Assembly (NCBI GenBank): GCA_965204675.1 | Contig: OZ242003.1 | Span: 3,392,375 to 3,456,374 of the forward strand | Source of the DNA: Vicinamibacterales bacterium | Lineage (GTDB): Bacteria > Acidobacteriota > Vicinamibacteria > Vicinamibacterales > UBA8438 | Direction of reading: 5' to 3' | DNA length: 64,000 nt | In this document: piece by piece, positions 1-64,000 of the stretch | How the letters are laid out: every line of letters starts with the position of its first letter | Numbering within the stretch: the stretch's first letter is position 1 | Program-made: the position numbers and the translations under genes | The notes under the pieces: generated by a model | Seen by the model: only the letters and a program-made list of their open reading frames with translations | What the model was told of the DNA's origin: nothing | The model's database searches: none

Positions 1-2
1 AG

Positions 3-1016
3 CGCGGGCTCGTCCGCAACACCATCGACGCGGGGACGTGCGACGTCATCTTCGGGGTTCCCGAGGGTCTCGACTTCGTCCTCTGGACGAAGCCGTACTA
101 CCGCTCGGCCTACGTCATGGCCTACCGCGCCGACCGGGGCTACGACTTCCGGTCGCTGGACGCGCCGGCGCTGAGCCGGCTTCGCATCGGCGTCCACGTC
201 AACACGCCGCCCGAGGAGAGCCTCGCGCGGCGCGGCCTGCTCGACAACGTCTCGACCTACTCGCTGTTCTTCGATCCGCGCGGCGACCGCGACCGGCCCC
301 GGAAGCTGCTCGACGACCTGGTGGCGGGTACGGTGGACGTCGCCGTCGCGTGGGGGCCCCTGGCGGGCTACGCCGCCACGACGTCGAGCGCGCCGCTCGA
401 GCTGGTCTCGCTGGAGGATGAACCGGGGGTGCCGCTGTCCTTCGACATCTCGATGGGCGTCGCGAAGGGCAACGAGGCGCTCAAGGTCCGGCTCGAGGCG
501 GCTATCGACCGGCGGCAGGCCGAGATCCTGGCGATTCTGGAGGAGTACGGCGTGCCGCTCGTCCCCGCCGGCGGGGGAGCCGGCGCCGCGAACCCGGACG
601 GGGTTCCGATTCAGGATATCGAGAGCGAGCCCGAGACGCCTGCCGGCGGCGGACCCGGTGCCGCGAACCCGGACGCCGACCCGCCGCCGCCGGCCGTGGC
701 GCCGGCGGCGGCACTGAAGCTGAACCCGTTCACGGGGAACGCGGACATGGCCGCGGAGGGCCGGACGCTGTACTTCCAGGTCGGCTGCCAGGGCTGTCAC
801 GGCGGCGGGGGCGGCGGCGGGATGGCCACCTCGGTGATCGACGACGCGTGGACGTTCGGCAGCGACGACGAGGTGCTGTTCAGGCTCATCAAGGGCGAGG
901 TTCCCGAGCAGACCATGCCGACCGTCTACAGCGTGCTCGAGGACGACGAGGTCTGGAAGATCCTGGCGTTCATCCGGTCGGTCTACGCCGGCGACCCCGG
1001 CCGGATCGACTGGTAG
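3..1016 (+). CDS. Periplasmic substrate-binding (MoxJ-like, quinoprotein-dehydrogenase-associated) domain fused to a C-terminal c-type cytochrome; 5' end outside window
   Basis: The frame is open from the window edge (RGLVRNTIDAGTCDVIFGVPEG...) into ORF 117..1016. It has an SBP-like body, a Pro/Ala/Gly linker and one CxxCH (CQGCH) with a downstream Met ligand region (EQTMPTVY). Confidence 0.7.
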   Translation, partial: RGLVRNTIDAGTCDVIFGVPEGLDFVLWTKPYYRSAYVMAYRADRGYDFRSLDAPALSRLRIGVHVNTPPEESLARRGLLDNVSTYSLFFDPRGDRDRPRKLLDDLVAGTVDVAVAWGPLAGYAATTSSAPLELVSLEDEPGVPLSFDISMGVAKGNEALKVRLEAAIDRRQAEILAILEEYGVPLVPAGGGAGAANPDGVPIQDIESEPETPAGGGPGAANPDADPPPPAVAPAAALKLNPFTGNADMAAEGRTLYFQVGCQGCHGGGGGGGMATSVIDDAWTFGSDDEVLFRLIKGEVPEQTMPTVYSVLEDDEVWKILAFIRSVYAGDPGRIDW

Positions 1017-1372
1017 CCGTTGCGCGCCGGGGCCGACCCGCCCGCGGCGCCCCGTCGGCCGATCCGGATCCCGCCGAGACTTCAACGTGGCTCCACCCCC
1101 GTGATCCGGGCGGGGGAAGTCATCGACTTCGAGCGCTTCGAGGAGTGACGGCTGCGGCCGCGCCATGATCGGCTCGGGAGGCAGGTGTCACGGGGCTTGC
1201 CCAGGGTCGCGGTCGATGTTCGCATCGGTACCCGTCGGGGCCAGGCCCGGGCCGGTTGGCGCCCGAGTCTTCAGAACGACAAGTGGCACGGCGTCGGCCC
1301 GGGACATCGAAGGCGCGGACGACCGAACGCCGCGAGGACGGCCGAAGGCCATTCCGGATTGTCGCAGACGCC

Positions 1373-1843
1373 ATGCCCGGCAGGAACTCCAGGAAGTCGA
1401 CGAAGGTCGCAGGGAAGGCCGGCGCCAAGCGGGGGAGCGCCGAGCCGGCGCTGCTCTCGGGCGGCAATCCGCAGATAGCCAAGGCCGACGGCGACGCCCC
1501 CGTGCAGGCCTACATCGCGGCCATGCCGGGCTGGAAGAGCGACGTCGGGCGCCGTCTCGACGAGCTCATCGTGAGGACCGTGCCGGGCGTGCGCAAGTGC
1601 GTGCGGTGGAACTCGCCCTTCTACGGCGTCGAGGGCAAGGGGTGGTTCGTGAGCTGCCACGTCTTCACCCGCTACGTGAAGGTGACCTTCTTCCGAGGCG
1701 CTTCGCTGCGGCCCGTCCCACCCGGCTCGGGGAAGGACAGGGACTCGCGCTGGGTCGACATCCGCGAGGGCGAGCTCGACGAGGCGCAGATGGCGGCCTG
1801 GATCCGGCAGGCGGCCGCCTTGCCCGGCTGGGACCTCACCTGA
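1373..1843 (+). CDS. DUF1801 (YdhG-like) domain protein
   Basis: ATG at 1373 lies inside ORF 1256..1843. Family-typical segments are GNPQIAKADGDAPVQAYIAAMPGWK and VRWNSPFYG...FTRYVKVTFFRG. Confidence 0.65.
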   Translation: MPGRNSRKSTKVAGKAGAKRGSAEPALLSGGNPQIAKADGDAPVQAYIAAMPGWKSDVGRRLDELIVRTVPGVRKCVRWNSPFYGVEGKGWFVSCHVFTRYVKVTFFRGASLRPVPPGSGKDRDSRWVDIREGELDEAQMAAWIRQAAALPGWDLT

Positions 1844-2123
1844 TGTCGTGTGCCAATCGTTCTCGACGTTCTGGCCGGTCCGTCCGCCAAGCGGAACGAG
1901 GAACGGGAGTCGTGGCTTTGGTACCTGGCGCAGCGCGCCTGGCGGACTGGCCCGGAGGCGACTCTGTGGCCCGCCGTCGACTCGCGTCGGCAACTGCTGC
2001 GAAGGCGCCACCCGCCATGGGCAGCTTCCTCCAGGGCGGTCCACTGGACGACCTGGAGTGACCGCGGCGGGTCGATGGGCAGAGCGTCCGGCAGGGCTCC
2101 GTCACGGCTCCGCGGGCGGAGGC

Positions 2124-2363
2124 ATGACCGACAGTACCGGTTGCTGCATCGTGGGAGGCGGTCCCGCGGGAATGGCCCACGCGGTTCATCCAGACCGTGC
2201 AGGCGCTCGTGCAGCGCCAGCTCGTGGCGCGGGCCCTGCGCGACGAGCCGTTCCGGCCGCCGTGGCCCGCCCGCGTCGTCCCCGCCCTGCCGTGCCCGCA
2301 TGGCTCGTCGGCTGGGGCATCCGGCCCGAGCGGGTTCGGCACGTTGCGGTTGATTCGCAGTGA
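2124..2363 (+). pseudogene. Remnant of an FAD-dependent monooxygenase/oxidoreductase (N-terminal dinucleotide motif joined to C-terminal tail, frameshifted)
   Basis: Frame 3 gives MTDSTGCCIVGGGPAGMA (GxGxxG). Frame 1 gives FIQTVQALVQRQLVARAL...PPWPARVV. Frame 3 again gives PAWLVGWGIRPERV followed by a stop. Only about 80 codons remain of a normally ~400-aa enzyme. Confidence 0.45.
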
Positions 2364-2542
2364 GGGGGGCGCGGTGTCCCGGGACGAGCGGCTCGATGGC
2401 CTGCCGCTCGCGGCCGGCCCGCGACGCGGGGCATCCGGAGCGGCGACGCGAGTCGTGGCGGCCCCGAGACGAGGGCGTCGGGATGCGGCCCTCGTTTCCC
2501 CGCCGTCTTGCGGGGGCGGCCGATGGGCGGTAAGGTAGGCTC

Positions 2543-3697
2543 GTGACGGTCACGCTGCTTCGATGCGGTCGTGTGGCGATCGCGGTGGTCCTGCTGGCGG
2601 CCTTCGCCCAAGCGGGCCTGTCGCAGCGCGCCGGGGTGGAGTCGCCGCGCGCGGCGGTCGAGACGCTGAGGATTCCCGAGGGCGGCCGCCTGCCGCGGGC
2701 CGTCGTCGACGGCGGGGGCGTGCTGCACGTCGTGTACGTCGCCGGGGACCCGAGCCGCGGCGACCTCTTCCACGTGACGCGCGAGCCCGGCGCGGCGGGC
2801 TGGTCCGAGCCGCGGCGCGTCAACAGCCGGGCGCTCTCGGTGACCGGCGTGGGCCCGATAGACGGCGCGCAGCTCGCGATCGGGCTCGACGGGCGGCTCC
2901 ACGTCGTCTGGCTGCAGGCCGACCCGCCGGCGTTCTTCTACACGCGGAGCCGCGCGGGCGGACCCGGCTTCGAGCCCCAGCGCGAGCTGCCGGCCGGCGA
3001 GGCGGGCACCCTCGAGGCGGGACCGGCCGTCGCGACCGACGACGGCGGCAACGTCTACGTCTTCTGGCATGCCGGCGCGTTCGACGACGCGCGGCGCAGC
3101 GTCTTCCTGACGGCGTCGCGCGACGGCGGGACGACGTTCGCGCCGCCTCGCCGCGTCAGCCCGGCGGCGGAGGGCGCGTGTGCCTGCTGCGGCCTCGCGG
3201 CCATGACCGATCCCGCCGGCGCTGTCCACGTGTCGTATCGCGGAGCCGGCGACAACGTGCACCGGGGGCACCGAATGCTGATCTCGACCGACCACGGCCG
3301 CACCTTCTCCGACCGGCTGGTCCAGCCGTGGGAGCTGGGGGCGTGTCCGGTGTCGACCACGAGCCTGTTCGCCGGCCCCGACGGCCTGACGGTGACGTGG
3401 GAGACACAGGGGCAGGTCTACTTCGCCGACCTCGACCGGCTCGACGCCATGCGCGCGCCGGCGGGGCAGGCGCGCTTCCGGCGCAAGAACCCCGTGGTGG
3501 CGGTGGCCCCCCGGGGTGAAACGCTGCTCGCGTGGGGCGACGGCCCCGGCTTCAGCTTCGGGGGCTCGCTGCACTGGCAGGTCTTCGACGCCGCCGGCCA
3601 CCCCGTGGGGGAGCCGGGCGGAGGGGCCGGGACGATCATCGATGGAAGCACGGTTGCCGCGGTCGTTCAGGACGGCCGGTTCCTCGTCGTCTTCTAG
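2543..3697 (+). CDS. Secreted beta-propeller-like protein (BNR/sialidase-like repeats)
   Basis: GTG start, signal-like N-terminus (VAIAVVLLAAFAQA). Repeated motifs of the type S.DGG.TF and hVhW (LHVVYV, LHVVWL, VYVFWH, SRDGGTTF, STDHGRTF). Confidence 0.6.
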   Translation: MTVTLLRCGRVAIAVVLLAAFAQAGLSQRAGVESPRAAVETLRIPEGGRLPRAVVDGGGVLHVVYVAGDPSRGDLFHVTREPGAAGWSEPRRVNSRALSVTGVGPIDGAQLAIGLDGRLHVVWLQADPPAFFYTRSRAGGPGFEPQRELPAGEAGTLEAGPAVATDDGGNVYVFWHAGAFDDARRSVFLTASRDGGTTFAPPRRVSPAAEGACACCGLAAMTDPAGAVHVSYRGAGDNVHRGHRMLISTDHGRTFSDRLVQPWELGACPVSTTSLFAGPDGLTVTWETQGQVYFADLDRLDAMRAPAGQARFRRKNPVVAVAPRGETLLAWGDGPGFSFGGSLHWQVFDAAGHPVGEPGGGAGTIIDGSTVAAVVQDGRFLVVF

Positions 3698-3709
3698 TTG
3701 GTGACCCTC

Positions 3710-4699
3710 ATGACGAACCTCGCGAAGCGCAACATCGACCGTGAATCGGAAGGAAGCGGGGCTGGATTCCCAGCCGTCCGCCGGGCGACGGCTGCCATGC
3801 TGTGCGCCGGCGCGCTCGCGGGAGCGTTCGTCCTCACCGCACGCGCCCAACCGTCGCGCACCGTGGCCGACGGGGTGTACACCTCCGGGCAGGCGGCGCG
3901 GGGCGCGGAGGTCTACCGGGCGCAGTGCGTGACCTGCCACGGCGAGGCGCTCGAGGGCAGCGTCGGCCCACCGCTGGCCGGAGACGGATTCCTGTCGGTC
4001 TGGAGCGCACTGCCGTTGGTGGAGCTCGTCGACAAGATCCACAACACCATGCCCCTCCAGGCGACGGCGCCGCTCTCGCGGCAGGAGTCGATCGACCTCA
4101 CCGCCTACGTCCTCGAGGCCGGCGCGTTTCCGGCCGGAGCCGCGGAGCTGTCCGACGCCGCGCTGGCCGACATTGCGCTCCCCACGGTGGCGACCGCTTC
4201 CGCGTCCGCCGGCGGCGGGGACCTCTCGGTCGCGCCCATCGCCAACCTCGCCCAGTTGATGCGGGCCATCGCCTTCCCCGCCTCGAACATCGTCTTCAAC
4301 GTGCAGATCAAGGACCCCGCGGACGACGTGCCGCCGCCGACGGCGGCCCGGTCCTTCGACTTCGTCGAGTGGGGGTCGACGGTCTATCCGGGCTGGGAGG
4401 CCATCGACCTCGCGGCGCTGGCCATCGCCGAGTCCGCGCCCCTCTTCCTCGTGCCGGGGCGCCGGTGCGAGAACGGCCGGCCGGTGCCCGTCGACCGGGC
4501 CGACTGGCGGGAGTACACCGAGGCGGTCGTCGAGGCGGGGCGGGTCGCCTACCGGGCGTCGCAGTCGAGGAGCGTCGACGCCGTCATCGCGGCCACCGAC
4601 CAGCTCAACGAGGCCTGCGCGAGCTGCCACGAGGTCTATCGCGACGTGGGCGCCGAGGGGCGCGGGGTGGGGGCCGACCGCTGCCGGCAGGAGCCCTGA
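3710..4699 (+). CDS. Di-heme c-type cytochrome (N-terminal class I domain, C-terminal cytochrome c'-like CxxCH)
   Basis: Signal peptide (AGALAGAFVLTARAQP), CVTCH near the N-terminus and CASCH 20 residues from the C-terminus. TTG 3698 and GTG 3701 are alternative starts. Confidence 0.7.
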   Translation: MTNLAKRNIDRESEGSGAGFPAVRRATAAMLCAGALAGAFVLTARAQPSRTVADGVYTSGQAARGAEVYRAQCVTCHGEALEGSVGPPLAGDGFLSVWSALPLVELVDKIHNTMPLQATAPLSRQESIDLTAYVLEAGAFPAGAAELSDAALADIALPTVATASASAGGGDLSVAPIANLAQLMRAIAFPASNIVFNVQIKDPADDVPPPTAARSFDFVEWGSTVYPGWEAIDLAALAIAESAPLFLVPGRRCENGRPVPVDRADWREYTEAVVEAGRVAYRASQSRSVDAVIAATDQLNEACASCHEVYRDVGAEGRGVGADRCRQEP

Positions 4700-4726
4700 G
4701 GAAGCAACTTCACGGGAGGAACGACC

Positions 4727-5389
4727 ATGCGCCTGATTACAGTGGTTGCGGCGGCTTCAGTCATGCTCGCGGCGGCGCCGGGGGCGGCGCAGGACTGGAC
4801 CGAGTTCGCCAGCCAGGAGGACCGGTTCACCTGCAACTTCCCCGGCGAGCCGGAGGTGACCGAGACCACGTGGGTCTCCGAAATGGGGGCCGAGGTGCCC
4901 GCGCGCGTCTACGCCGCCGAGAGGGGCCCGAGCCGCTTCACGGTGACGGTGGCCGACTACAGCCACGTCGAGCGCATCCTCACCGAGCGGGCCGGCGAGT
5001 GCCCGCCGGGGGCGGAGCGCTGCAGCGGCGGCGGGTCGACCGGCGAGGGGTACTGGCGACACGACGTGCGGGGCGCGATGCTCTACGCGACCTGGACGTT
5101 CATGCAGCGGGACGCCGAGGTGACGCACTTGGGCTACAACTCGCTCGATCGCGTCGAGGGGCACCAGATGCACCTGACCAACCCCGACCGGTCGCGCACG
5201 TTCGTGTCGATCTACATGCACGAGGACAAGCTCTACGTCGCGGAGGGCACGGTCCCGCGGGGCTACCCCGAGCCGGCGCTCTTCCAGCAGTCGCTGGGCT
5301 GGCTCGACGAGGAAGGGAACGGGCTGCGCTACGAGGGCCCCTATTCGAACGGGTTCCCGGCGCCGCCCCGCGTCCCGGCCGTGTTCTAG
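4727..5389 (+). CDS. Secreted hypothetical protein
   Basis: ATG start with a GGAGG-like site upstream, clear signal peptide (MRLITVVAAASVMLAAAPGAAQ) and non-shadow amino-acid composition. Confidence 0.55.
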   Translation: MRLITVVAAASVMLAAAPGAAQDWTEFASQEDRFTCNFPGEPEVTETTWVSEMGAEVPARVYAAERGPSRFTVTVADYSHVERILTERAGECPPGAERCSGGGSTGEGYWRHDVRGAMLYATWTFMQRDAEVTHLGYNSLDRVEGHQMHLTNPDRSRTFVSIYMHEDKLYVAEGTVPRGYPEPALFQQSLGWLDEEGNGLRYEGPYSNGFPAPPRVPAVF

Positions 5390-5396
5390 CGCGGCC

Positions 5397-5580
5397 CCGG
5401 CGGGTTCCGGCGCGACGGCGTTCCGGCGCGTGCCGGCGGCGTTTCGGCGCGTCCCGGCAGTATCCGGCGCGTTCCGGCGGTGTCTGGCGTCCCGGCAGTA
5501 TCCGGCGCGTTCCGGCGGTATCTGGCGTTCCGGCGGTGTCTGGCGCGTTCCGGAGGTGTCCGGCGCGTCCGGGCGGGTTC
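5397..5580. repeat. Intergenic degenerate tandem array (~10-20 nt units, core TTCCGGCG; two perfect 39-nt copies)
   Basis: tcccggcagtatccggcgcgttccggcggtgtctggcg occurs twice in tandem. It is flanked by many shorter G(T/C)TCCGGCG(C)G units. Confidence 0.8.
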
Positions 5581-5673
5581 GACCGCTTGCCGGTCGTGTG
5601 TTCCGGGTAAAGAGGGCAAATGGCCTCGCGCCGTCGTGATTCCGGACGGCGGAGGCCGGTCAGGAGGGTCATC

Positions 5674-6069
5674 ATGCGGTTCAAGCTTGGTCTCGCCGTC
5701 GTCTGCGCGGTCGCTTTCGTCCTGCCGGCCGGGGGGCACCATTCCCACGGCAACTACTCGGAGGAGTTCACCGACATCGAGGGGGTGGTCACCGAGCTCC
5801 ATCTGCTCGTCCCGCATTCCTGGCTCTACCTCGAGGTCGACGGCCCCGACGGCGAGCCGCAGATCTGGGCGCTGGAGGCCAGCGACCGCAACCACCTGGC
5901 CGAGAGCGGCATCACCCGCGGCTACCTCACGCCGGGCGACGCGGTCAAGGCGCGCTGCCACCCCGTCAGGGACGGCTCGCCGGGCTGCCTGCTCGGATTC
6001 CTGAAGGCCCCGGACGGCGACGTGAAGGACTGGGACGGCAACAACGCGCCGGCCCCCGCCGACTTCTAG
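5674..6069 (+). CDS. DUF6152-like secreted protein
   Basis: ATG at 5674 (MRFKLGLAVVCAVAFVLPAGGHHSHGNY...). A signal peptide followed by an HHSH motif and a small beta-rich body is typical of that family. Confidence 0.55.
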   Translation: MRFKLGLAVVCAVAFVLPAGGHHSHGNYSEEFTDIEGVVTELHLLVPHSWLYLEVDGPDGEPQIWALEASDRNHLAESGITRGYLTPGDAVKARCHPVRDGSPGCLLGFLKAPDGDVKDWDGNNAPAPADF

Positions 6070-6125
6070 CCGGCGGCGCCAGGCGGTGGCGCCAGCCTGA
6101 CGGGGCGGTTCGCTCCCGCCGGCCC

Positions 6126-6725
6126 TCAGCGCAGGTGCCAGGACGCCAGCGCGACGGCCCAGAGGGCGAATGCGGCGAGGCCGGGTGCCCTCGGCCGCGG
6201 GATGGCGAGGGGCGCGACCATGGCGAGGCCGCACGCCAGGAACAACGCGGGTGCGAGCCACGGCCATGACGGCGCCGGCCACAGCAGGTACGTGGACCAG
6301 AGCAGCGCCGCGGCCGGGGACGGGAGCCCGACGAAGCGCGAGTCGTCCGCTTCCACGTTGTAGAAGCCCAGCCGGGTGACGACCGCGCCCAGGTACGCGA
6401 ACGCGCTTGCCCACCAGATGGCCGCGGCCGGCCCGCCGGCCGGGGGCGACGCCGCCGCGGCCGCCGCCACCGGGGCCACGCCGAACGCGCAGACGTCGAC
6501 CAGGCTGTCGAGTTCGCGGCCCACCCGGCGCTGCCGCGGCGAGCGGTGGAAGCAGCGCGCGAACCGGCCGTCGAACGTGTCGAGCAGCGCGGCGAGGGCC
6601 AGCCAGCCGCCCGCGGCCGCCGCCGCGCCCGAGCCGAGCCCCGCCGCCACCGCCGCGAGCGCGGCCGCGAGCGAGCCGTAGGTGAGGAGGTTCGCGACGT
6701 GCAGGTCGTGGATCGGCGCCCTCAT
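6126..6725 (-). CDS. CDP-alcohol phosphatidyltransferase family protein (last gene of lipid operon)
   Basis: Signature D-x2-DG-x2-AR...G-x3-D-x3-D is present as DTFDGRFARCF...GRELDSLVD, and the protein is multi-TM. Its ATG (6725..6723) overlaps the upstream stop (ATGA). Confidence 0.8.
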   Translation of the reverse strand: MRAPIHDLHVANLLTYGSLAAALAAVAAGLGSGAAAAAGGWLALAALLDTFDGRFARCFHRSPRQRRVGRELDSLVDVCAFGVAPVAAAAAASPPAGGPAAAIWWASAFAYLGAVVTRLGFYNVEADDSRFVGLPSPAAALLWSTYLLWPAPSWPWLAPALFLACGLAMVAPLAIPRPRAPGLAAFALWAVALASWHLR

Positions 6726-9700
6726 GATCCGTTGCCTTCCCCGCGGTCCGCGGCAGGACCCGGCGTCGCGCCGGGGCCGGCGCATCGCGGGTCGAAGGCG
6801 GCGGAGTCTTCCGCCACGGGCGGCCAGGCCCCGAAGAGGTCGTGGAGCCGCCGCCACGTTCGCACGATTCGCGGCAGGAACCGCAGGGGCCGGACGCGGT
6901 CGATCATCGCGTAGAACATCAACCGGTTGACGAGCAGGTCCGCCAGCGCGGCGCCGAATCCCGCTCTCCAGGCGCAGGGGTCCAGCCGCGCGCCGCCGGC
7001 GGCGGCCAGCGCGGCCCGATGCCGCTCGACGTACCGGGCCGCCTCGCCCCGGCGCACGCCGGGGTCGAGGACGAAGCAGAGGAAGTGGGCGAGGTCGCAC
7101 TGCGGGGCCCCGACCGTCGCGAGCTCCCAGTCGTAGGCGCAGAGCCGCGCGGACGCTCCGGCGCCGCGAATGGCGGCGTTCCGCGGGCTGAAGTCGTTGT
7201 GGATGAGGGTGCGCGCCGCCGTTTCGAGGCGGGGCCACCACGTCCCGAGCGAGTCGACGAGGGCGCGGTGGGTCCGAACGAGGGCCGGGCCGGCCCATTC
7301 GGCGAGTCGGGGCGCGGCGTGATCGGCCAGCGCGCGCCACAGGGGCGTCATCTCCACCATGCTCCGGGACGTGGCGACGTGGCCGATCCAGGGCCGGTTC
7401 CGAAGGTTGTCCTCCCGCCCGAGCCAGACCGCGTGGATCTCGGCGAGGCCGTCGACGGCGGCGCCCACGCGGTCGAGCGTCCAAACCGTCGGGTCGTCCG
7501 TCGCGTCGAGGAGGACATCGCCGTCGAGCCGTTCCAGGACGAGGCCCCATTCCCGGCGGGCGTCGTCGCGCCACGTGCCGTAGCAGACGGGCGTGTGACG
7601 CCGCAGGCGCTCGTCCGGCTCGGCGTAGAGGGCCAGCTCGCGGAGATGGGCCCCGCGCAGCCCGATGCGCTCCCGGAAGCGGCGCACCGCGCGCCCCAGG
7701 CCGGCGTCGCAGGTGTCCGCCATCGCCTCGGCGACCTCGATCAGCTCGCGGTCGGCCGGCTTGACCTTGGTCACGACGTCGAGCGGCCGCACGCTGCCCC
7801 GGCCGGCGACGTCGAGGCGGTAGCGGGACAGGCCCGTGCGTCCCCGGCCGCGCCAGCCGCCGAGCTCGGCGATGACGCTGTGCTCGGCGCCGTGCGCGTA
7901 GCGGGTCGCCCCGGTCACCGCGAGCGAGTCGTCGCCGAAGTGCCGTCGCAGCATCGGCTCGAAGCGGGCGCGATCGGGGTCGGCCGGCGGCGCCGGCGGG
8001 CTTGCCGAGGGTCGACTGGACGCGGGCCGGTTTGCCACGGGTCGGTTGGCCGCGGGTCGTTTGGCCGATAGTGGGTTGGTTGCCGTTCGATTGGCCGCCG
8101 TTCGATGGGCCGCCGGACGGTTGGCCGCCGGCCGGGGGCCGCGCCGCGGAGGCGGGAGGAAGCCGGCCGCCACGTACTCGTCGAAGTAGCGCCCGAGCAG
8201 GCCGGCGTCGAGCCGGTGGAAATCGAGACCGGCTTCCGCCAGGAGCGCCTGCGTCCGCGTGCTTCGCGGCGCGCTGCTGCGCGCCTCCTGGTACAGCTCG
8301 GGCACGGCGGTCCCGTCCGGCCGGCGCCTCAGGAAGAACCCGCGCAACCGGTGCAGGGCGTGGTCGGGCCGCGCCGCGTCCCGCGCGAGCTGTTCGGCCC
8401 AGTGGTCGTAGGGCGCGAGACGCACGGGATAGCCGTAGAGGTTCATCCAGAGCACGCACTCGCGCCAACGACGCGCCTGCCGCGCGCTCTCGTGGAACGT
8501 GGCGACCCCGTGGGAGTCTGCGCGGTGGAACGGCGCGGACTCCTGGAGGGTTGGTTGGGCGCCCGGCGGAGGCGTCAGGCGACGATGGGCGGGCTGGGGC
8601 GCGGTCGCCGACAGGTGGACGATGGCCCGCGCCGCCTGGTCGACGGGGACCGCGTCGATCCGCCAGTCGAGGTCGGGCGCGGTGCCCATCCGGATGCATC
8701 CCTTGAAGAGCGAGGACACGAGATCGTCGTGCTTGGAGACGCCGCTGGCGGAGTCGCCGGTGAGCAGGGCCGGCCGGTGTATCGACGCGCGCAGCCCGCG
8801 CGCCCGCGCCTGGCGCACCAGGGCCTCGGCGACGCACTTGCTCTGCGCGTACCCGAGCGGCAGCCCCTCCAGGCGCCCGAAGAGGTCGTCGTCCTCGGCG
8901 ACGAGCCGCGGCCCGCCCACGGCGTGGCAGACCGAGAGGCTCGAGACGAAGTGGAAGGCCTTGGGCCGGCCCCGGCACGCCAGGCGGAGCAGCTCGCGCG
9001 TGGCGACGACGTTGGCGGCGCGCAGGGCGCCGTACGGCGAGACCCAGTTGACGTCGGCCGCAGCGTGGTAGACGGTGTCGACGGTCGATGCGATCGCCGC
9101 GCGCGCGCCGCCGGCGAGGCCGAGTCCCGGCTGCGACAGGTCCCCGGTCACGGTGCGGATGCGGCGGCCGAACGCGTCGTCCCAGAGGCGGTAGCGTTCG
9201 AGGCTCCGGCGCACGCGCCGCGACGCGACATCGGCGTCGTCGACGCGCACGACGTCGGCGTCGCCGGTCCGTACGAGACACAGGACCTCCGCGCCGGTCT
9301 CCGTCAGCAGCGCCCTGAGCAGGTGCGCGCCGAGAAAGCCCGTGGCGCCCGTGAGCAGGACGCGCTCGCGCGATGGCGCGGGCGCGGCTCCGGGACGGCG
9401 TCCGCTTCGACATGGGCCGGGCGGAAGGCGCTCGCGCGACTGAGCGGGCGCGGCCTCGGGACGGATGTCGGGCGGCAGCACGCCGTCGTTCCGCATCAGG
9501 TCGATGGCCCGGTCGTCGTCCCGGCGCCGCGCGGGTTGCTCGCCGCTCTCCAGTCGCCGGACCAGCGCGTCGACGCTCGGATGGTCGGTCAGGAGCTCGT
9601 CGGACAGCGGCCGGCGGAAGGCGTCCTCCAGCTCGACGCCGAGCTCGACCGAGCGCAGCGAGTCGAGACCGTAGAGCGCCAGCGGCTCGCGCGGGTCGAT

Positions 9701-9793
9701 CTCGGCCGGCGCGAGCCCGAGGCAGCCCGCGACGACCTCGGTCACGCGGTCGCGCACCCCTTGGGCCACGGGTGAGGTCGGGTTCAGGGACAT
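6722..9793 (-). CDS. Tri-domain protein: acyl carrier (PP-binding) - thioester reductase (NAD-binding) - APH/choline-kinase-like phosphotransferase
   Basis: - ACP: LYGLDSLRSVEL.
- Reductase: LLTGATGFLGAHLL and YAQSKCVAE.
- Linker: 7x pentapeptide (PAANR).
- Kinase: LIHNDFSPRNA and AYDWELA.
- ATG at 9793. Confidence 0.8.
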   Translation of the reverse strand: MSLNPTSPVAQGVRDRVTEVVAGCLGLAPAEIDPREPLALYGLDSLRSVELGVELEDAFRRPLSDELLTDHPSVDALVRRLESGEQPARRRDDDRAIDLMRNDGVLPPDIRPEAAPAQSRERLPPGPCRSGRRPGAAPAPSRERVLLTGATGFLGAHLLRALLTETGAEVLCLVRTGDADVVRVDDADVASRRVRRSLERYRLWDDAFGRRIRTVTGDLSQPGLGLAGGARAAIASTVDTVYHAAADVNWVSPYGALRAANVVATRELLRLACRGRPKAFHFVSSLSVCHAVGGPRLVAEDDDLFGRLEGLPLGYAQSKCVAEALVRQARARGLRASIHRPALLTGDSASGVSKHDDLVSSLFKGCIRMGTAPDLDWRIDAVPVDQAARAIVHLSATAPQPAHRRLTPPPGAQPTLQESAPFHRADSHGVATFHESARQARRWRECVLWMNLYGYPVRLAPYDHWAEQLARDAARPDHALHRLRGFFLRRRPDGTAVPELYQEARSSAPRSTRTQALLAEAGLDFHRLDAGLLGRYFDEYVAAGFLPPPRRGPRPAANRPAAHRTAANRTATNPLSAKRPAANRPVANRPASSRPSASPPAPPADPDRARFEPMLRRHFGDDSLAVTGATRYAHGAEHSVIAELGGWRGRGRTGLSRYRLDVAGRGSVRPLDVVTKVKPADRELIEVAEAMADTCDAGLGRAVRRFRERIGLRGAHLRELALYAEPDERLRRHTPVCYGTWRDDARREWGLVLERLDGDVLLDATDDPTVWTLDRVGAAVDGLAEIHAVWLGREDNLRNRPWIGHVATSRSMVEMTPLWRALADHAAPRLAEWAGPALVRTHRALVDSLGTWWPRLETAARTLIHNDFSPRNAAIRGAGASARLCAYDWELATVGAPQCDLAHFLCFVLDPGVRRGEAARYVERHRAALAAAGGARLDPCAWRAGFGAALADLLVNRLMFYAMIDRVRPLRFLPRIVRTWRRLHDLFGAWPPVAEDSAAFDPRCAGPGATPGPAADRGEGNGS
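8027..8131 (-). repeat. In-frame 15-nt tandem repeat x7 (PAANR-like pentapeptide linker between reductase and kinase domains)
   Basis: Units of the type GGTTGGCCGCNGGNN on the plus strand; translated as RPAANRPAAHRTAANRTATNPLSAKRPAANRPVANRP. Confidence 0.8.
8513..8596 (-). repeat. ~85-nt hairpin repeat element (family E) inserted in-frame in the reductase domain
   Basis: GGAGTCTGCGCGGTGGAACGGCGCGGACTCC...GGTTGGTTGGGCGCCCGGCGGAG...GACGATGGGCGGGC matches the copies at 50486, 50570, 51205 and 59591. It is translated as AHRRLTPPPGAQPTLQESAPFHRADSHG. Confidence 0.8.
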
Positions 9794-11721
9794 GCCGCCT
9801 CCTGTGCGCCCGATGCCGCGAGCCCGACCGGCGGCCCCGCCGCGGGGGCGGCGCGCGCCTCGTCGGCGGGTGGTCCCGCCGCTGGGGCGCGCGCCACGCC
9901 GGCGGGCGGCTGACGCCAGATCGCGATGGCCTCGAGGTTCCCCGCCAGCAGGGCGTCCCGACACGCGAAGCGCTTCACCTTGCCGCTGGTCGTCTTCTCG
10001 ACGCCGCCCGGCGGGACCAGCGTGACCGCGCTCAACTGGACCCCGTGGGCCTCGGTGACGCCGCTTCGAATGGCGTCGATCGCCGCCTGCGCGGCGGCCG
10101 GGGACCCGAGCTCGCGGGGGTCGACCTCCGCGACGAGGGCGATCCGGTCCCCCGAGACGCAGCGGTCCGCCGCGAACGCGGCCGCGCAACCGGGCCGCAC
10201 GGCGCGGTGCCGGCCCTCGGCGGTCCGCTCCAGGTCCTGGGGGTAGTGCTTCGCCCCCCGGACGATCAGCAGGTCCTTCAGGCGGCCCGTGACGCGCACG
10301 CCGTCGCCGTCGACGGCGCCGAGGTCTCCAGTCCGGAGGAAGGGGCCCCGGCCGTCGGCCGTGCGCGCCGCGAACGTGCGCGCCGACTGCGCGGGCCGGT
10401 TCCAGTAGCCGGCGGCGACGCCCGGGCCGCCGACCCAGAGCTCGCCGACCTCGCCGTCCGCGCGCCGGCGGCCGCTCCGGGGATCGACGGCGATGACCGT
10501 GGTCCCCGGGTCGGGGCGGCCGCAGGAGACGCCGGGCTCGTGACCCCCGCCGGGCTCGTGGCCGCCGCCGGGCTCGTGGCCGCCGCCGGGCTCGTGGCCG
10601 CTGCCGGGCTCGTGCGCTGGCGGTCGGGGCGCGCTTGCGCGGTAGCGGCCGCTCGTCACGAGCAGCGTCGCCTCGGCCAGCCCGTAGCACGGCCGGAACG
10701 CGCTCGGCGCGAAGCCGCTGTCCGCGAACGCGGCGGCGAACCGCTCGAGGGTGCTTCGCCGGACCGGCTCGGCGCCGTTGTAGGCGTCGCGCCAATTGCG
10801 GAGATCGAGGGCGGCGCGCTCGTCGACCGCGATACGCCGGACGCACAGGTCGTACGCGAAGTTCGGGCCGCCGCTACGGGTCGCCCGGTACCGGGTGATC
10901 GCCTTCAGCCACCGGACCGGCCTCTGCAGGAACGCGGTCGGCGACATCAGGTAGGCGGGACACCCGCTGAATACGGGTTGCAGCACCCCGTCGATCAGCC
11001 CCATGTCGTGGACGACGGGCAGCCACGACACCGACACCGTCGAGCTGTCGTTCCCGGCCTGGCGGAAGGCGCAGGCGAGGTTGTGCAGCAGGTTGGCGTG
11101 GGTGACCATCACGCCCCGCGGGGCCGCCGTCGAGCCGGAGGTGTACTGCAGAAAGGCGAGGGTGCGGCCGGCCGCCCCGGGGTCGCGCCAGGCCCGTGCG
11201 GCGGACGCGTCGAGGGCGTCGGTCGCCACCCAGGCCGCCGCCCCGTCCCGGGCACGCCGCCCGCCCGAGGGCCTCGAGAGGGCCGGCGCGGCCCCCGCCG
11301 CCACCGCCCGTGCCCAACGCTCGATGGTCCTGGTCGGGCCCAGCACGACTTCCGGCCGCGCGTCGTCCACCACCGCGACGGCCCGCGCGAGGTTGCGGTC
11401 GGGGGACCGCCACCGCGGCGGGAAGACGGGGACCGCCGCGACCCGCGCATACAGGCACCCGAAGAACGCCGCGACGAAATCGAGCCCCGGCGGGTACATC
11501 AGCAGCGCCCTCGCCCCCGGCCGTGCGCGGACCCGGAGGACCGCGGCGACCGTGCGGCTCCGGCGGTCGAGCTCGGCATAGGTGACCGCGTCGCTCTCGT
11601 GCTCGCCGTCGCGGAGGAAGACGAACGCGTCGTCGTTCGGCTGCACGCGCGCCCGGAACCGCAGGAGCTCGACGAGCGACCGGCCGCTGAAGGCGGTTCC
11701 GCGCGGCGTTTCGGAGGCCAT
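9784..11721 (-). CDS. Fatty acyl-AMP ligase (FAAL-type adenylating enzyme)
   Basis: Motifs: LQYTSGSTAAPRGVMVTH, YGLAEATL, TGDLG, LIVRGAKHYPQD and the terminal KTTSGKVKR. ATG at 11721. Confidence 0.85.
   Translation of the reverse strand: MASETPRGTAFSGRSLVELLRFRARVQPNDDAFVFLRDGEHESDAVTYAELDRRSRTVAAVLRVRARPGARALLMYPPGLDFVAAFFGCLYARVAAVPVFPPRWRSPDRNLARAVAVVDDARPEVVLGPTRTIERWARAVAAGAAPALSRPSGGRRARDGAAAWVATDALDASAARAWRDPGAAGRTLAFLQYTSGSTAAPRGVMVTHANLLHNLACAFRQAGNDSSTVSVSWLPVVHDMGLIDGVLQPVFSGCPAYLMSPTAFLQRPVRWLKAITRYRATRSGGPNFAYDLCVRRIAVDERAALDLRNWRDAYNGAEPVRRSTLERFAAAFADSGFAPSAFRPCYGLAEATLLVTSGRYRASAPRPPAHEPGSGHEPGGGHEPGGGHEPGGGHEPGVSCGRPDPGTTVIAVDPRSGRRRADGEVGELWVGGPGVAAGYWNRPAQSARTFAARTADGRGPFLRTGDLGAVDGDGVRVTGRLKDLLIVRGAKHYPQDLERTAEGRHRAVRPGCAAAFAADRCVSGDRIALVAEVDPRELGSPAAAQAAIDAIRSGVTEAHGVQLSAVTLVPPGGVEKTTSGKVKRFACRDALLAGNLEAIAIWRQPPAGVARAPAAGPPADEARAAPAAGPPVGLAASGAQEAACP
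10531..10614 (-). repeat. In-frame 18-nt tandem repeat (~4.7 copies) encoding (HEPGGG)n inside the FAAL
   Basis: gccgggctcgtggccgcc units; protein AHEPGSGHEPGGGHEPGGGHEPGGGHEPG. Confidence 0.85.
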
Positions 11722-11726
11722 GGGCG

Positions 11727-12569
11727 TCACCACCCCCGGGCTCCGTCGCCCACCGGCGCGGCCGCGCCGACGACGGTCGGGCGGGGCGCGGGCCGCTCGG
11801 GCCGCTCGCCGCGCCGCTCGCGGTGCCATTCGATGAACCTCCGGCGGACCGCCCGCGTGTTCGCGGCGAGATCGGCGAGCCGCCAGTCGGCGGTGTCGAT
11901 GGCCGGCATGACGTGGACCCGCACCGTGCCCGGCCGGGCGTCGTAGCCGCGGCCCGGATCGATCTCCGGGGGTATCTCGAGGTAGAGCGGCACGATTGGC
12001 GCCCCGAGGCTGGTGGCGAGGTGGAACGCGCCCTTGTTGAAGCGGCCGATGCCGCCGGACGTGATTCGGGCCCCCTCGGGACTCAGATAGACGGATTCGC
12101 CGGACCGGCGCAGGGCGCGGTCCGCCCGCTGGAAGATCCGGACCCGCTCGGCCGGCCGGGTCTGGGGCACGGTGAAGAAGGTGCCCATCAGTTGCGCGAT
12201 GAAGCCCAGGGGCAACAGCTTCCGGAGCTCCCCCGCCAGGAAGAAGCGGGTGTCGGGGAGGCCCAGCGCCACCAGGACGAACAGGTCGATCGTCGACGAG
12301 TGGTTCGAGACGTACACCGTCTGCGCGGCCGGGAACGGCCGGTCGCGGTGGACCACCACCCGCAGGCCCCACACGCGGAGCACCGCGCGCGCCGCGAGGG
12401 TCGCCGCGCGCGCGTAGAGGCGGCGCGCCCGGAACAGCGTCAGGCAGGCGACGAGCACGAGGGCGAGGGCGACCCCGCTCAGGAGCGCGGCGGTGACCGC
12501 CGCCAACGCCGCGAGACGTACCCGGCGGGGGCGCCTCGCCGGCAGGATGGTCCGCGCGGGATCGTTCAT
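11727..12569 (-). CDS. Lysophospholipid/glycerol-phosphate acyltransferase (PlsC family)
   Basis: N-terminal TM segment, NHSSTID (HX4D) and SPEGAR motifs. Its ATG overlaps the upstream stop (ATGA at 12566-12569). Confidence 0.8.
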   Translation of the reverse strand: MNDPARTILPARRPRRVRLAALAAVTAALLSGVALALVLVACLTLFRARRLYARAATLAARAVLRVWGLRVVVHRDRPFPAAQTVYVSNHSSTIDLFVLVALGLPDTRFFLAGELRKLLPLGFIAQLMGTFFTVPQTRPAERVRIFQRADRALRRSGESVYLSPEGARITSGGIGRFNKGAFHLATSLGAPIVPLYLEIPPEIDPGRGYDARPGTVRVHVMPAIDTADWRLADLAANTRAVRRRFIEWHRERRGERPERPAPRPTVVGAAAPVGDGARGW

Positions 12570-13576
12570 GGCCGCCTCCGGCAGACGACGGTCTGCATCG
12601 CGAGGTTGCATCGCCTGACCAGCGACAGCACCGGCTGCAGCATGAGCTGCCCGGCGAAGTACGGGTAGATGGCGCGGCGCATGTTCAGCCCGCGCCCCTT
12701 CAGCACGCGGAACGCGACGCCGCAGAACAGGTAGAAGTACGGCGGAAACGCGCCGTAGGGCAGGTAGTCGACGACCTCGAGATCGGCCCTCTCGACCATT
12801 CGCAGCAGGGCCGCCCGGTCGTAGAGCGCGGTGTGCTGGGGCGCCTGCAGGCCCGGCCACCGGTCCCCGAACAGGCGGAACGTCAGGCTGTCGAGCCGCG
12901 GCACCTCGATGACCAGCCGCCCCTCGTCCTTGAGGGCGCGGCGCGCGGAGATCAGCGACGGCAGGGGCGCGTAGTCGTGCTCGAGGAAGTGCCACATCGT
13001 GACGAGGTCGAACCGGCCGGCGCCCACGTCCTGCTCGTGGAACGGGCCGCAGTGGAACTCGACCCCGCGCAGCGCGGGGCGGTCGGCGAGGTCGACGAAG
13101 TCGACGCCGACCCCGGCCGCGCCGTGCCGGGCCCGGAGGCCGGCGAGGAACGTGCCGGCGCCGCAGCCCACGTCGAGCACCGTGCTCGACGCGTCGAGGG
13201 CCAGGTACCGGCGGCAGATCCGCAGCTTCTCGCGGTCGACGGCCCCCATCGCCCACCGGAACAGGGGAGCCATCCAGCCCCAGTCGGAGCCCGGCCGGTG
13301 GGCCAGGTAGTCCTCGTCGTAGTAGTCCTTGACGCGCTCGATGGTCAGCCGGGGCGTCTGGTACACGAGGCCGCAGGCCCGGCAGCACCGGAACGTGAAG
13401 CGGCCGGGGCGCCCCGTCAGGTCGTCCTCGGCGGTGATGAAGGGGTCCGACGCGGCGTGGCCGCAGCCGCAGCAGGCCACGGCCTCGAAGTCCCGACCGT
13501 CCCCGGGATCGTTGCCGACGCGCGGCCGGGGCCGCGCATCGACGGCGGAATCGATCGCGATCGTCGTGGAGTTCAT
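12566..13576 (-). CDS. Class I SAM-dependent methyltransferase with N-terminal Cys4 zinc-ribbon
   Basis: CCGCG...CCRACG followed by VLDVGCGAGTF (motif I) and LVIEVP. ATG at 13576 is preceded by GGAGAGCGGAG. Confidence 0.75.
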   Translation of the reverse strand: MNSTTIAIDSAVDARPRPRVGNDPGDGRDFEAVACCGCGHAASDPFITAEDDLTGRPGRFTFRCCRACGLVYQTPRLTIERVKDYYDEDYLAHRPGSDWGWMAPLFRWAMGAVDREKLRICRRYLALDASSTVLDVGCGAGTFLAGLRARHGAAGVGVDFVDLADRPALRGVEFHCGPFHEQDVGAGRFDLVTMWHFLEHDYAPLPSLISARRALKDEGRLVIEVPRLDSLTFRLFGDRWPGLQAPQHTALYDRAALLRMVERADLEVVDYLPYGAFPPYFYLFCGVAFRVLKGRGLNMRRAIYPYFAGQLMLQPVLSLVRRCNLAMQTVVCRRRP

Positions 13577-13740
13577 GGCAGTGCTCCGCTCTCCGTGCGG
13601 CGCCCATCGCCGGACGGGCGCGTTGGCTTCGTCGTGGAGTTCATGGCAGTGCTCCGCTCTCCGTGCGGCGTCCATCGGCGGACGGCGTGGGTTGGCGGCT
13701 CCGAGGTGTCGTTCGTGGCGGTGCTCCGCTCTCCGCAGGC
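13561..13740 (-). repeat. Tandem duplication (68 nt, 72 nt, ~2.5 copies) of the RBS + ATGA stop/start junction upstream of the methyltransferase
   Basis: ttcatggcagtgctccgctctccgtgcggcg occurs at 13572 and 13640, with a degenerate third copy at 13712. Confidence 0.85.
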
Positions 13741-14282
13741 CGGTTGTGATGCACCTCGTACCCGATCGCCGCCGCGTACATCACCGCCATCGCGAGGGCC
13801 AGCGGAGGCGTCCGCGGCGCACCGGCGGCCGCCGCGACGAGGGCGACGAAGACGGGATACTTGGCCAGCAGCACGCCGAAGCGCCAGAGGCGGTCGGACA
13901 CGCGGGCGCGCAGCCGGTAGGCCGCGAGGAAGGCCACGTCCAGAACGGCGAGTCCGGCCGCGGCGACCGCGGACCGCGCCGCCAGGACGACGAGGTTACC
14001 GACCCCGATGGCGACGAGCGCGCGCCGGAACGGCGCGGGCGGCACGACGACCAGAATCCGTTCGGGATGGGTCGCCCGGTCCCGGTCGCGATCTTCGAGG
14101 TCGTCCCAGAGCCGGAACTGCAGCAGGAGGAGGGCGGCGAGGCCGGCCGCCGCCGCGAGCCGTGCCGGCGTCGGCTCCGCGCCGGCCGCCCACAGCGCCA
14201 GCCCCACGTGCAGCGCAGTGGCGGGGGCGAACACGGCGGGGCGGAACCGCTGGGCGAGGTACGCGGCGAACCGGCCGGTCAT
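13641..14282 (-). CDS. Short polytopic membrane protein with UbiA-superfamily first Asp-rich motif
   Basis: About 6 predicted TM helices. DLEDRDRDRATHPER matches DxxDRxxDxxxxPxR. Its ATG overlaps the upstream stop (ATGA 14279-14282). The last ~30 codons are repeat-derived, so the true C-terminus is uncertain. Confidence 0.6.
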   Translation of the reverse strand: MTGRFAAYLAQRFRPAVFAPATALHVGLALWAAGAEPTPARLAAAAGLAALLLLQFRLWDDLEDRDRDRATHPERILVVVPPAPFRRALVAIGVGNLVVLAARSAVAAAGLAVLDVAFLAAYRLRARVSDRLWRFGVLLAKYPVFVALVAAAAGAPRTPPLALAMAVMYAAAIGYEVHHNRPAESGAPPRTTPRSRQPTPSADGRRTESGALP

Positions 14283-17035
14283 GCGGCGCCTCGCTCGTCC
14301 TCGGGCGCCGCGGCGCTCTCCGCCGTACCCGGGTCGATCGTGCAGACGCCGCGGTCGCCGTCCACGGTGACGCGCTGGCCGGACGCGATGCGGCCGGTCG
14401 CGTTCTCGACCCCGACGACGCAGGGCAGGCCGAACTCGCGCGCGACGATCGCCCCGTGCGAGAGCAGCCCGCCGCGCTCGATCACCAGCCCCGACACCAG
14501 GCCGAACACCGGCGCCCATCCGGGGTCGGTCTGGCGGGTCACCAGCACGTCGCCGCCGCGCAGGCGGGCGGCGTCGCGCACGTCGCCGAGCACCGCGGCG
14601 GGGCCCGACGCGGCGCCGCCGCACGCGCCCGTCCCGCGCAGCGTCGAGGGGCGGGGACACGGCTCGTCGCCCTGGTCCTCCCGTCCGCGCGGGATCGATC
14701 CGAAACCCGGGGCGAGGTACTCCCCCGCCGGCAGGGCGAGCGTCGCGGGGGGGCGCATGGCCCCCAGCGCCGCGTGCTCCCGCCGCCGTAGGGCGACGAG
14801 GTCGGGAACGCCGTACGGGAACATCGCGCGGCCCGCCCCGAGCGCCTCGATCTCCTGCCAGGTCAGCATGAAGACGTCGTCCGGCTTCGCGAGGCGCCCG
14901 TCGGCGGCCAGGCGCCGGCCGATGGCCAGCGCGACCCGCCGGAGGCGCGTGTAGAGCAGGGCCTGCTTCAGGCGGGCCCGCTCGCGGTAGGCGACGCTGG
15001 CCTGCGCCGCGCGCAGCAGCCAGCGCACCGCGAGGGCCAGGGCCGGGGACCGCCGGGCCAGGGTCCTCGTCACCCGGGACGTCTCCTCCACGCGCCCGGC
15101 CGCCTGCCGCGCCATCACCGCCGCCGGCGGCTCTCCGTCGCTGGCCGCGTACTGCCGGAGCAGCTCGATGACCGGGGCCGGGTCCTCCTGGAGGCTCGGC
15201 AAGGTCAGCATCAGCTCGGCCGACGAGCGGAACCCCCAGTCCTCCAGGAACCGGTCGAGCTCGCGCCGGAACCCCGCGAACCGGTCGTCGCCGCGGACCG
15301 CTTCCAGGATCGCCGGCGTCTCGCCGCTCGCGAACAGCCGGTCCAGCCGCGCGTCCGAGCGGATGAGGCGCGAGAGCGCCCAGAGGCGCAGGGGCGGCGT
15401 CGCCGACGGCACGCCGGGCAGCGCGCGCAGCAGCCGGTTGTGCAGCCCCCCGCGCGCGTCGACGCGCCGGAGCGCGCGCTGCAGCAGCGCGTAGCAGACC
15501 ATCGCCGCCGCGTCGGCGAGCGAGGCGTCCTTCCAGCCGTGGAAGCGGATGTCGAGAAACGACCGGAGATCGTCGAGCAGCCCGCTCGACGAGCGGCGGG
15601 CGAGCCGGTCGGGGTGGGTGCGCGCCGCGAAACGGTCGGCGCGATCCTCGAACGCTTCCAGCCGCCGTCGCAGGAACAGGTACTGCCGGATCGTGCAGGC
15701 CGCCACGCGCAGCAGCTCCGCCGCCTGGCCGACGCGGCCGCGGCCCTCGCCCCACCGCGTCGCGCCCGGGGGCGGCGGGGCGACGTCGTCCGCCCCCACG
15801 AACTGGTTGAACGCCCGCGCCAGCGGTTCTCCGCACGGCGCCATGCGCAGGACCGCGTGGATGCTCGTCAGGTTGTAGTACAGCCGCCCGCCGTGCACGC
15901 CCACGATCGCCGCCAGCGCCGGGTCCATGGCCGCGACCCGTCGGCGGGAGATGCCGAACGCCAGGGCGAGGTTTCGGAAGTAGTGGTAGTAGCCCGGGGC
16001 CACGAACGAGTAGAGCAGCGGGCAGATCGGGGCCGGGAAGTTCTCGTTGACGTTGGCGTTCGACCAGAGCACGGTGGGCCCGGCGGCGCCGGGCGCGTCA
16101 CCCGTCGCGGTGATCGGCCTCGACTGGAGAATCCAGAGCCGCCCGTCGTCGTCGAAGCTCCACTCGACGTCCTGGGGCGCGCCGAGCTCTCGTTCGAGGC
16201 GGAGGGCCGCGCCGGTCAGGGCGCGGACATCGGCCGCGGACAGGAGACCGCCGGGCGCCGGGGCCGACCCGGCCGGCGTCCGACCGGCGCGCGACACGAC
16301 CAGGCGCTCGGGCTCGACGCGCCCCGAGACGAGCCCGTCCGCCAGGCCGCGGCAGCACTCGATCAGGAGATCGTCACCCGACGCGCCGCCCGCGCTGGCC
16401 GGCGCGCGGGTGAAGAGCACGCCCGACACGCGGGCGGACACCTGCCGCTGGATGATGACGGCCATTCCGCCGAGCCCGGCTCGGCGCGCGGCGCGGTAGT
16501 GGAGCGACCGCTCGGACCAGTACGACGCCCAGCAGGCCCGCACCGCGCGCCGCAACGCTTCCTCCCCGGCGACGTGCAGCACCGAGTCGAACTGGCCCGC
16601 GAACGAGGCCGCGGCGCCGTCCTCTCCGACGGCGGAGCTGCGCACCGCCAACGCCCCCGCGGGCAGCTCTCGCGCGGCCGCGTCGAGCGCCTCGGCGACG
16701 GCGGCCGGCAGCGGGCGGCCCATGACCTGGGCGAGGACGGCCTCGGCGATCTCCCGGCGCCCGGCCGCGTCCGTCGGGTCGGGCCGGCGCTCGAGGGCGG
16801 CCGCGCGGGCGCCGAGCCCGTCCGCGGCCAGGAACCGGCGGAACGCCTCGCAGGTCAGGACGCGGCCCGCCGGCACCGGGAACCCGAGCCCGATCAGCTT
16901 CGCCAGGCTCGACGCCTTGCCGCCCGCCTGCCGCGGGTCGAGGGCCTGCCCGAGCGGGACCATCACGGGAGGTCCCGCGGGTCGGTCCGCCGGCGGGCGG
17001 ACCCGGACGGGCTCGAGCGCCGCCGCCCCCGTCAC
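14279..17035 (-). CDS. PEP-utilising/pyruvate-water-dikinase-like phosphotransferase (N-terminal ATP-grasp PPDK_N, C-terminal swivelling phospho-His domain)
   Basis: GGKASSLAKL, VRSSAVGEDG..SFAGQ and DVEWSFDDDGRLWILQSRPIT at the N-terminus. C-terminal DVLVTRQTDPGWAPVF...GGLLSHGAIVAREFGLP. GTG start. Confidence 0.8.
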   Translation of the reverse strand: MTGAAALEPVRVRPPADRPAGPPVMVPLGQALDPRQAGGKASSLAKLIGLGFPVPAGRVLTCEAFRRFLAADGLGARAAALERRPDPTDAAGRREIAEAVLAQVMGRPLPAAVAEALDAAARELPAGALAVRSSAVGEDGAAASFAGQFDSVLHVAGEEALRRAVRACWASYWSERSLHYRAARRAGLGGMAVIIQRQVSARVSGVLFTRAPASAGGASGDDLLIECCRGLADGLVSGRVEPERLVVSRAGRTPAGSAPAPGGLLSAADVRALTGAALRLERELGAPQDVEWSFDDDGRLWILQSRPITATGDAPGAAGPTVLWSNANVNENFPAPICPLLYSFVAPGYYHYFRNLALAFGISRRRVAAMDPALAAIVGVHGGRLYYNLTSIHAVLRMAPCGEPLARAFNQFVGADDVAPPPPGATRWGEGRGRVGQAAELLRVAACTIRQYLFLRRRLEAFEDRADRFAARTHPDRLARRSSSGLLDDLRSFLDIRFHGWKDASLADAAAMVCYALLQRALRRVDARGGLHNRLLRALPGVPSATPPLRLWALSRLIRSDARLDRLFASGETPAILEAVRGDDRFAGFRRELDRFLEDWGFRSSAELMLTLPSLQEDPAPVIELLRQYAASDGEPPAAVMARQAAGRVEETSRVTRTLARRSPALALAVRWLLRAAQASVAYRERARLKQALLYTRLRRVALAIGRRLAADGRLAKPDDVFMLTWQEIEALGAGRAMFPYGVPDLVALRRREHAALGAMRPPATLALPAGEYLAPGFGSIPRGREDQGDEPCPRPSTLRGTGACGGAASGPAAVLGDVRDAARLRGGDVLVTRQTDPGWAPVFGLVSGLVIERGGLLSHGAIVAREFGLPCVVGVENATGRIASGQRVTVDGDRGVCTIDPGTAESAAAPEDERGAA

Positions 17036-17257
17036 GCCGCCCTCGCTTTCACCCGGAGAAGGAACAGGGCGGCGCTGAACCCCGCGTGCACCAGGGGTTC
17101 GGCGAGCAGGACGAAGAGGCAGACCCGCCAGGACATCGGCACCCCCGTCATGCCGCCCTCGCCTTCACCCGGAGAAGGAACAGGGCGGCGCTGAACCCCG
17201 CGTGCACCAGGGGTCCGGCGAGCAGGACGAAGAGGCAGACCTGCCAGGAGACCGGCA
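17026..17257 (-). repeat. Tandem duplication (2 x 116 nt) of the CarS-like 3' end / dikinase-like start junction
   Basis: Copies at 17026-17141 and 17142-17257 are ~93% identical. One carries GTGACGGGGG and the other ATGACGGGGG. Confidence 0.9.
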
Positions 17258-17741
17258 CCGCCAGCGCCAGCGCCAGCAGCATCCCGGCGGTCGAGTCGAA
17301 CCGGTCCGCGACGAGGAAGACGGCCCGGAGGCGCCGCCCCGCCGCCGCCTCGCCGGGCGCGACGCCGAGCCGGCGCTTGACGAACGAGTTGGGGAGCTCG
17401 CCCGCCATGAAGCCCAGGGCCGCCCAGGCGCCGAGCAGGCCGTACGACGCCGGCGCGAGCGGCCAGAGCCCGGCGGCCGCGAGCCCCGGCCGCGCCGACA
17501 CGAGGGCCGCGAGGGCGGTGAAGCTGACGCCGGTGGCGGGCACCATCACCAGGAAACCGCGGACCGTCTTGTGCGCGCCCAGGATCGGCCGGCCGCCGAG
17601 GGCGCGGCCGCCGTCGAGGGGGACCGCGAAGCGCCGCGAGAGGGGCGCGGCCAGCCACGCGGTGTGCGCGAGGCCGGACAGGGTGAAGCCCGTCACCAGG
17701 AACAGGCCGCACGCCACGGGATCGAGGGCAGGCGCGGTCAT
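17148..17741 (-). CDS. CarS-like (CDP-archaeol synthase family, DUF46) cytidylyltransferase membrane protein
   Basis: GAHKTVRGF and GELPNSFVKRRLGVAPG...ADRFDS match the family motifs (KT.rG; GDl..SFiKRRlG; D.lD). Five TM segments; ATGA overlap at 17738-17741. Confidence 0.7.
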   Translation of the reverse strand: MTAPALDPVACGLFLVTGFTLSGLAHTAWLAAPLSRRFAVPLDGGRALGGRPILGAHKTVRGFLVMVPATGVSFTALAALVSARPGLAAAGLWPLAPASYGLLGAWAALGFMAGELPNSFVKRRLGVAPGEAAAGRRLRAVFLVADRFDSTAGMLLALALAVPVSWQVCLFVLLAGPLVHAGFSAALFLLRVKARAA

Positions 17742-18697
17742 ACGTCGAACCCCGACCGGTCGCGGTTCTGGAACAGGAACACCTCGCCGGGGACCGCGCG
17801 CGCGGCCGGCACCCACGTCGTCCAGCTCACCTCGTTCCGTACCGGGCGCCGGACCTCCGGCAGCCGGTACCCCGGCACCGCGGGATACAGGTGGTGCAGC
17901 TCGTGGGCGTCGAAGTGCAGGAGCATCCTCGACAGCCACCCCGGCAACCGGAGCGACCGCGTGAAGGGGCCCTGGGCCGGCGCGGCGTACGGCTCCACGT
18001 CCCGGCCGCGGCTGAGGTGCATCGGCATGTGGGTGTGCTGGCTGAGGAGGAGGACGTCCTGGACCACGAGGGTCAGGAGCAGCGCCGGCCCCGCGGCGCG
18101 GACGAACGCGGCCGGGCCGAGGGCGACGGCCGCGGCGGCCCAGACCGCGGCCACCGCCGCGGCGTCGACGACGATCGCGCGGGCCTCGGCCGGCTTCGGA
18201 CCGATCAACCGGAACAGCCGGGCCAGGTTCCAGTAGTTGCCCGTCCGGTAGAGGACCGAGAAGATCGGGATCCAGCACCGCCAGCAGACGTTGACGGCGA
18301 GCCGTTCGAAGCGGCCCAGGGGTCGCGGCACGAGGGCCGCGGTGGTCGGGTCGAGGTCCTGCCACCCCGTCCACTTGTGGTGGCGCGCGTGGATCGGCTT
18401 CCAGCAGCGGAACGGGATCAGCGCGAAGAACCCCGCCACCGGGCCGACGGCGTCGTTCAGCCGCCGCGTCCGGAAGAGGGTCCCGTGCCCGCACTCGTGA
18501 AGCAACGCGAACCACTGGAGGAACGCCGCCGCGAGGACCAACTGCCCGGCCGCCCAGGGCAGGGCCGGCTCGCGGGTCGCGAGCCATCCACCGGCGGCGG
18601 TCGCCGCCGCCGCCCAGCCGGTGAACGCCAGGCCCGTCCCGTCGGCGGGGCGGAAGTCCGGAACCGGCGCCGGCTTCTCGATGACCTCGCTGCGCAT
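17738..18697 (-). CDS. Membrane fatty-acid desaturase family protein (first gene of lipid operon)
   Basis: Three His boxes: HECGH, HARHH, HELHH. ATG at 18697; an in-frame TTG at 18706 is also possible. Confidence 0.8.
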   Translation of the reverse strand: MRSEVIEKPAPVPDFRPADGTGLAFTGWAAAATAAGGWLATREPALPWAAGQLVLAAAFLQWFALLHECGHGTLFRTRRLNDAVGPVAGFFALIPFRCWKPIHARHHKWTGWQDLDPTTAALVPRPLGRFERLAVNVCWRCWIPIFSVLYRTGNYWNLARLFRLIGPKPAEARAIVVDAAAVAAVWAAAAVALGPAAFVRAAGPALLLTLVVQDVLLLSQHTHMPMHLSRGRDVEPYAAPAQGPFTRSLRLPGWLSRMLLHFDAHELHHLYPAVPGYRLPEVRRPVRNEVSWTTWVPAARAVPGEVFLFQNRDRSGFDV

Positions 18698-18787
18698 GTT
18701 TCTCAAGATAGAAGGCGGCCGCCGCGCAAGTCCTGACGAAACCGTGAAGTTGGGGTGAAGAAAGGCTGAGTGCTACGATTCCGCGCC

Positions 18788-20695
18788 ATGGCCCGGCAGG
18801 AGGGGTCGTACCGGTTCGGCGACTTCAGGGTCGATCCCACCGCCTACACCTTGCGGCGCGCCGGCGAGCCGGTGCCCCTGTCCCCCCGGCCGTTCGACCT
18901 GCTCGTCCATCTGCTGCGGAACCCGGGGCGGCTCGTCACCAAGGACGAGCTGCTGGACGCGCTCTGGCCGGGGGTCGCGGTCACCGAGAACACCCTGACG
19001 CGGGCCGTTTCCGAGCTGCGGCGGGCCCTCGGCGACACGCCGGGGGCGCCGCGGTGCATCGAGACGGTGCCCCGGCGGGGCTACCGGTGGATCGCCGCGA
19101 CGGGGTTGGATGCCCCCGCCGGCGGGTCCGACGCCCCGCGTCCGCCGGGGCGCGCCGTCGCCGTCGTCGACTTCGCGAACCTCACCGGCGACGACGCGCT
19201 CGCGTGGCTGGCCCCCGGCATCGCCGAGACCGTGACCAACGACCTGAGGACCCTCGACGGACTGCGGGTGATCGACCGCTGGCGGGTCGTTGAGGCGGCG
19301 GTCGAGGCCGGACCGGCGCCGGCCGGCATCGCGGCGGCGGTCGAGGCCGATCTCGTCGTGGCGGGAAGCTACCAGCGGATGGGGGACCGCCTGCGGGTCA
19401 CCGCCCGCATGCTCGAGGCGGGGACCGGCGACACCGTCGCGGACGCGAAGGCGGACGGACGGCTGGATGCGATCTTCGAGCTCGAGGACCAGATCGTCCG
19501 GCAGTTCTCGGCGGGCCTCGGACTCGACGGTGGGGCCGGGCCCCGCGCCCCGCGGGAGACGTCGAGCCTCGACGCCTACCGGGCCGCGATCGAGGGCTAC
19601 GTGCAGTTGCAGTCGCTCGACGCGCGGCTCCTGCCGGCCGCGGTCGAGTCCTTCGAGCGGGCCGTCGCCCTCGACCGCAGCTATGCGCCGGCCTACGCGG
19701 GGCTCGCCAACGCCGAGCACGCGCTCTACGAGCTGACGCGCGCCGCGAACCGGCCCGACCGGGCGCGCCTCGAGTCGGCGCTGCTCCATGCCCACCGCGC
19801 CGTCGAGCTGAACGCGCGCCTCGCGGGCGCGCACGCCACGCTCGGCTTCCTGCTCGTGAGCGCGGGGCGGCGGTCGGAGGCCCTGGCCGCGGCGCGGCGC
19901 GCCGTCGACCTCGATCCCCACGACTGGATGCACCTGTTCATCCTCGGCCACGCGTCGTGGGGCGGCGAGCGCCTGCGCGCCCAGGCGCGGTCCATCGCGC
20001 ACTACGCCGAGTTCGCGTTCGCCCACTTCAGCATGGCGATGGTGCACGTGGCGCGGAACGACCTGCCGGCGGCCGAGCGGGTGCTCAGGGAGGGAACGGC
20101 GATCCAGGACCGTCAGCTCGGGCGCCGCCAGCGACTGCCCTCGAGCGGGCTGCACTGGCTGCTGGGCTGCACCCGGTTCAGGCAGGGCGATGCCGACGAG
20201 GCGCTCCGCGAGTTCGACCTCGAGATGGACCACGCGCGCAACGACTACCTGTACGCGCAGGAGTACACCGAGGCTTCGCAACTGGGCCGCGGCTTCGCCT
20301 TCGCCGGCCGGGGGCGGCGCGACGCGGCCCGGGACAGCTTCGACGCGGTGCTCCGGGCGCATCCGGACCAGGCGCGCGCGCATCTGGGGCTGGCCCTGCT
20401 GGCGCGGACCGAGGGGCGGGACCGCGAGATGGAGGCCGCCCTGGCGCGGGCCGAGGCGGCGATGGCCGAGCTCGACAGGGGCGGGCGGATCGCCGAGGCC
20501 GCGGTGGCGCGCGCGGGCGCGCTCGCCCTGCGCGGCCGAAAGGATGAAGCGGTCGCGCAACTCGACCGACTGCTGAACGAGCCCCCGATCGCCTTCGCGG
20601 GGTGGACGATTCCCGTCGAGCCGCTCCTCGAACCCCTGTCTCGGACCGACGGGTTCGACCGGGTCCTGGCTCGGCTCGCGGACCGCGCCCGGTGA
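18788..20695 (+). CDS. Winged-helix (OmpR/CadC-type trans_reg_C) transcriptional regulator with TolB-like and TPR C-terminal region
   Basis: FGDFRVDPTAYTLRRAGEPVPLSPRPFDLLVHLL...LVTKDELLDALWPG...RRGYRW, followed by TPR-like helical repeats. It is divergent from the lipid operon. Confidence 0.8.
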   Translation: MARQEGSYRFGDFRVDPTAYTLRRAGEPVPLSPRPFDLLVHLLRNPGRLVTKDELLDALWPGVAVTENTLTRAVSELRRALGDTPGAPRCIETVPRRGYRWIAATGLDAPAGGSDAPRPPGRAVAVVDFANLTGDDALAWLAPGIAETVTNDLRTLDGLRVIDRWRVVEAAVEAGPAPAGIAAAVEADLVVAGSYQRMGDRLRVTARMLEAGTGDTVADAKADGRLDAIFELEDQIVRQFSAGLGLDGGAGPRAPRETSSLDAYRAAIEGYVQLQSLDARLLPAAVESFERAVALDRSYAPAYAGLANAEHALYELTRAANRPDRARLESALLHAHRAVELNARLAGAHATLGFLLVSAGRRSEALAAARRAVDLDPHDWMHLFILGHASWGGERLRAQARSIAHYAEFAFAHFSMAMVHVARNDLPAAERVLREGTAIQDRQLGRRQRLPSSGLHWLLGCTRFRQGDADEALREFDLEMDHARNDYLYAQEYTEASQLGRGFAFAGRGRRDAARDSFDAVLRAHPDQARAHLGLALLARTEGRDREMEAALARAEAAMAELDRGGRIAEAAVARAGALALRGRKDEAVAQLDRLLNEPPIAFAGWTIPVEPLLEPLSRTDGFDRVLARLADRAR

Positions 20696-20972
20696 CCGGA
20701 CCGAGTCGCGGCGGGCCCTGACGGCGGGCCAGGCCGGCTCCGCAGAACGGCGCGGACGCCTGGAAGGCCGGTTGGGCACCAAGCGGAGGCCGTAGCGCTA
20801 CCTTGCGGTCGCGTTCGGCGACGATTGGGGGCCGGTTCCGGCGCCCGGTGCCGGCCGCGCTCTAGCCTAGTGGTGCGTCACGTTCCAATCTTCGGACACG
20901 GACATGGGTTTACAGCGCGTAATCGTTGACGAATCACATCACCATGCCCGAACATTCAGCCGTGACGCAGCA

Positions 20973-22727
20973 CTAGTCGGGCAAGGCGAAGACGAACAGG
21001 TTGTTGCCCATGCTCGGGCGCAGCTCGGGCGTCAGGGGCGCGAAGTACACCAGGGTGCGCGAGCTGCCGGTGCTGACCGCGACGTACTGCCGGCCGTCGG
21101 CGGCGAACGTGATCGGAAACCCGGTGATGGGCGAGCCCAGGTTCACCTCCCACAGCACGTCCCCGGTCTCCGCGTCGAGGGCGCGGAACCGGCCGTTGAG
21201 GTCGCCGCCGAACACGAGCCCGCCGGCCGTCGCGACGAGCGACGTGGTGGCGGCCCGCTGCTCGTAGGTCCACATCAGCTCGCCGGTCTCCGGGGAGATC
21301 GCCTGCACGGTGCCGAGCTGGTCGGTGCCGGGCGCGAGCTCGCTCCGCACGACGAGCGCATAGAGCGACGTGGCGACGCTGTCGCCGCCGGCCGTGGCCA
21401 TCATCCGCGCGCAGGCGTTGCGCAACGGGAAGTACATCAGCCCCGTCTGCGGGCTGTAGGCTCCCGCCTCCCAGTCCTTGCCGCCCACCAGCGTCGGGCA
21501 GGCCAGCACCGTCTGGCCGTCGCCGGTGAAGACGACCTCCGAATTCTCCGTGACCGCGCCGGTGGCGCCGTCGATGTCGCTGATCACGTTCTGGGTGACC
21601 GTGGGCGTCGCCCACAGGAACTCGCCGGTCTCGCGGTCGAGGGTATAGACGATGCCGGTCTTGCCGGGAATTCCGGTCACGACCTTGCGGACCTCGCCGT
21701 GCCGCAGCCGCGGGTTGATCCAGGGCACGGTCGCCGGGTCCGGTGCGACGGCGGTGTCGAGCAGCAGGCGCTCGAACGGGTGATCGAGGTCCCAGTGGTC
21801 GTTCAGGTGCTGGTAGTACCAGACGATCTCGCCGGTGTCGGCGTCGAGGGCCAGCGTGGAGTTGTGGTACAGGTGCTTCTTGTCGGTCCCGCCGAGCATG
21901 AACTTCGGGGCGGGCGACGTCACCGACGTGCCGATGTAGACGAGGTTCAGGGCCGGGTCGAAGCTGGGCACCATCCACGCGCCCACGTGCTTGCGCTCCT
22001 CGTAGGGCACGTCGCCCCAGCTCTCGTCCCCCGGTTCGCCGGGCGCGGGGATGGTGCGCGTGCGCCACAGCTCCTCGCCGGTCCTGGCATCGTGGGCGGT
22101 GATGACGCACGCCTCGGGACCGCCCGCCGGGGTGCAGCTCCGCCCCGAGATGATCTTGCCGCCGGCGATGATGGGGCCGGAGGTCTGATTGGCGGGGTGC
22201 GTCCGGTAGTCGAGGATCTGCGTCTCCCAGGCCAGCCGGCCCGTCGCGGCATTGAGGGCGAAGACGTAGTCGTCGACGCTGGTGTCGATGATGAGGTCGT
22301 CGTAGATGGCGAGGTTGCGGTTGACCTCGGCGAGGACGGTGATGAGGTACTCGTCCACGTCGTCGGGGAGCGACCGCCGGTATTCCCACAGGAGATCGCC
22401 GCTCGCGCCGTCGAGGGCCTGGATGACGTCCCGCGGGTTGGGCATGTACAGGACGCCGTCGTGGACGAGCGGTGTTCCCTGCTGGAGACCCGGCCCGAGG
22501 GCCCGGGTCCAGACCATCCGCAACTCGCCCACGTTGTCGCGATCGATCTGGTCGAGCGGACTGTAGCCCCAGCCGTCGAGCGTCCGCCGCCACATGAGCC
22601 AGTCGGCGGGGTCGGGATCCTGCAGCACCTCGTCCGTCACCGGGACGAAGGGACTGTTCGACTGGGCCAGCGCCTGGCCCGCGCTCATCACGAGACACAC
22701 CACCAACGCCCAACGGATCGCAGACAT
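20973..22727 (-). CDS. PQQ-dependent dehydrogenase (quinoprotein, no heme domain)
   Basis: Signal peptide (MSAIRWALVVCLVMSAGQALAQ), then [31 protein letters not shown], and W-motif propeller repeats through to the C-terminus. Confidence 0.85.
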   Translation of the reverse strand: MSAIRWALVVCLVMSAGQALAQSNSPFVPVTDEVLQDPDPADWLMWRRTLDGWGYSPLDQIDRDNVGELRMVWTRALGPGLQQGTPLVHDGVLYMPNPRDVIQALDGASGDLLWEYRRSLPDDVDEYLITVLAEVNRNLAIYDDLIIDTSVDDYVFALNAATGRLAWETQILDYRTHPANQTSGPIIAGGKIISGRSCTPAGGPEACVITAHDARTGEELWRTRTIPAPGEPGDESWGDVPYEERKHVGAWMVPSFDPALNLVYIGTSVTSPAPKFMLGGTDKKHLYHNSTLALDADTGEIVWYYQHLNDHWDLDHPFERLLLDTAVAPDPATVPWINPRLRHGEVRKVVTGIPGKTGIVYTLDRETGEFLWATPTVTQNVISDIDGATGAVTENSEVVFTGDGQTVLACPTLVGGKDWEAGAYSPQTGLMYFPLRNACARMMATAGGDSVATSLYALVVRSELAPGTDQLGTVQAISPETGELMWTYEQRAATTSLVATAGGLVFGGDLNGRFRALDAETGDVLWEVNLGSPITGFPITFAADGRQYVAVSTGSSRTLVYFAPLTPELRPSMGNNLFVFALPD

Positions 22728-22859
22728 ACGCCCTCCAAGCGCTACTCTACACGCGTGCTTGCGGATGGGTAAAGCGGCCTCGCTCCTCCATCGGGCGGCT
22801 TGCCGCGAGGCACGAACGGCGCGGCTGGACGATGGCCGCGACCGTCGAGGCGTCACCGG

Positions 22860-22940
22860 CCGGGCAGCAGACGGGGTCGTGGAACGCCGCGGGCTGCCGG
22901 AGGGCTGGCTGGGCGGCGAGCGGAGCCGCAAGGCGACGCT
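22860..22940. repeat. Diverged intergenic copy of the ~85-nt element (family E)
   Basis: GGGCAGC...GTCGTGGAACGCCGCGGGCTGCCGGAGGGCTGGCTGGGCGGCGAGCGGAGCCGCAAGGCGACG aligns with the reverse complement of the imuB copies. Confidence 0.55.
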
Positions 22941-22946
22941 TCCGGG

Positions 22947-23834
22947 TCACGAGATGCCGGTGATGGCCCCCGGCGTGGCGCGCGCGTCGCGCGGCCTCCA
23001 TGCGCCGGCCGCGACCCGGCTCAGGAAGTCGGCGATGAACGCGTTCACGAGGTCGGGCTCCTCGAGGTTCAGCGTGTGGCCCGACTTCGGCAGGACGGCC
23101 AGGCCGCTCCGGGGAATCGTGCGCTTCAGCCACAAGCTGGTCTCGATACAGCCGTCGTCCTCGTCTCCCGCGAGAACGAGCACCGGCGCCTCGATCGCGG
23201 ACAGCTTCGCCTCCAGCGAGTACAACGACGGCCGCTGCCGCTGCACCCCGAGCATCGTGCGCACGGCGCCGTCCGCGGAGTGCTCCCCCAGCTCGCGCAC
23301 GAGCTGCTCCCACCCCCGAGGGTCCTTGTCCTGGAACTGCACCCGCGCCGGCCCCGACAGGTAGCGGCGGGCGAAGGGCTCCATCCCCGACTCCCGAATC
23401 AGCCGGGCGATGGCCTCGCACTCGTCGCGGAAGCGCTGCGCTTCCGCGGGACGCGCGCCGTAGCCGGTGCCCAGGACGACCAGGGAGCGGACGCGCGCGG
23501 GGTGCTGCATCGCCAGGTGCAGTCCCGCGAAGCCGCCCATGGAGATGCCGACCACGTCGGCCGCCTCGACGCCGAGCCCGTCCAGAACCGCGACCGCGTC
23601 GTCGACCGCGTGTTGCTGCGAGTAGGCGTCGGCATCGGCCGGCACCTGCGATGGTGGATAGCCCCGGGCCGCGTAGGTGATGCAGCGGTGACTTCGGGAG
23701 AATCGCCGCACCTGGGGCTCCCAGCTCCGATGGTCGCCGGCGTACTCGTGAACGAAGAGGATGGCGTCGCCGCTTCCCGTGGATTCGGTGTGGAGCTCCA
23801 CGCCGTCCGGCGTGACGACTGTCTGTGCCGGCAT
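22947..23834 (-). CDS. Alpha/beta hydrolase
   Basis: ILFVHEYAGD, nucleophile elbow GISMGG, and a C-terminal SGH. Confidence 0.8.
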   Translation of the reverse strand: MPAQTVVTPDGVELHTESTGSGDAILFVHEYAGDHRSWEPQVRRFSRSHRCITYAARGYPPSQVPADADAYSQQHAVDDAVAVLDGLGVEAADVVGISMGGFAGLHLAMQHPARVRSLVVLGTGYGARPAEAQRFRDECEAIARLIRESGMEPFARRYLSGPARVQFQDKDPRGWEQLVRELGEHSADGAVRTMLGVQRQRPSLYSLEAKLSAIEAPVLVLAGDEDDGCIETSLWLKRTIPRSGLAVLPKSGHTLNLEEPDLVNAFIADFLSRVAAGAWRPRDARATPGAITGIS

Positions 23835-23845
23835 GATCCCCTCGC

Positions 23846-24088
23846 TCAGTGCTCCGCCAGGCGGAAGTTGAAGTAGTGGACGTGGAGCGGCGCCACGAGG
23901 CTGGGGGCCACCAGGGCGCCGCAGGCGGTGTCGGTGGTCGCGGTCGCGTCCTCCATCGAGGTGGAGGCGAGCAGGATCCCGGTGACGCGCATTTCAGCTG
24001 TGGTCAAGTCATCGAGCGGGTGGTCGGGCGCCAGCGTGGCCGCGAGCGCGAAGCCGGCGAACGCGGTTGCGAGACGGATTGCGGTCAT
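23846..24088 (-). CDS. Small hypothetical exported protein
   Basis: Signal-like N-terminus (MTAIRLATAFAGFALAATLA), 11 nt upstream of the hydrolase gene. No recognisable motif. Confidence 0.3.
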   Translation of the reverse strand: MTAIRLATAFAGFALAATLAPDHPLDDLTTAEMRVTGILLASTSMEDATATTDTACGALVAPSLVAPLHVHYFNFRLAEH

Positions 24089-24491
24089 GGAGGTCTCCGA
24101 TCGAGCCTCGTTCCGTGAATTGCCGCCTCATCTTAACGACTCGGCGCGTTCGTACCGCCCTGTCGGTGGATAGCGGTGGACCGCGGGGCAGGTGCGGCGC
24201 GGCCCGACATGGGTCGGACAAGGGGGAACGACAACTATTCTTGCCGGTTGCCGACGCGGCGATGGACCGGTCGCAGGGGCGGCCGCGAGGCGTGTGACAC
24301 TGCCCGTTTCCTCGCGGAGGGCGGGTTGGTCAAGGAGCGCAGGTCGACCCGACGAGCCGTCTCGTCGTCGCGTCTATCCTCGCCGGAGGACTGCTGTTCC
24401 GAGTGCTCAGGGGGTCCCTTTGCATCCGGCGGGTGGGCGAATTGACGTTGACACGTGGTATCGTATTCGCCTAACTTGTTTAGGAGAAAAC

Positions 24492-24833
24492 ATGCCTCCT
24501 CGCGTCACGTTGCTGCCCGGAACCCTGGACGTCCTGGTTCTCAAGGCCGTTTCCCTCGGCCCCCTCCATGGGTACGGCGTGCTGCTGCGCATCGAGCAGA
24601 TCACGCGAGGCGCGCTCCTCGTCGAGCAGGGCGCGCTGTACCCCGCGCTCTTTCGCCTCGAGCAGCAAGGACTGCTTGCCACCGCGTGGGGTGTGTCGGA
24701 CAACAACCGGCGGGCGAAGTTCTACCGGCTGACACCGGCGGGCCGGCGGCGATTGCGGATAAAGCGCGCGAACTGGCAGCAACTGGCCGATGCGATGGCG
24801 GCCGCGCTCGGCACCCGGCCAGGTGAGGTGTGA
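24492..24833 (+). CDS. PadR family transcriptional regulator
   Basis: AGGAG RBS at 24482. LDVLVLKAVSLGPLHGYGV...GALYPALFRLEQQGLL...KFYRLTPAGR. Confidence 0.85.
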   Translation: MPPRVTLLPGTLDVLVLKAVSLGPLHGYGVLLRIEQITRGALLVEQGALYPALFRLEQQGLLATAWGVSDNNRRAKFYRLTPAGRRRLRIKRANWQQLADAMAAALGTRPGEV

Positions 24834-24837
24834 CGAC

Positions 24838-27579
24838 ATGTGGACTCGCCTGCGGCTCTGGTTCGCCGCCCTTTCTCGGCGCACGCGATTCGAGCACCAG
24901 TTGGACGACGAGCTGGCGTTTCACATGCAGTCGCGCGCCGAGGAGTGGGAACGCCGAGGACTGTCGGCGGCGGCGGCGCGGCGGCGGGCACGGATCGAGT
25001 TCGGCAACGTCGAGCGCATCAAGGAAGAGACGCGGGACGTGCGGCTCGGTGCGTGGCTCGAGCTGCTCAGCCAGGATCTCCGGTACGGATTCCGCGTGCT
25101 GCGCTCCCATCCCGGCATGACGGCCGTCGGTGTCGCGTCGCTGGCCTTCGGCATGGCTGTCTGCATCTATTTCTTCTTGCGGCTCGATGCCGGGGTCCTG
25201 CGACCCCTCCCGGGAGCCCGCGATCCAGGTTCGCTGGTTGCCATCGACGCACGGTTGTCGTATCCGGCCTTCGAGCGCGTCAGGGAGGTGGACGATGTCG
25301 TCGAAGCGGTGACGGCCTACCTCGGGCCGGCGCCGTTGACCGTCGCCGTCGACCGCGAGTCGGGCGGCGGCGAACGCGTCTTCGGTCATCTCGTCTCGTC
25401 GGACTACTTCGAGGCGCTGGGCGTTGCCCCGGCCGCCGGCCGCCTCTTCACTCCCGGGACGGAACGGGTCGGCTCGGAGCCGGTGGTCGTCGTCAGCGAG
25501 CGCTTCTGGAGACGCCGGCTCGACGCCGATCCGGGCGCCGTGGGGCGGACCCTGCGGGTGAACGGCCAGAGCGTGACGCTGGCCGGCATAGCCGCGAACG
25601 GATTCCAAGGCGTGTTTCCGGTGAGTCCGGTGGAGATCTTCGTGCCCGTGACTGCGGGCGCCGAGCTGTTGCCGGAACTGGAAGGCGATGTCCTGTCGGA
25701 CCCCACCGCCCGGCGTTTCGAGGTGGTCGCACGGCTGGCGGGCGGGGTGTCGATGCAGACGGCCGAAGCGGCACTCGACACGGCGGTCCGTGCGCAGGAG
25801 CCGCGGCTCGACGTCGACGAGAGCCGCCGTGAGGGCCCGCGGGTGCGGCTGCTTCCGGCGGGCCGCGCGGCTCGGGTGCCACCGGCGGAGCTACGACTCA
25901 TGCTCGGCGTCAACGGGCTGCTCGTCGGACTCGTGCTCTCGCTGGCCTGCGCGAACCTGGCCGGGCTGCTGTTGGCGCGCGCCGGGAAGCGGCGGCGGGA
26001 GATGGCCGTTCGCTTCGCGCTGGGCGCCAGCCGCCGGCGGCTGGTCCGGCAATTGCTGACCGAGAGCGTGCTGCTGGCGCTGGGCGGCGCCGCGGCCGGG
26101 CTCGTCTTCTCCTACTGGCTCAATTCCGTCGTCGAGTCGGTGGGTGCGGCGGCCCCGTTCCCGATCGAGACCGATCTGCGCGCCGGCCCGACGTTGTGGC
26201 TCTTCGTGATGTCGCTGGCCGTACTGACCGGGACAGGGCTCGGACTGGCGCCGGCCCTCGCGGCGACCCGCGGGGCGCGCGACGGCGTCACCCGATCCTT
26301 GCAGGGGGGACCACCGTCAGCGTTGGTCCGCTATCGCCGGTTCGGTGTCAGGAACCTGTTCGTCGCGTATCAGGTAGCCGTGGCCGTCTTGCTTCTGCTC
26401 ACCATCGGCCAGTTGGCCGTCGGCTACCAGCGGTTCAGCGGCATCGACGCCGGGTTCGACACCGCCGACCTGACGCTGTTCACCGTGGATCCGGGGCGCG
26501 ACGGCTATACGCCCGCGCAGTCGGCGGCGCTGCTCGACAGGTTGTCGGGCCAGCTCGCGGCTCTTCCCGAAGTGCGGTCCGCGGCGTTGGCCGAGCGCGC
26601 CCCGGTGGGGGCCGCGGTAGGTCTCGGCGTGTCATCCGACGTCCGCGTATCGACATCGACCGCACAGGCCGACGCGCCGCGCACGTATCATTCCATCGCG
26701 TTGGAACACGTCGGCGTGCGCTACTTCGAAACACTGGGCGTTCCCGTCGTCCGCGGCCGGGCGTTCACGGAGCGCGACCTTGCCGCCGGCGCCCTCGGCG
26801 GGGGCGCGCGTGCCGCGGAGACGGCTGTTGTCATCAATCGGACGGCCGAGCAGCAGATCTTCGGGCCCGACGAGGCGATTGGACGCAGGCTGCGGACGGA
26901 CGACGATGACGGAGACTACGTCGTGGTCGGTGTCGTACGCGACATCAGGCCCGCTTTTCTCGCCGCGAACGCGGTGGCGACGGCGTTCGCGCCCATCTCG
27001 GCGGCAGGCGGCCGCGCCTCGAGCCCAGAGACGACGGTGCTGGTCCGTGGCATGTCCGGTGGCGGCGCGATGGCCGCCGTCCGCGGCGATCTGACGCGGA
27101 CTCATCCGCGGCTCACCATCTTCGACGCCCGCACGATGGACGAGCACCTGGAGCGGTTCGAACGCTTGATCCGGATGGGTGTCGGCCAGCTCGCGGGGCT
27201 GAGCCTGTTCGGCCTCGTCCTCGCCGCGATCGGCCTGGCCGGCGTGACATCCTACGCCGTCACCCGCCGGCGCACCGAGATCGGCATCCGATTGGCGCTC
27301 GGCGCGCGGCGGTCCCACGTGCTGTGGCTCGTCCTCAGGGAGAGTACGTTCCTGGTAGTCGCCGGCGCGCTTCTCGGCGCGACGGGGGCGTTTGCGCTGT
27401 CTCGTGTGCTCTCGGCTCTTGCCGCCGATCTCGCGCAGATCCTGGCTACCGTCATCGGGGATCCGGTGATGACCATCGGTGGGCCGATGTTGCTCGCCGC
27501 GGCAGCGTTGGTCGCGAGCGCGGTGCCCGCCTGGCGGTCGGTACGGATCGACCCGACGTCGACCTTGCGGGCGGAGTAG
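24838..27579 (+). CDS. Duplicated FtsX/MacB-type permease (ADOP family)
   Basis: N-terminal leader MWTRLRLWF...FEHQLDDELAFHMQ...GNVERIKEETRDVR, then two MacB_PCD/FtsX halves. It starts 5 nt after padR. Confidence 0.85.
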   Translation: MWTRLRLWFAALSRRTRFEHQLDDELAFHMQSRAEEWERRGLSAAAARRRARIEFGNVERIKEETRDVRLGAWLELLSQDLRYGFRVLRSHPGMTAVGVASLAFGMAVCIYFFLRLDAGVLRPLPGARDPGSLVAIDARLSYPAFERVREVDDVVEAVTAYLGPAPLTVAVDRESGGGERVFGHLVSSDYFEALGVAPAAGRLFTPGTERVGSEPVVVVSERFWRRRLDADPGAVGRTLRVNGQSVTLAGIAANGFQGVFPVSPVEIFVPVTAGAELLPELEGDVLSDPTARRFEVVARLAGGVSMQTAEAALDTAVRAQEPRLDVDESRREGPRVRLLPAGRAARVPPAELRLMLGVNGLLVGLVLSLACANLAGLLLARAGKRRREMAVRFALGASRRRLVRQLLTESVLLALGGAAAGLVFSYWLNSVVESVGAAAPFPIETDLRAGPTLWLFVMSLAVLTGTGLGLAPALAATRGARDGVTRSLQGGPPSALVRYRRFGVRNLFVAYQVAVAVLLLLTIGQLAVGYQRFSGIDAGFDTADLTLFTVDPGRDGYTPAQSAALLDRLSGQLAALPEVRSAALAERAPVGAAVGLGVSSDVRVSTSTAQADAPRTYHSIALEHVGVRYFETLGVPVVRGRAFTERDLAAGALGGGARAAETAVVINRTAEQQIFGPDEAIGRRLRTDDDDGDYVVVGVVRDIRPAFLAANAVATAFAPISAAGGRASSPETTVLVRGMSGGGAMAAVRGDLTRTHPRLTIFDARTMDEHLERFERLIRMGVGQLAGLSLFGLVLAAIGLAGVTSYAVTRRRTEIGIRLALGARRSHVLWLVLRESTFLVVAGALLGATGAFALSRVLSALAADLAQILATVIGDPVMTIGGPMLLAAAALVASAVPAWRSVRIDPTSTLRAE

Positions 27580-27833
27580 CCGGCGGGCAGCCACCGTGAG
27601 CCGGGCACGATCGACATCACGGTCGGTGGAGATCCGGTCAACCTCCAGCGGTTTGAGGTCGCGGTTCGGGGAATCGTCCACTTCGCCACACTTCGCCTCG
27701 GGATCGCTGCTGTCGTCGCGGACGGCTTCGCGTCGGTCGGAGGAACGCCATGAGGCATGGATCACTGGTCGGGAGACACAGAGAAATCCAGAAACCAGGG
27801 CCTCATGAACTCCGTTGACGACGGGAGACGCAG

Positions 27834-29471
27834 ATGCGCATTGGACGACTGCTCGTGACGATGCCCATGACCCTCGCACTGATGGGCGCGCACGCTCCCG
27901 GGCGCGCCCAACCACGGGCCCTGCCGCCCGCTCTGGCTTTGGCCCCGCCCCGGGCCGCCACAGCGACGGTTGGCGTCATCCTGCCTCAGGCGGACCTGCA
28001 GCCGCCCCGCCCGTCGCGCCGCCTGACCGTCGACGAGGCGGTGACGCTGGCCCTCGAGCAGAACCTCGACCTGCGCGTCGAGCGCATCGACCCGCTGATT
28101 CAGGACACGCTCGTTGCCGACGCGCGGTCGGTGTACGCCCCCACCCTCTTCACGAACATCATGGGCGACGACCGGGACAGCCCCGCCGGTACCATCTTCG
28201 ACGGCGGCGACGTGGTGACCGACCGCTTCCTGCGGGACAGCGCGGGCGTGGTGCAGCAGGTGCCCTGGCTGGGGGGGCAGTACTCGGCGCAGTGGAGCGG
28301 CCAGCGATTCGCCACGACGAACATCTACTCGACGTTCAACCCCCGTCTGACCTCCGACCTGAGCTTGAGCTACACCCAGCCGCTGGTGCGCGACTTCGGC
28401 ATCGACGCCTTCCGCCATCAGATCGCCGTCAGCCGTGCCAACCGCGACCTCTCCGACATCGACCTCCGGCGCGCCGTCGTCTCGACCGAGCGCACCGTCC
28501 GCAACGCCTACTGGCAACTCGTGTTCGCCCGCTCGTTCCTCGACGTGCAGCGTCAGTCGCTGGCCCTCGCAGAGGAGTCCCTGCGCAACAACCGCAGACG
28601 GGTCGAGGTCGGCACCATGGCCCCGATCGACATCGTCGAGGCCGAGAACGAGGTCGCGCGGAACATCGAGGCGGTGATCCGGGCCGAGGCGGACCTCGAG
28701 CGCGCCGAGGACCAGTTGCGGACCCTGGTGTTCGACCCCGACACCCCCGACTTCTGGTCGATGAGCCTCCAGCCCACCGACAGCCCGGTGCTCGAGGCGC
28801 GGGAGATCGACGTCGACGCCGCCGTCCGCCATGCCCTCCTGAACCGGACCGACCTCGACACCCTCGACAAGAACCTGGAGAGGGCCGACACGGACATCCG
28901 GTACTTCCGCAACCAGCAACTGCCCGACGTGAACCTGCAGGTCGACTACGGGCTCACGGGCCAGGCCGGGGAGCGGCTGCTCCGGACCGACGGGCTCCTC
29001 GGCACCGTCGTGGGCCGGGAGCAGAGGTCGTTTGGCAACGCCCTCGGCGACATCTTCGCGAACGAGTTCCCGAACTGGACGGTGCAGGTCAATGTCTCCT
29101 ACACGCTCGGCACCAGCACGGCCGACGCCAACCTCGAGCGCTCCCGGCTCGAGCGGTCGCGGAGCGAGGCGAGTCGCCGCAGTCTCGAGCTGCGCATCGC
29201 CACCGAGGTGCGGGACGCGGCCCGGAGCGTGCGCACCAATCTGCAGCGGGTCGAGGCGACTCGCGCCTCGCGGGAGCTCGCGGAGCGCCGCCTCGCGGCC
29301 GAGCAGCGCAAGTTCGAGGTGGGCCTGTCCACCAACTTCCTTGTGTTCCAGGCCCAGCGGGATCTCGCGACGGCGCGCAACACCGAGCAGCAGGCCATTC
29401 TCGACTACATCCGGTCGCTGGTGGACTTCGACGCGGTGCAGGAGATTCCCCTCGGCGGGGTGATTCCGTAG
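27834..29471 (+). CDS. TolC-family outer-membrane efflux protein
   Basis: Signal peptide, LTVDEAVTLALEQNLDL, and two repeated coiled-coil/beta halves (VEVGTMAPIDIVEAE; FEVGLSTNFLVFQAQRDL). Confidence 0.85.
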   Translation: MRIGRLLVTMPMTLALMGAHAPGRAQPRALPPALALAPPRAATATVGVILPQADLQPPRPSRRLTVDEAVTLALEQNLDLRVERIDPLIQDTLVADARSVYAPTLFTNIMGDDRDSPAGTIFDGGDVVTDRFLRDSAGVVQQVPWLGGQYSAQWSGQRFATTNIYSTFNPRLTSDLSLSYTQPLVRDFGIDAFRHQIAVSRANRDLSDIDLRRAVVSTERTVRNAYWQLVFARSFLDVQRQSLALAEESLRNNRRRVEVGTMAPIDIVEAENEVARNIEAVIRAEADLERAEDQLRTLVFDPDTPDFWSMSLQPTDSPVLEAREIDVDAAVRHALLNRTDLDTLDKNLERADTDIRYFRNQQLPDVNLQVDYGLTGQAGERLLRTDGLLGTVVGREQRSFGNALGDIFANEFPNWTVQVNVSYTLGTSTADANLERSRLERSRSEASRRSLELRIATEVRDAARSVRTNLQRVEATRASRELAERRLAAEQRKFEVGLSTNFLVFQAQRDLATARNTEQQAILDYIRSLVDFDAVQEIPLGGVIP

Positions 29472-29609
29472 TCGAAGCTCCACGACGGACGGCGGACACG
29501 GTGACGGTCGCCGAGATCGAGCGTATCCTGATCTGAACGGGGGCCGCCCGCCGCACGGGCGGCCCCGCGGTCTGCGGGCGCCCTCGGACGGCGCCGGGGA
29601 GTTGCGATC

Positions 29610-31772
29610 ATGTCGAGGGGAGCTCGAGTCGGCGCCGCGGCGGCGGGGATCCGAGTGGCGGTGGCCGGGCTGATCGTGGCCGGCGGCTCCTTCGGCGAAC
29701 CGGGTATCCGGTCGGTGAGCGTGGTTGAGGCGATGCAGGCCCCGGGCGCGGAGGGTTCCTTCACAGCGGAGCAGGCCGCCGCCGGGTGGACAGTGTACGC
29801 GCGGCAGTGCGGCGAGTGCCACGGGGAGGGGCTGGACGGGGCGGAGGCGCCGGCCCTGCGCGGGGTCGACTTCCTGAACGGCTGGGCCGGGCAGACGACG
29901 GACGAGCTGTTCGCGTACGTGCGCGACGAGATGCCCCCCGGCCTCGGGGGATCGCTCAGCAGCCAGGTCTACCTGGACCTGGTCGCGTACATCCTCGACG
30001 CGAACGGCGCCCAGCCCGGCGATGCGCCGCTGACCGCCGACGCTGCGATAGCGATAGGCGATGCGGCCAACGTCGACGAGGCGCGGCGCGCGGCCGAGGC
30101 CGGCGAGGCGCCGCGGCGACGGCCGACTCGGTTCGTCAACCGGGAGGTGCCCCGCGATTTGACCCCGGTCACCGACGCGCTGCTCGCGGACCCGCCGCCC
30201 GGCGACTGGCTGAGCTGGCGGCGGACGCGCGACAGCCACGGCTACAGCCCCCTCGACCGGATCACGCGCGACAACGTCGACGAGCTGCGGCTGGCCTGGG
30301 TGCTCGCGATCCGCGAGGGCAACAACCAGACGACGCCGCTGGTGCACGACGGGGTGATGTTCCTCGCGAGTCCGGGGAACGTCGTGCAGGCGATAGACGC
30401 GGTCACCGGCGACGTCATCTGGCAGTATCGATGGCCGCTGCCGGACGATGCGCCCCAGCGGGCGGCGACCCGCACCCTCGCCCTCTATGGCGACAAGGTC
30501 TACCTCGCCACCCACGACGCGGCCCTCGTCGCCCTCGACGCGCGCACCGGTGCCGAGGCGTGGCGCGCCGTGAAGGCCGACTACACGCAGGGCTTCCGCC
30601 AGAACTCCGGCCCCGTCATCGCCGAGGGCGTCGTCATCAGCGGCATGAACGGGTGCAATCGCTACAAGGAGCAGACCTGCTTCATCACCGGGCACGATCC
30701 CGACACCGGCGAAGAGCTGTGGCGGACGTCGACCATCGCGCTGCCCGGCGACCCGAACGACGCGTCGTGGGGCGACACGCCGCCGTACCTGCGCGCGGGC
30801 GGCGACTCGTGGATCCCGGGCAGCTACGACCCGGGCCTCGGTCTCTTCTACATCGGCACCGCCCAGGCCAAGCCGTGGGTGGCGGCGAGCCGCGGCATGA
30901 CCACCCGGCAGGACGCGCTCTACACCAACTCGACGCTGGCCCTGAACCCGCGGACCGGGCAGGTCGAGTGGTACTTCCAACACGCGCCGGGCGAGACCCT
31001 CGACCTCGACATCGTGTACGAGCGGGTGCTCGTCGACGCCGACGGCGAGCGGTGGCTGTTCACGATCGGCAAGGACGGCATCCTCTGGAAGCTCGACCGG
31101 CGGACGGGGGCGCTGGTCGACCTGCGGGAGACGGTCTACCAGGACGTCTTCGAGTCGATCGACCGGACCACCGGCGAGCTGACCTACCGGCCGGACATCC
31201 GTAATGCCGACGTCGGCGACCGGGTGCCCGCCTGCCCCAGCCTGCTCGGGGGGCACAACTGGCAGGCGTCGGCGTACCACCCCGGGGCCGGCGCCCTCGT
31301 GATTCCCCTCCACCAGGCGTGTATGTACCTGACCGGCCGGCAGGTGGACTTCGTGGAGGGCGGCGGGGGACCGGCGGGCCGGTCCGAGTTCCGCGAGATG
31401 CCCGGGTCGAACGGGAACGTGGGGAAGCTGGCGGCCTACGACGTGCGGACGATGGAGGAGCGGTGGAGCCGCGAGCAGCGGGCCCCGTTCCTGACGTCGA
31501 CGCTGACGACGGCGGGGGGCCTGGTCTTCGCGGGCGACGCCGACCGCTACTACCGGGCGTTCGACGTCGAGACGGGGGAGGTCCTCTGGGAGACCCGCCT
31601 CGGCGCCGCCGCCCATGGCTATCCGATCACCTACGAGGCGGGCGGGCGTCAGTTCCTCGCCGTCCCCGCCTCGCTGGGGGGCGCGTTCCGGGGCCTCACC
31701 GCGCAGCTCACGCCGGAGCTCTTCCAGCCGGAGGGGGGCAACGCGCTCTACGTCTTCGCCCTGCCGGAGTGA
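29610..31772 (+). CDS. Quinohemoprotein-like PQQ dehydrogenase with N-terminal cytochrome c domain
   Basis: CGECH at residue ~68, then a linker, then [20 protein letters not shown] and [11 protein letters not shown] with the propeller running to the C-terminus. Confidence 0.8.
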
Positions 31773-31808
31773 CGGGGCGCACGACGTCGGCGGGGTGCGC
31801 CTCTCCCT

Positions 31809-32054
31809 TCAGTCCGCGAAGAACGCGCGCCGCAGCTCGACGGACGGCGCCAGACGCATGGCCTTCCGATAGATGGCGTGCAGGGTGCCAGTCGCGAGGC
31901 TCCTGTGCAGGGGAACGACCAGGACCTGCCGCTCGCCGCCGGGAGCGATTCGCACCAGCTTGGCATGGCTGCCCTTCTGTCCAGAGACGGCGAAGCCGAA
32001 CCGGTGGAGGATGCGCAGCACTTCGCCGGACGAGAGCCGCCGCAGACGCGGCAT
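31809..32054 (-). CDS. hicA: HicA-family mRNA interferase toxin
   Basis: SSGEVLRILHRFGF...QKGSHAKL...VVPLHRSLATGTLHAIYRKA. The start overlaps the hicB stop. Confidence 0.8.
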   Translation of the reverse strand: MPRLRRLSSGEVLRILHRFGFAVSGQKGSHAKLVRIAPGGERQVLVVPLHRSLATGTLHAIYRKAMRLAPSVELRRAFFAD

Positions 32055-32629
32055 CACGTTCCGAGGAGAGCCGTTTCGTAGCTCACCGACAGCCGCGGCG
32101 CGGGCGACAGGCCCAGCCGTGCGGGGTCCTCGCCCTCCATGTGCAGCGCCAGCGCCTCGCGAAGGTTCTCGAGCAACTCATCGAACGATCGTGCCTGGGT
32201 GACTACGGCGAGTTCCAGGCACTCTGCGACGTACCATCCCTCGCTCTCCGTCACCACCGCATGCACGGCTTCGCGAGTCTCGACTTCCTGTGCACCGTAG
32301 GCGGACGCGGTCTCCGCAACCCGGGAAACGGCGGAGCGTTGCGCGCGGGCGGAACGGATGGTGGCCGACGCCGCCGGGCGCTCGCGGAACGCGGGCTCGA
32401 TCTCGTAGAGGCCGCGGGCCACGCGGCGGAAGTACGGCCACCGCCGGGCATGATGCTCGGGCGCATTCACGCAGCATCGCCCGGTGACTTCCGTTCGCAC
32501 GGTAGCCTCGTTCACACCGGGCAACGACCGTACGATCTCCGCGGGCGTGAACGTCCAGTCGTCCCTGGTTTCGCAGAGACCCTGCGCAGCGGCGAGCACC
32601 TGCTTCTGGACCGAGTGCTTCTGCGTCAT
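32054..32629 (-). CDS. hicB: HicB-like antitoxin with ~95-aa N-terminal extra domain
   Basis: The C-terminal half (HAVVTESEGWYVAECLELAVVTQARSFDELLENLREALALHME) is HicB/UPF0150-like. The N-terminal half has no motif I recognise. Confidence 0.65.
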   Translation of the reverse strand: MTQKHSVQKQVLAAAQGLCETRDDWTFTPAEIVRSLPGVNEATVRTEVTGRCCVNAPEHHARRWPYFRRVARGLYEIEPAFRERPAASATIRSARAQRSAVSRVAETASAYGAQEVETREAVHAVVTESEGWYVAECLELAVVTQARSFDELLENLREALALHMEGEDPARLGLSPAPRLSVSYETALLGT

Positions 32630-32654
32630 GGCTTCTTCTGCGCCTCGACAACCG

Positions 32655-32686
32655 CTATTTTCACTTGGTAAATATAATTGTCAAGT
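32655..32686 (-). promoter_or_regulatory. Candidate hicBA promoter and inverted-repeat operator
   Basis: AT-rich island. On the minus strand: TTGACA (32683-32678), a 17-nt spacer, then AAAATA (32660-32655). Inverted repeat CACTTG-N14-CAAGTG spans 32661-32686. Confidence 0.4.
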
Positions 32687-32798
32687 GTAAATCGAGCCCG
32701 ACGGCGCGACGGGATGCTCTTGCGGACATGGCCAGCCGGAACCCGTCTTCCGCGTAGGGCCGAACTGGGTCACTGCACGGTGAGGGGCCTGCACACTG

Positions 32799-33818
32799 AT
32801 GACGCCCATACTGACGTTCTTCAACAACAGGAGCGGCGTGGGGAAGACGTCGCTGGTCTACCACGCGGCATGGATGCTGTCGGAGCTGGAACGGACGGTG
32901 CTGGTCGTCGATCTCGATCCGCAGGCCAATCTCACGGCCGCGTTCCTCGACGAGGACACGCTCGCCGAACTCTGGAACGACCAGGCGTCCTCCTCCGGCA
33001 GGACGATCCACCGATGCGTAGCGCCGCTCACCCGGGTCGGGGAAGTGAGAGATCCGGAGTTGCGACGACCCTCGGACCGGCTCTACCTGCTGCCCGGCGA
33101 CCTGGCGCTGTTCGGCTTCGAGGAACTGCTGTCCACGGAATGGCCCAACTGCCTGGGAAGCAGGAATCGGCACCGCGCGTTTCGCGTGACTACCGCGTTC
33201 TGGCAGGTCATGCGGAAGGGCGCCGCGAAGTCCGGCGCAGACATCGTGCTCGTCGACGTCGGACCCAGCCTGGGAGCCATCAACCGTTCAGCCCTGATAG
33301 CCACGGACTTCGTCGCAGTGCCGCTGGCCGCTGACCTGCCTTCCTGGCGGGGATTGCGCAGCCTGGGTCCGACCTTGCGCCGATGGCGGATCGAATGGAA
33401 GCAGCGGCACGATCACTGGGCCGAGCCCGATTTCGACCTGCCGGCCGGCAACATGCAGCCAATTGGCTACCTGATTCAGCGGCATGGAGTCCGACTGAGC
33501 CGTCCGGTGGAGGCCGAGGACCGGTGGGCAAGGCAGGTACCGGCCGAGTACTCCCGCAACGTGCTGGACGACGAGACTTCCGCAGTTGCGCTGGATCCGC
33601 AAGCCGACGAGCATTGCGTCGCCACCATGAAGCGCTACCGCGGCGTCGTTCACCTCGCACGGGACGCGCGCAAGCCGATCTTCTCTCTGTCCGCAGGAGA
33701 CGGCGCCCTCGGCAGTCATGCTGTCGCCGCTCGCGACGCGTTCCGCGACTACAGGACGCTCGTCGAGAACCTGCTTCTGCGGACGCACGCCGCGTCGGCT
33801 GCGGTGGAACCGAGTTGA
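32799..33818 (+). CDS. ParA/MinD-like P-loop ATPase (orphan)
   Basis: ILTFFNNRSGVGKTSL (deviant Walker A lacking the signature Lys), VLVVDLDPQANLT and IVLVDVGPSLG. Confidence 0.7.
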   Translation: MTPILTFFNNRSGVGKTSLVYHAAWMLSELERTVLVVDLDPQANLTAAFLDEDTLAELWNDQASSSGRTIHRCVAPLTRVGEVRDPELRRPSDRLYLLPGDLALFGFEELLSTEWPNCLGSRNRHRAFRVTTAFWQVMRKGAAKSGADIVLVDVGPSLGAINRSALIATDFVAVPLAADLPSWRGLRSLGPTLRRWRIEWKQRHDHWAEPDFDLPAGNMQPIGYLIQRHGVRLSRPVEAEDRWARQVPAEYSRNVLDDETSAVALDPQADEHCVATMKRYRGVVHLARDARKPIFSLSAGDGALGSHAVAARDAFRDYRTLVENLLLRTHAASAAVEPS

Positions 33819-33920
33819 TGAGACCGGGCCGGCGGATGTCCCGCCCGCGGCCTTCGGTGTGCCGCAATTGGACCCGGTCCCGGACGGGCGTTTGCGCCGT
33901 CCGGGACCCGGGCGTATCGA

Positions 33921-34997
33921 CTACTGCTCGCGCAGGACGTACTTCACGAGCTGCCGCGGGCCGACCTCGGCGCCGTAGACGTTGCCCTCGGCGTCCACCG
34001 CCACGCCCTCGGCCGCGGTGGTGCCCCGCGGAACGGGGTCGGGGTCGGGGATGAAGAACCGGACGTGGCCGGTCGCCGCGTTCCCGATGCGGATGCCGCG
34101 CCGCCAGCCCGGGTTCGACGTGGGGCTCGACTCCGAGTCGGCGCCGTAGATGTTGTCGTCGGCGTCGATGTAGATGCCGCTGAGGCGGCTGAACTGCTTC
34201 CACTGGTCGATGTAGTTGCCGTCCTGGTCGAAGATCTGGATGCGCACGTTGCCGCGGTCGGCGACGTAGAGGCGGCCGCGCGAGTCCATGGCGAGGCCGT
34301 GCGGAGTGCGGAACTGTCCCGGCGCGGTGCCGATGCCGCCCCACGACTTGATGAAGTTGCCCTGACGGTCGAACTTGACGACGCGGGCGACGGTGTCCCA
34401 GGTCGCCCCCGCGCCCTGGCCGCTGTGGCCCTCGGCGACGAAGATGTCGCCGTTCGGGGCGACGTGCACATCGTTCGGCTCGTTGAGGAGCGGCCCCGCC
34501 CCGTCGCCGCCGACGCCGGGCCGGCCCAGGGTCATGAGGAGCTCGCCGTCGGGACTGAACTTGAACACGGCGTGCCCCTTGCCCTCGTAGGCGGGGCCGC
34601 GCCCGCGGGGGCCCTGCGCGTCGGTCAGCCAGACGTTGCCCTGCCGGTCGACGTGGATGCCGTGGGGGAAGATGAACATCCCGCCCCCGAAGCTCTTCAC
34701 CAGGTTGCCGTCCTTGTCGAACTTGAGGATGGGGTCGAGGTCCGACTCGGCGCAACTGTTCGTCCCGCACCGCTCGCCGACCCAGATCGACGTGCCGTCG
34801 ATGTCGATGTCGACGGCGCTGGTCGAGCCCCAGGTGCGCCCCTCGGGCAGATTGAAGTGGTCGTTGATGGTCTCGTAGGGGTTGGGGTGGTCGTTGGTCG
34901 GTCCGGTGACCGGTTGCGCGGGGGCTTGCCCCGCCGCCGAGAGAATCGCCGCCGCGACCACCGCCAACGCCGTGCGCATGCCTGCTCGGTACTTCAT
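33921..34997 (-). CDS. Secreted NHL-repeat beta-propeller (peptidylglycine amidating-lyase-like)
   Basis: Signal peptide. Repeated motifs: PHGIHVDRQGNVWLTD, PNDVHVAPNGDIFVAEG, PHGLAMDSRGRLYVADRGN.RIQIFD. Confidence 0.75.
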   Translation of the reverse strand: MKYRAGMRTALAVVAAAILSAAGQAPAQPVTGPTNDHPNPYETINDHFNLPEGRTWGSTSAVDIDIDGTSIWVGERCGTNSCAESDLDPILKFDKDGNLVKSFGGGMFIFPHGIHVDRQGNVWLTDAQGPRGRGPAYEGKGHAVFKFSPDGELLMTLGRPGVGGDGAGPLLNEPNDVHVAPNGDIFVAEGHSGQGAGATWDTVARVVKFDRQGNFIKSWGGIGTAPGQFRTPHGLAMDSRGRLYVADRGNVRIQIFDQDGNYIDQWKQFSRLSGIYIDADDNIYGADSESSPTSNPGWRRGIRIGNAATGHVRFFIPDPDPVPRGTTAAEGVAVDAEGNVYGAEVGPRQLVKYVLREQ

Positions 34998-35027
34998 CTG
35001 AAGGTTCCTTCCTGTGTGTGCGTGTCT

Positions 35028-36122
35028 TCAGCGATCGTCCTTCGCCGTCAGCGCCAGCACCGCGTAGGCGGTTGCGGCGTCGCGCATGAAGCGGCCCCGG
35101 TCCGACGCCGGGTCGTGCTCGCGGTTGAGCGACGACGCGGGCCACGACCCGTCGGGGGCCTGGTTCCGGACGAGCCAGTCGAGGCCGCCCGCGACCGCCT
35201 CGTGGTCCCGCGCGAGCCCCGCCTGCTGCAGGGCGAGGGTGACGAGCCCCGTCGCGTAGCCGTCGCTGCCGGTGTCGATCGGCGTGCCGTCCCGCCGTTC
35301 CCACGCGCCCAGCGACGACAGGCTCCACCCGCCGTCCTGGCGCCGCAACCCGGTGACCTCGTCGACGAGGGCCTGCCGCTGCGCGGCCGCCAGCAGGTCC
35401 GGCAGCCCGCCCGAGGCCCAGAGGGCCATGACGCGGTTGAAGGGCGGCTGGGCGTCGAGCCCGCGCCGGAGATAGTCGCCGAGCCGTGCGACGTTGTCCC
35501 GGACGTCGGGGCGGGCGCGGTAGCCGTCCGGCGCGAGGCCCACCGCGACCGCGGCCAGCGCCGCCCCGTGGTACGGCCCCTCGTCCGATTCCCACGGCGC
35601 CAGATTGAAGTGCAGCCACGGCCATGCACCCTCGTCGGCTTCGCCCGTCCCCTGCAGCGCCCAGAGGTTGTCGAACGCCCGGAGCGTGCGGTCGCCGAGC
35701 GTGCCCGCCCGCTCGTCGTGCCGGGCGAGGACGAGGGCGTTGAGTATCGCCTCCGTTCCCCGCGACTGGCTGGTCTTGGGCGCACCGTAGCGCTCGTCGT
35801 TGTAGAAGGGGCCTACATCGTCCCAATGAGCGACGCGGGTCGTCACACTCTCGAGCAGCGCCTGCTCGACCCGCGCCGCCCCGCCCGCGGGCCGCAGCAT
35901 CGGGCGCGCGAGGCCGTACGGGCCGGTCGTGTGACAGGAGACGCAGAACGTCCCGCGCTCGTGCGCCGCCGTCTCCCAGCCCGACCACCAGTCCACCCGC
36001 TGGTCGAGGTAGGCGGCGGCCGCCTGCCGGCCCCAAGGGCCGGGACCGCCGCTCTGCGCGTGAACCGTGGAGGCGCCCAGCAGCAGGCCCGCCGCGAGCA
36101 TCGCGATCGTCGGTTTGGTCAT
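35028..36122 (-). CDS. Secreted alpha/alpha-toroid (prenyltransferase/squalene-oxidase-repeat-like) protein with a CxxCH heme motif
   Basis: Signal peptide, CVSCH at residue ~60, and DGGWS / DGSWP repeat motifs. Confidence 0.6.
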   Translation of the reverse strand: MTKPTIAMLAAGLLLGASTVHAQSGGPGPWGRQAAAAYLDQRVDWWSGWETAAHERGTFCVSCHTTGPYGLARPMLRPAGGAARVEQALLESVTTRVAHWDDVGPFYNDERYGAPKTSQSRGTEAILNALVLARHDERAGTLGDRTLRAFDNLWALQGTGEADEGAWPWLHFNLAPWESDEGPYHGAALAAVAVGLAPDGYRARPDVRDNVARLGDYLRRGLDAQPPFNRVMALWASGGLPDLLAAAQRQALVDEVTGLRRQDGGWSLSSLGAWERRDGTPIDTGSDGYATGLVTLALQQAGLARDHEAVAGGLDWLVRNQAPDGSWPASSLNREHDPASDRGRFMRDAATAYAVLALTAKDDR

Positions 36123-36249
36123 GTCGAAGTCCAGCGGCTCATCTTCTCACATCGGAGCCCGGCCCCGGCGGACTTGACAACGCGGTCCGGCCGCCCACAA
36201 TGGAGATTCTGGATCGAGAGGCCGGTCCGGACATGAAGGGGACGAACTC

Positions 36250-38094
36250 ATGACGACTCGACACCACCGTGCCGCGGCGGCCGCGGCCGTGCTCGCGCTC
36301 TGCTTCACCGGCGGCGCCCTGACGGCGGACGCGCAGACCTGGGAGCCGGGGCCGGCCGAATGGCGGGGCGACCTGACCCCGATCGCCGAGGCGGACTGGA
36401 GCTTCGACCGCGCCGAGCACCTGCTGGGCCGCGCCGGCTTCAGCGGCACCCCCGAGGACATCCGCAGGCTGGCCGACATGACCCCCGAGCAGGCGGTCCG
36501 CTCCCTCGTGGACTACGACGACATCCCGAACGACCACCTGTCGCCGTTCGAGCACTCGGGGTTCTGGGACGAGGGCCTGCTGAACTTCCCGCCTAGCCGC
36601 CCCGCCGCCACCGAGCTGGGGATGAGGAACGGCGAGAGCATGGGGGTTCGGGTCAAGCCCGACCACGTCAACCGGCACGGACAGCCCATCTCCGACCGCT
36701 TCTTCTACTGGCTGCGCGCGACGGGGCTGGAGACCCGCCGCGTCGGCTACTGGTGGGCCGAGCGGATGCTCGACACGAACCGGCCGCTCCAGGAGAAGAT
36801 GGCCCTCTTCTGGCACGGGCACTTCGCCACCGCCCAGAACAAGGTGCGCGACTACCGCAAGATGATCGTGCAGATCGAGACGTTCGAGCGGCACGCGACG
36901 GGCAACTTCGGCGAGCTGCTGGTGGCGGTGGCGCAGGACCCGGGGATGCTCTACTACCTCGACGCCGGGGTGAACGTGAAGGGCGCCGCCAACGAGAACT
37001 TCGCCCGCGAGGTGATGGAGCTGTTCACGATGGGGGTGGGCAACTACACCGAGATGGACGTCCGCGAGGCGGCGCGAGCCTTCACCGGCTGGAACTTCGA
37101 GAACCTCGACTTCGTGGTCAACATCGGGCAGCACGACGACGGGGAGAAGACCTTCCTCGGCCGCACCGGCGACTTCGACGGCGTCGACGTGCTCCACATC
37201 ATCCTCGAGCAGCCGATCACCGCGGAGTACATCGCGTCGAAGATCTACCGCTTCTTCGTGCGCGAAGACCCGTCGCCGGCCCTCCAGGCCGAGCTCGGCG
37301 CCGTCTTCCGCGACGCCGGTTACGAGCTGAAGCCGCTGATGCGGACCATCTTCCTGTCGCGCGACTTCTACAGCGAGGCGAGCTACGGCGCCCACATCAA
37401 GGGACCGGTCGAGCACGTCGTCACGATGCTCAAGCACCTCGGGGCCGAGGACGTGCCGGGGGTGCCCGACTTCAACAGCACCACCATCGCGCTCGGCCAG
37501 CACCTGCTGAACCCGCCGTCGGTGGCGGGCTGGGCGCAGGGCCGGGCCTGGATCACGCCGGCGCTGCTGCAGGAGCGGGGCAACGTCGCCTTCGACTACC
37601 TGTTTCCCGACATCGTCAACTTCCGCGACCCCAACTTCCTCTCCTACAGCGGGGACGGGGTGGTGGGCGACCGCCTGCGCCGGGGCTTCGACTTCGGCGC
37701 CGCCATCGCCTTCGACGATGACCCCGCCAACATGTCGGCGTTCGACCTCGCCGCCCTCGAGCGGGACGAGCTGTTCAACACCCGCGTCTCCGGCTACGTC
37801 GCGGCGGCCCGGGCCATGCAGAAGCTGATTCCGACCCCGCGCGGCGCGGCCCGGGTGGACATGACGCGGATGGTCATGGACAGCGGGGCGGCGACCACCG
37901 GCGAGGCCGTCGACTACCTGCTGGCGCGCTTCCTGCGGATGCCGGTGTCGGCGGGCATGCGCGACGCCCTGGTGACGCTCCTCGACGCCGAGCTCGGCAC
38001 CTCGGACCTCGCCCGCGCCGAGACCTACCTGGAGGACCCGTTGCGCATGGCGGCCCACCTCATCATGAGCACGCCGGAGTACCAGATCGACTGA
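36250..38094 (+). CDS. DUF1800 family protein
   Basis: LQEKMALFWHGHFAT, NENFAREVMELFTMG, FTGW and a signal peptide. Confidence 0.8.
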   Translation: MTTRHHRAAAAAAVLALCFTGGALTADAQTWEPGPAEWRGDLTPIAEADWSFDRAEHLLGRAGFSGTPEDIRRLADMTPEQAVRSLVDYDDIPNDHLSPFEHSGFWDEGLLNFPPSRPAATELGMRNGESMGVRVKPDHVNRHGQPISDRFFYWLRATGLETRRVGYWWAERMLDTNRPLQEKMALFWHGHFATAQNKVRDYRKMIVQIETFERHATGNFGELLVAVAQDPGMLYYLDAGVNVKGAANENFAREVMELFTMGVGNYTEMDVREAARAFTGWNFENLDFVVNIGQHDDGEKTFLGRTGDFDGVDVLHIILEQPITAEYIASKIYRFFVREDPSPALQAELGAVFRDAGYELKPLMRTIFLSRDFYSEASYGAHIKGPVEHVVTMLKHLGAEDVPGVPDFNSTTIALGQHLLNPPSVAGWAQGRAWITPALLQERGNVAFDYLFPDIVNFRDPNFLSYSGDGVVGDRLRRGFDFGAAIAFDDDPANMSAFDLAALERDELFNTRVSGYVAAARAMQKLIPTPRGAARVDMTRMVMDSGAATTGEAVDYLLARFLRMPVSAGMRDALVTLLDAELGTSDLARAETYLEDPLRMAAHLIMSTPEYQID

Positions 38095-38170
38095 GGAGTC
38101 CGACTTCGATACGAGACCAAACGTCATCAGGATTGCATTTGGTAGCACCATATGCTATCCGTGGTGACAT

Positions 38171-39316
38171 ATGGTTCGACGCAGCCACTGGATCGAGGTC
38201 ATCGAGCGCTTGTGGCGGGAGAAGTCGGTGGTGTGGCTCTCCGGGGTCCGCCGGGCCGGCAAGACCTTCCTGTGCCGCTCCCTGCCCGACGTCGACTACT
38301 TCGATTGCGAGCTGCCCAGCACTCGGCGCGCCCTGGAGGATCCCGAGCGGTTTCTCCGAGACGCGGCCGGACGGCGGATCGTCGTCGACGAGATCCAGCG
38401 CCTGCGCAATCCGTCCGAGCTGCTCAAGATCGCCGCTGACTACCACCCGGAGACGCGCGTCATCGCGACCGGGTCGTCGTTCCTCGGCGCCTCCCGGCGG
38501 TTCCGCGACACCCTCACCGACCGCAAGCGCGACCTCCGGCTGACGCCGATGATCCGGCAGGACGAGGAGGAGTTCGGCCCCCGCGGCATCGATCACCGGT
38601 TCCGGCACGGTGGGCTGCCACCGTTCTTCCTCGCCGACGCGCTGCCCGCGCACGGATTCCAGGAGTGGCTGGACTCCTACTGGGCCCGGGACATCCAGGA
38701 GCTCTTCCGCCTGGAGCGCCGCTGGTCGTTCCTGCGGTTCGTCGAGCTGGTGCTCGCGCAGAGCGGCGGCCTCTTCGAGGCCACGCGGTTCGCCCGTCCA
38801 TGCGAAGTGAGCCGGACCACCGTCGCCAACTACCTGCGGGTCCTCGAGGACACGCTCGTCGTGCAGGTCGTCAGGCCCTACAGCACGCGTCGCGCCTCGG
38901 AGATCGTGGCGGCGCCGAAGGTCTACGGGTTCGATACCGGGTTCATGTGCCTGTTCAAGGGGTGGGACCGGCTGCGGGACGAGGATCGCGGCCTGCTGTG
39001 GGAGCACTACGTGCTCAACGAGTATCTCGCCGGGGTCCGGCACCCCCGCGTGCGGTACTGGCGGGACAAGCGGGGACACGAGATCGATTTCGTCCTCGGC
39101 GGCAGGGGCGGCTCGCCCGTGGCCATCGAGTGCAAGTGGCGTGCCGCCGGCTTCGACGCACGAAATTTGAGGGCCTTTCGGGCCCGCTATCCCGACGGCG
39201 ACAACTTCGTCGTGACCGACGACACCGTGACCTCGTACGTCCGCGACTACCGCGGGGTCGCCGTCCGGTTCGTCAACCTGCCCGATCTGATCCGGCGCGT
39301 GGCGGCCGGCGCGTAG
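38171..39316 (+). CDS. AAA-family ATPase with DUF4143 C-terminal domain
   Basis: Walker A LSGVRRAGKTF, Walker B IVVDEIQ, and a C-terminal nuclease-like segment (YWRDKRGHEIDFVL). Confidence 0.75.
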   Translation: MVRRSHWIEVIERLWREKSVVWLSGVRRAGKTFLCRSLPDVDYFDCELPSTRRALEDPERFLRDAAGRRIVVDEIQRLRNPSELLKIAADYHPETRVIATGSSFLGASRRFRDTLTDRKRDLRLTPMIRQDEEEFGPRGIDHRFRHGGLPPFFLADALPAHGFQEWLDSYWARDIQELFRLERRWSFLRFVELVLAQSGGLFEATRFARPCEVSRTTVANYLRVLEDTLVVQVVRPYSTRRASEIVAAPKVYGFDTGFMCLFKGWDRLRDEDRGLLWEHYVLNEYLAGVRHPRVRYWRDKRGHEIDFVLGGRGGSPVAIECKWRAAGFDARNLRAFRARYPDGDNFVVTDDTVTSYVRDYRGVAVRFVNLPDLIRRVAAGA

Positions 39317-39442
39317 CGGACCGGGGCGTCCGGTCCTCTCGGGGCGTGGCTGCCGCGTACTCCCGGTGCCTCTTCATGCTCGCGGGGCCATCCTCCCCCG
39401 GCCTCGTTCGTCGTGCGAACAGCGGCGCAAGGTTGGCGAGCT

Positions 39443-39919
39443 TCACGTCGACCGGTGCCGTCCGAAGATTCGGTCGGCAAGGGTCTGCCGGGACAGACGC
39501 TCGACAGCATCCTCGATCAGTCTCTTGATCTCCCTGTCACTGCTCTCGGCTGTTTGGGCCATCGTCCTTCGGATGTCCTTCAGCTCGGACCCGAGGTCGT
39601 CGACGACCGCGAGCTTCGCGCCAATCCGACCGACCTCTGTCTCGATGCGTGCGAGTGATTCCCTCACAGCCGCCGGGTCCGACCGCCGAATCACCTCGAT
39701 GGCGTCTCGGAACGCGAGCAGGGTCTCATGCAGCGCGTCGACCGCCTTTCTGGTTGCATCCGCAACACTCTGGACGTTGGTGTTCGCTTTCTTGAGCCCT
39801 TGTTGGGCGCTCCCAAGGGTCCGCTGTATCGACTCCAGTTGTTCGAGATGCGAGACAACCTCGCCGGCCCGTCGCTCAGTCTCGTTGAGCCGTTCGTGGA
39901 CATCGTCCATCATGTTCAT
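39443..39919 (-). CDS. Coiled-coil hypothetical protein
   Basis: ATG lies 1 nt after the helicase stop. The sequence has heptad-rich helical character throughout. Confidence 0.5.
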   Translation of the reverse strand: MNMMDDVHERLNETERRAGEVVSHLEQLESIQRTLGSAQQGLKKANTNVQSVADATRKAVDALHETLLAFRDAIEVIRRSDPAAVRESLARIETEVGRIGAKLAVVDDLGSELKDIRRTMAQTAESSDREIKRLIEDAVERLSRQTLADRIFGRHRST

Positions 39920-39920
39920 G

Positions 39921-42900
39921 TCAGGCTCCCAACGCCTCCGTTATCTCGCGCGCCTCGTACTCCCGAACCAAGCGTCCCGCCACGCGTTCCAGACGGTCAA
40001 CGACGTTCCGAATTCGTCGCGTGGCCACGATGGCGCGCACGCGAGGGTCGTCGAGCAGAACGGCACGGCGGGAGGTCGGCGGCCCGAGAGAAGCGCAGTC
40101 AGGTCTTTCGTCGGCTAGGTCCAGCAGCGCGATCGTGAGCGCCGGGCCGAGGTCACGCGCGCGCCCCGCTGCGAGGTCGAACAGGCTGTCGATGCTCGAT
40201 TCGATGTCCGCCGGGGGTATCTCATACTTGTAGACGGCGGCGCCGATTGCGGCGTCGATGCCCTTGCGACTGACGGCCTCATCGTGATCCGAGCACATCG
40301 TCTCGGCGACAGCGCGTGTCAGCAGAAGTCCTGGATGATCCGGCTGGGACTCGAGCGCGCGGATGCAGAGACCCCGCAGTTCACCGGCGTCCATCTCGGT
40401 CTGCACCTTGCCGACGAGTTCCCACCACGCCGACAACTCGACCTTCTCGCTCTCCAGCAACTGCTCGATGCGTTCGGCGCCAAGGCCCTCCTGGAGGTAA
40501 TCGAGCAACCGCCTGCGAATGTCCGAATCGCTCACCGCGTGGCGGGCGAGCTGCACCGCCTCCATGATCGCCCGCCGTCTCGAACGCTCGATCTCGTCGT
40601 ACGTGAATTCCACGAGCATTCTGGTCAGAGCGAGCGCCGCTGCGCGCGCCCCGTGCGGGTCGATCGCGTTCGTTCGCCGCACGAATGCCCCCACCTTGCC
40701 GGGCGTCGCTGCGCGCACGTACTCGACCAACCGCTCTCTGCATCGATCGAGGTCGAAAACACCGGCGTGAGTGATGAACTTCTTCCCGCCGAAGTCAACC
40801 TCGTAATCGTGAACGACGCCAAGCTTGAGCAGTTGGTAGATGGCCTTTTCCTTGCGTCTCTTGTCGTCGTCGCCGTCGTACGGGATCTCCCTTCGCAAGC
40901 TCGACGAAAGATCGCCGATCAGGTCGAGCAGCTCTTCGACCGCGCCGACCTCCCGGCTCGCCCCGCTGAACGCCTGCAGGTGGAACCAGAGGGCGCGTGT
41001 CACGTCATCCCCGGTCTTGCGGTCTCCATCGACTTCCTCGAACCGCTCACGGAGTTCATCGAGGGCGAGGTCCGGGTCGGTCAACCGGTCGGAACGGATC
41101 CTGTCGTACTCGGAGAACACGACGATCGACCGCGCGGGCTTGCCGTCCCGGCCGGCGCGGCCGGCTTCCTGGTAGAAGCTCTCGAGCGACATTGGCATGC
41201 CGAAGTGCACCGTGTAGCGAATGTTCGGCTTGTCGATGCCCATGCCGAATGCCTTGGTCGCCACGAGGACGGGAACACGGTTGGTCTTGAAGGCGGCGGC
41301 GTTCCGGCGCTTCTCTTCGTTCCAGCTCCGAGAGCCGTCGCCGCTGTCGGGGGAGGGTGAGGAGCCGCTGTAGACGGTGACCTCCGAACCGGTCGCATTC
41401 TGAACGATGCCGCGGGCATCACGCACACTGTACGTCCGCGCCTTCACCGTCGGCACGAACACGATTCCAGATGCGGTGTCCCGGCCGGCAGCGCGGAAAA
41501 ACTCCGTCCGGGGCAATCCGAACTTCCCCGGCAAGGCGTTCAGCACGCCGCGGAGTGCGGCCCGAGGGTCCTCTTTGGGCGACGTGTGCGCGATCTCGAA
41601 GTGGAGCTCGGGCCGGTCGAACGAATGAGGGCGGACCAGCGCCTCCGAGCGCCCCCGGTCGATGCCGAGATCGGTGAGCATGTCCCGAAGCACTGCGCGC
41701 GAGGCGGTTCCCGTGAGCGCGAGCAGTGGCGGCGGACTCTGCGCCCCGCCTGCGCCGAAACGGCGCAGGTTGTTCCCGAGGTTCAGGTACGCCGGGCGGA
41801 AGTCGTGTCCCCACTCCGAGACGCAATGAGCTTCGTCGATGACGGCGAGATTGACGAGCGAGCACTCTGCAAGCGCCCTCAGGGCCGAGCGGAACTGTGG
41901 CGATTGTAGTCGCTCGGGCGAGTGGAGCACGAACAGGTACTCGCCACGCTCGACCCGCCGCAGCAGGTGTTCGCGTTCGACGCGGTCGATGTCTCCCGTG
42001 AGCGCGACCGCGCGGTCCATTCCGTAGGCGTGCAGGCCCTCGACTTGATCTTCGATGAGCGCGTTGATCGGATCGACGACCAGCGTCAGGCCAGGCATGA
42101 GGAGTCCCGCAAGTTGGTAGATTATGCTCTTCCCGGCGCCGGTCGGCAGCAGGACCACGCAGTCGTTCCGGCGGAGCGCGTTGAAGATTGCCTCGCCCTG
42201 AAAGGGGCGAAAGTCGCGCTTGCGAAACACGTTGCGGAGGAACATCGTGAGCGGCGCACTCGCTTCCCGATAGGTCTGCGGAGCGACGGACCGTCGATGG
42301 TGGTCGAACGACTGCTCGGTCGCCAGCGGTACCGGGACAAACGCCGGACGAATAACGAAATCGGTCCGGCTGTCGTCGGAGAGCGCGTGAAACGGACTCG
42401 ACCGGGGTTCGATGGCGATGTGCACGCGGTCGGCTCCCTGGTCGGCGCCCGCCCTGGAACTGGTCGTCACCGTCCACTCGCCGTACTCGTTGTCCGTGTG
42501 CACCCAAGTGACGGGGGGCTGGTCACCCGCGCGGACAGTGCATGCGGCGGGAATGGAGCACGTGCCGTAGAGCGTGTCGAAGCCGGCGAGTAACACGAGT
42601 GTGTCCAGTACGCCGGCCGTGGCGGGAGCTCCCATGCCGCTGATGTCGATCTCCCAATCCGTACCGGCCGTCAGCCATCCGTACTCGACGGCGCGGGCGA
42701 CGGCGAACTGCACCTTGGCGGCGGCGGCGCAGTCGATGGCGAGCGAGGCGGCGGCCCGGTCATCGTCGGCGACGGGACGGAAGGCGGCGAGCGCCTCGTG
42801 GCACCGAGCGCGGACCCGGTCGAGTGCGGGTCCGTGACCACGCAGGACCTCGGCGTTCGTCACACGAAGGACCTCGATCCCGACGGAGCGCAATAATTCG

Positions 42901-43994
42901 TCCCGCGCCTCGTCGGCCACTGCATCGTGTTCCGGGCCATCGACCTCGATCACGAACGGCGGACCGCCGGGGTGGTTGAAGAGGAAGTCGCAGCGGCGCG
43001 CCCCGCTGCCGTCTCCCAGGCCGCCGGACTCGATCAGTCTGTCCAGCGGGGCCTGCGGCGTGAACCAGTGGCCGGCGGCGGGCTCGAGAGCGGATGGCGC
43101 CCACGCCTTCAGGAACGAAGCCTCGGCATCGCTGCCCAGGAGCGACTCGTCGGCGGAGTCGACGTCGAAGGCGGCATCGAGAACGAAGGGCTCCCGCTCG
43201 ACGGCCATCGACAGGACCGACTCGGGCTTCACACGCAGTCGCGCGGGCAGGCCATCGGAGTCCCAGCCGACTTCGGGGTTGTCCGCGCCGAGTTCGTTCA
43301 CGTGGTCCGCGAAGCCGCGGACGCGCAAGGCCGCGCGTTCGACATCGAGCGTTGCAAGGGGCGCTCGGCCTCTGCGCAGGATCTTGAGGAGAAGGGCGCT
43401 CGTGAAGCGGGAATCCGCCGTGCTGTCACGCACGCGGCCACGGCGGGACAGCAGCAGGCACTGGCTGAGAACTTGCCCCAATCGCGTATCGCGGCGCAGG
43501 AGCTCGTGGAGGACTCCGGGAAGCGCCCCGACGGACACGTACTCGGGCACGAAACCGGGACGCGGCGCAGCGATACCGTCGGTCCATTCAACGGGCAACT
43601 CACGGGATCTTCGTGACGGCTGGCCCGGACGGTCACCGCCATCCTGAGTCAGGGGTCTCGTGACGTCGATGACATCGCCGGGATGGTCCCCGACATCTCG
43701 GGTGCCGCGACAGTCAGGGAACTTCGTGCAACCCCAGAACTTGCCCCCGGCGTTCCGGCCGATTCTGGCCGTGCGCAGCGCCATCGGAGCGCCACACCTG
43801 GGACATGACGGCACACTTGGGACATGACGGCGACTCGGTACGGTGTTCGTTGCCTGCACGGGAGTCGAGCCTCCATCGCTCCGGCGGGTGACTCTCCGCA
43901 CGAGAACGGAGGGGTCATTGAGACGCCGTGGCGGGGCTGCGTTGGCACCCCCGCCCGTTGGGCAGATCGCCCGCAAGGACCCCGTTCGCCTCAC
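39921..43994 (-). CDS. Zinc-ribbon / Vsr(DUF559)-like endonuclease / RecQ-family helicase fusion with long helical C-terminal extension
   Basis: - Zinc ribbon: CPRCGAPM...FWGCTKFPDC (topoisomerase-type C4).
- Endonuclease-like: CDFLF...FVIEVDGPEHD...DELLRSVGIEVLRV.
- Helicase: LLPTGAGKS, DEAHCVSEWGHDFRPAY, LTGTAS, ATKAFGMGIDKPNIRYTVHFGMP.SLESFYQEAGRAGRDG.
- The start codon (GTG 43994) is uncertain. Confidence 0.75.
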   Translation of the reverse strand: MRRTGSLRAICPTGGGANAAPPRRLNDPSVLVRRVTRRSDGGSTPVQATNTVPSRRHVPSVPSCPRCGAPMALRTARIGRNAGGKFWGCTKFPDCRGTRDVGDHPGDVIDVTRPLTQDGGDRPGQPSRRSRELPVEWTDGIAAPRPGFVPEYVSVGALPGVLHELLRRDTRLGQVLSQCLLLSRRGRVRDSTADSRFTSALLLKILRRGRAPLATLDVERAALRVRGFADHVNELGADNPEVGWDSDGLPARLRVKPESVLSMAVEREPFVLDAAFDVDSADESLLGSDAEASFLKAWAPSALEPAAGHWFTPQAPLDRLIESGGLGDGSGARRCDFLFNHPGGPPFVIEVDGPEHDAVADEARDELLRSVGIEVLRVTNAEVLRGHGPALDRVRARCHEALAAFRPVADDDRAAASLAIDCAAAAKVQFAVARAVEYGWLTAGTDWEIDISGMGAPATAGVLDTLVLLAGFDTLYGTCSIPAACTVRAGDQPPVTWVHTDNEYGEWTVTTSSRAGADQGADRVHIAIEPRSSPFHALSDDSRTDFVIRPAFVPVPLATEQSFDHHRRSVAPQTYREASAPLTMFLRNVFRKRDFRPFQGEAIFNALRRNDCVVLLPTGAGKSIIYQLAGLLMPGLTLVVDPINALIEDQVEGLHAYGMDRAVALTGDIDRVEREHLLRRVERGEYLFVLHSPERLQSPQFRSALRALAECSLVNLAVIDEAHCVSEWGHDFRPAYLNLGNNLRRFGAGGAQSPPPLLALTGTASRAVLRDMLTDLGIDRGRSEALVRPHSFDRPELHFEIAHTSPKEDPRAALRGVLNALPGKFGLPRTEFFRAAGRDTASGIVFVPTVKARTYSVRDARGIVQNATGSEVTVYSGSSPSPDSGDGSRSWNEEKRRNAAAFKTNRVPVLVATKAFGMGIDKPNIRYTVHFGMPMSLESFYQEAGRAGRDGKPARSIVVFSEYDRIRSDRLTDPDLALDELRERFEEVDGDRKTGDDVTRALWFHLQAFSGASREVGAVEELLDLIGDLSSSLRREIPYDGDDDKRRKEKAIYQLLKLGVVHDYEVDFGGKKFITHAGVFDLDRCRERLVEYVRAATPGKVGAFVRRTNAIDPHGARAAALALTRMLVEFTYDEIERSRRRAIMEAVQLARHAVSDSDIRRRLLDYLQEGLGAERIEQLLESEKVELSAWWELVGKVQTEMDAGELRGLCIRALESQPDHPGLLLTRAVAETMCSDHDEAVSRKGIDAAIGAAVYKYEIPPADIESSIDSLFDLAAGRARDLGPALTIALLDLADERPDCASLGPPTSRRAVLLDDPRVRAIVATRRIRNVVDRLERVAGRLVREYEAREITEALGA

Positions 43995-44189
43995 GTGAGC
44001 ATCGACAGGAAGGCCGCTCGGCGCAGGATGACCACGGGCTCGCCGAACGTGCGGCCGCGGGTCGGGCCGCAGACGCCGGGCCGCCCGTCAGGCAGTCGCG
44101 ATGGGAAGCCGCGACTCAGCAGACGAATCGCCCTCGTGCCGGTGCTCGCGTGCGTAGCGTGGCACACCGCCGGGGCCGCCACGCGGGAG

Positions 44190-44320
44190 TTCGATCTCGC
44201 CGCCTTGAGCGACGAACTGTTCAACGTCCCGCTCCGGCTACACCGCGGCGGCCGGGCCATGCAGAAGCTGATTCCGACCTCGCGCGGCGCGGCTCGCGTG
44301 GAGATGGCCGAAGCCGTGGG
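44190..44320 (+). pseudogene. Duplicated fragment of the DUF1800 gene 3' region (direct repeat of 37741-37870)
   Basis: ~80% nucleotide identity to 37741-37870. It encodes FDLAALSDELFN...GRAMQKLIPTSRGAARVEM, compared with FDLAALERDELFN...ARAMQKLIPTPRGAARVDM in the intact gene. Confidence 0.75.
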
Positions 44321-44329
44321 TGACGCGCC

Positions 44330-44614
44330 TCAGTCGGACGTTTCCGCCGCGCGCAGCCGGCCCTCGACGTACCGATGCAGCACGCTGGCAATCAGGGTCT
44401 GGTAGGGAATGCCTTCCGACAGGGCCCGTTTCTTCAGGGCATCGAGGTCCCGGCTGGAAATCCTCACGTTCACGCGGCGGTCCTTTCGGAACGTGGCCGC
44501 CGCGTACTCCCGGTGTTGCTTCATCACCTCGGCCTTGTTCCGGGGCGACCGCAGTTCGTTGCGTTCGAACGCATCCACGATCTCCTGTTCCTCCCTAGTC
44601 AGCCGGGCCATCAT
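44330..44614 (-). CDS. brnA: BrnA/CopG-like type II antitoxin
   Basis: RVNVRISSRDLDALKKRALSEGIPYQTLIASVLHRYVEG. Its start overlaps the toxin stop (ATGA-type overlap at 44611-44614). Confidence 0.75.
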   Translation of the reverse strand: MMARLTREEQEIVDAFERNELRSPRNKAEVMKQHREYAAATFRKDRRVNVRISSRDLDALKKRALSEGIPYQTLIASVLHRYVEGRLRAAETSD

Positions 44615-44810
44615 CGTGAGTCTCTCAGATACCGCCGGGTCGCCGCCCGGTTCGGGATGATCGTCTTCAGGAACACCTCGGTCTCGGATTCGACAAACGG
44701 CACCAGGTACGCGTAGTCGTCGACCATGACCACGGAGATCTTCTGCCCCGGGTACCGGTCCTGGTTCGGATGGTCGAAGATGTCGACCTCGTCGCCGTTC
44801 TCGATGTGAA
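44611..44810 (-). pseudogene. brnT: BrnT-like toxin gene, C-terminal part (split by IS21)
   Basis: The minus-strand frame reads ...IENGDEVDIFDHPNQDRYPGQKISVVMVDDYAYLVPFVESETEVFLKTIIPNRAATRRYLRDSR then stop, with no start codon of its own. Confidence 0.75.
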
Positions 44811-44957
44811 TGGTAGCGGCAACATGAAAAGGGACCCCATGGCCACTTGAAAAGGGACCCCCTGAGCACTCGGAAACAGCGGCCCCTGGCGATGATCGAC
44901 GGGGCGAGACACGGTCGTCTCGTCGACCGAGCCAGGAGGGACGCGGAGGTGATCAGG

Positions 44958-46430
44958 ATGACCCAGTGGGCCGAGGTCCGCCACCTGCATCTGGTGGAGG
45001 GTGTGCCGAAGAAGGAGATCGCCCGGCGATTGAAGCTCGACGTCAAGACGGTGCGGCGGGCCATCGGCCGGTCGACGCCACCGGTGCGGGTGTCGCCGCC
45101 GCGGCCCAGCATCCTGGATCCGTGGCGGGAGCGGATCAGGCAGTGGCTGGGCGAGGAGCCGCGGTTGACGGCGAAGCGGATTCGCCGGCTGCTGTTGCCG
45201 TTGGCCGGACCCGTCCCGGCGCGCACGGTGCGCCGCTACGTCGCGGTGCTGCGGGCAGCCACCACGAGGCAGGAGGCCTTCGTGCACCGTAGCGTGCGCC
45301 CCGGGACCACCCTGGAGGTCGACTTCGGCGAGTCGTGGGTCGACATCGCGGGCGTGCCGTGCAAGGTGAAGTACCTGGTGGCGACGCTGCCGTTCTCCAA
45401 CGCGTACTTCGCCAAGGCGTACCCGGTCGAGCGGCTCGAGTCGCTGCTCGACGGCATCGAGTCGGCGTTCCGCTACTACGGGGGCGTGGTGGAGCGCGTC
45501 ATCCTCGATAACACCTCGCTGGCGGTCAAGGACGTGTTGACCGGTCGGGACCGGGTGCAGACCGAGGCGTTCGAGGCGTTCCGGGGCGGATATCCGTTCC
45601 GGGCCGAGTTCTGCGCGCCGGCCAAAGGCTGGGAGAAGGGTTCCGTCGAGTGCGGTGTGAAATACGTCCGGAACCTGGTGTTCCGGCCGCGGCTCGCGGT
45701 CGAGAGCTGGGCGGCCCTCAACGCGGCGATCATCACCGAGCTGGAGGCCGACCTGCCGACGCGCCAGCTCGAGGATGGGCGCCCGGTCGAGGAAGCGTTG
45801 GCGGAGGAGCGCCGGCGCCTGCGGGCGATGCCCGCCCACCTGCCCACCACCTGCCGCGTCGTCGCGCGGGTGGCCGACAAGTTCGGGCACGTCCGCGTGG
45901 ACCGGGTGACGTACTCGGTGCCGATCCGCCATGCCTACCGGCCGGTGTGGGCGAAGCTGTATCACGACCGGGTAGCGATCGCGGTCGGCGCCGAGGTGGT
46001 CGCCGAGCATCGCCGGGCGTTCGTCCGGGGCGCGAAGGTCCTCGATGCGCTTCACGTGCTGCCGTTGCTCGAGCGCAAGCACCGGGCCGTGGCCGAGGCG
46101 ACGGCTCTCCTCGACTGGCGGCTGGCGCCGGTGTGGCAGCAGGCGCGGGCGGAGCTGGCGAAGCACACCCGCAAGCCCGATCAGGAGTGGGTCCGGATGC
46201 TGCGGTTGATGGAGTCGCACCCGGCCACGGCCGTCGAGCGCGCAGTGAGGACCGCGATCGAGCGCCATTCCCCGCGTCTGGAGACGGTGCGGCTCATCCT
46301 CCGACAGCAGGAGGCCGGCCCGCCGCCGGTGTGCCCGCCGGTCTCGGGCGTGCGTCCGGAGCTGGCGCGGATCGCGGTGCCCGCGCCGAGGCTGTCGGCG
46401 TATGACGCGCTGGTGGAGGGCTCCCGCTGA
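44958..46430 (+). CDS. istA: IS21 transposase IstA
   Basis: HTH segment MTQWAEVRHLHLVEGVPKKEIARRLKLDVKTVRRA, a DDE core (LEVDFGE...ILDNTS...KGWEKGSVE) and a GGAGG RBS. Confidence 0.85.
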   Translation: MTQWAEVRHLHLVEGVPKKEIARRLKLDVKTVRRAIGRSTPPVRVSPPRPSILDPWRERIRQWLGEEPRLTAKRIRRLLLPLAGPVPARTVRRYVAVLRAATTRQEAFVHRSVRPGTTLEVDFGESWVDIAGVPCKVKYLVATLPFSNAYFAKAYPVERLESLLDGIESAFRYYGGVVERVILDNTSLAVKDVLTGRDRVQTEAFEAFRGGYPFRAEFCAPAKGWEKGSVECGVKYVRNLVFRPRLAVESWAALNAAIITELEADLPTRQLEDGRPVEEALAEERRRLRAMPAHLPTTCRVVARVADKFGHVRVDRVTYSVPIRHAYRPVWAKLYHDRVAIAVGAEVVAEHRRAFVRGAKVLDALHVLPLLERKHRAVAEATALLDWRLAPVWQQARAELAKHTRKPDQEWVRMLRLMESHPATAVERAVRTAIERHSPRLETVRLILRQQEAGPPPVCPPVSGVRPELARIAVPAPRLSAYDALVEGSR

Positions 46431-47215
46431 TGGCTGCCACGATCACCGAGCCCCCGCATCTGGCCGCGGACCTGAAGGCGCTGTACCTGTCGACGGTCGC
46501 GTCTCAGTGGCGGCCCCTGGCCGAGCAGGCCGTCCGCCAGCGTCAGGCGCCGGCCGACTACTTGGCGCAGTTGGTGCACTTGGAGGTGACCGCACGGCGG
46601 GAGCGCCGCATCCAACGCCGCATCCAGGACGCCCGCTTCCCGACACTGAAGACGCTGGACGCCTTCTCGTTCGAGGCGCAGCCGGACCTCGACCGCGACG
46701 CGGTCCTGCAGGTTTTCGACTGCCGCTTCGTCGCCGAGGCCGCCAACGTCGTGTTCGTCGGCGGGGTCGGCACGGGGAAGACGCATCTGTCCATCGCCTT
46801 GGGGATGGCCTGCTGTCAGCACGACTACCGGGTGCGGTTCGTGACCGCGGCCGAGCTGGTCACCATGCTCGTCGAGGCGCAGCAGCAGGGCCGGCTGGCC
46901 CGCAAGCTCGCCCAGCTTGCCCGCTACGACGCGGTCCACGTCGACGAGCTGGGGTACGTCCCGCTCGACAAGACCGGCGCCGACCTGCTGTTCGGGTTCA
47001 TCAGCGAGCGGTACGAGCGCCGGAGCCTGGTGGTGACGACGAATCTGCCGTTCGCGCGCTGGTCCGAGGTCTTCCTCGACCCGACGGCGGCCGCCGCGGT
47101 CATCGACCGGGTCGTGCACCACGCGACGGTACTGCAGACCACGGGCGGCAGCTTCAGGCTTCAGGCCGCCAAGCGGAACCGGTCGCCGGGCGCCGGCCGG
47201 CGGGGGGGCCGTTGA
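46430..47215 (+). CDS. istB: IS21 helper ATPase IstB
   Basis: Walker A VFVGGVGTGKTHL, Walker B VHVDELGY, and VVTTNLPFARW. The TGATG overlaps istA. Confidence 0.9.
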   Translation: MAATITEPPHLAADLKALYLSTVASQWRPLAEQAVRQRQAPADYLAQLVHLEVTARRERRIQRRIQDARFPTLKTLDAFSFEAQPDLDRDAVLQVFDCRFVAEAANVVFVGGVGTGKTHLSIALGMACCQHDYRVRFVTAAELVTMLVEAQQQGRLARKLAQLARYDAVHVDELGYVPLDKTGADLLFGFISERYERRSLVVTTNLPFARWSEVFLDPTAAAAVIDRVVHHATVLQTTGGSFRLQAAKRNRSPGAGRRGGR

Positions 47216-47532
47216 TGTCTCCGGGGCGCGCGCCTGCTCGACGGCGACTATCTTGCCGGTCGCCGCGGTGGCGACGGGCCGGTCGCGGGAGCATCCGCGG
47301 ATCGGTTGACACCGCCCGTTTCCCCACCGGGGACGGGTTGGTCACGGATGCGCAGGTCGGCGATTTGCGCGGGAAGCGGACGGCGCCGTCCGCGCTACCC
47401 GCCGAGCGCTCTACACGTACACGGCGACCGACGCGGGCCGGGCGACGGCGGGCCCGCCGTCGCCCGGCGTCGTGAACGTCCGGGCGCCGAGCCGCCCGTC
47501 ACCGGTCCGTTACGTAACGGTGCGGAGTGGTC

Positions 47533-47823
47533 ATGGCCTTGACGAACGCGGAGCGGCAGGCGCGTTACCGAGAGCGGCGGCAGGCCGGCGAGTCCCGGGT
47601 CCGGTACCGCCGGCCGGCGGACCGGCGGTCGCGGCCACAGCGGTGGGACGACGCGGTGCGGTCGCTCCTGGCGCTGCAGGACCAGTACCGGGCGTGGCGG
47701 GACGCGTTGCCGGCATCGCTTGCCGGGTCCGCGACCGCGGAGTTGCTCGAGCAGGTCTGCGAGCTGGACCTGTCGGTGCTGGAGGCCGTCGAGCTGCCCA
47801 GGGGCTTCGGGCGTGACGGCTAG
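47533..47823 (+). CDS. Hypothetical passenger protein inside the IS
   Basis: MALTNAERQARYRERRQAG...PQRWDDAVRSLLALQDQYRAWRDALP...ELPRGFGRD, located between istB and the right IS end. Confidence 0.5.
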   Translation: MALTNAERQARYRERRQAGESRVRYRRPADRRSRPQRWDDAVRSLLALQDQYRAWRDALPASLAGSATAELLEQVCELDLSVLEAVELPRGFGRDG

Positions 47824-48152
47824 ACCGCCGGCGACAGCTTCCCCTTGGTGGCCACGAAGCGGAGCCGGCGCCGGCATCCGGGAAGAACGGAGGCCGTCGA
47901 TGATGCTGACCCGGGCTGTCGGGCCCATCAGCATGACCGTGTGCTCGCCGGCGTCAAGGCGCGTCGCTTCGCTCCGCCCCCGCTTCGCGGGGCTGACGGC
48001 CTTGACGCCGGCTGCGCGCACGGTCCCGGGCGAGCCCGCCGACAGCCCGGGAACGCTCAGACAGGGAGGGCCCAGAATCTGATGCGTTGACGGATACTTG
48101 GGGGTCCCTTTTCACGTGGCCACGGGGGTCCCTTTTTCAGTTGCCATTTCCA

Positions 48153-48238
48153 ATGTGAAAGACCACCTCTTCGAACGAGATGCCCCGCTCCCGCTTCAAC
48201 CGGACGTTCTTGGCCGGATCCCAGTTGAAGCGCCGCAC
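48153..48238 (-). pseudogene. brnT: BrnT-like toxin gene, N-terminal part
   Basis: GTG at 48238. VRRFNWDPAKNVRLKRERGISFEEVVFH runs straight into the IS end. Removing the IS and one TSD copy restores one 93-codon frame. Confidence 0.75.
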
Positions 48239-48363
48239 CGCTACAGTCTAGACGAATGGATGCCTGATGTCATCGCTCAATGGCCGCGCCGCAATCGGTC
48301 ACACGGGGCGCCCATTCCCGGCGGGGTCCCGCTGGAGGGGAGAACCGCGAGGGGTTGATCGTC

Positions 48364-48381
48364 GTGATACAAATGTATTAC
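48364..48381 (+). promoter_or_regulatory. Candidate LexA operator (imperfect palindrome GTGATAC-N4-GTATTAC)
   Basis: This is the only AT-rich palindrome in the 150 nt upstream of lexA. It ends 11 nt before the ATG, and the arms match 6 of 7. Confidence 0.4.
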
Positions 48382-48392
48382 ATTCTCCAGCC

Positions 48393-49001
48393 ATGAGCCA
48401 GACACGGGCGGGGCGGACCCGCGACCGGGTGTTCCGGTTCGTTCGCGACCGGCTGCTCGCCGGCGACCCGCCGACGGTGCGCGAGGTGCAGCAGGTGTTC
48501 GGCTTTCGCACGCCGCACACGGCGCGGTACCACCTGGAGAAGCTCGTGGCCGAGCGGAAGCTGTCGGCGGCCCGCGGCAAGGCCCGGGGCTATCGCCTGC
48601 CGATGGGCGGCGAGCCGGCGGCGCCGGTGGGCTGGGTGCCGCTGCTGGGGCGGGTCGAGGCGGGGCGTCCGGCCGAGGCGGTCGAGGACGTCGAAGGCTA
48701 CGTGCCGGTGCCGGCCGACCGGGCGGGGGCGGGGCTGTTCGCGCTGCGGGTGCAGGGGCGCAGCATGGTGGGGGCGGGCATCCTGCCCGGCGACCTCGTG
48801 ATCGTGCGGCGCCAGCCGACCGCCGACCCGGGGGCGCTGGTGGTGGCCCTGGTCGACGGCGAGGCGACGGTCAAGCGGCTGCGCCGGCGGGACGGCCGGG
48901 TGGAGTTGCACCCGGAGAACCCCGAGTTCGCGCCCATCCGGTCCGACCGGGAGATCACCCTGCTCGGCAAGGTCGTCGAGGTGCGCCGCACCGTAGGTTG
49001 A
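48393..49001 (+). CDS. lexA: LexA repressor
   Basis: N-terminal wHTH (PTVREVQQVFGFRTPHTARYHLEKL). Cleavage and catalytic segments VEAGRP, VQGRSMV, GDLVIV and DGEATVKRL. Confidence 0.9.
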   Translation: MSQTRAGRTRDRVFRFVRDRLLAGDPPTVREVQQVFGFRTPHTARYHLEKLVAERKLSAARGKARGYRLPMGGEPAAPVGWVPLLGRVEAGRPAEAVEDVEGYVPVPADRAGAGLFALRVQGRSMVGAGILPGDLVIVRRQPTADPGALVVALVDGEATVKRLRRRDGRVELHPENPEFAPIRSDREITLLGKVVEVRRTVG

Positions 49002-49013
49002 TGGGAATGCGCG

Positions 49014-49712
49014 ATGGCCCGCGCCGCGCTGAAGCTTCCCCCGCGATTGACGGGGCGCCTGGACGCGACCCTGCGACGGGGTGCGCCTGCCTCTCCGGGG
49101 CCCACCGGCGGGCCGCTCCGGTCGTGGCGTCTGGCCGCCCTCGCCGGGCGCCTCGCCGAGCTGTCGAGCCGGGAGGGCGCGGCGGGGCTGACCCTGGCGT
49201 TCTCGCTGGTGCTCGACGCTCAGCGGGCCGGCGAGCCGGTGGGCTGGCTGACGGCTGACGCGAGCGCCTTCTTTCCCCCCGACGTGGCGCGCGGCGGCGT
49301 CGACCTCGACGCCCTGGTCGTCGTCCGGCTGCCGGCGGTCGGGCAGCTTCCGCGCGCGGCCGAGCACCTGGCGCGCTCGGGCGCCTTCGGCCTCCTCGTG
49401 CTCGACCTCGGCGAGGCCGCCCGGGTGCCGGTCCCGATGCAGATGCGCCTGCTCGGCCTGGCCAGAGAGCACGAGTCGGCGGTGCTGTTCCTGACCCGGA
49501 AGGGGGGCGGTGACGTGTCGCTCGGCTCCCTCGTGTCGCTCAGGGCCGAGGCGCGGCAGGAGCCGGCCGTGCGCCAGGAGGTGGTGGGGGTGGGCGCCCG
49601 CCGCGCCGGGGTCACCGACTTCACGTGCACTGCTCAAGTGCTCAAGGACAAGCGGGGCGGACCCGGGTGGAGTCACGTCGAAGTGTGTCGTGGACCGGAT
49701 GGGCTGTGTTGA
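49014..49712 (+). CDS. imuA: ImuA (RecA/SulA-like SOS mutagenesis protein)
   Basis: Sits between lexA and imuB. LAELS...GLTLAFSLVLDAQRAGEPVGWL...FGLLVLDLGE, with the C-terminus KDKRGGPGW...GPDGL. Confidence 0.75.
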   Translation: MARAALKLPPRLTGRLDATLRRGAPASPGPTGGPLRSWRLAALAGRLAELSSREGAAGLTLAFSLVLDAQRAGEPVGWLTADASAFFPPDVARGGVDLDALVVVRLPAVGQLPRAAEHLARSGAFGLLVLDLGEAARVPVPMQMRLLGLAREHESAVLFLTRKGGGDVSLGSLVSLRAEARQEPAVRQEVVGVGARRAGVTDFTCTAQVLKDKRGGPGWSHVEVCRGPDGLC

Positions 49713-49925
49713 CGGGCCGGCGCTGCCGCGCCCGGGTGTTCAAGACGAGCAGGGCGGACCGGGTGGAGTCACGTCGAGGTGTGTCGTGGACCGGATGGAC
49801 GTGTTGACGTGCCGGCGCTGCCGTGCCCGGGTGCTCGAGGACAAGCGGGGCGGGCCCGGGTGGAGTCACGTCGAGGTGTGTCGTGGACCGGATGGCCTGT
49901 GTTGACGTGCCGGCGCTGCCGCTCC
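49638..49925 (+). repeat. Tandem triplication (~96-97 nt units) of the imuA-stop / imuB-start junction
   Basis: Units begin near 49638, 49736 and 49831. Each contains GGACCGGATGG.CTGTGTTGACG.GCCGGCGCTGCCG, with ATGs at 49699, 49795 and 49892. Confidence 0.9.
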
Positions 49926-51871
49926 AGTTGCTGATGCGCCGGCAGCCCGGGTGGGCGGCGCAGCCGGCGGCGGTGGTCGACCGCGATCGGCCGCAGGGGG
50001 TCGTCGAGTGGGTGAACGAGCCGGCCCGCCGGGCCGGGGTGCTGCCCGGCATGTCGTACGCGGCGGGGCTGTCGCTGGCCGATGGGCTGCGCGCGGCCGA
50101 GGTGTCTCCCGGCGACGTCGAGGCCGGCGTCGCCGCGATCGCCGGCCTGCTGCGGCGGTTCACGCCCGGCGTCGAGCCGTCGCGCGCCCGTTCCGGGGTG
50201 TTCTGGCTCGACGCCTCGGGGCTGCAGCCGCTGTTCGCCTCCCTCGTGGACTGGGCGCGCGGGGTGCGGGTTCAGCTTCGGGCGGTGGGGTTCCGGGCAT
50301 GGGTGGTGGTGGGGTTCACCCGGTTCGGCACCTATGCGCTGGCGCGGGCCGGGGGGGAAGCCGCCCGCCGAAGGCCGGATTCCCGCGTCACGGTGCTCGA
50401 CGACGCCGAGCATGCGCGGGCGCGGGCCGGAGGGGAGGCGGCCCGCCGGGGACCGGACGGTTGCGTGGTTGGCGCGACTCGGGGGCCTGGCCCGCCCATC
50501 GTCGCCTTCGGCTCCGCCGGGCGCCCAACCAACCCTGCCAGGAGTCTGCACCGTTCTACGGCGCAGACTCCTGGCCCGCCCATCGTCGCCTTCGGCTCCG
50601 CTGGGCGCCCAACCAACCCTGCCAGGAGTCTGCACCGTTCTACGGCGCAGACTCCTGGCGCAGGCGAAGCGGTGGAAGCGGATCGTCGGCGGGCGGACGG
50701 CGGGGTAACGGTGCTCGAGGACGCCGCGGCCGAGCGGCGGGCGGCCCGCCGCGTCCCGCTGCGCCGGCTCGACGTCGACCCCGCGCTGCGCGACGCCCTC
50801 GACAAGCTCGGGGTCCGCACCGTGGGGGCGTTCCTGCGGCTGCCGGCCGCCGGCGTCCGGCGGCGTTTCGGCCGCGAGGCGCATCGGCTGCACCGCGAGG
50901 CGGCGGGGGACCTGGTGGTCCCTTTCCAGCCCGCGCCGGCGGTCGAGCCGCTCGCGCGCCGCCTCGATCTCGATGAGCCGGAGACCGGGGTCGAGGGCCT
51001 GCTGTTCCTGGTCAAGCAGGCCCTCGACCCGCTGCTCGGGGTGATGGCGTCGCGGCAGGAGGCGTTGGCCGGCCTCGAGCTCCGCCTGCGGCTGGACGCG
51101 CCGGCCGCGGCGCCGCGGGTCGAGCGGGTCGAGAGCATTCGCCCCGCCGCCCCGACCCTCGACATCCGGCAGGTCCTGAACCTCGTGCGTCTGCGCGTCG
51201 AGGGCCTGGCCCGCCAATCGTCGCCTGACGGCTCCGCTGGGCGCCCGACCGACCCGCCGGGAGCCCGCGCCGTTCCACGGCGCAGACTCCCGACCCTGTC
51301 CGCCGGGGTGATCGAGATCGCCCTGGCGGTGACGCCGGCGCGGGCGACCCGCGAGCAGTTGCGGCTCTTTCAGGAGGGGGGGCGGCGTGACCTCCGGGCC
51401 GCGGACCGCGCGGTGGCCCGCATCAGGGCCGAGTTCGGGGACGGTGCGGTGGTGCGGGCGGCGCTCGCCGACGGGCATCTGCCCGAGGCGGCCTTCGCCT
51501 GGCTGCCGCTGGATCACGTCGTGCGCCCGGTCCCCGCCCCGACCGGCGCCCTCTCGCTGGTGCGGCGTCTCTTCGTCGCGCCGCGCCGGGTGCCGTCCCG
51601 GCGGCGGCGCGAGCTGGACGGCCGGGTGTCGGGCGGCGCCGGCCACGATTCCGCGCCGGCCGCGGCGGACCGGGACGCCCATGGTCCGCCGGCAACGGCT
51701 GCAACCGGCCGGGCCGCCGGAATGCGCGGGCCCTACGTGGTGTCGGGCGGCTGGTGGAGAACTCCGGTCCACCGGGAGTACTACTTCGCCAGCGCCGGCG
51801 GGCGCACTTGGCGGTGGATCTACTACGACCGCCGCCGCCGGGCCTGGTTCGAGCAGGGCGCGGTGGAATGA
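49892..51871 (+). CDS. imuB: ImuB (Y-family polymerase-like SOS mutagenesis protein)
   Basis: MACVDVPALPLQLL..., VVEWVNEPARRAGVLPGM, position in the cassette, and the third-copy ATG. It contains three in-frame repeat-element insertions. Confidence 0.85.
   Translation: MACVDVPALPLQLLMRRQPGWAAQPAAVVDRDRPQGVVEWVNEPARRAGVLPGMSYAAGLSLADGLRAAEVSPGDVEAGVAAIAGLLRRFTPGVEPSRARSGVFWLDASGLQPLFASLVDWARGVRVQLRAVGFRAWVVVGFTRFGTYALARAGGEAARRRPDSRVTVLDDAEHARARAGGEAARRGPDGCVVGATRGPGPPIVAFGSAGRPTNPARSLHRSTAQTPGPPIVAFGSAGRPTNPARSLHRSTAQTPGAGEAVEADRRRADGGVTVLEDAAAERRAARRVPLRRLDVDPALRDALDKLGVRTVGAFLRLPAAGVRRRFGREAHRLHREAAGDLVVPFQPAPAVEPLARRLDLDEPETGVEGLLFLVKQALDPLLGVMASRQEALAGLELRLRLDAPAAAPRVERVESIRPAAPTLDIRQVLNLVRLRVEGLARQSSPDGSAGRPTDPPGARAVPRRRLPTLSAGVIEIALAVTPARATREQLRLFQEGGRRDLRAADRAVARIRAEFGDGAVVRAALADGHLPEAAFAWLPLDHVVRPVPAPTGALSLVRRLFVAPRRVPSRRRRELDGRVSGGAGHDSAPAAADRDAHGPPATAATGRAAGMRGPYVVSGGWWRTPVHREYYFASAGGRTWRWIYYDRRRRAWFEQGAVE
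50486..50653 (+). repeat. Two tandem 84-nt copies of element E, in frame within imuB
   Basis: CCTGGCCCGCCCATCGTCGCCTTCGGCTCCGC.GGGCGCCCAACCAACCCTGCCAGGAGTCTGCACCGTTCTACGGCGCAGACT occurs twice. It encodes PGPPIVAFGSAGRPTNPARSLHRSTAQT twice. The hairpin is GGAGTCTGC-N13-GCAGACTCC. Confidence 0.9.
51205..51290 (+). repeat. Third, diverged copy of element E in imuB
   Basis: CCTGGCCCGCCAATCGTCGCCTGACGGCTCCGCTGGGCGCCCGACCGACCCGCCGGGAGCCCGCGCCGTTCCACGGCGCAGACTCC, translated as LARQSSPDGSAGRPTDPPGARAVPRRRLP. Confidence 0.8.
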
Positions 51872-52045
51872 AACCGCGGCGGAACGAGCCGATCAGGATC
51901 TGCCATGGCCGCGCTGCCGGGGCTGGTCGAGCAGGGCGCGGTGGAATGAAACCGCGGTGGAACGAGCCGCGGTGATGCCGAGCCGCGGTGGTGGAACGAG
52001 CTGCGGCGGAACCGCGGTGGAAAACGAGCCGGGTGGAAGCGGGCC
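51844..52045 (+). repeat. 78-nt tandem duplication of the imuB stop junction plus ~5 copies of a CCGCGGTGGAACGAGC motif upstream of dnaE2
   Basis: GAGCAGGGCGCGGTGGAATGAAACCGCGG.GGAACGAGCC occurs at 51851 and 51929. Motif copies lie near 51873, 51952, 51983 and 52012. Confidence 0.85.
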
Positions 52046-52048
52046 GAG

Positions 52049-55000
52049 GTGGAGACGTACGCGCCGCTCTGGTGCAAGAGCAACTACTCGTTTCTGGAAG
52101 GCGCCTCCCATCCCGAGGAGCTGGTCGAGCAGGCCCACGCCCTGGGCCTGCCCGGCCTCGCGCTGACCGACCGGGACGGCGTGTACGGCATCGTGCGCGC
52201 CCACGTGCGGGCCCGCGAGCTCGGCGTGCACCTGATGTGCGGGGCCGAGCTGTCGCTGGACGGCGGGGCGAAGCTGGTGCTGCTGGCCACCGATCGCGCC
52301 GGCTACGCCAACCTCTGCCGGCTCGTCACCCGCGGCCGACGCCGGCACGCCAAGGGCGAGTGCAGCGTCACCGTGGACGAGGTCTGCGGGCACGCCGCCG
52401 GGCTGCTGGCCCTCTGGCCCGGCGCCCACTGGGCGGCCGAGGCCGACGCCGCCCGCGACCGCCCGGCTCTGGCCGCGCTCCGCGACGCCTTCGGCGACCG
52501 GGCTTGCGGGCTGCTGGCGCGCCACCGCCTCGCCGCCGAGGCCCCGCGGGAAGGGTGGCTGCGGGCGCAGGCCCAAGAGATAGGTCTGCCCCTGGCGGCG
52601 GCGACGGAGGTGCTCTACCACGACCCGGCCCGCCGTGACCTCCAGGACGTGCTGACCTGCATCCGGCACGGCGTCAGCCTCGCCCGGGCGGGGCGCCGCA
52701 TCCGCGCCAACGCCGAGCATGGCCTGAAGGCGCCGGCCGCCTTCGCCGAGCTGTTCCGCGACGACCCCGGCGCGGTGGCGCGCACGGTCGAGATCGCGGC
52801 CCGGTGCCGCTTCTCGCTCGCCGAGATCCGCTACCGCTATCCGTCCGAGCGCCTGCCCGACGGCGACACCTCGTCGAGCTGGCTCCGCCGGCTCGCCGAG
52901 GAGGGGGCGCGGCGGCGCTTCGGGGGCCGCGTCCCCGCCGCGGTGCGGACGCAGATTGCGAAGGAGCTGGCCCTCATCGACGAGCTCGACTACTGCGGCT
53001 ACTTCCTCACCATGTGGGAGATCGTCGAGTTCTGCCGCCGCCACGGCATCCTCTGCCAGGGGCGGGGGTCGGCCGCCAACTCGGCCGTCTGCTACTGCCT
53101 CGGCATCACCGCCGTCGACCCCACGCGGGTCGATCTGCTGTTCGAGCGCTTCCTGTCGCGCGAGCGGGCCGAGCCGCCCGACATCGACCTCGACATCATG
53201 CACGAGCGGCGGGAAGAGGTGATTCAGTTCGTCTACGAGAAGTACGGGCGCGACCGGGCGGCGATGGTCGCCAACGTCGTCCGCTACCGCGCCCGCTCGG
53301 CCGTGCGCGAGGTGGGGAAGGCGCTGGGGCTGCCCGAGACCGCGGTCGACCGGCTCGCCAGGCGGCTGTCCCACCACGATGCCGTCGACGGGGACACGGT
53401 GCGGCAGGTGCTCGACGGCGAAGGACCGGCGGCGGCGCACCTCGTGCGACTCGCCGGCGAGATCCGGGACTTTCCCCGCCACCTGTCCATCCACCCCGGC
53501 GGCTTCCTGCTGGGCCACGAGCCGGTGCACGACCTGGTGCCGATCGAGAACGCGGCGATGCCCGGACGCACCGTCATTCAATGGGACAAGGACGACCTGG
53601 AGGACCTCGGGCTGTTCAAGGTCGACCTGCTGGGGCTGGGGGCGCTGACCCAGCTCGACCTGTCGTTCGGGCTGCTGGCGCGGCACTACGGCCGCACCCT
53701 GTCGATGGCCGCGATTCCGGAGGGGGACGAGGCCACCTACGACATGATCTGCCGCGGCGACACCGTCGGCGTCTTCCAGATCGAGAGCCGGGCGCAGATG
53801 GCGATGCTGCCGCGGCTCAGGCCGCGCAGCTACTACGACCTCGTCATCGAGGTGTCCATCGTCCGGCCGGGGCCCATCACCGGCGGGATGGTGCACCCGT
53901 ACCTGCGGCGGCGCAACGGGGAGGAGGCGGTGGCCTACCCCCACCCGTGCCTCGAGCCGGTGCTCGCGAAGACGCTGGGGGTGCCGCTGTTCCAGGAGCA
54001 GGTGATGCAGCTCGCGATGGTCGCGGCCGACTACACCCCCGGCGAGGCCGACCAGTTGCGGCGCGACATGGCGGCGTGGCGGCGCAGCGGGCGCATCGAG
54101 CGCCACCACGACCGGCTCGTCGGCCGGATGACGGCCAAGGGCATCGCCCCCGAGTTCGCCGAGCGGGTGTTCGGCCAGATTCGCGGCTTCGGGGAGTACG
54201 GGTTCCCCGAGAGCCACGCGGCCAGCTTCGCCCTCATCGCCTACGCCACGTCCTGGCTGCGGTGCCACTATCCCGACGTCTTCACCTGTGCGCTGCTCAA
54301 CGCGCAGCCGATGGGGTTCTACGCGCCGGCCACCATCGTCGACGACGCCCGGCGGCACGGCGTCGACGTGCGCCCGGTCGACGTCACCTGCAGCGGCTGG
54401 GACTGCACCCTGGAGCCGGCCGGGACGCCGTCTTCTCCGGCCCCGGGGGCGGGCGGGTCGGCGGGGCCGGTGAGGCCGGGGCGGACCAGCGCCGCCTCAC
54501 CACCGCGACGCTCGTCACCCGACGCGCGTCATTCCGACCGCCGGCAGCGCGTTGACGCTAGCGCCGCCTCACCACCGCGACGCTCGTCACCCGACCGACC
54601 CGCCGGAAGCCCGCGCCATCTCCGGGGACGGCGCGGTTCCGAGGAGCGGAAGCCCGGGTTCGCGGTGCGGATGGGCCTGCGGTACGTCAAGGGGCTGTCC
54701 GAATCGCGCGACTGGGCCCGCATCGAGGCCGCCCGCGGGCGAGCGCCGTTCGGCTCGGTCGCCGACTTCGTGGCCCGGACCGGCCTCGACGAGAAGATGG
54801 CGGGCCGGCTCGCCGAGGCGGGGGCGCTGGCCGGTCTCGAGCGGCGGCGCCGCGACGCGCTCTGGCAGGTCCGCGGCCTCGTCCGTGCGCTCGCGCCGGT
54901 CCTGCCGCCCGGGGCCGCGCGGGACGAGACCCCGGGGTTCGACGACCTCGATCCGGGCGAGACCATCGCGTGGGACTACCGCACCAGCGCGCACAGCCCG

Positions 55001-55369
55001 CGCGGCCATCCCCTCGCCGCCCTGCGGGCGCAGCTCGGGGCCCGGGGCCTCCCCGACGCCCGCACCGTCTCGGCGATGCGCGACGGGCGGAAGACGCGCT
55101 ACGCCGGGCTCGTCATCTGCCGCCAGCGTCCCGGCACCGCGGGCGGGGTCGTGTTCATGACCCTCGAGGACGAGACCGGGTTCGTGAACCTGGTGGTCTG
55201 GAGCCGGGTGTTCGACGAGCATGCCCTGGTCGCCCGGACCGCGTCGTTCCTCGGCGTGACCGGCAGGATCCAGCGGGCGGGCGGCGTCGTCCACCTCGTC
55301 GCCGACACGCTGTGGCGCCCCGAGCTCGACACGGGGCCGAACGCGGTCGGCAGCCGGGACTTCCACTAG
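52049..55369 (+). CDS. dnaE2: Error-prone DNA polymerase DnaE2 (ImuC)
   Basis: PHP domain ([17 protein letters not shown]; [11 protein letters not shown]), the pol III alpha core ([19 protein letters not shown]) and an OB fold at the C-terminus. GTG is the first canonical in-frame start after the stop at 51947. Confidence 0.9.
54488..54640 (+). repeat. Direct repeat (2 x 36 nt, 72-nt offset) plus right half of element E, in frame in dnaE2
   Basis: AGCGCCGCCTCACCACCGCGACGCTCGTCACCCGAC occurs at 54488 and 54560. It is followed by CGACCGACCCGCCGGAAGCCCGCGCC, as in the 51205 copy. It encodes [11 protein letters not shown] twice. Confidence 0.75.
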
Positions 55370-55429
55370 GAGCCCTGCACCGTGTTGTCCTTCAACCCTT
55401 TTAAAACAAACACTTTAAGATGATCTGGA

Positions 55430-55458
55430 TTGACTTGAATCGGTTCGTTGCCTATCAT
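55430..55458 (+). promoter_or_regulatory. Sigma-70-like promoter
   Basis: TTGACT (55430-55435), a 17-nt spacer, then TATCAT (55453-55458), in an AT-rich gap 45 nt upstream of the 55503 ATG. Confidence 0.5.
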
Positions 55459-55502
55459 GGGCCGTTTCCCAGATTCACCCTCGTTCCAGGAGATCAACTT
55501 CC

Positions 55503-56543
55503 ATGAAAGACTGTGTTCGAAGCGCGTGGGTCGTGGCCGGATGCGTCACGGCGATGCTGTTGGCGGCTCCGCCGGTCGGCGCGCAAGATCTCGAAGACTG
55601 GCAGGAAGACGAGCTGCGTACCTTGGTCGCGGCCGTGGACGAGGCCCTGCGGGGGGCGCGCGCCCCCGACGAAGGCGCCATCACCTATCTGCCCAGCTAC
55701 CTCAAGGGCGCCGAGGACGTCACCTATGTCCCGTTCACGCTGCTGATCGATCCCGCGGCGGTGAGCGATGCGGACAACGACGTCCAGGACAACATCGTCG
55801 CGTACGTGGCCATGGCCGAGGCGGGCTCGACGGACCTGGACTTCGAGAACGGCTTCTACGTCGAGTCCGACGAGCGGGAGGCCGGTCGGGTGCGCGTCGC
55901 CGGCAACCTGCAGGCCGAGGGCGGCGACTACGATCTCTACATCGCCATCCGCTACAGCTTCGACGGCGAGGCGCCGGTGGAGGCGACCATCGACGCCTTC
56001 GGGCGGCAAAGCCGGCAGACGCTCGTGCCGCCGATCACCCTCCTGCGCGAGCGGGTCACGATTCCCGACCTGTGGAACGACGATCTGCAGACCAGCAGCA
56101 TCCTCCTGACCGAGGACGTGCAGCCGTTGCAGCAGGCCCCGACCCCGGAAGAGCTCGCGGAGTTCCCCTACATGGTCGGCCCGACCCGGGTCATCCCCCG
56201 GCTGAGCGGCGACTTCGGCAGGCAGGACGTGCTGGGCTTCGTGTTCGTCATCTACAACACCGGACACGACGGCGGCATGCCCGACGTCACCGTCGACTAC
56301 GACTTCTACACGCGGAACGACGGCGGCGAGGACTTCTTCAACCGCACCGCGCCGCAGGCGCTCGGCCCGCAGACGCTGCCGCCGGGCTTCGACGTGCGGC
56401 AGGGGATGCAGCTCGTGACCGGGCAGAACATTCCCCTCGGCGGATTCCCGGCCGGCTCCTATCGCCTCGAGATCAAGGTCACCGACAACGAAGAGGACGA
56501 AGAGTTGACGCAGGACCTCTTCTTCTCGGTCGCCGACAACTAG
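55503..56543 (+). CDS. Secreted hypothetical protein
   Basis: Signal peptide (VVAGCVTAMLLAAPPVGAQ) and acidic, beta-rich composition. No motif recognised. Confidence 0.6.
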   Translation: MKDCVRSAWVVAGCVTAMLLAAPPVGAQDLEDWQEDELRTLVAAVDEALRGARAPDEGAITYLPSYLKGAEDVTYVPFTLLIDPAAVSDADNDVQDNIVAYVAMAEAGSTDLDFENGFYVESDEREAGRVRVAGNLQAEGGDYDLYIAIRYSFDGEAPVEATIDAFGRQSRQTLVPPITLLRERVTIPDLWNDDLQTSSILLTEDVQPLQQAPTPEELAEFPYMVGPTRVIPRLSGDFGRQDVLGFVFVIYNTGHDGGMPDVTVDYDFYTRNDGGEDFFNRTAPQALGPQTLPPGFDVRQGMQLVTGQNIPLGGFPAGSYRLEIKVTDNEEDEELTQDLFFSVADN

Positions 56544-56606
56544 GACTCTCGCCAGCGGCGCCGCTCTCGCCAGCGGCGCCGCTCTCGCCCCCCTGGAAGA
56601 CCTCCG

Positions 56607-57713
56607 TCAAGGGGCGCCGCCCACCACGATGGTCATGTCGCCGCTGAAGGTCGACAGCTCCAGGCGGGCGCCGCCGTCGCCGACGGTACCCTCCAGCTCG
56701 CGACTGCCGTTGCGGTTCATGCCCCACTGGATCAACGGCGCAGCGGCTTCGAGGGTCGGGTTGTCCGGGTCGGTAACGTCCACCGCGAACGAGTCCGCCC
56801 TCACGGCCGGTCCGGCGGCCACGCCGACGGATTCGCCCCGGCGAAGCGTGATGACGGCGTTCGAGCTGAGCGAGCCGCTGAAGGACTCCGCCTCGAGATC
56901 GAATCCCGTTCCGGGAGGCACCGTCACCCGGATGCTGCCCGAGTGCGACTCGAGCTCGTAGCGGCCCTCGGTGTCGAGGGAGCCGTCGAAGCTCACGGGT
57001 CCCGACACCGTCGCCACCTCGACCCGCCGGGCCTCGACGCGGGTCAGCACGATGGTCGCGCTGACCGCCTCCACGTCGACCCGCGGCGCCCGGACTCCGT
57101 CGATGGTGATCCGCCCGCTCACCGCCTGGGCGGACAGATCGTCTTCGTTGCCGACATCGCTCATCAGCAGGTCGCCCGACACCATCTCGACCTCGGCGAG
57201 CCGCGGCAGCGATGAGAGCCGCACGTCGCCGCTGACCGTCTCGATGCTCGTCTCCCCGTCGACGTTCTCGACGGTGACGCTGCCCGAAACGGACTCGATC
57301 GCGACTCCGACGCCGGGGGGGACGGTCACGACGTAGTCCACCGCCACCGCCATTCGCCCGCCCCGGAACAGGTCGGCGAGGCGGCCGGCGAGGCCGCGGC
57401 GCGGATACTCGGCCTCGACCGCGACCCGACCGCCCCGCTCGCGGATCTCGATCTCCACACGGTCGAGCGCTTCGCGGGCCACCGTCTCGCCGACCGCCCC
57501 GGGATCGACGAGCCGTTTAGTCGCGCGCAGCGTCAACACCGTGTCGTCGGCGCCGGTCACCGTGATGTCGCCAGAGATGTTGGTGAGCGTGAACTGCCCG
57601 CCGGGCGCCATGGGAATGGTCCGGACGAGCTCTTCGGTCTGGCCGCTGGCGGTCCCGGCCGCCCCGATCACCAGGGCGACGATGCTCGCCCGCCACAGGA
57701 ACCGTCTGGTCAT
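56607..57713 (-). CDS. DUF4097-like beta-helical repeat protein (putative adhesin fold)
   Basis: Signal peptide. Repeated SG.I.V / VSGDV / SGSIRV strands of the type seen downstream of ECF/anti-sigma pairs. Confidence 0.7.
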   Translation of the reverse strand: MTRRFLWRASIVALVIGAAGTASGQTEELVRTIPMAPGGQFTLTNISGDITVTGADDTVLTLRATKRLVDPGAVGETVAREALDRVEIEIRERGGRVAVEAEYPRRGLAGRLADLFRGGRMAVAVDYVVTVPPGVGVAIESVSGSVTVENVDGETSIETVSGDVRLSSLPRLAEVEMVSGDLLMSDVGNEDDLSAQAVSGRITIDGVRAPRVDVEAVSATIVLTRVEARRVEVATVSGPVSFDGSLDTEGRYELESHSGSIRVTVPPGTGFDLEAESFSGSLSSNAVITLRRGESVGVAAGPAVRADSFAVDVTDPDNPTLEAAAPLIQWGMNRNGSRELEGTVGDGGARLELSTFSGDMTIVVGGAP

Positions 57714-57950
57714 GGTCTCTCTCCGTTGTCGAGTTGGTCACCCGGGCTGCCTCGAAGGCAGGTTGCCCGCCGGGCCGGGGCCACACCGCGGGCGGTGTCC
57801 GCCGCCGTGGCGACTCACTCCGCCACGTCACTGCCTCGAGGGGCCGCCGCCGGTCTCTCGCTCAGGCGCTGGCCGCTCGCCGCTGCGGCGCGCACGCTCG
57901 CCGCTCTTCGATCCGCCGGGCTGCGGCGTCGGCAACTCGCGCCCGCCGGG

Positions 57951-58631
57951 TCAGCCGCCATCCAGTTCCAGGGCGGCCATCGTCCGAAGCAGGGTGAGCT
58001 TCCGGGCCAGGCCTGCGTGCAGCCGCTCGCGTGCGATGGCGGCGTCCGGGTCGGCTTCGACGGCGGACCGGCTCTCCGCGATTGCCTCGTCGACGAGGGC
58101 CAGGTTGCTCGTCAGCACGTCACGGGCGGGGATCGGGGCGCCGGTCCCGATGCGCTGCTCGACCTCCCGGATCGCGGCGGCGTGCGACCCCTCGATCTCC
58201 TCCAGCGCCGCGGCGGCGGCCCGGCTCGCGTGATCGGGCGTATCGCTCGCCGGCGGCAGGGCGAGGTCGGCCGGTTCGATGAAGAGGATGGCTGCCACGA
58301 TCGCGGCGGCGCCGGCGACGGCCGTGCCGCCGAGCGGCCACCAGCCCGGCCATCCGACTCTGGGCCCGAGCGGCCGGTCCTCGGCCGCGGTCCGCCGCCG
58401 GACATCGTGCCAGACCCGGGCCGGCGGCTCGATCCGCTCGAGGGTCGCGGCGAGTGACCGGATCTCGCGCAGGTCCGCCAGGAGATCGCGGCACGCCGCG
58501 CAGCCGGCGAGATGCTCGTCGAGCGGCCCGCGGTCGCGCGGGTCGAGGGCGTCGTCGACCAGGGCCGCGAGCGCGTCGGCGTGGCGTTCGCACGCCGGTC
58601 CCGACACCGGTGCGTGGTCGTTCCTGCTCAT
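57951..58631 (-). CDS. Anti-sigma factor (zf-HC2)
   Basis: H-x3-C-x2-C motif (HLAGCAACRDL), one TM segment, and an ATGA overlap with the sigma gene. Confidence 0.8.
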   Translation of the reverse strand: MSRNDHAPVSGPACERHADALAALVDDALDPRDRGPLDEHLAGCAACRDLLADLREIRSLAATLERIEPPARVWHDVRRRTAAEDRPLGPRVGWPGWWPLGGTAVAGAAAIVAAILFIEPADLALPPASDTPDHASRAAAAALEEIEGSHAAAIREVEQRIGTGAPIPARDVLTSNLALVDEAIAESRSAVEADPDAAIARERLHAGLARKLTLLRTMAALELDGG

Positions 58632-59167
58632 GGTCGCCTCAACAGACGGCGGAGCCGCAGCCGCGCCTTGTGCACCTGCGACTTGGAGGTGCCGGTGGCG
58701 ATGCCGAGCCGATCGGCGACCTCCCGGTGCCCGTACCCCTCGACGTCGTGCAGCACGAAGGCCAGGCGGCATCCGTCCGGAAGCTGCGCGATGGCGCGCT
58801 CGAGGTCGAGATGCGTGATCGGGCCGGCGTCGGCGTGCGCCGGCGGTGGTGTCTCCGCGTTCAGCGGCTCGGTCGCCGCATCCTGGCGCGCCGCCCGGCT
58901 CCGCACGTGGTCGAGACAGCGGTTGACGGCGAGCCGGTGCAACCACGTCGACAGCGCCGCCTCGTGCCGAAAGCTGTCCAGCTTCCGGTGGGCCAGCAGG
59001 AAGATGTCCTGCAGCAGCTCCTCCGCGTCGGCCGCATTGCCCGCGAAGCGGTACGCCAGCGAGTAGATCCGCTTGGCGTGCGTGCGATAGAGTGATTCGA
59101 GCGTCGCGCCCTCGTCGGTCGTCTCGACCGGTACCAGGCCCTCGACCGCCCGCGTCTCGATCATCAC
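58628..59167 (-). CDS. ECF (RpoE-like) sigma-70 family factor
   Basis: Region 2 (EELLQDIFLLAHRKLDSFR...STWLHRLAVNRCLD) and region 4 (EVADRLGIATGTSKSQVHKAR). Confidence 0.9.
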   Translation of the reverse strand: MMIETRAVEGLVPVETTDEGATLESLYRTHAKRIYSLAYRFAGNAADAEELLQDIFLLAHRKLDSFRHEAALSTWLHRLAVNRCLDHVRSRAARQDAATEPLNAETPPPAHADAGPITHLDLERAIAQLPDGCRLAFVLHDVEGYGHREVADRLGIATGTSKSQVHKARLRLRRLLRRP

Positions 59168-59260
59168 TGGCTATAGACGGGGCCGGCGGGGAAGGGGTTG
59201 CCGGATCACGTGTGATAATCGCCTTGTGGTGCCGTGAACGGCGGGAGACAGCGACCAGCC

Positions 59261-59542
59261 ATGAATGCCGTTGCCTTTGACACACACGCTGCGGTTCGGA
59301 AGCTACGCGAGGCCGACATCAGCGAACAGCAAGCCGAGGCATTGGTCGAAGTGTTCAGCCACGCCATCGGCGAGCCGGCGACCAGAGACGACATCAAGGA
59401 CTTGGCTACCAAGGCGGAGCTGAAGACCGAGCTCGTCGCCCTCGAGGCGCGCCTGACGTGGCGCTTCGCCGGCGCGATGCTCGCCCAGACGCTCGCGATC
59501 CTCGGCGGCGTCCTCGGCATTCTGCGTTTGCTGACCAACTGA
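59261..59542 (+). CDS. DUF1640/CCDC90-like coiled-coil membrane-anchored protein
   Basis: FDTHAAVRKLREADISEQQAEALVEV...KDLATKAELKTELVALEARL, followed by a C-terminal TM segment. Confidence 0.65.
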   Translation: MNAVAFDTHAAVRKLREADISEQQAEALVEVFSHAIGEPATRDDIKDLATKAELKTELVALEARLTWRFAGAMLAQTLAILGGVLGILRLLTN

Positions 59543-59590
59543 CGGTCCGTCGACCCGGACGCAGCGCATCTGCATCCTGCGGCGCAGCCT

Positions 59591-59679
59591 CCTGGCCCGC
59601 CAATCGTCACCTTCGGCTCGGCTGGCGCCCAACCAACCCTCCACGAGTCCACGCCGTTCTACCGCGCAGACTCCTGGCC
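59591..59679 (+). repeat. Copy of element E overlapping the 3' end of the symporter gene
   Basis: CCTGGCCCGCCAATCGTCACCTTCGGCTCGGCTGGCGCCCAACCAACCCTCCACGAGTCCACGCCGTTCTACCGCGCAGACTCCTGGCC. The reverse strand supplies codons G-Q-E-S-A-R and the stop. Confidence 0.85.
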
Positions 59680-61236
59680 ACGGTCCGACTCGACGGCGAC
59701 CGCCTTGCGTCCCGACACCACGTCGTAGAAGTCTCCGCCGGCCTCGTCGTCGGCGGTCACCAGCGACACGATGGGGACGACCGCGAGGGGCACGAAGAAG
59801 GTGAAGTACGACGGGTCGACGCCCTCGCCGCCAACCGTGAGCGCCTCGACGAGGAGGCGCAGGACGGGTCCCGCCGACTCGGGGGCGGTGAGCCCGGCCG
59901 CCAGCGCGATCTTGATCGCCGCGAACCAGGCGAGCCCGGCCCCGTAGCCGACCGCCATCCCCCACCAGGCGCCCTGCTCGGTGGTGCGCCGCCAGTAGAT
60001 GAGATAGCCGAGGGCCACCGCCGGCGGCACCACCATGGCGAAGCCGAACAGCAGCAGGTCGAGGATGGAGATCGAGGTGCGGGTGGCGACGTACCAGGCC
60101 GCGACCGCCGCCAGGAAGGCGTAGACGGTGGTGGTGACGCGGTACGCCTTGAGCCGTTGCTCTGACGTCCGGCGGCGGGCCGCGGGCAGCCAGTCGTCGA
60201 CCACCATGGTGGCGCTCGAGAGCAGGATCGGGCCGCCGGAGGAGATGACCGCGGCGAGCACCGCGGCGAGGGCGACCCCGCCGACCACGGGGTCGATCTC
60301 CGAGGCCAGGGTCGTGAGGTTGCGGTAGCCGCCGAGCCCGGCGTCGAAGCCGTAGCGGGCGGTGGTGAGGATGCCGATCAGCCCGGCCAGCACCGACATC
60401 GCGGCCGCTATCAGGCCCCCGAGCAGGAACGCCGGCGCGATCTGCCGCTCGGTCCGGGCCGCCGTCGAGTAGTTCGTGTACACCGAGGCGGCCGGCGTGT
60501 GCACCGACGCCGCGAAGAACATCCCGATGACGGGGAGCCACCCCGCCCCCGCGAAACCCCACCAGGCCGTCTCGCTCCGGGAGGCCGCATCGAGCTGGCC
60601 GCCGACGGCCGCGGTGACCTCGGCCCAGCCGCCGAGCTGCTCGATGCCGGCCAGGCCCACCCACAGGAGGCCGACGAGCACCACCGAGCAGTGGATGAGG
60701 TTGGTGACGGCGGTGCCCCACAGCCCGCCGAGGGAGACGTAGGTGGAGAAGATGACGGCGGCCACCATCACCCCGCCGAACATCGACAGGGGCGTGAGGG
60801 TGCTCAGGATGACCCCGATGACGTAGGCCTCGATGAGGTTGACGACGACGTACTCGGTCTGCACGCACAGGCTCGTGAGCCACTGGCAGCGCCGGGTGCC
60901 GAAACGGATGGTGAACAGCTCGCCGACCGTGTGGAGCCGGAACCGCCGGTAGTAGACGCCGAAGAAGATGCCGACGATGGCGAGGGCGAGGAACGTGTTG
61001 ATGCCGTACCACCACAGGTTCCAGACGCCGCCGGTGATGACGTCGCCGGCCACCCCGTAGGTGCCGGCGCCCCCGATGCGGGTGCCGGCGACCCCGAACG
61101 CCACCATCGCGGTCGACATGCCGCCGCCGGCCACCGCCCAGCCCGCCGAGCTGCCGGCGCGCCGGGCCATGAGGCTGCCGACGGCGGTGGCCGCCACCAG
61201 GTAGACGACGATGGTCGCGGGCGCGATGGCGTCCAT
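59659..61236 (-). CDS. Sodium:solute symporter family (SSF) transporter
   Basis: About 13 TM segments; N-terminus MDAIAPATIVVYLVAATAVG...; GGLWGTAVTNLIH. Confidence 0.8.
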   Translation of the reverse strand: MDAIAPATIVVYLVAATAVGSLMARRAGSSAGWAVAGGGMSTAMVAFGVAGTRIGGAGTYGVAGDVITGGVWNLWWYGINTFLALAIVGIFFGVYYRRFRLHTVGELFTIRFGTRRCQWLTSLCVQTEYVVVNLIEAYVIGVILSTLTPLSMFGGVMVAAVIFSTYVSLGGLWGTAVTNLIHCSVVLVGLLWVGLAGIEQLGGWAEVTAAVGGQLDAASRSETAWWGFAGAGWLPVIGMFFAASVHTPAASVYTNYSTAARTERQIAPAFLLGGLIAAAMSVLAGLIGILTTARYGFDAGLGGYRNLTTLASEIDPVVGGVALAAVLAAVISSGGPILLSSATMVVDDWLPAARRRTSEQRLKAYRVTTTVYAFLAAVAAWYVATRTSISILDLLLFGFAMVVPPAVALGYLIYWRRTTEQGAWWGMAVGYGAGLAWFAAIKIALAAGLTAPESAGPVLRLLVEALTVGGEGVDPSYFTFFVPLAVVPIVSLVTADDEAGGDFYDVVSGRKAVAVESDRGQESAR

Positions 61237-61282
61237 TCGCGGGCTCCTCTCCGGCTCGGCCGGGCGGCGCGCCCGGCCTGCG

Positions 61283-61834
61283 TCACGCCGGGGCGGTCAG
61301 CGCCGCGAGGATGTCGTCGATCGCGTCGCGCGCCTTCGCCCGCATCTCGTCGTCGGTGGCGTCCTGTATCGGATGCGGCACGAACACCGAGCCGCTCGCG
61401 ATCGCGGGCATGCCCAGGGCCTCCGCCTGCATCCGGGCGGGGCGGACGAACTCGCTCGACGCCACCATGACGGCGGGGATGCCGCGGGCCTCGTAGTCGA
61501 CCAGGTCGTGCACACTGCACGACGTGCAGGACCCTCAATCGGCGAGGGCCTGGATGACGGCCCGGCACCGCGCCCCCACCTCCTCCCGGAGGTCGTCCGG
61601 GGCGGGCTTGGTGTAGGTCGGCTTGCGGAGGCGGATGACGTCCAGCGAGGGGAAGCGCTCGCGGACGAGCCGCTCGACCTCGTCGCAGAAGACGTCGCCC
61701 CGCGCCTTCGCGATGTCGATGATGCCCAGCGCGCCCTCGAGGCGGGCGGAACGGGCCGCGGGCTGCCGCCCCATGGGGGCGCGTTCGTCGGTGGGGTCGA
61801 GAATGACGGGGGATTCGTTGTCCATGGCGTTCAC
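61283..61834 (-). CDS. UGSC-motif (seleno)protein candidate; in-frame TGA (61537-61535) read as Sec
   Basis: ORFs 61535..61834 and 61283..61513 are in the same frame, separated only by a TGA. The join reads AVIQALAD-U-GSCTSCSVHDLVDYE, with a SECIS-like hairpin 11 nt downstream. Confidence 0.65.
61505..61523 (-). promoter_or_regulatory. SECIS-like stem-loop
   Basis: RNA GUCGUGCA-GUG-UGCACGAC: a perfect 8-bp stem. Loop G and U fall at positions 23 and 24 counted from the U of UGA. Confidence 0.55.
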
Positions 61835-61989
61835 CCTCAGGCCGGTGATGCTACGGATCGACCGGCTTCAATGCAGCAAGGCCGGGGGTTACTTCACGAG
61901 AAGGCGGCAGGGCGTGACTCGCGTCGCCATTCTCGCCCTGCTACCTGGTCCGATTCCGCGAATGCCCCGTCTACCGGTGGGCTCCATCA

Positions 61990-63633
61990 TTATCCCGTGA
62001 TCTCCCGCGTCACCGCCGTCGAGCCGGCCGCGCCGCTCGCCCAGCCGCCGACCACCGCCGAGAACTTCCCGGCGGTGCCGCCGGCCACCACGATCAGGAT
62101 GTCGTCGTCGCGGCGGAACTTCGGCAGCGGCGTGTCCAGCGCCTCCGGCGTCGGCCGGCCGTCCGGCCCGAGGAGCTCAGGCGGCAGGGCGCCGGGGACC
62201 ATGCCCTTCCGGCACTCGTCGTCGGGCAGCAGCTCGCGCAGTGGCCTCGCCGTCACCTCCTGGATGCGGGCCCGCAGGTCCGCCTTGGTGTAGCCGTCGC
62301 GCGCGAACGTCCTCGCGTGCTCGGGGCTCACCACCAGCAGCACCTCGCCCATGCGGTGCAGCCGGGGATGGGCCACCGTCTCCATGCACCAGCCCATGCT
62401 GGCCCCGAGCGACCGCGCCGTCCGCGAGAGCTGGTCGCGGATGGCCCGCGGCCCCTCGCCCGCGAAGACGGTGACGGTGCTCGCCTCGGCCGGGAACCCA
62501 CGCTCGACGTGCAGCGGCTCCCAGCCGCTGACCTCCTCGTGCTCGCCGATGCAGCAGGTGAACTTGCCCGGCTGCCCGAGGGTCGACATGTCGACCTCGC
62601 CGGGCCGTCCTCCCCCGACGTTGCGCACCAGGAGCTGCAGCGCCCGTCCGATGGTGGCGTTGGCCCGGAACCCCTGGCCGAAGACGTTGCCGCCGCAGTT
62701 CAGGCCGATGCGCTGGCGGATCGGACCGTTGACGACGATGACCGGGGTCGCGAAGTAGGTGGTGGCCAGAACGCCGTGCAGGTTGAACGTGTCGGTGCAC
62801 GCGGCCTCGGCGGCGGCGATGACCACCGGCAGGTACTCGGGCCGGCAGCCGGCCATGACCGCGTTGATGGCGACCTTCTCGACCGTGGCGGGGGCGAGGT
62901 TCGGGGGCACGTGGGCGACGACGTCGGACGCCGGCCGGCTCGTGCCCTCGAGCATCCGCAGCACCCGGTCCTCGGTCGGGGGCACCACCGGCAGCCCGTC
63001 GCCGAGCCCCTGCGCCGCCATGAACTCGAACGGATCGTCGTCGACGGGGATGCGCACCCGCCTCGCCCCGAGCGTCGCCGCGCCCCGTCGCACCGCGAGG
63101 CGCCGGGCCACCTCGGGGTCGTGGATCTTCGACCCGCACCCCGGGCGATGATCAGGCAGGCCGTCCTCGTCGCGGACGATCTCGGGCGCGTCGACCCCGC
63201 AGGCTTGCGCCGCCTCGCCTATCAGCGCGAGCAGGTCCTGCTTGGCGAACCCCTCGAAGCTGCGGCGGACCCGGCGGGCCCCGCCGGCCAGCACCAGGGC
63301 CGGCACCGCGTCGAACCCGTAGTCGGCCGACACCGCGAGGTCGGCGTCGAGGGCGACGTCGAAGCTCAGGCCGTGCCGCTCCACGAAGCCGGCGGTGTCG
63401 GCGTCGGGGTCCTGCGACACCCCCGCGACCCGCAGGCCGTGCGGTCCGAGGGCGCGGTGGATCCGTTCGACGAGCGGCGCCGTCAGCTCGCACGTCGCGC
63501 AGTCGTGCTTGAAGAAGAAGAGCAGGGTGGCCCCGGGCGCGTCGCCGTCGCCGTCGAACGCGAGAGGGCCGCCCTGCCGGTCGGTCAGCGAGAACGCCGG
63601 CGCCTCGGCGCCGGCCGCGGGCAGGTCGGACAT
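61990..63633 (-). CDS. Thioredoxin-fold (AhpC/TSA-like, CxxC) domain fused to a large uncharacterised C-terminal domain
   Basis: APAFSLTD...LLFFFKHDCATCE, then ~400 aa of conserved-looking sequence (GLGDGLPVVPPTEDRV, NAVMAGCRPEYLPV, VVNGPIR). ATG at 63633. Confidence 0.65.
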   Translation of the reverse strand: MSDLPAAGAEAPAFSLTDRQGGPLAFDGDGDAPGATLLFFFKHDCATCELTAPLVERIHRALGPHGLRVAGVSQDPDADTAGFVERHGLSFDVALDADLAVSADYGFDAVPALVLAGGARRVRRSFEGFAKQDLLALIGEAAQACGVDAPEIVRDEDGLPDHRPGCGSKIHDPEVARRLAVRRGAATLGARRVRIPVDDDPFEFMAAQGLGDGLPVVPPTEDRVLRMLEGTSRPASDVVAHVPPNLAPATVEKVAINAVMAGCRPEYLPVVIAAAEAACTDTFNLHGVLATTYFATPVIVVNGPIRQRIGLNCGGNVFGQGFRANATIGRALQLLVRNVGGGRPGEVDMSTLGQPGKFTCCIGEHEEVSGWEPLHVERGFPAEASTVTVFAGEGPRAIRDQLSRTARSLGASMGWCMETVAHPRLHRMGEVLLVVSPEHARTFARDGYTKADLRARIQEVTARPLRELLPDDECRKGMVPGALPPELLGPDGRPTPEALDTPLPKFRRDDDILIVVAGGTAGKFSAVVGGWASGAAGSTAVTREITG

Positions 63634-63777
63634 GGCGGAGAGTTTACCCCGATGCGGCGCTCGCGGCCCCGGCGGCGTCCGCGGGGCGCCTCCGCGGCCG
63701 GCTGGAGTACCATGTTCGCGCTGGTCGGACGGTGCGTTCAGGGTGGGAGGGTTCCCGCCCACCGCCGCAGGGGAAGC

Positions 63778-64000
63778 ATGAGCCGAGACGTCTTGCTGTC
63801 GATGATGCTGGTGGCCGCGACGGGCCTGATGGTGGGGTGCGGCTCCGTCGGCTCCCTCAATCCCTTCTCGCCCGACGAGGAGGACCTGCAGCCGTCGTTC
63901 GCGGAGTTCGTTTCCGACCAGACGTGGACGGTCGGCGTCGCCATCCACATGTCGCTGCCCGCCGCGACCGGCGGGAACCCGCCCCTGACCTACCGCCTCT
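63778..64000 (+). CDS. Lipoprotein, 3' end outside window (Ig/cadherin-like GG.PPLTY motif)
   Basis: ATG at 63778, lipobox LMVGC, and the frame stays open to the window end. Confidence 0.55.
   Translation, partial: MSRDVLLSMMLVAATGLMVGCGSVGSLNPFSPDEEDLQPSFAEFVSDQTWTVGVAIHMSLPAATGGNPPLTYRL

Follow-up and report, generated by a model that had tools for sequence, protein, structure and literature searches.

We found that two tandem repeat units inside the imuB gene of a Vicinamibacterales bacterium are very probably copies of a non-autonomous mobile hairpin element of Vicinamibacterales, which usually sits at CTAG stop codons, seldom lies within genes and appears to have been duplicated locally in imuB. 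The repeat was analyzed in the whole 64,000-nt stretch of DNA (the window) and in loci sampled from genomes that carry it.

Tandem units in imuB

The imuB gene (49823..51871, + strand; Pfam IMS PF00817, GC3 0.89, orthologue alignment) codes for an inactive Y-family polymerase and belongs to a lexA-imuA-imuB-dnaE2 cassette that is syntenic in four relatives. Pfam hits in the window follow the gene order of the cassette and comprise IMS, S24/LexA, the full set of DnaE domains and, weakly, a RecA-like domain. The true start of imuB is likely the GTG at 49883, from which the predicted N terminus (VDRMACVDVP) matches the orthologues.

An earlier note on this DNA had reported a tandem pair of 84-nt units within imuB with CCTGGCC at the unit boundaries; the pair was borne out, and so was CCTGGC as the boundary. 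At 50486-50653, two units that differ by one base lie head-to-tail, both in the ImuB frame, and TRF on the window reported a repeat at 50486-50659 with a period of 84, 2.1 copies, a 98% match and a score of 341. Unit a (50486..50569, +; ImuB residues 222-249) consists of a CTGG 4-nt target repeat and an 80-nt element. Unit b (50570..50653, +; residues 250-277) appears to have arisen as its local tandem duplicate, and is followed by the closing CCTGGC copy of the flanking direct repeat (50654..50659, +), which the empty L002 site has only once. Units a and b share 99% identity, against at most 90% with the remaining window copies. In the imuB frame each would encode PGPPIVAFGSAGRPTNPARSLHRSTAQT, which occurs twice in residues 222-277 as numbered from the open reading frame 49823-51871. 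A third copy at a second site (site 2; 51205..51288, +), which appears to be older, is read in another frame as ARQSSPDGSAGRPTDPPGARAVPRRRLP (residues 463-490). These inserts would be translated, with predicted junction peptides such as GATRGPGPPIVAFGSAGRPTNPAR and VEGLARQSSPDGSAGRPTDPPGAR.

Structure, spread and target site of the element

The element is 80 nt long, comprises two different GC-rich hairpins and is itself non-coding. Together with the 4-nt flanking repeat, each insertion therefore adds 84 nt, or 28 codons. Hairpin 1 is imperfect and lies in the 5' half of the unit (50488..50527, +, in the fold of unit a, with the same structure 84 nt downstream in unit b). Hairpin 2 has the form GCCAGGAGTCTGCACCGT-TCT-ACGGCGCAGACTCCTGGC, with 18-nt arms and a 3-nt loop; it lies at 50537..50575 (+) in unit a, where the 3' arm takes in the flanking CTGG, and its second copy lies at 50621-50659 (+) in unit b. 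A hairpin is thus present in each unit as had been described, but its stem is longer than the 9 bp given for it. Hairpin 2 by itself is a 39-nt palindrome, while the repeated unit of 80 nt includes the second, unrelated hairpin. RNA folding of the unit gave −50.3 kcal/mol (z = −6.3). The ends of the consensus element, GCCCGCCAATCG and GAGTCTGCGCCGT, are unrelated, so that there are no terminal inverted repeats and the internal palindrome is the sole inverted repeat.

Both hairpins vary in a compensatory manner. In hairpin 1, C:G covaries to A:T in 38 of 120 copies; in hairpin 2, changes in the internal arm go with changes in the 3' tetranucleotide. At imuB site 2, the internal arm and the 3' flank have both changed, being CCAGG/CCTGG in L001 and CCGGG/CCCGG in L002. 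Covariation of the 3' tetranucleotide with the internal arm is not predicted by pure target-site duplication.

The units belong to a dispersed, high-copy palindromic family. A scan for the element pattern, with one genome per species, matched at least 111 stretches, and the matches listed, which span at least 22 genomes, all came from MAGs of Vicinamibacterales, Vicinamibacteria or Acidobacteria. The sampled loci (0.9 Mb), which are 8-kb loci chosen by an exact 25-nt pattern and so favour young, conserved copies, held 241 copies, 205 of them near full length; variants with 20-110 extra nt also occur there. Direct arrays of 2-5 units make up 33 of 156 blocks, and the members of an array share private variants. 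Such variation in copy number could be used to tell strains apart in Vicinamibacterales metagenomes. Rfam gave no match for the whole window at the gathering threshold and only chance microRNA-like matches in an E-value search of 50300-51400. Literature searches on Vicinamibacter repeats, Acidobacteria RAYTs, CTAG MITEs and MIRUs returned no description of the element family.

Within the window, nhmmer found five strong and two weak copies of the element, and the hairpin pattern occurred 5 times against 0.08 expected from shuffles. The expectation that the element recurs beyond imuB was confirmed both by these further copies and by the unrelated loci of the sampled genomes. One in-frame copy, read in a third reading frame, lies at 8512..8598 (−) in a PP-binding/thioester-reductase gene (6725-9784, −), where it forms a 28-aa insert immediately after the NAD_binding_4 domain; apart from the window, only P0121 has this insert, and 15 other orthologues lack it. 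A degenerate in-frame copy in dnaE2 (about 54566..54658, +) was recognized from the alignment and from an nhmmer hit (E = 1.8e-8) on the orthologous L002 stretch, and a partial duplication at 54494-54556 is specific to the window. Two further copies are degenerate: a long variant with 22 extra nt in hairpin 1 (20737..20828, −) is intergenic, between convergent genes, and another (22876..22941, −) directly follows the stop of an alpha/beta-hydrolase gene (22947-23834, −). Copies had been reported in other genes and in intergenic DNA, which held for the reductase, dnaE2 and intergenic copies; the one at 22876-22941 lies upstream of the PQQ dehydrogenase gene, about 150 nt from its likely start, and therefore outside it. 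The statement that copies are always free of stops does not hold exactly, the exception being at the 3' end of the SSF (sodium:solute) symporter gene (59659-61236, −). The copy there (59590..59678, +) supplies the last six codons of the gene (GQESAR) and its TAG stop (59659-59661) in the hairpin 2 loop, and in four syntenic relatives the symporter gene ends in TGA without an element at this place.

The copies carry a flanking repeat and prefer CTAG. The flank logo reads CTA|G...C|CTAG, with a modal length of 80 nt plus 4, and the 5' flank begins with C in 87% of cases and with G in 9%. In 41 of 82 copies the two flanks match, as against 24 expected by permutation. CTAG itself is rare in the window, with 14 occurrences in 64 kb, mostly at TAG stops; base composition would predict 162. 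On our reading the element integrates at CTAG, or at sites close to it such as CTGG, and is flanked by a 4-nt direct repeat. Copy orientation was compared with local GC skew as a sign of single-strand transposition, since IS200/IS605-derived elements are strongly oriented relative to replication. The split against the sign of the skew was 63:37 (p = 0.002), a modest bias taken from 8-kb loci and confounded with gene orientation.

Position relative to genes and likeness to known repeats

The family is located at stop codons and is depleted inside genes. With genes in the sampled loci called by GC3 periodicity and not by a gene finder, a gene 3' end adjoined 107 of 144 blocks, and in 78 of the 144 the stop codon of the flanking gene lay within the element, either at the boundary CTAG (70 gene ends) or at the hairpin-loop TAG (12 gene ends). 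Because CTAG is avoided at 72% GC and survives mainly as C plus a TAG stop, most copies abut or supply stop codons. A target tetranucleotide that is avoided except at stop codons would make this a near-harmless strategy in a compact, high-GC genome. We also considered 13 blocks as disrupted genes, with the same frame on both sides and a stop; translation showed instead adjacent genes that happen to be in one frame and whose spacer is occupied by the element.

In several respects the element resembles REP/REPIN sequences, which are likewise GC-rich palindromes of high copy number that form tandem clusters, lie mostly just 3' of genes (unidirectional or convergent) and provide a TAG stop from their terminus; in both, an in-frame minority is intragenic, notably in replication/repair genes including dnaE2. 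Intragenic REPs were described in Xanthomonas, Thauera, Stenotrophomonas, O. terrae and others by Di Nocera et al. 2013 (PMC3733652), where replication/repair genes, dnaE2 included, are prominent among REP-bearing genes and GTAG REP ends donate the TAG stop of flanking ORFs. The suggestion that such behaviour was undescribed in high-GC lineages was therefore wrong, as these intragenic REPs in high-GC bacteria were on record in 2013 (PMC3733652). The element nevertheless differs from REPs in its tag, which is CTAG and not GTAG (G comes first in 9% of 5' flanks), in its 80 nt with two unrelated hairpins, where REPs are single palindromes of 20-40 nt or pair two copies of one REP, and in its target-derived flanking repeat. 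REPs typically flank a RAYT (Y1 transposase) gene; a tblastn search of the window and 0.97 Mb of loci, a small target sample, with an unverified E. coli RAYT query gave no match, which says little for or against such an enzyme.

MITEs offer a second comparison, since the element is small, non-coding and of high copy number, with a CTAG-type target and a short flanking duplication. IS630 targets CTAG and duplicates TA, IS5 duplicates 4-bp YTAR, and bacterial MITEs derived from the IS630/Tc1 or IS5 groups include Correia, RUP and Nezha. DDE transposases, which need terminal inverted repeats, are the usual source of a flanking duplication. The element, unlike MITEs, has unrelated ends with no such repeats, and in the sampled loci we saw no autonomous partner, in the form of element halves 0.5-3 kb apart. 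It therefore fits neither REPs, for lack of GTAG, nor MITEs, for lack of terminal inverted repeats. The palindrome-associated elements of the IS200/IS605 type (HUH Y1) share subterminal hairpins, the absence of terminal inverted repeats and a tetranucleotide target. They differ in having two hairpins that are alike and in inserting 3' of a fixed tetranucleotide with no target duplication, whereas here the flank is duplicated even at the non-consensus CTGG of imuB site 1. Mycobacterial interspersed repetitive units (MIRUs) are similar by description in their high-GC host, their units of about 50-100 nt and their direct tandem arrays of variable copy number. In L056, L095 and L097 the element also lies, as MIRUs do, between the genes of an operon, with its ends overlapping stop and start codons. 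To our knowledge, neither long palindromes nor a CTAG target has been described for MIRUs, a comparison made by description only.

We wondered whether these features reflect an undescribed mechanism of mobility, in which an element without terminal inverted repeats duplicates a CTAG-type tetranucleotide and pairs it into a terminal hairpin, and whether its capture by ImuB and DnaE2 is non-accidental. The two ideas together are doubtful. If they were true, amber stop codons would be used by the element as safe landing sites, and recurrent capture by ImuB and DnaE2 could link repeats to translesion/repair proteins, as the 2013 survey hinted.

The earlier note had likened the units to Rickettsia palindromic elements. 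These are reportedly palindromic repeats of about 100 nt that are translated in-frame at tolerant protein sites, and the present element is similar in its palindromic form and size and in its in-frame copies, which would add extra peptide segments. The likeness stands insofar as a palindromic repeat has entered genes in-frame; a specialization for colonizing genes does not, as the sampled blocks lie mostly at CTAG and gene 3' ends. In the strong form of this idea, the 84-nt length and open frames would have been selected for life in proteins. The length is indeed a multiple of 3, five of the six frames are open, and copies using five different frames occur in-frame in imuB (three independent events), dnaE2, the thioester reductase and a Uma2-like nuclease. 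Against this, in a sample blind to genes only 2 of 144 blocks were in-frame and intragenic, compared with 47% of random positions under the same classifier; the family is therefore depleted in genes, the opposite of the excess for which the earlier note had proposed a test. Stop-free reading is not above chance either, because 72% GC leaves about 75% of random 84-mers open: 75.5% of random 84-nt stretches of the window were stop-free in a random frame, and 54% were open in at least five of six frames. With CTAG at stop codons as the target as well, selection for life in proteins is quite improbable. The element also differs from the Rickettsia repeats in its scarce intragenic copies (about 1%), in its defined CTAG target and in a host of unrelated lineage and base composition.

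We regard it as similarly improbable that the imuB copies are kept for a role of their hairpins in imuB-dnaE2 mRNA or DNA, such as a pause, attenuation or stability, and not as protein loops. Both hairpins are preserved family-wide by compensatory changes, including the joint change of internal arm and 3' flank between L001 and L002 at site 2, and elsewhere the element lies at mRNA 3' ends, as REPs do. Such covariation would be expected anyway if mobility needs hairpins, however, the site-2 copies are orthologous and so are not independent observations, and many relatives with the same operon have an imuB without copies.

Insertion history and presumed tolerance in ImuB

The reading as a mobile hairpin element is consistent with the distribution of the units among orthologues. 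At ImuB site 1 there are two units in the window, one in P0001/L115/L040 with the same flanks, and none in P0002, P0003, P0010 and P0011, with the flanks unchanged, nor in L002; the empty L002 site has a single CCTGG, a filled site one on each side. Site 2 is occupied in P0001-P0008 and P0017, nine of the aligned orthologues, and vacant in the remainder; the copy is missing in P0010-P0015 and from P0020 onwards, and L114 has an empty site. In a further clade (P0017, P0020, P0029 and P0032) the element is reversed and occupies a nearby ImuB site, which on the alignment is an independent insertion. ImuB has no insert in P0073 (contig CBDCCO010000007.1), although this contig bears the element and is the source of L026, L030, L044 and L078.

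We propose that one copy would first have been inserted in the palm-thumb linker (site 1) and then doubled locally, by slippage or unequal exchange between the flanking repeats, to give units a and b, while the older copy at site 2 lies in a loop of the C-terminal half. The number of tandem units in the window (two rather than one) is taken from a single assembly, and the nearest relative has one unit. The cassette also contains further tandem duplications, of 97 nt and 78 nt, and unit b might accordingly be suspected to be an artefact of a tandem collapsed or expanded in long-read or metagenome assembly. This is very unlikely: the two units are not identical, differing by one base, many independent assemblies show direct arrays of 2-5 units, and relatives have anything from 1 to 3 copies of the 97-nt repeat, the behaviour expected of a genuine variable-number repeat. 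The idea that ImuB retains here an ancestral low-complexity linker lost in other lineages can be practically dismissed: the length of the palm-thumb region is hypervariable in all close relatives, but between relatives with 90-94% protein identity the difference is exactly 0, 1 or 2 units set in identical flanks, more than 200 unrelated loci carry the same 84-nt sequence, and distant ImuBs (about 500 aa) have nothing at the site. As the earlier note had supposed, these comparisons mark the ImuB segments as insertions and not as an ancestral linker, since the orthologous proteins do not all carry them.

Intragenic copies that survive at CTGG-like sites would need to keep the frame, to contain no stop and to fall in a tolerant loop. 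The frame is kept automatically because the insertion is 84 nt long, and the absence of a stop is likely because of the GC content of the genome. A PDB sequence search with ImuB found no solved structure, so the inserts were mapped on an AlphaFold model of low confidence (mean pLDDT 58.5). In this model pLDDT is below 50 at residues 164-299 and 468-487, segments that both hold inserts and are bordered by confident helices and strands. The mapping proposed earlier, of loops versus cores, thus places the ImuB inserts in predicted disordered loops, and we infer that they may be tolerated because of this location.

Accordingly, repeat-derived 28-aa blocks should not be annotated as domains, and much of the length variation seen in ImuB, DnaE2 and further proteins of these poorly known, abundant soil bacteria would be explained by the element. 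With three independent insertions and two local expansions, ImuB adds to the unexplained preference of palindromic repeats for replication/repair genes. The dnaE2 copy is likewise predicted to lie in a loop, just past the stretch that can be aligned to solved Pol III alpha structures, the PDB alignment ending at residue 781.

Tandem palindromic units in imuB and their family

In the window, which has a GC content of 72%, Pfam assigned lexA (48267-48998), imuA (49014-49709), imuB (49823-51868) and dnaE2 (52049-55366). Tandem Repeats Finder detected a period of 84 nt at 50486-50659 in imuB (2.1 copies, 98% match). The two units differ by a single base, and both read PGPPIVAFGSAGRPTNPARSLHRSTAQT in the imuB frame, occupying residues 222-277. 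The tandem palindromic units that the earlier note had described from the sequence alone were thus recovered by repeat finding, blastn and imuB-frame translation. The hairpin described there is present but belongs to a larger palindrome (18-nt arms, 3-nt loop), and the 5' part of the unit, half its length, folds into another, imperfect hairpin. The predicted RNA fold of a 90-nt unit reached -50.3 kcal/mol, compared with -30.1 ± 3.2 for shuffles, and the hairpin pattern occurred 5 times in the window against 0.08 expected.

We searched the window for further copies using blastn and an nhmmer profile. Together with both tandem units (site 1), five strong copies were found; the other three lie in imuB (site 2, 51205-51288, +), in a thioester-reductase gene (8512-8598, -) and at the end of a sodium:solute symporter gene (59590-59678, +). 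Degenerate copies were detected at 20737-20828 (-), at 22876-22941 (-) and, in frame within dnaE2, at about 54566-54658. The second of these is intergenic, as it directly follows a hydrolase stop and precedes the signal-peptide start of a PQQ dehydrogenase by approximately 150 nt. The element is read in frame +1 at imuB site 1, +2 at site 2 and +3 in the thioester-reductase gene, so the reported use of different frames held; the copies are not always stop-free, though, since the symporter gene, on the opposite strand, extends 17 nt into the element and ends at a TAG made by its hairpin loop (59659-59661).

We scanned a single genome for each species with a pattern specifying 25 bases and obtained at least 111 matching stretches in at least 22 genomes; the matches listed were all in MAGs named Vicinamibacterales, Vicinamibacteria, Vicinamibacteraceae or Acidobacteria. 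In 113 loci (0.9 Mb), nhmmer identified 241 copies (205 near full length), which fall into 156 insertion blocks (sites with a single copy or an array), including 33 direct arrays of 2-5 units. The modal length between anchors was 80 nt, and a longer variant carries 22 additional nt in hairpin 1. An alignment of 120 copies revealed compensatory change in both hairpins, with one pair of hairpin 1 changed from C:G to A:T in 38 sequences and the outer pair of hairpin 2 from A:T to G:C in 12. The element had no match in Rfam, and we classed it as a small palindromic non-autonomous repeat.

Insertion into ImuB and other proteins

ImuB homologues are between about 500 and 634 aa long. Between the identical flanks VVGATRG and PGAGEA (site 1), the window protein has two units, the 94% identical homologue P0001 has one, and P0002, P0003, P0010 and P0011 have none in the alignment. 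At site 2 (LRVEGL / TLSAGV), P0001-P0008 and P0017 have an insert of 28 aa that the other aligned homologues lack. Further, in P0017, P0020, P0029 and P0032 an insert of SPRRSTARTPGGLVGRQAESSGDDWRAR, present as one unit or two, lies a few codons before site 1, and its DNA is the element in reverse orientation (nhmmer, E = 1e-21). In DNA from related genomes, locus L002 has an empty site 1 with the sequence GGGGG-CCTGG-TGCAGG, L115 and L040 have an insert of exactly 84 nt there, bordered by CCTGG at both ends, and site 2 is empty in L114. These filled and empty sites, in protein and DNA, indicate at least three independent entries into ImuB, and two of the inserts later expanded locally. With 0, 1 or 2 units at orthologous sites, the segment is an insertion and not an ancestral linker. 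ImuB P0073 (contig CBDCCO010000007.1), from a more distant genome carrying the element family, has no insert. Only one relative, 97% identical, shares the thioester-reductase insert with the window; 15 other orthologues lack it. Orthologue comparison and family copies together support the earlier proposal of a dispersed mobile repeat inserted in frame in proteins.

Array structure alone fits either a separate second insertion at site 1 or local duplication between the flanking repeats. The tandem units share 99% identity, whereas their identity with other window copies does not exceed 90%; the nearest relative has one unit at site 1, and members of other arrays have private variants in common. 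These comparisons point to local duplication as the probable origin of the second unit.

We modeled ImuB with AlphaFold on the orthologue alignment. The model was poor overall (mean pLDDT 58.5), with confident palm (23-165), helix-hairpin-helix region (301-360) and C-terminal half. pLDDT fell below 50 in two segments, residues 164-299 and 468-487, the second of which lies between helix 448-466 and strand 491-507. Mapping of the insertion points, as the earlier note had proposed, placed the inserts (residues 222-277 and 463-490) at these two low-confidence regions, flanked by confident parts. A sequence search found no solved ImuB structure. The dnaE2 copy lies just after the portion aligning to solved Pol III alpha structures, at what we take, from the E. 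coli alpha sequence, to be a hairpin loop that precedes the helix-hairpin-helix domain. We infer that the inserts are tolerated as loops.

The dnaE2 loop hosting the degenerate copy (54425-54658) is hypervariable: the window shows a partial duplication (PPRRSSPD twice), L115 (2227-5679) a duplication of about 45 aa of host sequence, and L001 and L114 other inserts. At 55366-55385, the dnaE2 end CAC-TAG is followed by GAGCCCTGCACC, similar to the start of the reversed element, CTAGGAGTCTGCGCC. In four relatives, dnaE2 is directly followed by a full reversed copy, of which this stretch may be a remnant. The thioester-reductase gene contains two more lineage-specific in-frame inserts. One, of 84 nt (28 aa) at the C-terminus (6743-6826, -), has matches of 70-83% elsewhere, at L093 (three times), L041, L048 and L107, and probably represents a second repeat family; the second insert (9383-9442, -) measures 60 nt.

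Target site and genomic location

The 5' flank of the element is CTA|G (C 87%, T 81%, A 69%) and the 3' flank C|CTAG, beyond which the signal is at background. Among solo copies, the commonest flank pair was CTAG + CTAG (15), with CTGG and CCAG as the main alternatives. The 5' and 3' flank trinucleotides were identical in 41 of 82 copies, compared with 24 expected. Each insertion thus adds 84 nt, an 80-nt element with a duplicated 4-nt flank. Base composition would give 162 CTAG sites in the 64-kb window, and a Markov estimate 57; the actual count is 14. Most of these coincide with TAG stop codons, as in dnaE2 and the genes that terminate at 3697, 5389, 6069, 47823 and 56543.

We analyzed location in 144 blocks, leaving out those chosen through imuB. 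A gene 3' end adjoins 107 of them, and in 78 the stop of a flanking gene lies within the element; 70 gene ends take it from the boundary CTAG and 12 from the hairpin-loop TAG. This location is in line with a CTAG target found mainly at stop codons. Some copies occupy the whole spacer between consecutive genes. At one orthologous site in three genomes (L056, L095, L097), the element takes up all of the spacer, with the stop of the upstream gene in its boundary TAG and the ATG of the next gene directly after its other end.

We classified positions by GC3 periodicity together with an open frame to either side. Only two of the 144 blocks came out as in-frame and intragenic (imuB in L040 and a Uma2-like nuclease in L110), whereas 47% of random positions in the same loci scored inside a gene in one frame. 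The family is not enriched inside genes, contrary to the proposed preference for genes. Another 13 blocks, with the same frame on both sides and an intervening stop, were considered as broken genes and rejected, being adjacent genes. Nor are stop-free frames meaningful, as had been suggested: 75.5% of random 84-nt stretches of the window are open in a random frame, and 54% in at least five of six frames. The 84-nt length, the base composition and selection removing all other outcomes are what allow in-frame survival.

Comparison with known elements, local duplications and probably acquired DNA

The flanking duplication of a CTAG-type target is reminiscent of IS630 and IS5-group transposases, but the element is without their terminal inverted repeats. 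Like REP/RAYT and IS200/IS605 systems, it has subterminal hairpins and a tetranucleotide tag; unlike them, its flank is duplicated, its tag is CTAG rather than GTAG, and its two hairpins are mutually unrelated. The 3' tetranucleotide pairs and covaries with an internal arm: internal CTAGG occurs only with 3' CTAG (12/12), and CCGGG with CCGG in 8 of 12. Element orientation relative to local GC skew was 63:37. A tblastn search of 0.97 Mb of sampled loci and the window with an approximate E. coli RAYT query, which is a weak test, found no RAYT-like gene. The main point of interest is the enzyme and mechanism of a CTAG-directed element without inverted repeats.

Di Nocera, De Gregorio and Rocco (2013) found REPs mostly after unidirectional and convergent genes, with GTAG termini a frequent source of TAG stops for flanking ORFs (PMC3733652). 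In several high-GC proteobacteria and O. terrae, a minority lay wholly within ORFs, many of which code for proteins of DNA synthesis and repair, DnaE2 among them (PMC3733652). Intragenic repeats were therefore already known, high-GC genomes included, and the suggested novelty for a high-GC lineage does not stand (PMC3733652). In the literature we found no description of this family or its host group, of CTAG flanks with duplication and an 84-nt module in direct arrays, or of ImuB as a repeated recipient of such elements.

The imuB region is prone to local duplication. A 97-nt tandem repeat (49638-49925) spans the imuA end and imuB start, so that the first 13 imuB codons are repeated; this variable-number repeat at the gene junction has three copies in the window and L002, two in L001 and one in L114. 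A 78-nt duplication of host sequence in imuB just upstream of the element (50334-50457) is also found in L002 and L115, whereas L114 and L001 have this sequence once. A second (51849-51969), repeating the imuB stop region, was found in the window only. Further tandem repeats lie at 13561-13735, 17026-17259, 5397-5580, 8004-8143 and 10530-10614 (periods 68, 116, 20/38, 15/30 and 18 nt, respectively), several within ORFs, and short tandem duplications seem to be common in this genome in general.

About 9 kb between a DUF4143 ATPase gene and lexA (39300-48200) is absent from the syntenic L001 and L114 and is probably acquired DNA. It comprises an IS21-family insertion sequence (44818-48146) and a 1357-aa ORF. 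The former contains an istA-like gene (44847-46427, PF22483) and istB (46430-47212, PF01695), and is bounded by 23-nt tandem motifs with AAAAGGGACCCC in inverted orientation (44818-44876 and 48100-48146). The ORF (39924-43994, -) has DEAD helicase, DUF559 and topoisomerase zinc-ribbon domains and a lower GC3 (about 0.8).

Follow-up and report, generated by a model that had tools for sequence, protein, structure and literature searches.

The sequence at 61825..61283 of the window (the whole 64-kb stretch of DNA that was analysed) is very probably one gene of the UGSC family, in which an in-frame UGA is read as selenocysteine (Sec) by way of a hairpin serving as SECIS element, and whose product would be a redox protein acting with the protein encoded upstream. 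From the comparison of related sequences we infer that the UGA at 61537-61535 is decoded as Sec. The gene is an ordinary member of an already catalogued family: the literature has described UGSC, with its Sec codon, since 2008 under the name 'UGSC-containing protein' (Zhang and Gladyshev 2008, PMC2398784), and curated HMMs exist for it. The features discussed below are collected in Table 1.

Table 1. Features of the UGSC locus, in window coordinates.
Feature	Coordinates	Strand	Description or basis
Upstream partner gene, 547 aa	61990..63633	-	TlpA/ResA-like N-domain (C-A-T-C), RPGCGSK motif, C-terminal ~350 aa without known family
GAGG, putative Shine-Dalgarno site	61835..61838	-	9 nt upstream of ATG 61825; read from the sequence
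Predicted UGSC-family selenoprotein gene, complete	61283..61825	-	96 codons + Sec-TGA + 83 codons + stop TGA; 180 aa including Sec
Predicted Sec-TGA in frame (U97 of the 180-aa product)	61535..61537	-	TGA in relatives, Cys in homologues, contigs of run X1
Codons of the U-G-S-C redox motif (TGA GGG TCC TGC)	61526..61537	-	sequence and translation
Candidate SECIS hairpin	61505..61523	-	5' arm 61523-61516 (GUCGUGCA), loop 61515-61513 (GUG), 3' arm 61512-61505 (UGCACGAC)
C-terminal 83 codons + stop (TGA 61285-61283)	61283..61534	-	translated only with recoding of the upstream TGA
Sodium:solute symporter gene (SSS family)	59659..61236	-	46 nt downstream; lineage-specific third gene of a putative operon

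Translation of the minus strand from 61834 to 61283 yields a run of 184 codons interrupted by a single stop (...AVIQALAD*GSCTSCSVHD...), and a single frame runs from ATG 61825 to the stop at 61283 with the TGA at 61537-61535 as its sole internal TGA. An open reading frame list contains the region as two minus-strand entries, both with a GTG start, at 61535..61834 (99 aa) and 61283..61513 (76 aa). An earlier examination of the letters (the sequence-only reading) had claimed that these two ORFs share a frame and are separated by one TGA, and the translation bears this out; the read-through junction peptide would be AVIQALAD-U-GSCTSCSVHDLVDYEAR. The likely start codon, judged from the sequence, is ATG 61825 rather than GTG 61834: the GTG is overlapped by the Shine-Dalgarno site GAGG at 61838-61835, and UGSC homologues begin at an equivalent M(D/N/S)ES..ILDPT. 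Base composition is of the coding type on both sides of the TGA, with GC3 of 0.94 and 0.95 in the two halves and GC2 of ~0.5. Strongly coding-like in-frame sequence on both flanks was found for just two TGA codons in the 64-kb window, the one in the UGSC gene and one at 4697; the latter was rejected as a recoding site, since it is a normal stop after which come a Shine-Dalgarno site, an ATG and a signal peptide.

The read-through protein, scored with U written as C, reached 147.5 bits against the NCBIfam profile NF041046 'UGSC family (seleno)protein' (cut-off 125; profile positions 5-147 of 147) and 148.1 bits against Pfam PF24696 (UGSC family; cut-off 25; positions 2-171 of 172), so the assignment to UGSC made in the sequence-only reading holds, both scores lying above the cut-off. 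Related loci were searched with an alignment that carried X at the Sec column, to keep TGA forms from being missed. The site is TGA in 89 of 89 UGSC genes (83 related loci, ~80 species), from Acidobacteriota, Myxococcota, Actinomycetota, Alphaproteobacteria, Chloroflexota and other groups. Alignment with Cys-containing homologues, which had been proposed earlier as a check, places the TGA in a column that is invariant Cys in 120 full-length homologues, where D96-C97-G98-S99-C100 are all invariant; the most distant family members retain just D-[U/C]-G-S-C of the motif. In aquatic metagenomes, UGSC proteins rank with the most abundant selenoproteins (PMC2398784). Relatives with 96-97% identity exist, such as the public chromosomes OZ242323.1 and OZ253457.1, and cultured carriers of Sec-type UGSC genes include Hyphomonas sp. 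CY54-11-8 (L069) and Pseudonocardia bannensis DSM 45300 (L081). The source of the window is a marine, host-associated member of the Vicinamibacterales (Acidobacteriota).

These data bear on the possibility that the TGA is a defect, whether the sequence was misassembled or a pseudogene has lost an earlier Cys codon (TGC or TGT) to a nonsense mutation. A single mutation separates TGA from TGT and TGC, and Cys forms of the family exist; a lesion, however, would hardly recur in all 89 genes from ~80 species, in which both halves are under purifying selection. The contigs of an independent public sequencing run (X1), in which the TGA region was assembled, show 0 differences from the window in that region. 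The conservation of a hairpin specific to the TGA forms, described below, would also make no sense in a dead gene. On the comparative data this explanation may be regarded as already refuted, and we give it practically no weight.

Public gene calls do divide the gene, as the sequence-only reading had expected, giving homologue fragments of 99-129 aa and 76 aa. N-terminal fragments ending in ...L[A/S/G]D make up 48 of the best 150 cluster representatives at 50% identity, and their ends show that they are cut at the same TGA. One could take these calls at face value and read two separate small genes, a 96/99-aa ORF ending at the TGA and a 76-aa ORF starting at the GTG 61515-61513, which sits seven codons past the TGA. 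This GTG, however, is a Val codon in the hairpin loop, and its place is taken elsewhere by TTG, CTG or ATG (Leu/Met). The stretch G-S-C-T-S-C-S between TGA and GTG, which would lie between the two genes, is conserved despite synonymous and TCN/AGY changes: codons +1 to +3 after the TGA vary synonymously, and Ser +2 is written TCN or AGY according to species, which argues that the stretch after the TGA is translated. Beyond it, no stop interrupts the frame for 79-101 codons in any of the 28 species that were compared, with synonymous changes about as frequent as non-synonymous ones. Moreover, the Cys forms are single proteins of 170-185 aa, and division into two genes would part the redox motif from its domain, whereas the structural model described below forms one compact domain over both halves. 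Two separate genes are thus very unlikely. With a single recoded gene as the preferred reading, the public fragments (99-129 aa and 76 aa) should be merged into a single 180-aa selenoprotein entry that carries a translation exception for the TGA.

The hairpin occupies nt 15-33 counted from the U of the UGA. Counting on the sequence agrees with the earlier claim of a perfect 8-bp stem that begins 11 nt after the UGA and presents the loop G and U as nt 23 and 24 (G23, U24). The published bacterial SECIS consensus (bSECIS, as used by bSECISearch) calls for a loop of 3-9 nt, a stem of 4-16 bp, a G at loop position 1 or 2 with a U next after it, a UGA-to-loop spacing of 16-37 nt and an MFE of <= -7.5 kcal/mol (PMC13188914). 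Measured against it, the hairpin falls within the consensus on all four criteria, with a 3-nt loop, an 8-bp stem, G then U first in the loop, a spacing of 19 nt and -10.9 kcal/mol. Hairpins of bacterial-SECIS geometry with 8 or more perfect base pairs follow 11 of the 1046 TGA trinucleotides in the window (1.05%). No Rfam family matches the hairpin. The folding energy is unexceptional for a G+C content of 72% (MFE -18.1 kcal/mol, z = -0.87, 34 of 200 shuffles as good); the real support for the hairpin is comparative, not energetic.

That comparative support comes from contrasting TGA forms with Cys forms. Every one of the 73 distinct TGA-form sequences has the 6-bp core paired. Compensation was observed at one stem pair, with two G-C to A-U double changes and three G-U pairs; the covariation is confined to that pair, and the double changes occur at the sole pair with synonymous sites on both sides. 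In 88 TGA forms the synonymous entropy is 0-0.3 bits at codons +4 to +10 (ACG UCG UGC AGU GUG CAC GAC), as against 0.5-2.3 bits at neighbouring codons and 0.7-2.2 bits at the same seven codons in 57 Cys forms. The same 88 TGA forms use one codon each at +6, +7, +8 and +10. The +7 codon AGU, rare at 95% GC3, is present in 93 of 93 distinct TGA forms (88 + 5) and in only 3 of 57 Cys forms. At +8 the TGA forms carry V, L or M (NUG), while most Cys forms carry Thr (ACN), which indicates that the U of the closing pair constrains the protein and not the reverse. The 6-bp core is kept in 1 of 57 Cys forms, and this lone case, with a TGT codon, looks like a recent Sec-to-Cys change.

The same comparison serves to weigh whether the hairpin is a mere by-product of the codons for C-T-S-C-S-V-H-D, with no function as RNA. 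The peptide motif is partly self-complementary whatever the codons, so that Cys forms still pair 4-7 of the 8 positions, and the z-score of the single sequence is the unremarkable one given above. Cys forms with the same peptide, however, vary their codons freely and all but one lose the core, whereas the TGA forms fix four codons, the rare AGU included; the compensatory G-C to A-U changes and the exchange of Thr (ACN) for NUG residues at +8 are likewise not expected of a peptide-driven pattern. We consider a by-product extremely unlikely. The data support selection at the nucleotide level that would act on the hairpin in TGA forms only.

As to the machinery for Sec insertion, the 64-kb window has no selA, selB or selD and no tRNA of any kind, tRNA-Sec included, and no sel gene or tRNA-Sec was found in the flanks (+/-10 kb) of 26 acidobacterial relatives; the source genome is presumed to be Sec-competent. 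Elsewhere tRNA-Sec lies 2-4 kb from the UGSC gene in four loci (L032, L035, L047 and L060). In L032 selB, selA and selD are there as well, at 299.8, 580.9 and 341.3 bits respectively, each above its cut-off; in alphaproteobacterial relatives selD-selA-selB and tRNA-Sec adjoin UGSC. That no Sec machinery was seen for the source genome could favour a read-through other than by Sec, either through reassignment of UGA to Trp or Gly or through hairpin-stimulated suppression by near-cognate tRNA(Trp) or tRNA(Cys), and one database entry (P0009) indeed has W at the site. That W, however, is most simply the outcome of a gene caller using a code with TGA = Trp. The UGSC gene and its neighbours end with TGA, a normal stop here, and since TGA is the terminator of the UGSC gene itself it is not reassigned genome-wide. 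In addition, the site aligns with Cys only, the sulfur analogue of Sec; the hairpin fits the rules for a SelB-type SECIS; and in other carriers the gene has tRNA-Sec and selDAB for neighbours. Decoding by anything other than Sec is accordingly judged highly improbable, and Sec remains the preferred identity of the residue.

An AlphaFold model was made for a Cys homologue (P0001) that is 56% identical to the window protein. It consists of five beta-alpha units in one compact domain across both halves (pLDDT 90.2, pTM 0.85). The best Foldseek matches of this model in the PDB are flavodoxin-like (flavodoxin, dipicolinate synthase B; TM ~0.5), and thioredoxin is absent from the top matches. The predicted fold of UGSC is thus a flavodoxin-like, five-stranded alpha/beta fold. 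In 2008 UGSC had been proposed to have a 'likely Trx-like fold' (PMC2398784), a proposal that the model with its five parallel beta-alpha units does not support. A metal site with four ligands (U, C, C, H) was also considered and rejected: the third Cys and the His are lost in distant members, which makes a UxxC redox pair the better general reading. UGSC-NifU fusions exist, and UGSC may have a link to Fe-S.

The partner gene is the immediate upstream neighbour of UGSC in 82 of 85 loci, a count that takes in Cys forms. Its N-terminal domain matches Pfam AhpC-TSA (45.5 bits) and Redoxin (37.6 bits), and by Foldseek it resembles ResA (E 2e-10; TM 0.83-0.89 on the target); its CxxC, in the form C-[AP]-T-C, is conserved across phyla. 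The C-terminal domain, residues 195-547, has no match in Pfam, NCBIfam or PDB sequences, and a fold search with the model of the whole partner returned thioredoxin-domain matches only. Databases label the partner 'TlpA disulfide reductase family protein'. One apparent fusion of partner and UGSC (P0271) was set aside, as it looks like a frameshifted gene call.

The symporter on the other side scored 83.4 bits with Pfam SSF (above the cut-off of 22.8) and 109.7 bits with TIGR00813 (below the curated 184). Sixteen loci have it downstream of UGSC, all of them of the Vicinamibacterales/Acidobacteria type, and it is there in no others; among the related loci no conserved downstream gene was found besides this acidobacterial-clade symporter. 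No promoter or terminator signals were found between partner, UGSC and symporter. Neither the partner nor the symporter protein of the window gave a hit when its exact sequence was looked up. As for expression, the UGSC gene of close relatives is covered by contigs assembled from metatranscriptomes of sponge, coral and marine origin, and one contig of 640 nt spans the 3' end of the partner and the 5' part of UGSC.

Taken together, the 180-aa product would be a cytoplasmic UGSC (seleno)protein, for whose synthesis the 19-nt hairpin at 61523-61505 would act as a bacterial SECIS. Its apical loop would offer G23 and U24 to SelB-GTP-Sec-tRNA(Sec), and the SelB complex would thereby be delivered while the UGA occupies the ribosomal A site. 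The predicted fold puts the invariant D-U-G-S-C where strand 3 ends and helix 3 starts; there the UxxC pair most likely cycles between selenol/thiol and selenenylsulfide. The redox partner is likely the upstream protein, with its TlpA/ResA-like CxxC domain and a Cys/His-rich domain of ~350 aa, and the two genes would form a conserved functional unit; we infer both the redox function and this partnership from the motif, the predicted fold and the gene order. In the Vicinamibacterales lineage the co-oriented downstream symporter hints at an imported small molecule. A further, tentative idea, which we hold to be rather unlikely, is that UGSC and the upstream protein form an obligate two-protein selenoenzyme of an undescribed kind, in which a selenol/thiol carrier, built on a flavodoxin-like scaffold and not a thioredoxin one, would exchange electrons with a new catalytic domain and the substrate in Vicinamibacterales would be a solute imported by the symporter.

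The result leaves the picture of the Sec insertion mechanism unchanged. What it adds are details absent from the UGSC papers that we consulted, namely the upstream TlpA-like two-domain partner and the flavodoxin-like predicted fold; the near-universal presence of that partner, this fold and the contrast between Sec and Cys forms may aid in assigning a function to UGSC. The same contrast shows a SECIS freezing seven codons and even dictating one residue.

Among known selenoproteins, those of the Trx fold with UxxC or CxxU (Trx-like, Prx-like, SelW-like) have their redox pair where a helix begins after a beta-strand, as UGSC is predicted to do; unlike these and unlike TlpA/ResA, UGSC is predicted to be flavodoxin-like and not thioredoxin-like. 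The partner in turn differs from classical periplasmic TlpA/ResA in that no signal peptide or membrane anchor is visible by eye. With GrdB, GrdF and PrdB of the glycine, sarcosine and proline reductases, UGSC has in common a UxxC motif and the presumed action with a second, larger protein, and in NCBIfam residues 81-173 give weak matches to GrdB (E 0.0037) and GrdF (E 0.0047) over the C-terminal part that contains their Sec. Membership was rejected, the scores of 16.2 and 15.6 bits falling far short of the cut-offs, 602 and 800 (TIGR01917, NF040794); Pfam GRDB was found at E < 0.1 in 0 of 120 UGSC family members, and no GrdA-, GrdE- or PrdA-like gene was found near UGSC. The search of representatives took the best 150 matches, which are too near to reach distant relatives of the GrdB kind. 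We treat this likeness as a lead, not as membership.

The sequence-only reading had called the hairpin fdhF-like in its geometry, and the comparison with the SECIS of Escherichia coli fdhF, whose sequence was verified in 5419 E. coli genomes and whose description follows PMC8659212 (11-nt spacing, G23/U24), upholds this in part. [quoted passage not shown] In other respects the two differ: the UGSC hairpin lacks the bulged U17, a contact needed by E. coli SelB, and has eight uninterrupted pairs and a 3-nt GUG loop, whereas the fdhF loop is 4 nt, and the SelB cognate to the UGSC hairpin would belong to another phylum. With nt 17 a paired C and the stem unbroken, the geometry is fdhF-like, yet the hairpin is no copy of the fdhF element. 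Bacterial SECIS elements in general differ greatly by gene and species; the UGSC hairpin, because it overlaps an invariant peptide motif, is nearly letter-identical across phyla. Finally, set beside the known UGSC family, the window gene is alike in its length of ~180 aa, its U-G-S-C column, the mix of Sec and Cys forms and the aquatic/marine bias, with no essential difference.

The ORF list of the window holds a 99-aa ORF (61834..61535, minus strand) and a 76-aa ORF (61513..61283, minus strand), both with a GTG start. When 61834..61283 (minus strand) was translated in one frame, a TGA was the sole internal stop (...RCRAVIQALAD*GSCTSCSVHDLVDYEARG...), and in the independent public sequencing run X1 the TGA region was assembled without any difference; translation and assembly thus bear out the sequence-only reading, in which two ORFs of one frame are split by a single TGA. 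The gene is likely to start at the ATG listed in the table below, judging from its context and its homologues, and from there comprises 96 codons, the TGA and 83 further codons. The window has a G+C content of 72%, and the codon-position composition of the two halves (GC3 of 0.94 and 0.95, GC2 of about 0.5) is typical of genuine genes here. Since the terminator of the UGSC gene is itself a TGA, this codon is a normal stop in the source organism. Only two TGAs in the window have strongly coding-like in-frame sequence on both sides, that of the UGSC gene and one at 4697. The latter was rejected as a recoding site: it is an ordinary stop, followed 27 nt on by GGAGG and an ATG that opens a signal peptide, and no SECIS-like hairpin was found at it.

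Coordinates of the UGSC gene, its hairpin and related features (window positions unless a homologous genome locus, L, is named; nt numbers count from the U of UGA)
Feature	Position	Strand	Remarks
Partner gene, 547 aa	63633..61990	-	directly upstream of UGSC
Probable UGSC start ATG	61825	-	GAGG 9 nt upstream; homologues start at the equivalent position
In-frame TGA of UGSC gene	61537-61535	-	from the one-frame translation
SECIS hairpin, 5' arm	nt 15-22, 61523-61516	-	GUCGUGCA
SECIS hairpin, loop	G23-U24-G25	-	between nt 22 and nt 26
SECIS hairpin, 3' arm	nt 26-33, 61512-61505	-	UGCACGAC; perfect pairing with the 5' arm
Sodium:solute symporter gene	61236..59659	-	46 nt downstream of UGSC
Second coding-flanked TGA	4697-4699	+	between same-frame ORFs: cytochrome c protein 3698-4699, unknown ORF 4700-5389
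Second UGSC paralogue	L013:15950, L014:17262, L016:16083, L017:16042, L018:14231, L019:12049, L021:3292		

With C in place of the stop, the read-through protein scored 147.5 bits against NCBIfam NF041046 'UGSC family (seleno)protein' (cut-off 125) and 148.1 bits against Pfam PF24696 'UGSC' (cut-off 25), and the proposed family assignment therefore stands by both curated models. The initial homologue search returned mainly proteins of 99-129 aa terminating exactly at ...VIQALAD; a small number were full-length and read ...ALADCGSCTSCS..., and a single protein had W at the TGA site. The expectation that gene callers would yield two fragments proved right, as calls on public contigs divide UGSC homologues in the same way, into 99 and 76 aa. 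A profile search recovered 587 relatives, of which 120 full-length homologues were aligned; in the comparison with Cys homologues that had been proposed as a check, the TGA column is Cys in 120/120, within an invariant D-C-G-S-C-T-S-C-S-x-H-D. When 1.8 billion cluster representatives were searched exhaustively with a profile, 1647 clusters matched; among the best 150 of these, 48 are N-terminal fragments truncated at this TGA, with L[A/S/G]D as their last residues, and the remotest full-length members retain only D-C-G-S-C. Two proteins from the representative search (P0348 and P0398) are fusions of a UGSC domain with a NifU-like domain (Pfam PF01106) at the C-terminus, a hint of some connection with Fe-S cluster or thiol chemistry. 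Another protein, P0271 (651 aa), was considered as a fusion of partner and UGSC and rejected: the partner is matched in patches only, between Arg-rich, out-of-frame-looking stretches, and a frameshift in a gene called on a long-read contig is the likeliest explanation.

When genomes were scanned at the DNA level, each species being represented once, more than 581 loci were found; among the best 80, which were kept, the closest relatives are Vicinamibacterales (Acidobacteriota) MAG chromosomes, with 96-97% amino-acid identity. This places the window in Vicinamibacterales; an actinobacterial origin, which its G+C content might suggest, was rejected. TGA occupies the site in 89/89 UGSC genes from 83 loci, which span Acidobacteriota, Myxococcota, Acidimicrobiia and other Actinomycetota, Alphaproteobacteria, Dehalococcoidia, Binatota and others, and include the isolates Hyphomonas sp. 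CY54-11-8 and Pseudonocardia bannensis DSM 45300. Window 31-mers occur in sponge, coral and marine metagenomes and in host-labelled runs. In several Vicinamibacterales genomes the first UGSC gene is followed, 2-7 kb downstream, by a second paralogue (…VITAIGD-U-GSCTSCSLHD…) with a TGA and a hairpin of its own, preceded directly in three loci (L016, L018, L021) by a shorter partner-like gene; the window lacks this paralogue.

Codons +1 to +3 (Gly, Ser, Cys) of the TGA forms vary synonymously, and Ser occurs as both TCN and AGY, an alternation for which protein-level selection is the sole explanation. The downstream frame is open for 79-101 codons in the 28 species compared, with synonymous differences about as frequent as non-synonymous ones. 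This variation after the TGA and the conserved open frame exclude a pseudogene. They likewise exclude a separate gene starting at the GTG of the hairpin loop, a codon that is elsewhere TTG, CTG or ATG (Leu/Met).

The perfect 8-bp hairpin with G23 and U24 in its loop, as first described, is present in the sequence. Of the 1046 TGA trinucleotides in the window, 11 (~1%) precede a perfect hairpin that has SECIS-like geometry and a stem of 8 bp or more, and the 48-nt MFE of -18.1 kcal/mol (z = -0.87; 34/200 shuffles equally stable) is ordinary for the composition. Because stability alone is unremarkable, the case rests on comparison with relatives. In 88 distinct TGA forms, synonymous entropy at conserved residues flanking the hairpin is 0.5-2.3 bits, while at codons +4 to +10 (ACG UCG UGC AGU GUG CAC GAC) it is 0.30, 0.10, 0, 0, 0, 0.31 and 0 bits, a drop that coincides exactly with the hairpin; AGU, a rare codon at 95% GC3, is found in 88/88. 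As a control, a metagenome scan of the Cys clade provided 57 distinct TGC/TGT forms encoding the same peptide, where the corresponding values are 1.51, 1.66, 0.67, 2.23, 1.54, 0.82 and 0.95 bits, the 6-bp core is retained in 1/57 and AGU in 3/57; the five TGA forms of the same set have core and AGU in 5/5. At position +8, TGA forms encode Val, Leu or Met (NUG) but Cys forms mostly Thr (ACN), so that the stem-closing U constrains the protein. The six upper pairs are formed in 73/73 distinct aligned TGA forms, and at the only pair with both sides synonymous, G-C is replaced by A-U in two double changes and G-U occurs three times; covariation is thin yet consistent. By these comparisons the hairpin is a selected RNA element, and they show one gene with its TGA at the Cys-equivalent, putatively catalytic position and a SECIS under selection.

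A single Cys form among the 57, P0001 (L084:1228-1275), has TGT at the site and the full hairpin including the AGT codon, and appears to have switched from Sec to Cys recently, its hairpin being a fossil SECIS; in L085, a more distant Cys form, the hairpin is lost. The stretch with the TGA and hairpin (window 61484-61571) stands out by a 10- to 100-fold increase in contig depth in four public runs of sponge, coral and marine DNA/RNA (X1, X23-X25). Per run, 12-19 contigs match about 61505-61543 only and then diverge; over these roughly 39 nt, many different community UGSC genes are nearly identical in sequence, and it is here that assemblies break.

No tRNA was found in the 64-kb window, no sel gene among the roughly 35 window ORFs scanned, and neither sel genes nor tRNA-Sec in the flanks of acidobacterial relatives. 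In four alphaproteobacterial MAG loci (L032, L035, L047, L060), tRNA-Sec lies 2-4 kb from UGSC. The neighbours in L032 are selB (299.8 bits), selA (580.9 bits), selD (341.3 bits) and an AhpD-related (seleno)protein (266 bits), all above cut-offs, with homologues in the other three. Together with tRNA-Sec, partner and UGSC they lie within about 10 kb (L032:1360-10504; likewise in L035, L047 and L060), an arrangement that looks like a compact 'selenium island'. Since sel genes and tRNA-Sec adjoin UGSC in these loci, the family is tied to the Sec system; we infer that the window's own genome is Sec-competent.

AlphaFold2, run on P0001 (56% identical) with 120 aligned sequences, gave a model of five beta-alpha units (pLDDT 90.2, pTM 0.85) with the Cys/Sec at the end of strand 3, immediately ahead of helix 3. 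In the PDB this fold is matched best by generic proteins of flavodoxin-like type (dipicolinate synthase B, flavodoxins; TM ~0.5), with no thioredoxin among them, and no solved structure matched UGSC by sequence. Kinship with GrdB/GrdF was not supported, as weak NCBIfam matches to their Sec region have no Pfam backing in 120 members. A partner homologue lies directly upstream of UGSC in 82/85 loci, including Cys forms and the second paralogue of some Vicinamibacterales, and a sponge metatranscriptome contig from a close relative spans the partner 3' end and the UGSC 5' part; the symporter accompanies UGSC only in the acidobacterial clade. The partner is annotated in its sources as 'TlpA disulfide reductase family protein' or 'peroxiredoxin'. 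Its thioredoxin-fold domain resembles TlpA/ResA and carries a conserved C-[A/P]-T-C; the protein also has an RPGCGSK motif and, at its C-terminus, a domain of about 350 aa in which many residues are invariant (e.g. C263, H286, C361, H439) and for which no known family was found. From what is established of bacterial Sec insertion, hairpin-bound SelB would deliver Sec-tRNA(Sec) to the UGA. Motif, model and gene order suggest that the U-x-x-C pair may cycle between selenol/thiol and selenenylsulfide and trade electrons with the partner CxxC domain, the C-terminal domain of the partner probably carrying the catalytic or substrate-binding function.

Elsewhere in the window, genes for outer-membrane efflux, MacB, cytochrome c and PQQ dehydrogenase fit a Gram-negative organism. 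An IS21-like insertion sequence (44817-47215) consists of an istA-type transposase with a Mu-transposase C-terminal domain, then istB (PF01695, 243 bits), and a LexA-regulated mutagenesis cassette (48252-55369) holds lexA (S24 peptidase), RecA-like ImuA, Y-family polymerase-like ImuB and DnaE2. The large ORFs at 6100-13800 (minus strand), of atypical codon-position G+C, are probably a lipid biosynthesis cluster because of motifs seen by eye (fatty-acyl-AMP ligase, carrier-protein, thioester-reductase, kinase-like, acyltransferase, methyltransferase).

In 2008 the 'UGSC-containing protein' was listed as one of the most abundant selenoprotein families in the Global Ocean Sampling data, with 255 Sec forms, 21 Cys forms, a UxxC motif and no assigned function (PMC2398784). 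Surveys and reviews since then include it, and curated models exist in both NCBIfam and Pfam. The window gene is an ordinary member of this known family in a new genome, and the finding is correct, of use for annotation and unsurprising. Rfam has no family matching the hairpin. Against the consensus bacterial SECIS model (quoted in PMC13188914), its apical loop of 3 nt (GUG; model 3-9 nt), upper stem of 8 bp (4-16 bp) and UGA-to-loop spacing of 19 nt (16-37 nt) fall within range, its loop begins with G then U (model: G within the first two loop positions, followed by U), and its MFE of -10.9 kcal/mol is below the upper limit of -7.5 kcal/mol. In the E. coli fdhF element the upper stem-loop comprises 17 nt (nt 15-31) and lies 11 nt past the UGA; U17 is bulged, and the loop contains G23 and U24 (PMC8659212). 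The fdhF sequence was checked against 5419 E. coli genomes. The geometry called fdhF-like holds for the spacing and the loop G23/U24 but is no full match, as the UGSC element is without the bulged U17 and has a loop of 3 nt instead of 4. In register, the two elements have in common G15, G23, U24 and U26-G27-C28-A29-C30, and in both the top four pairs are UGCA/UGCA.
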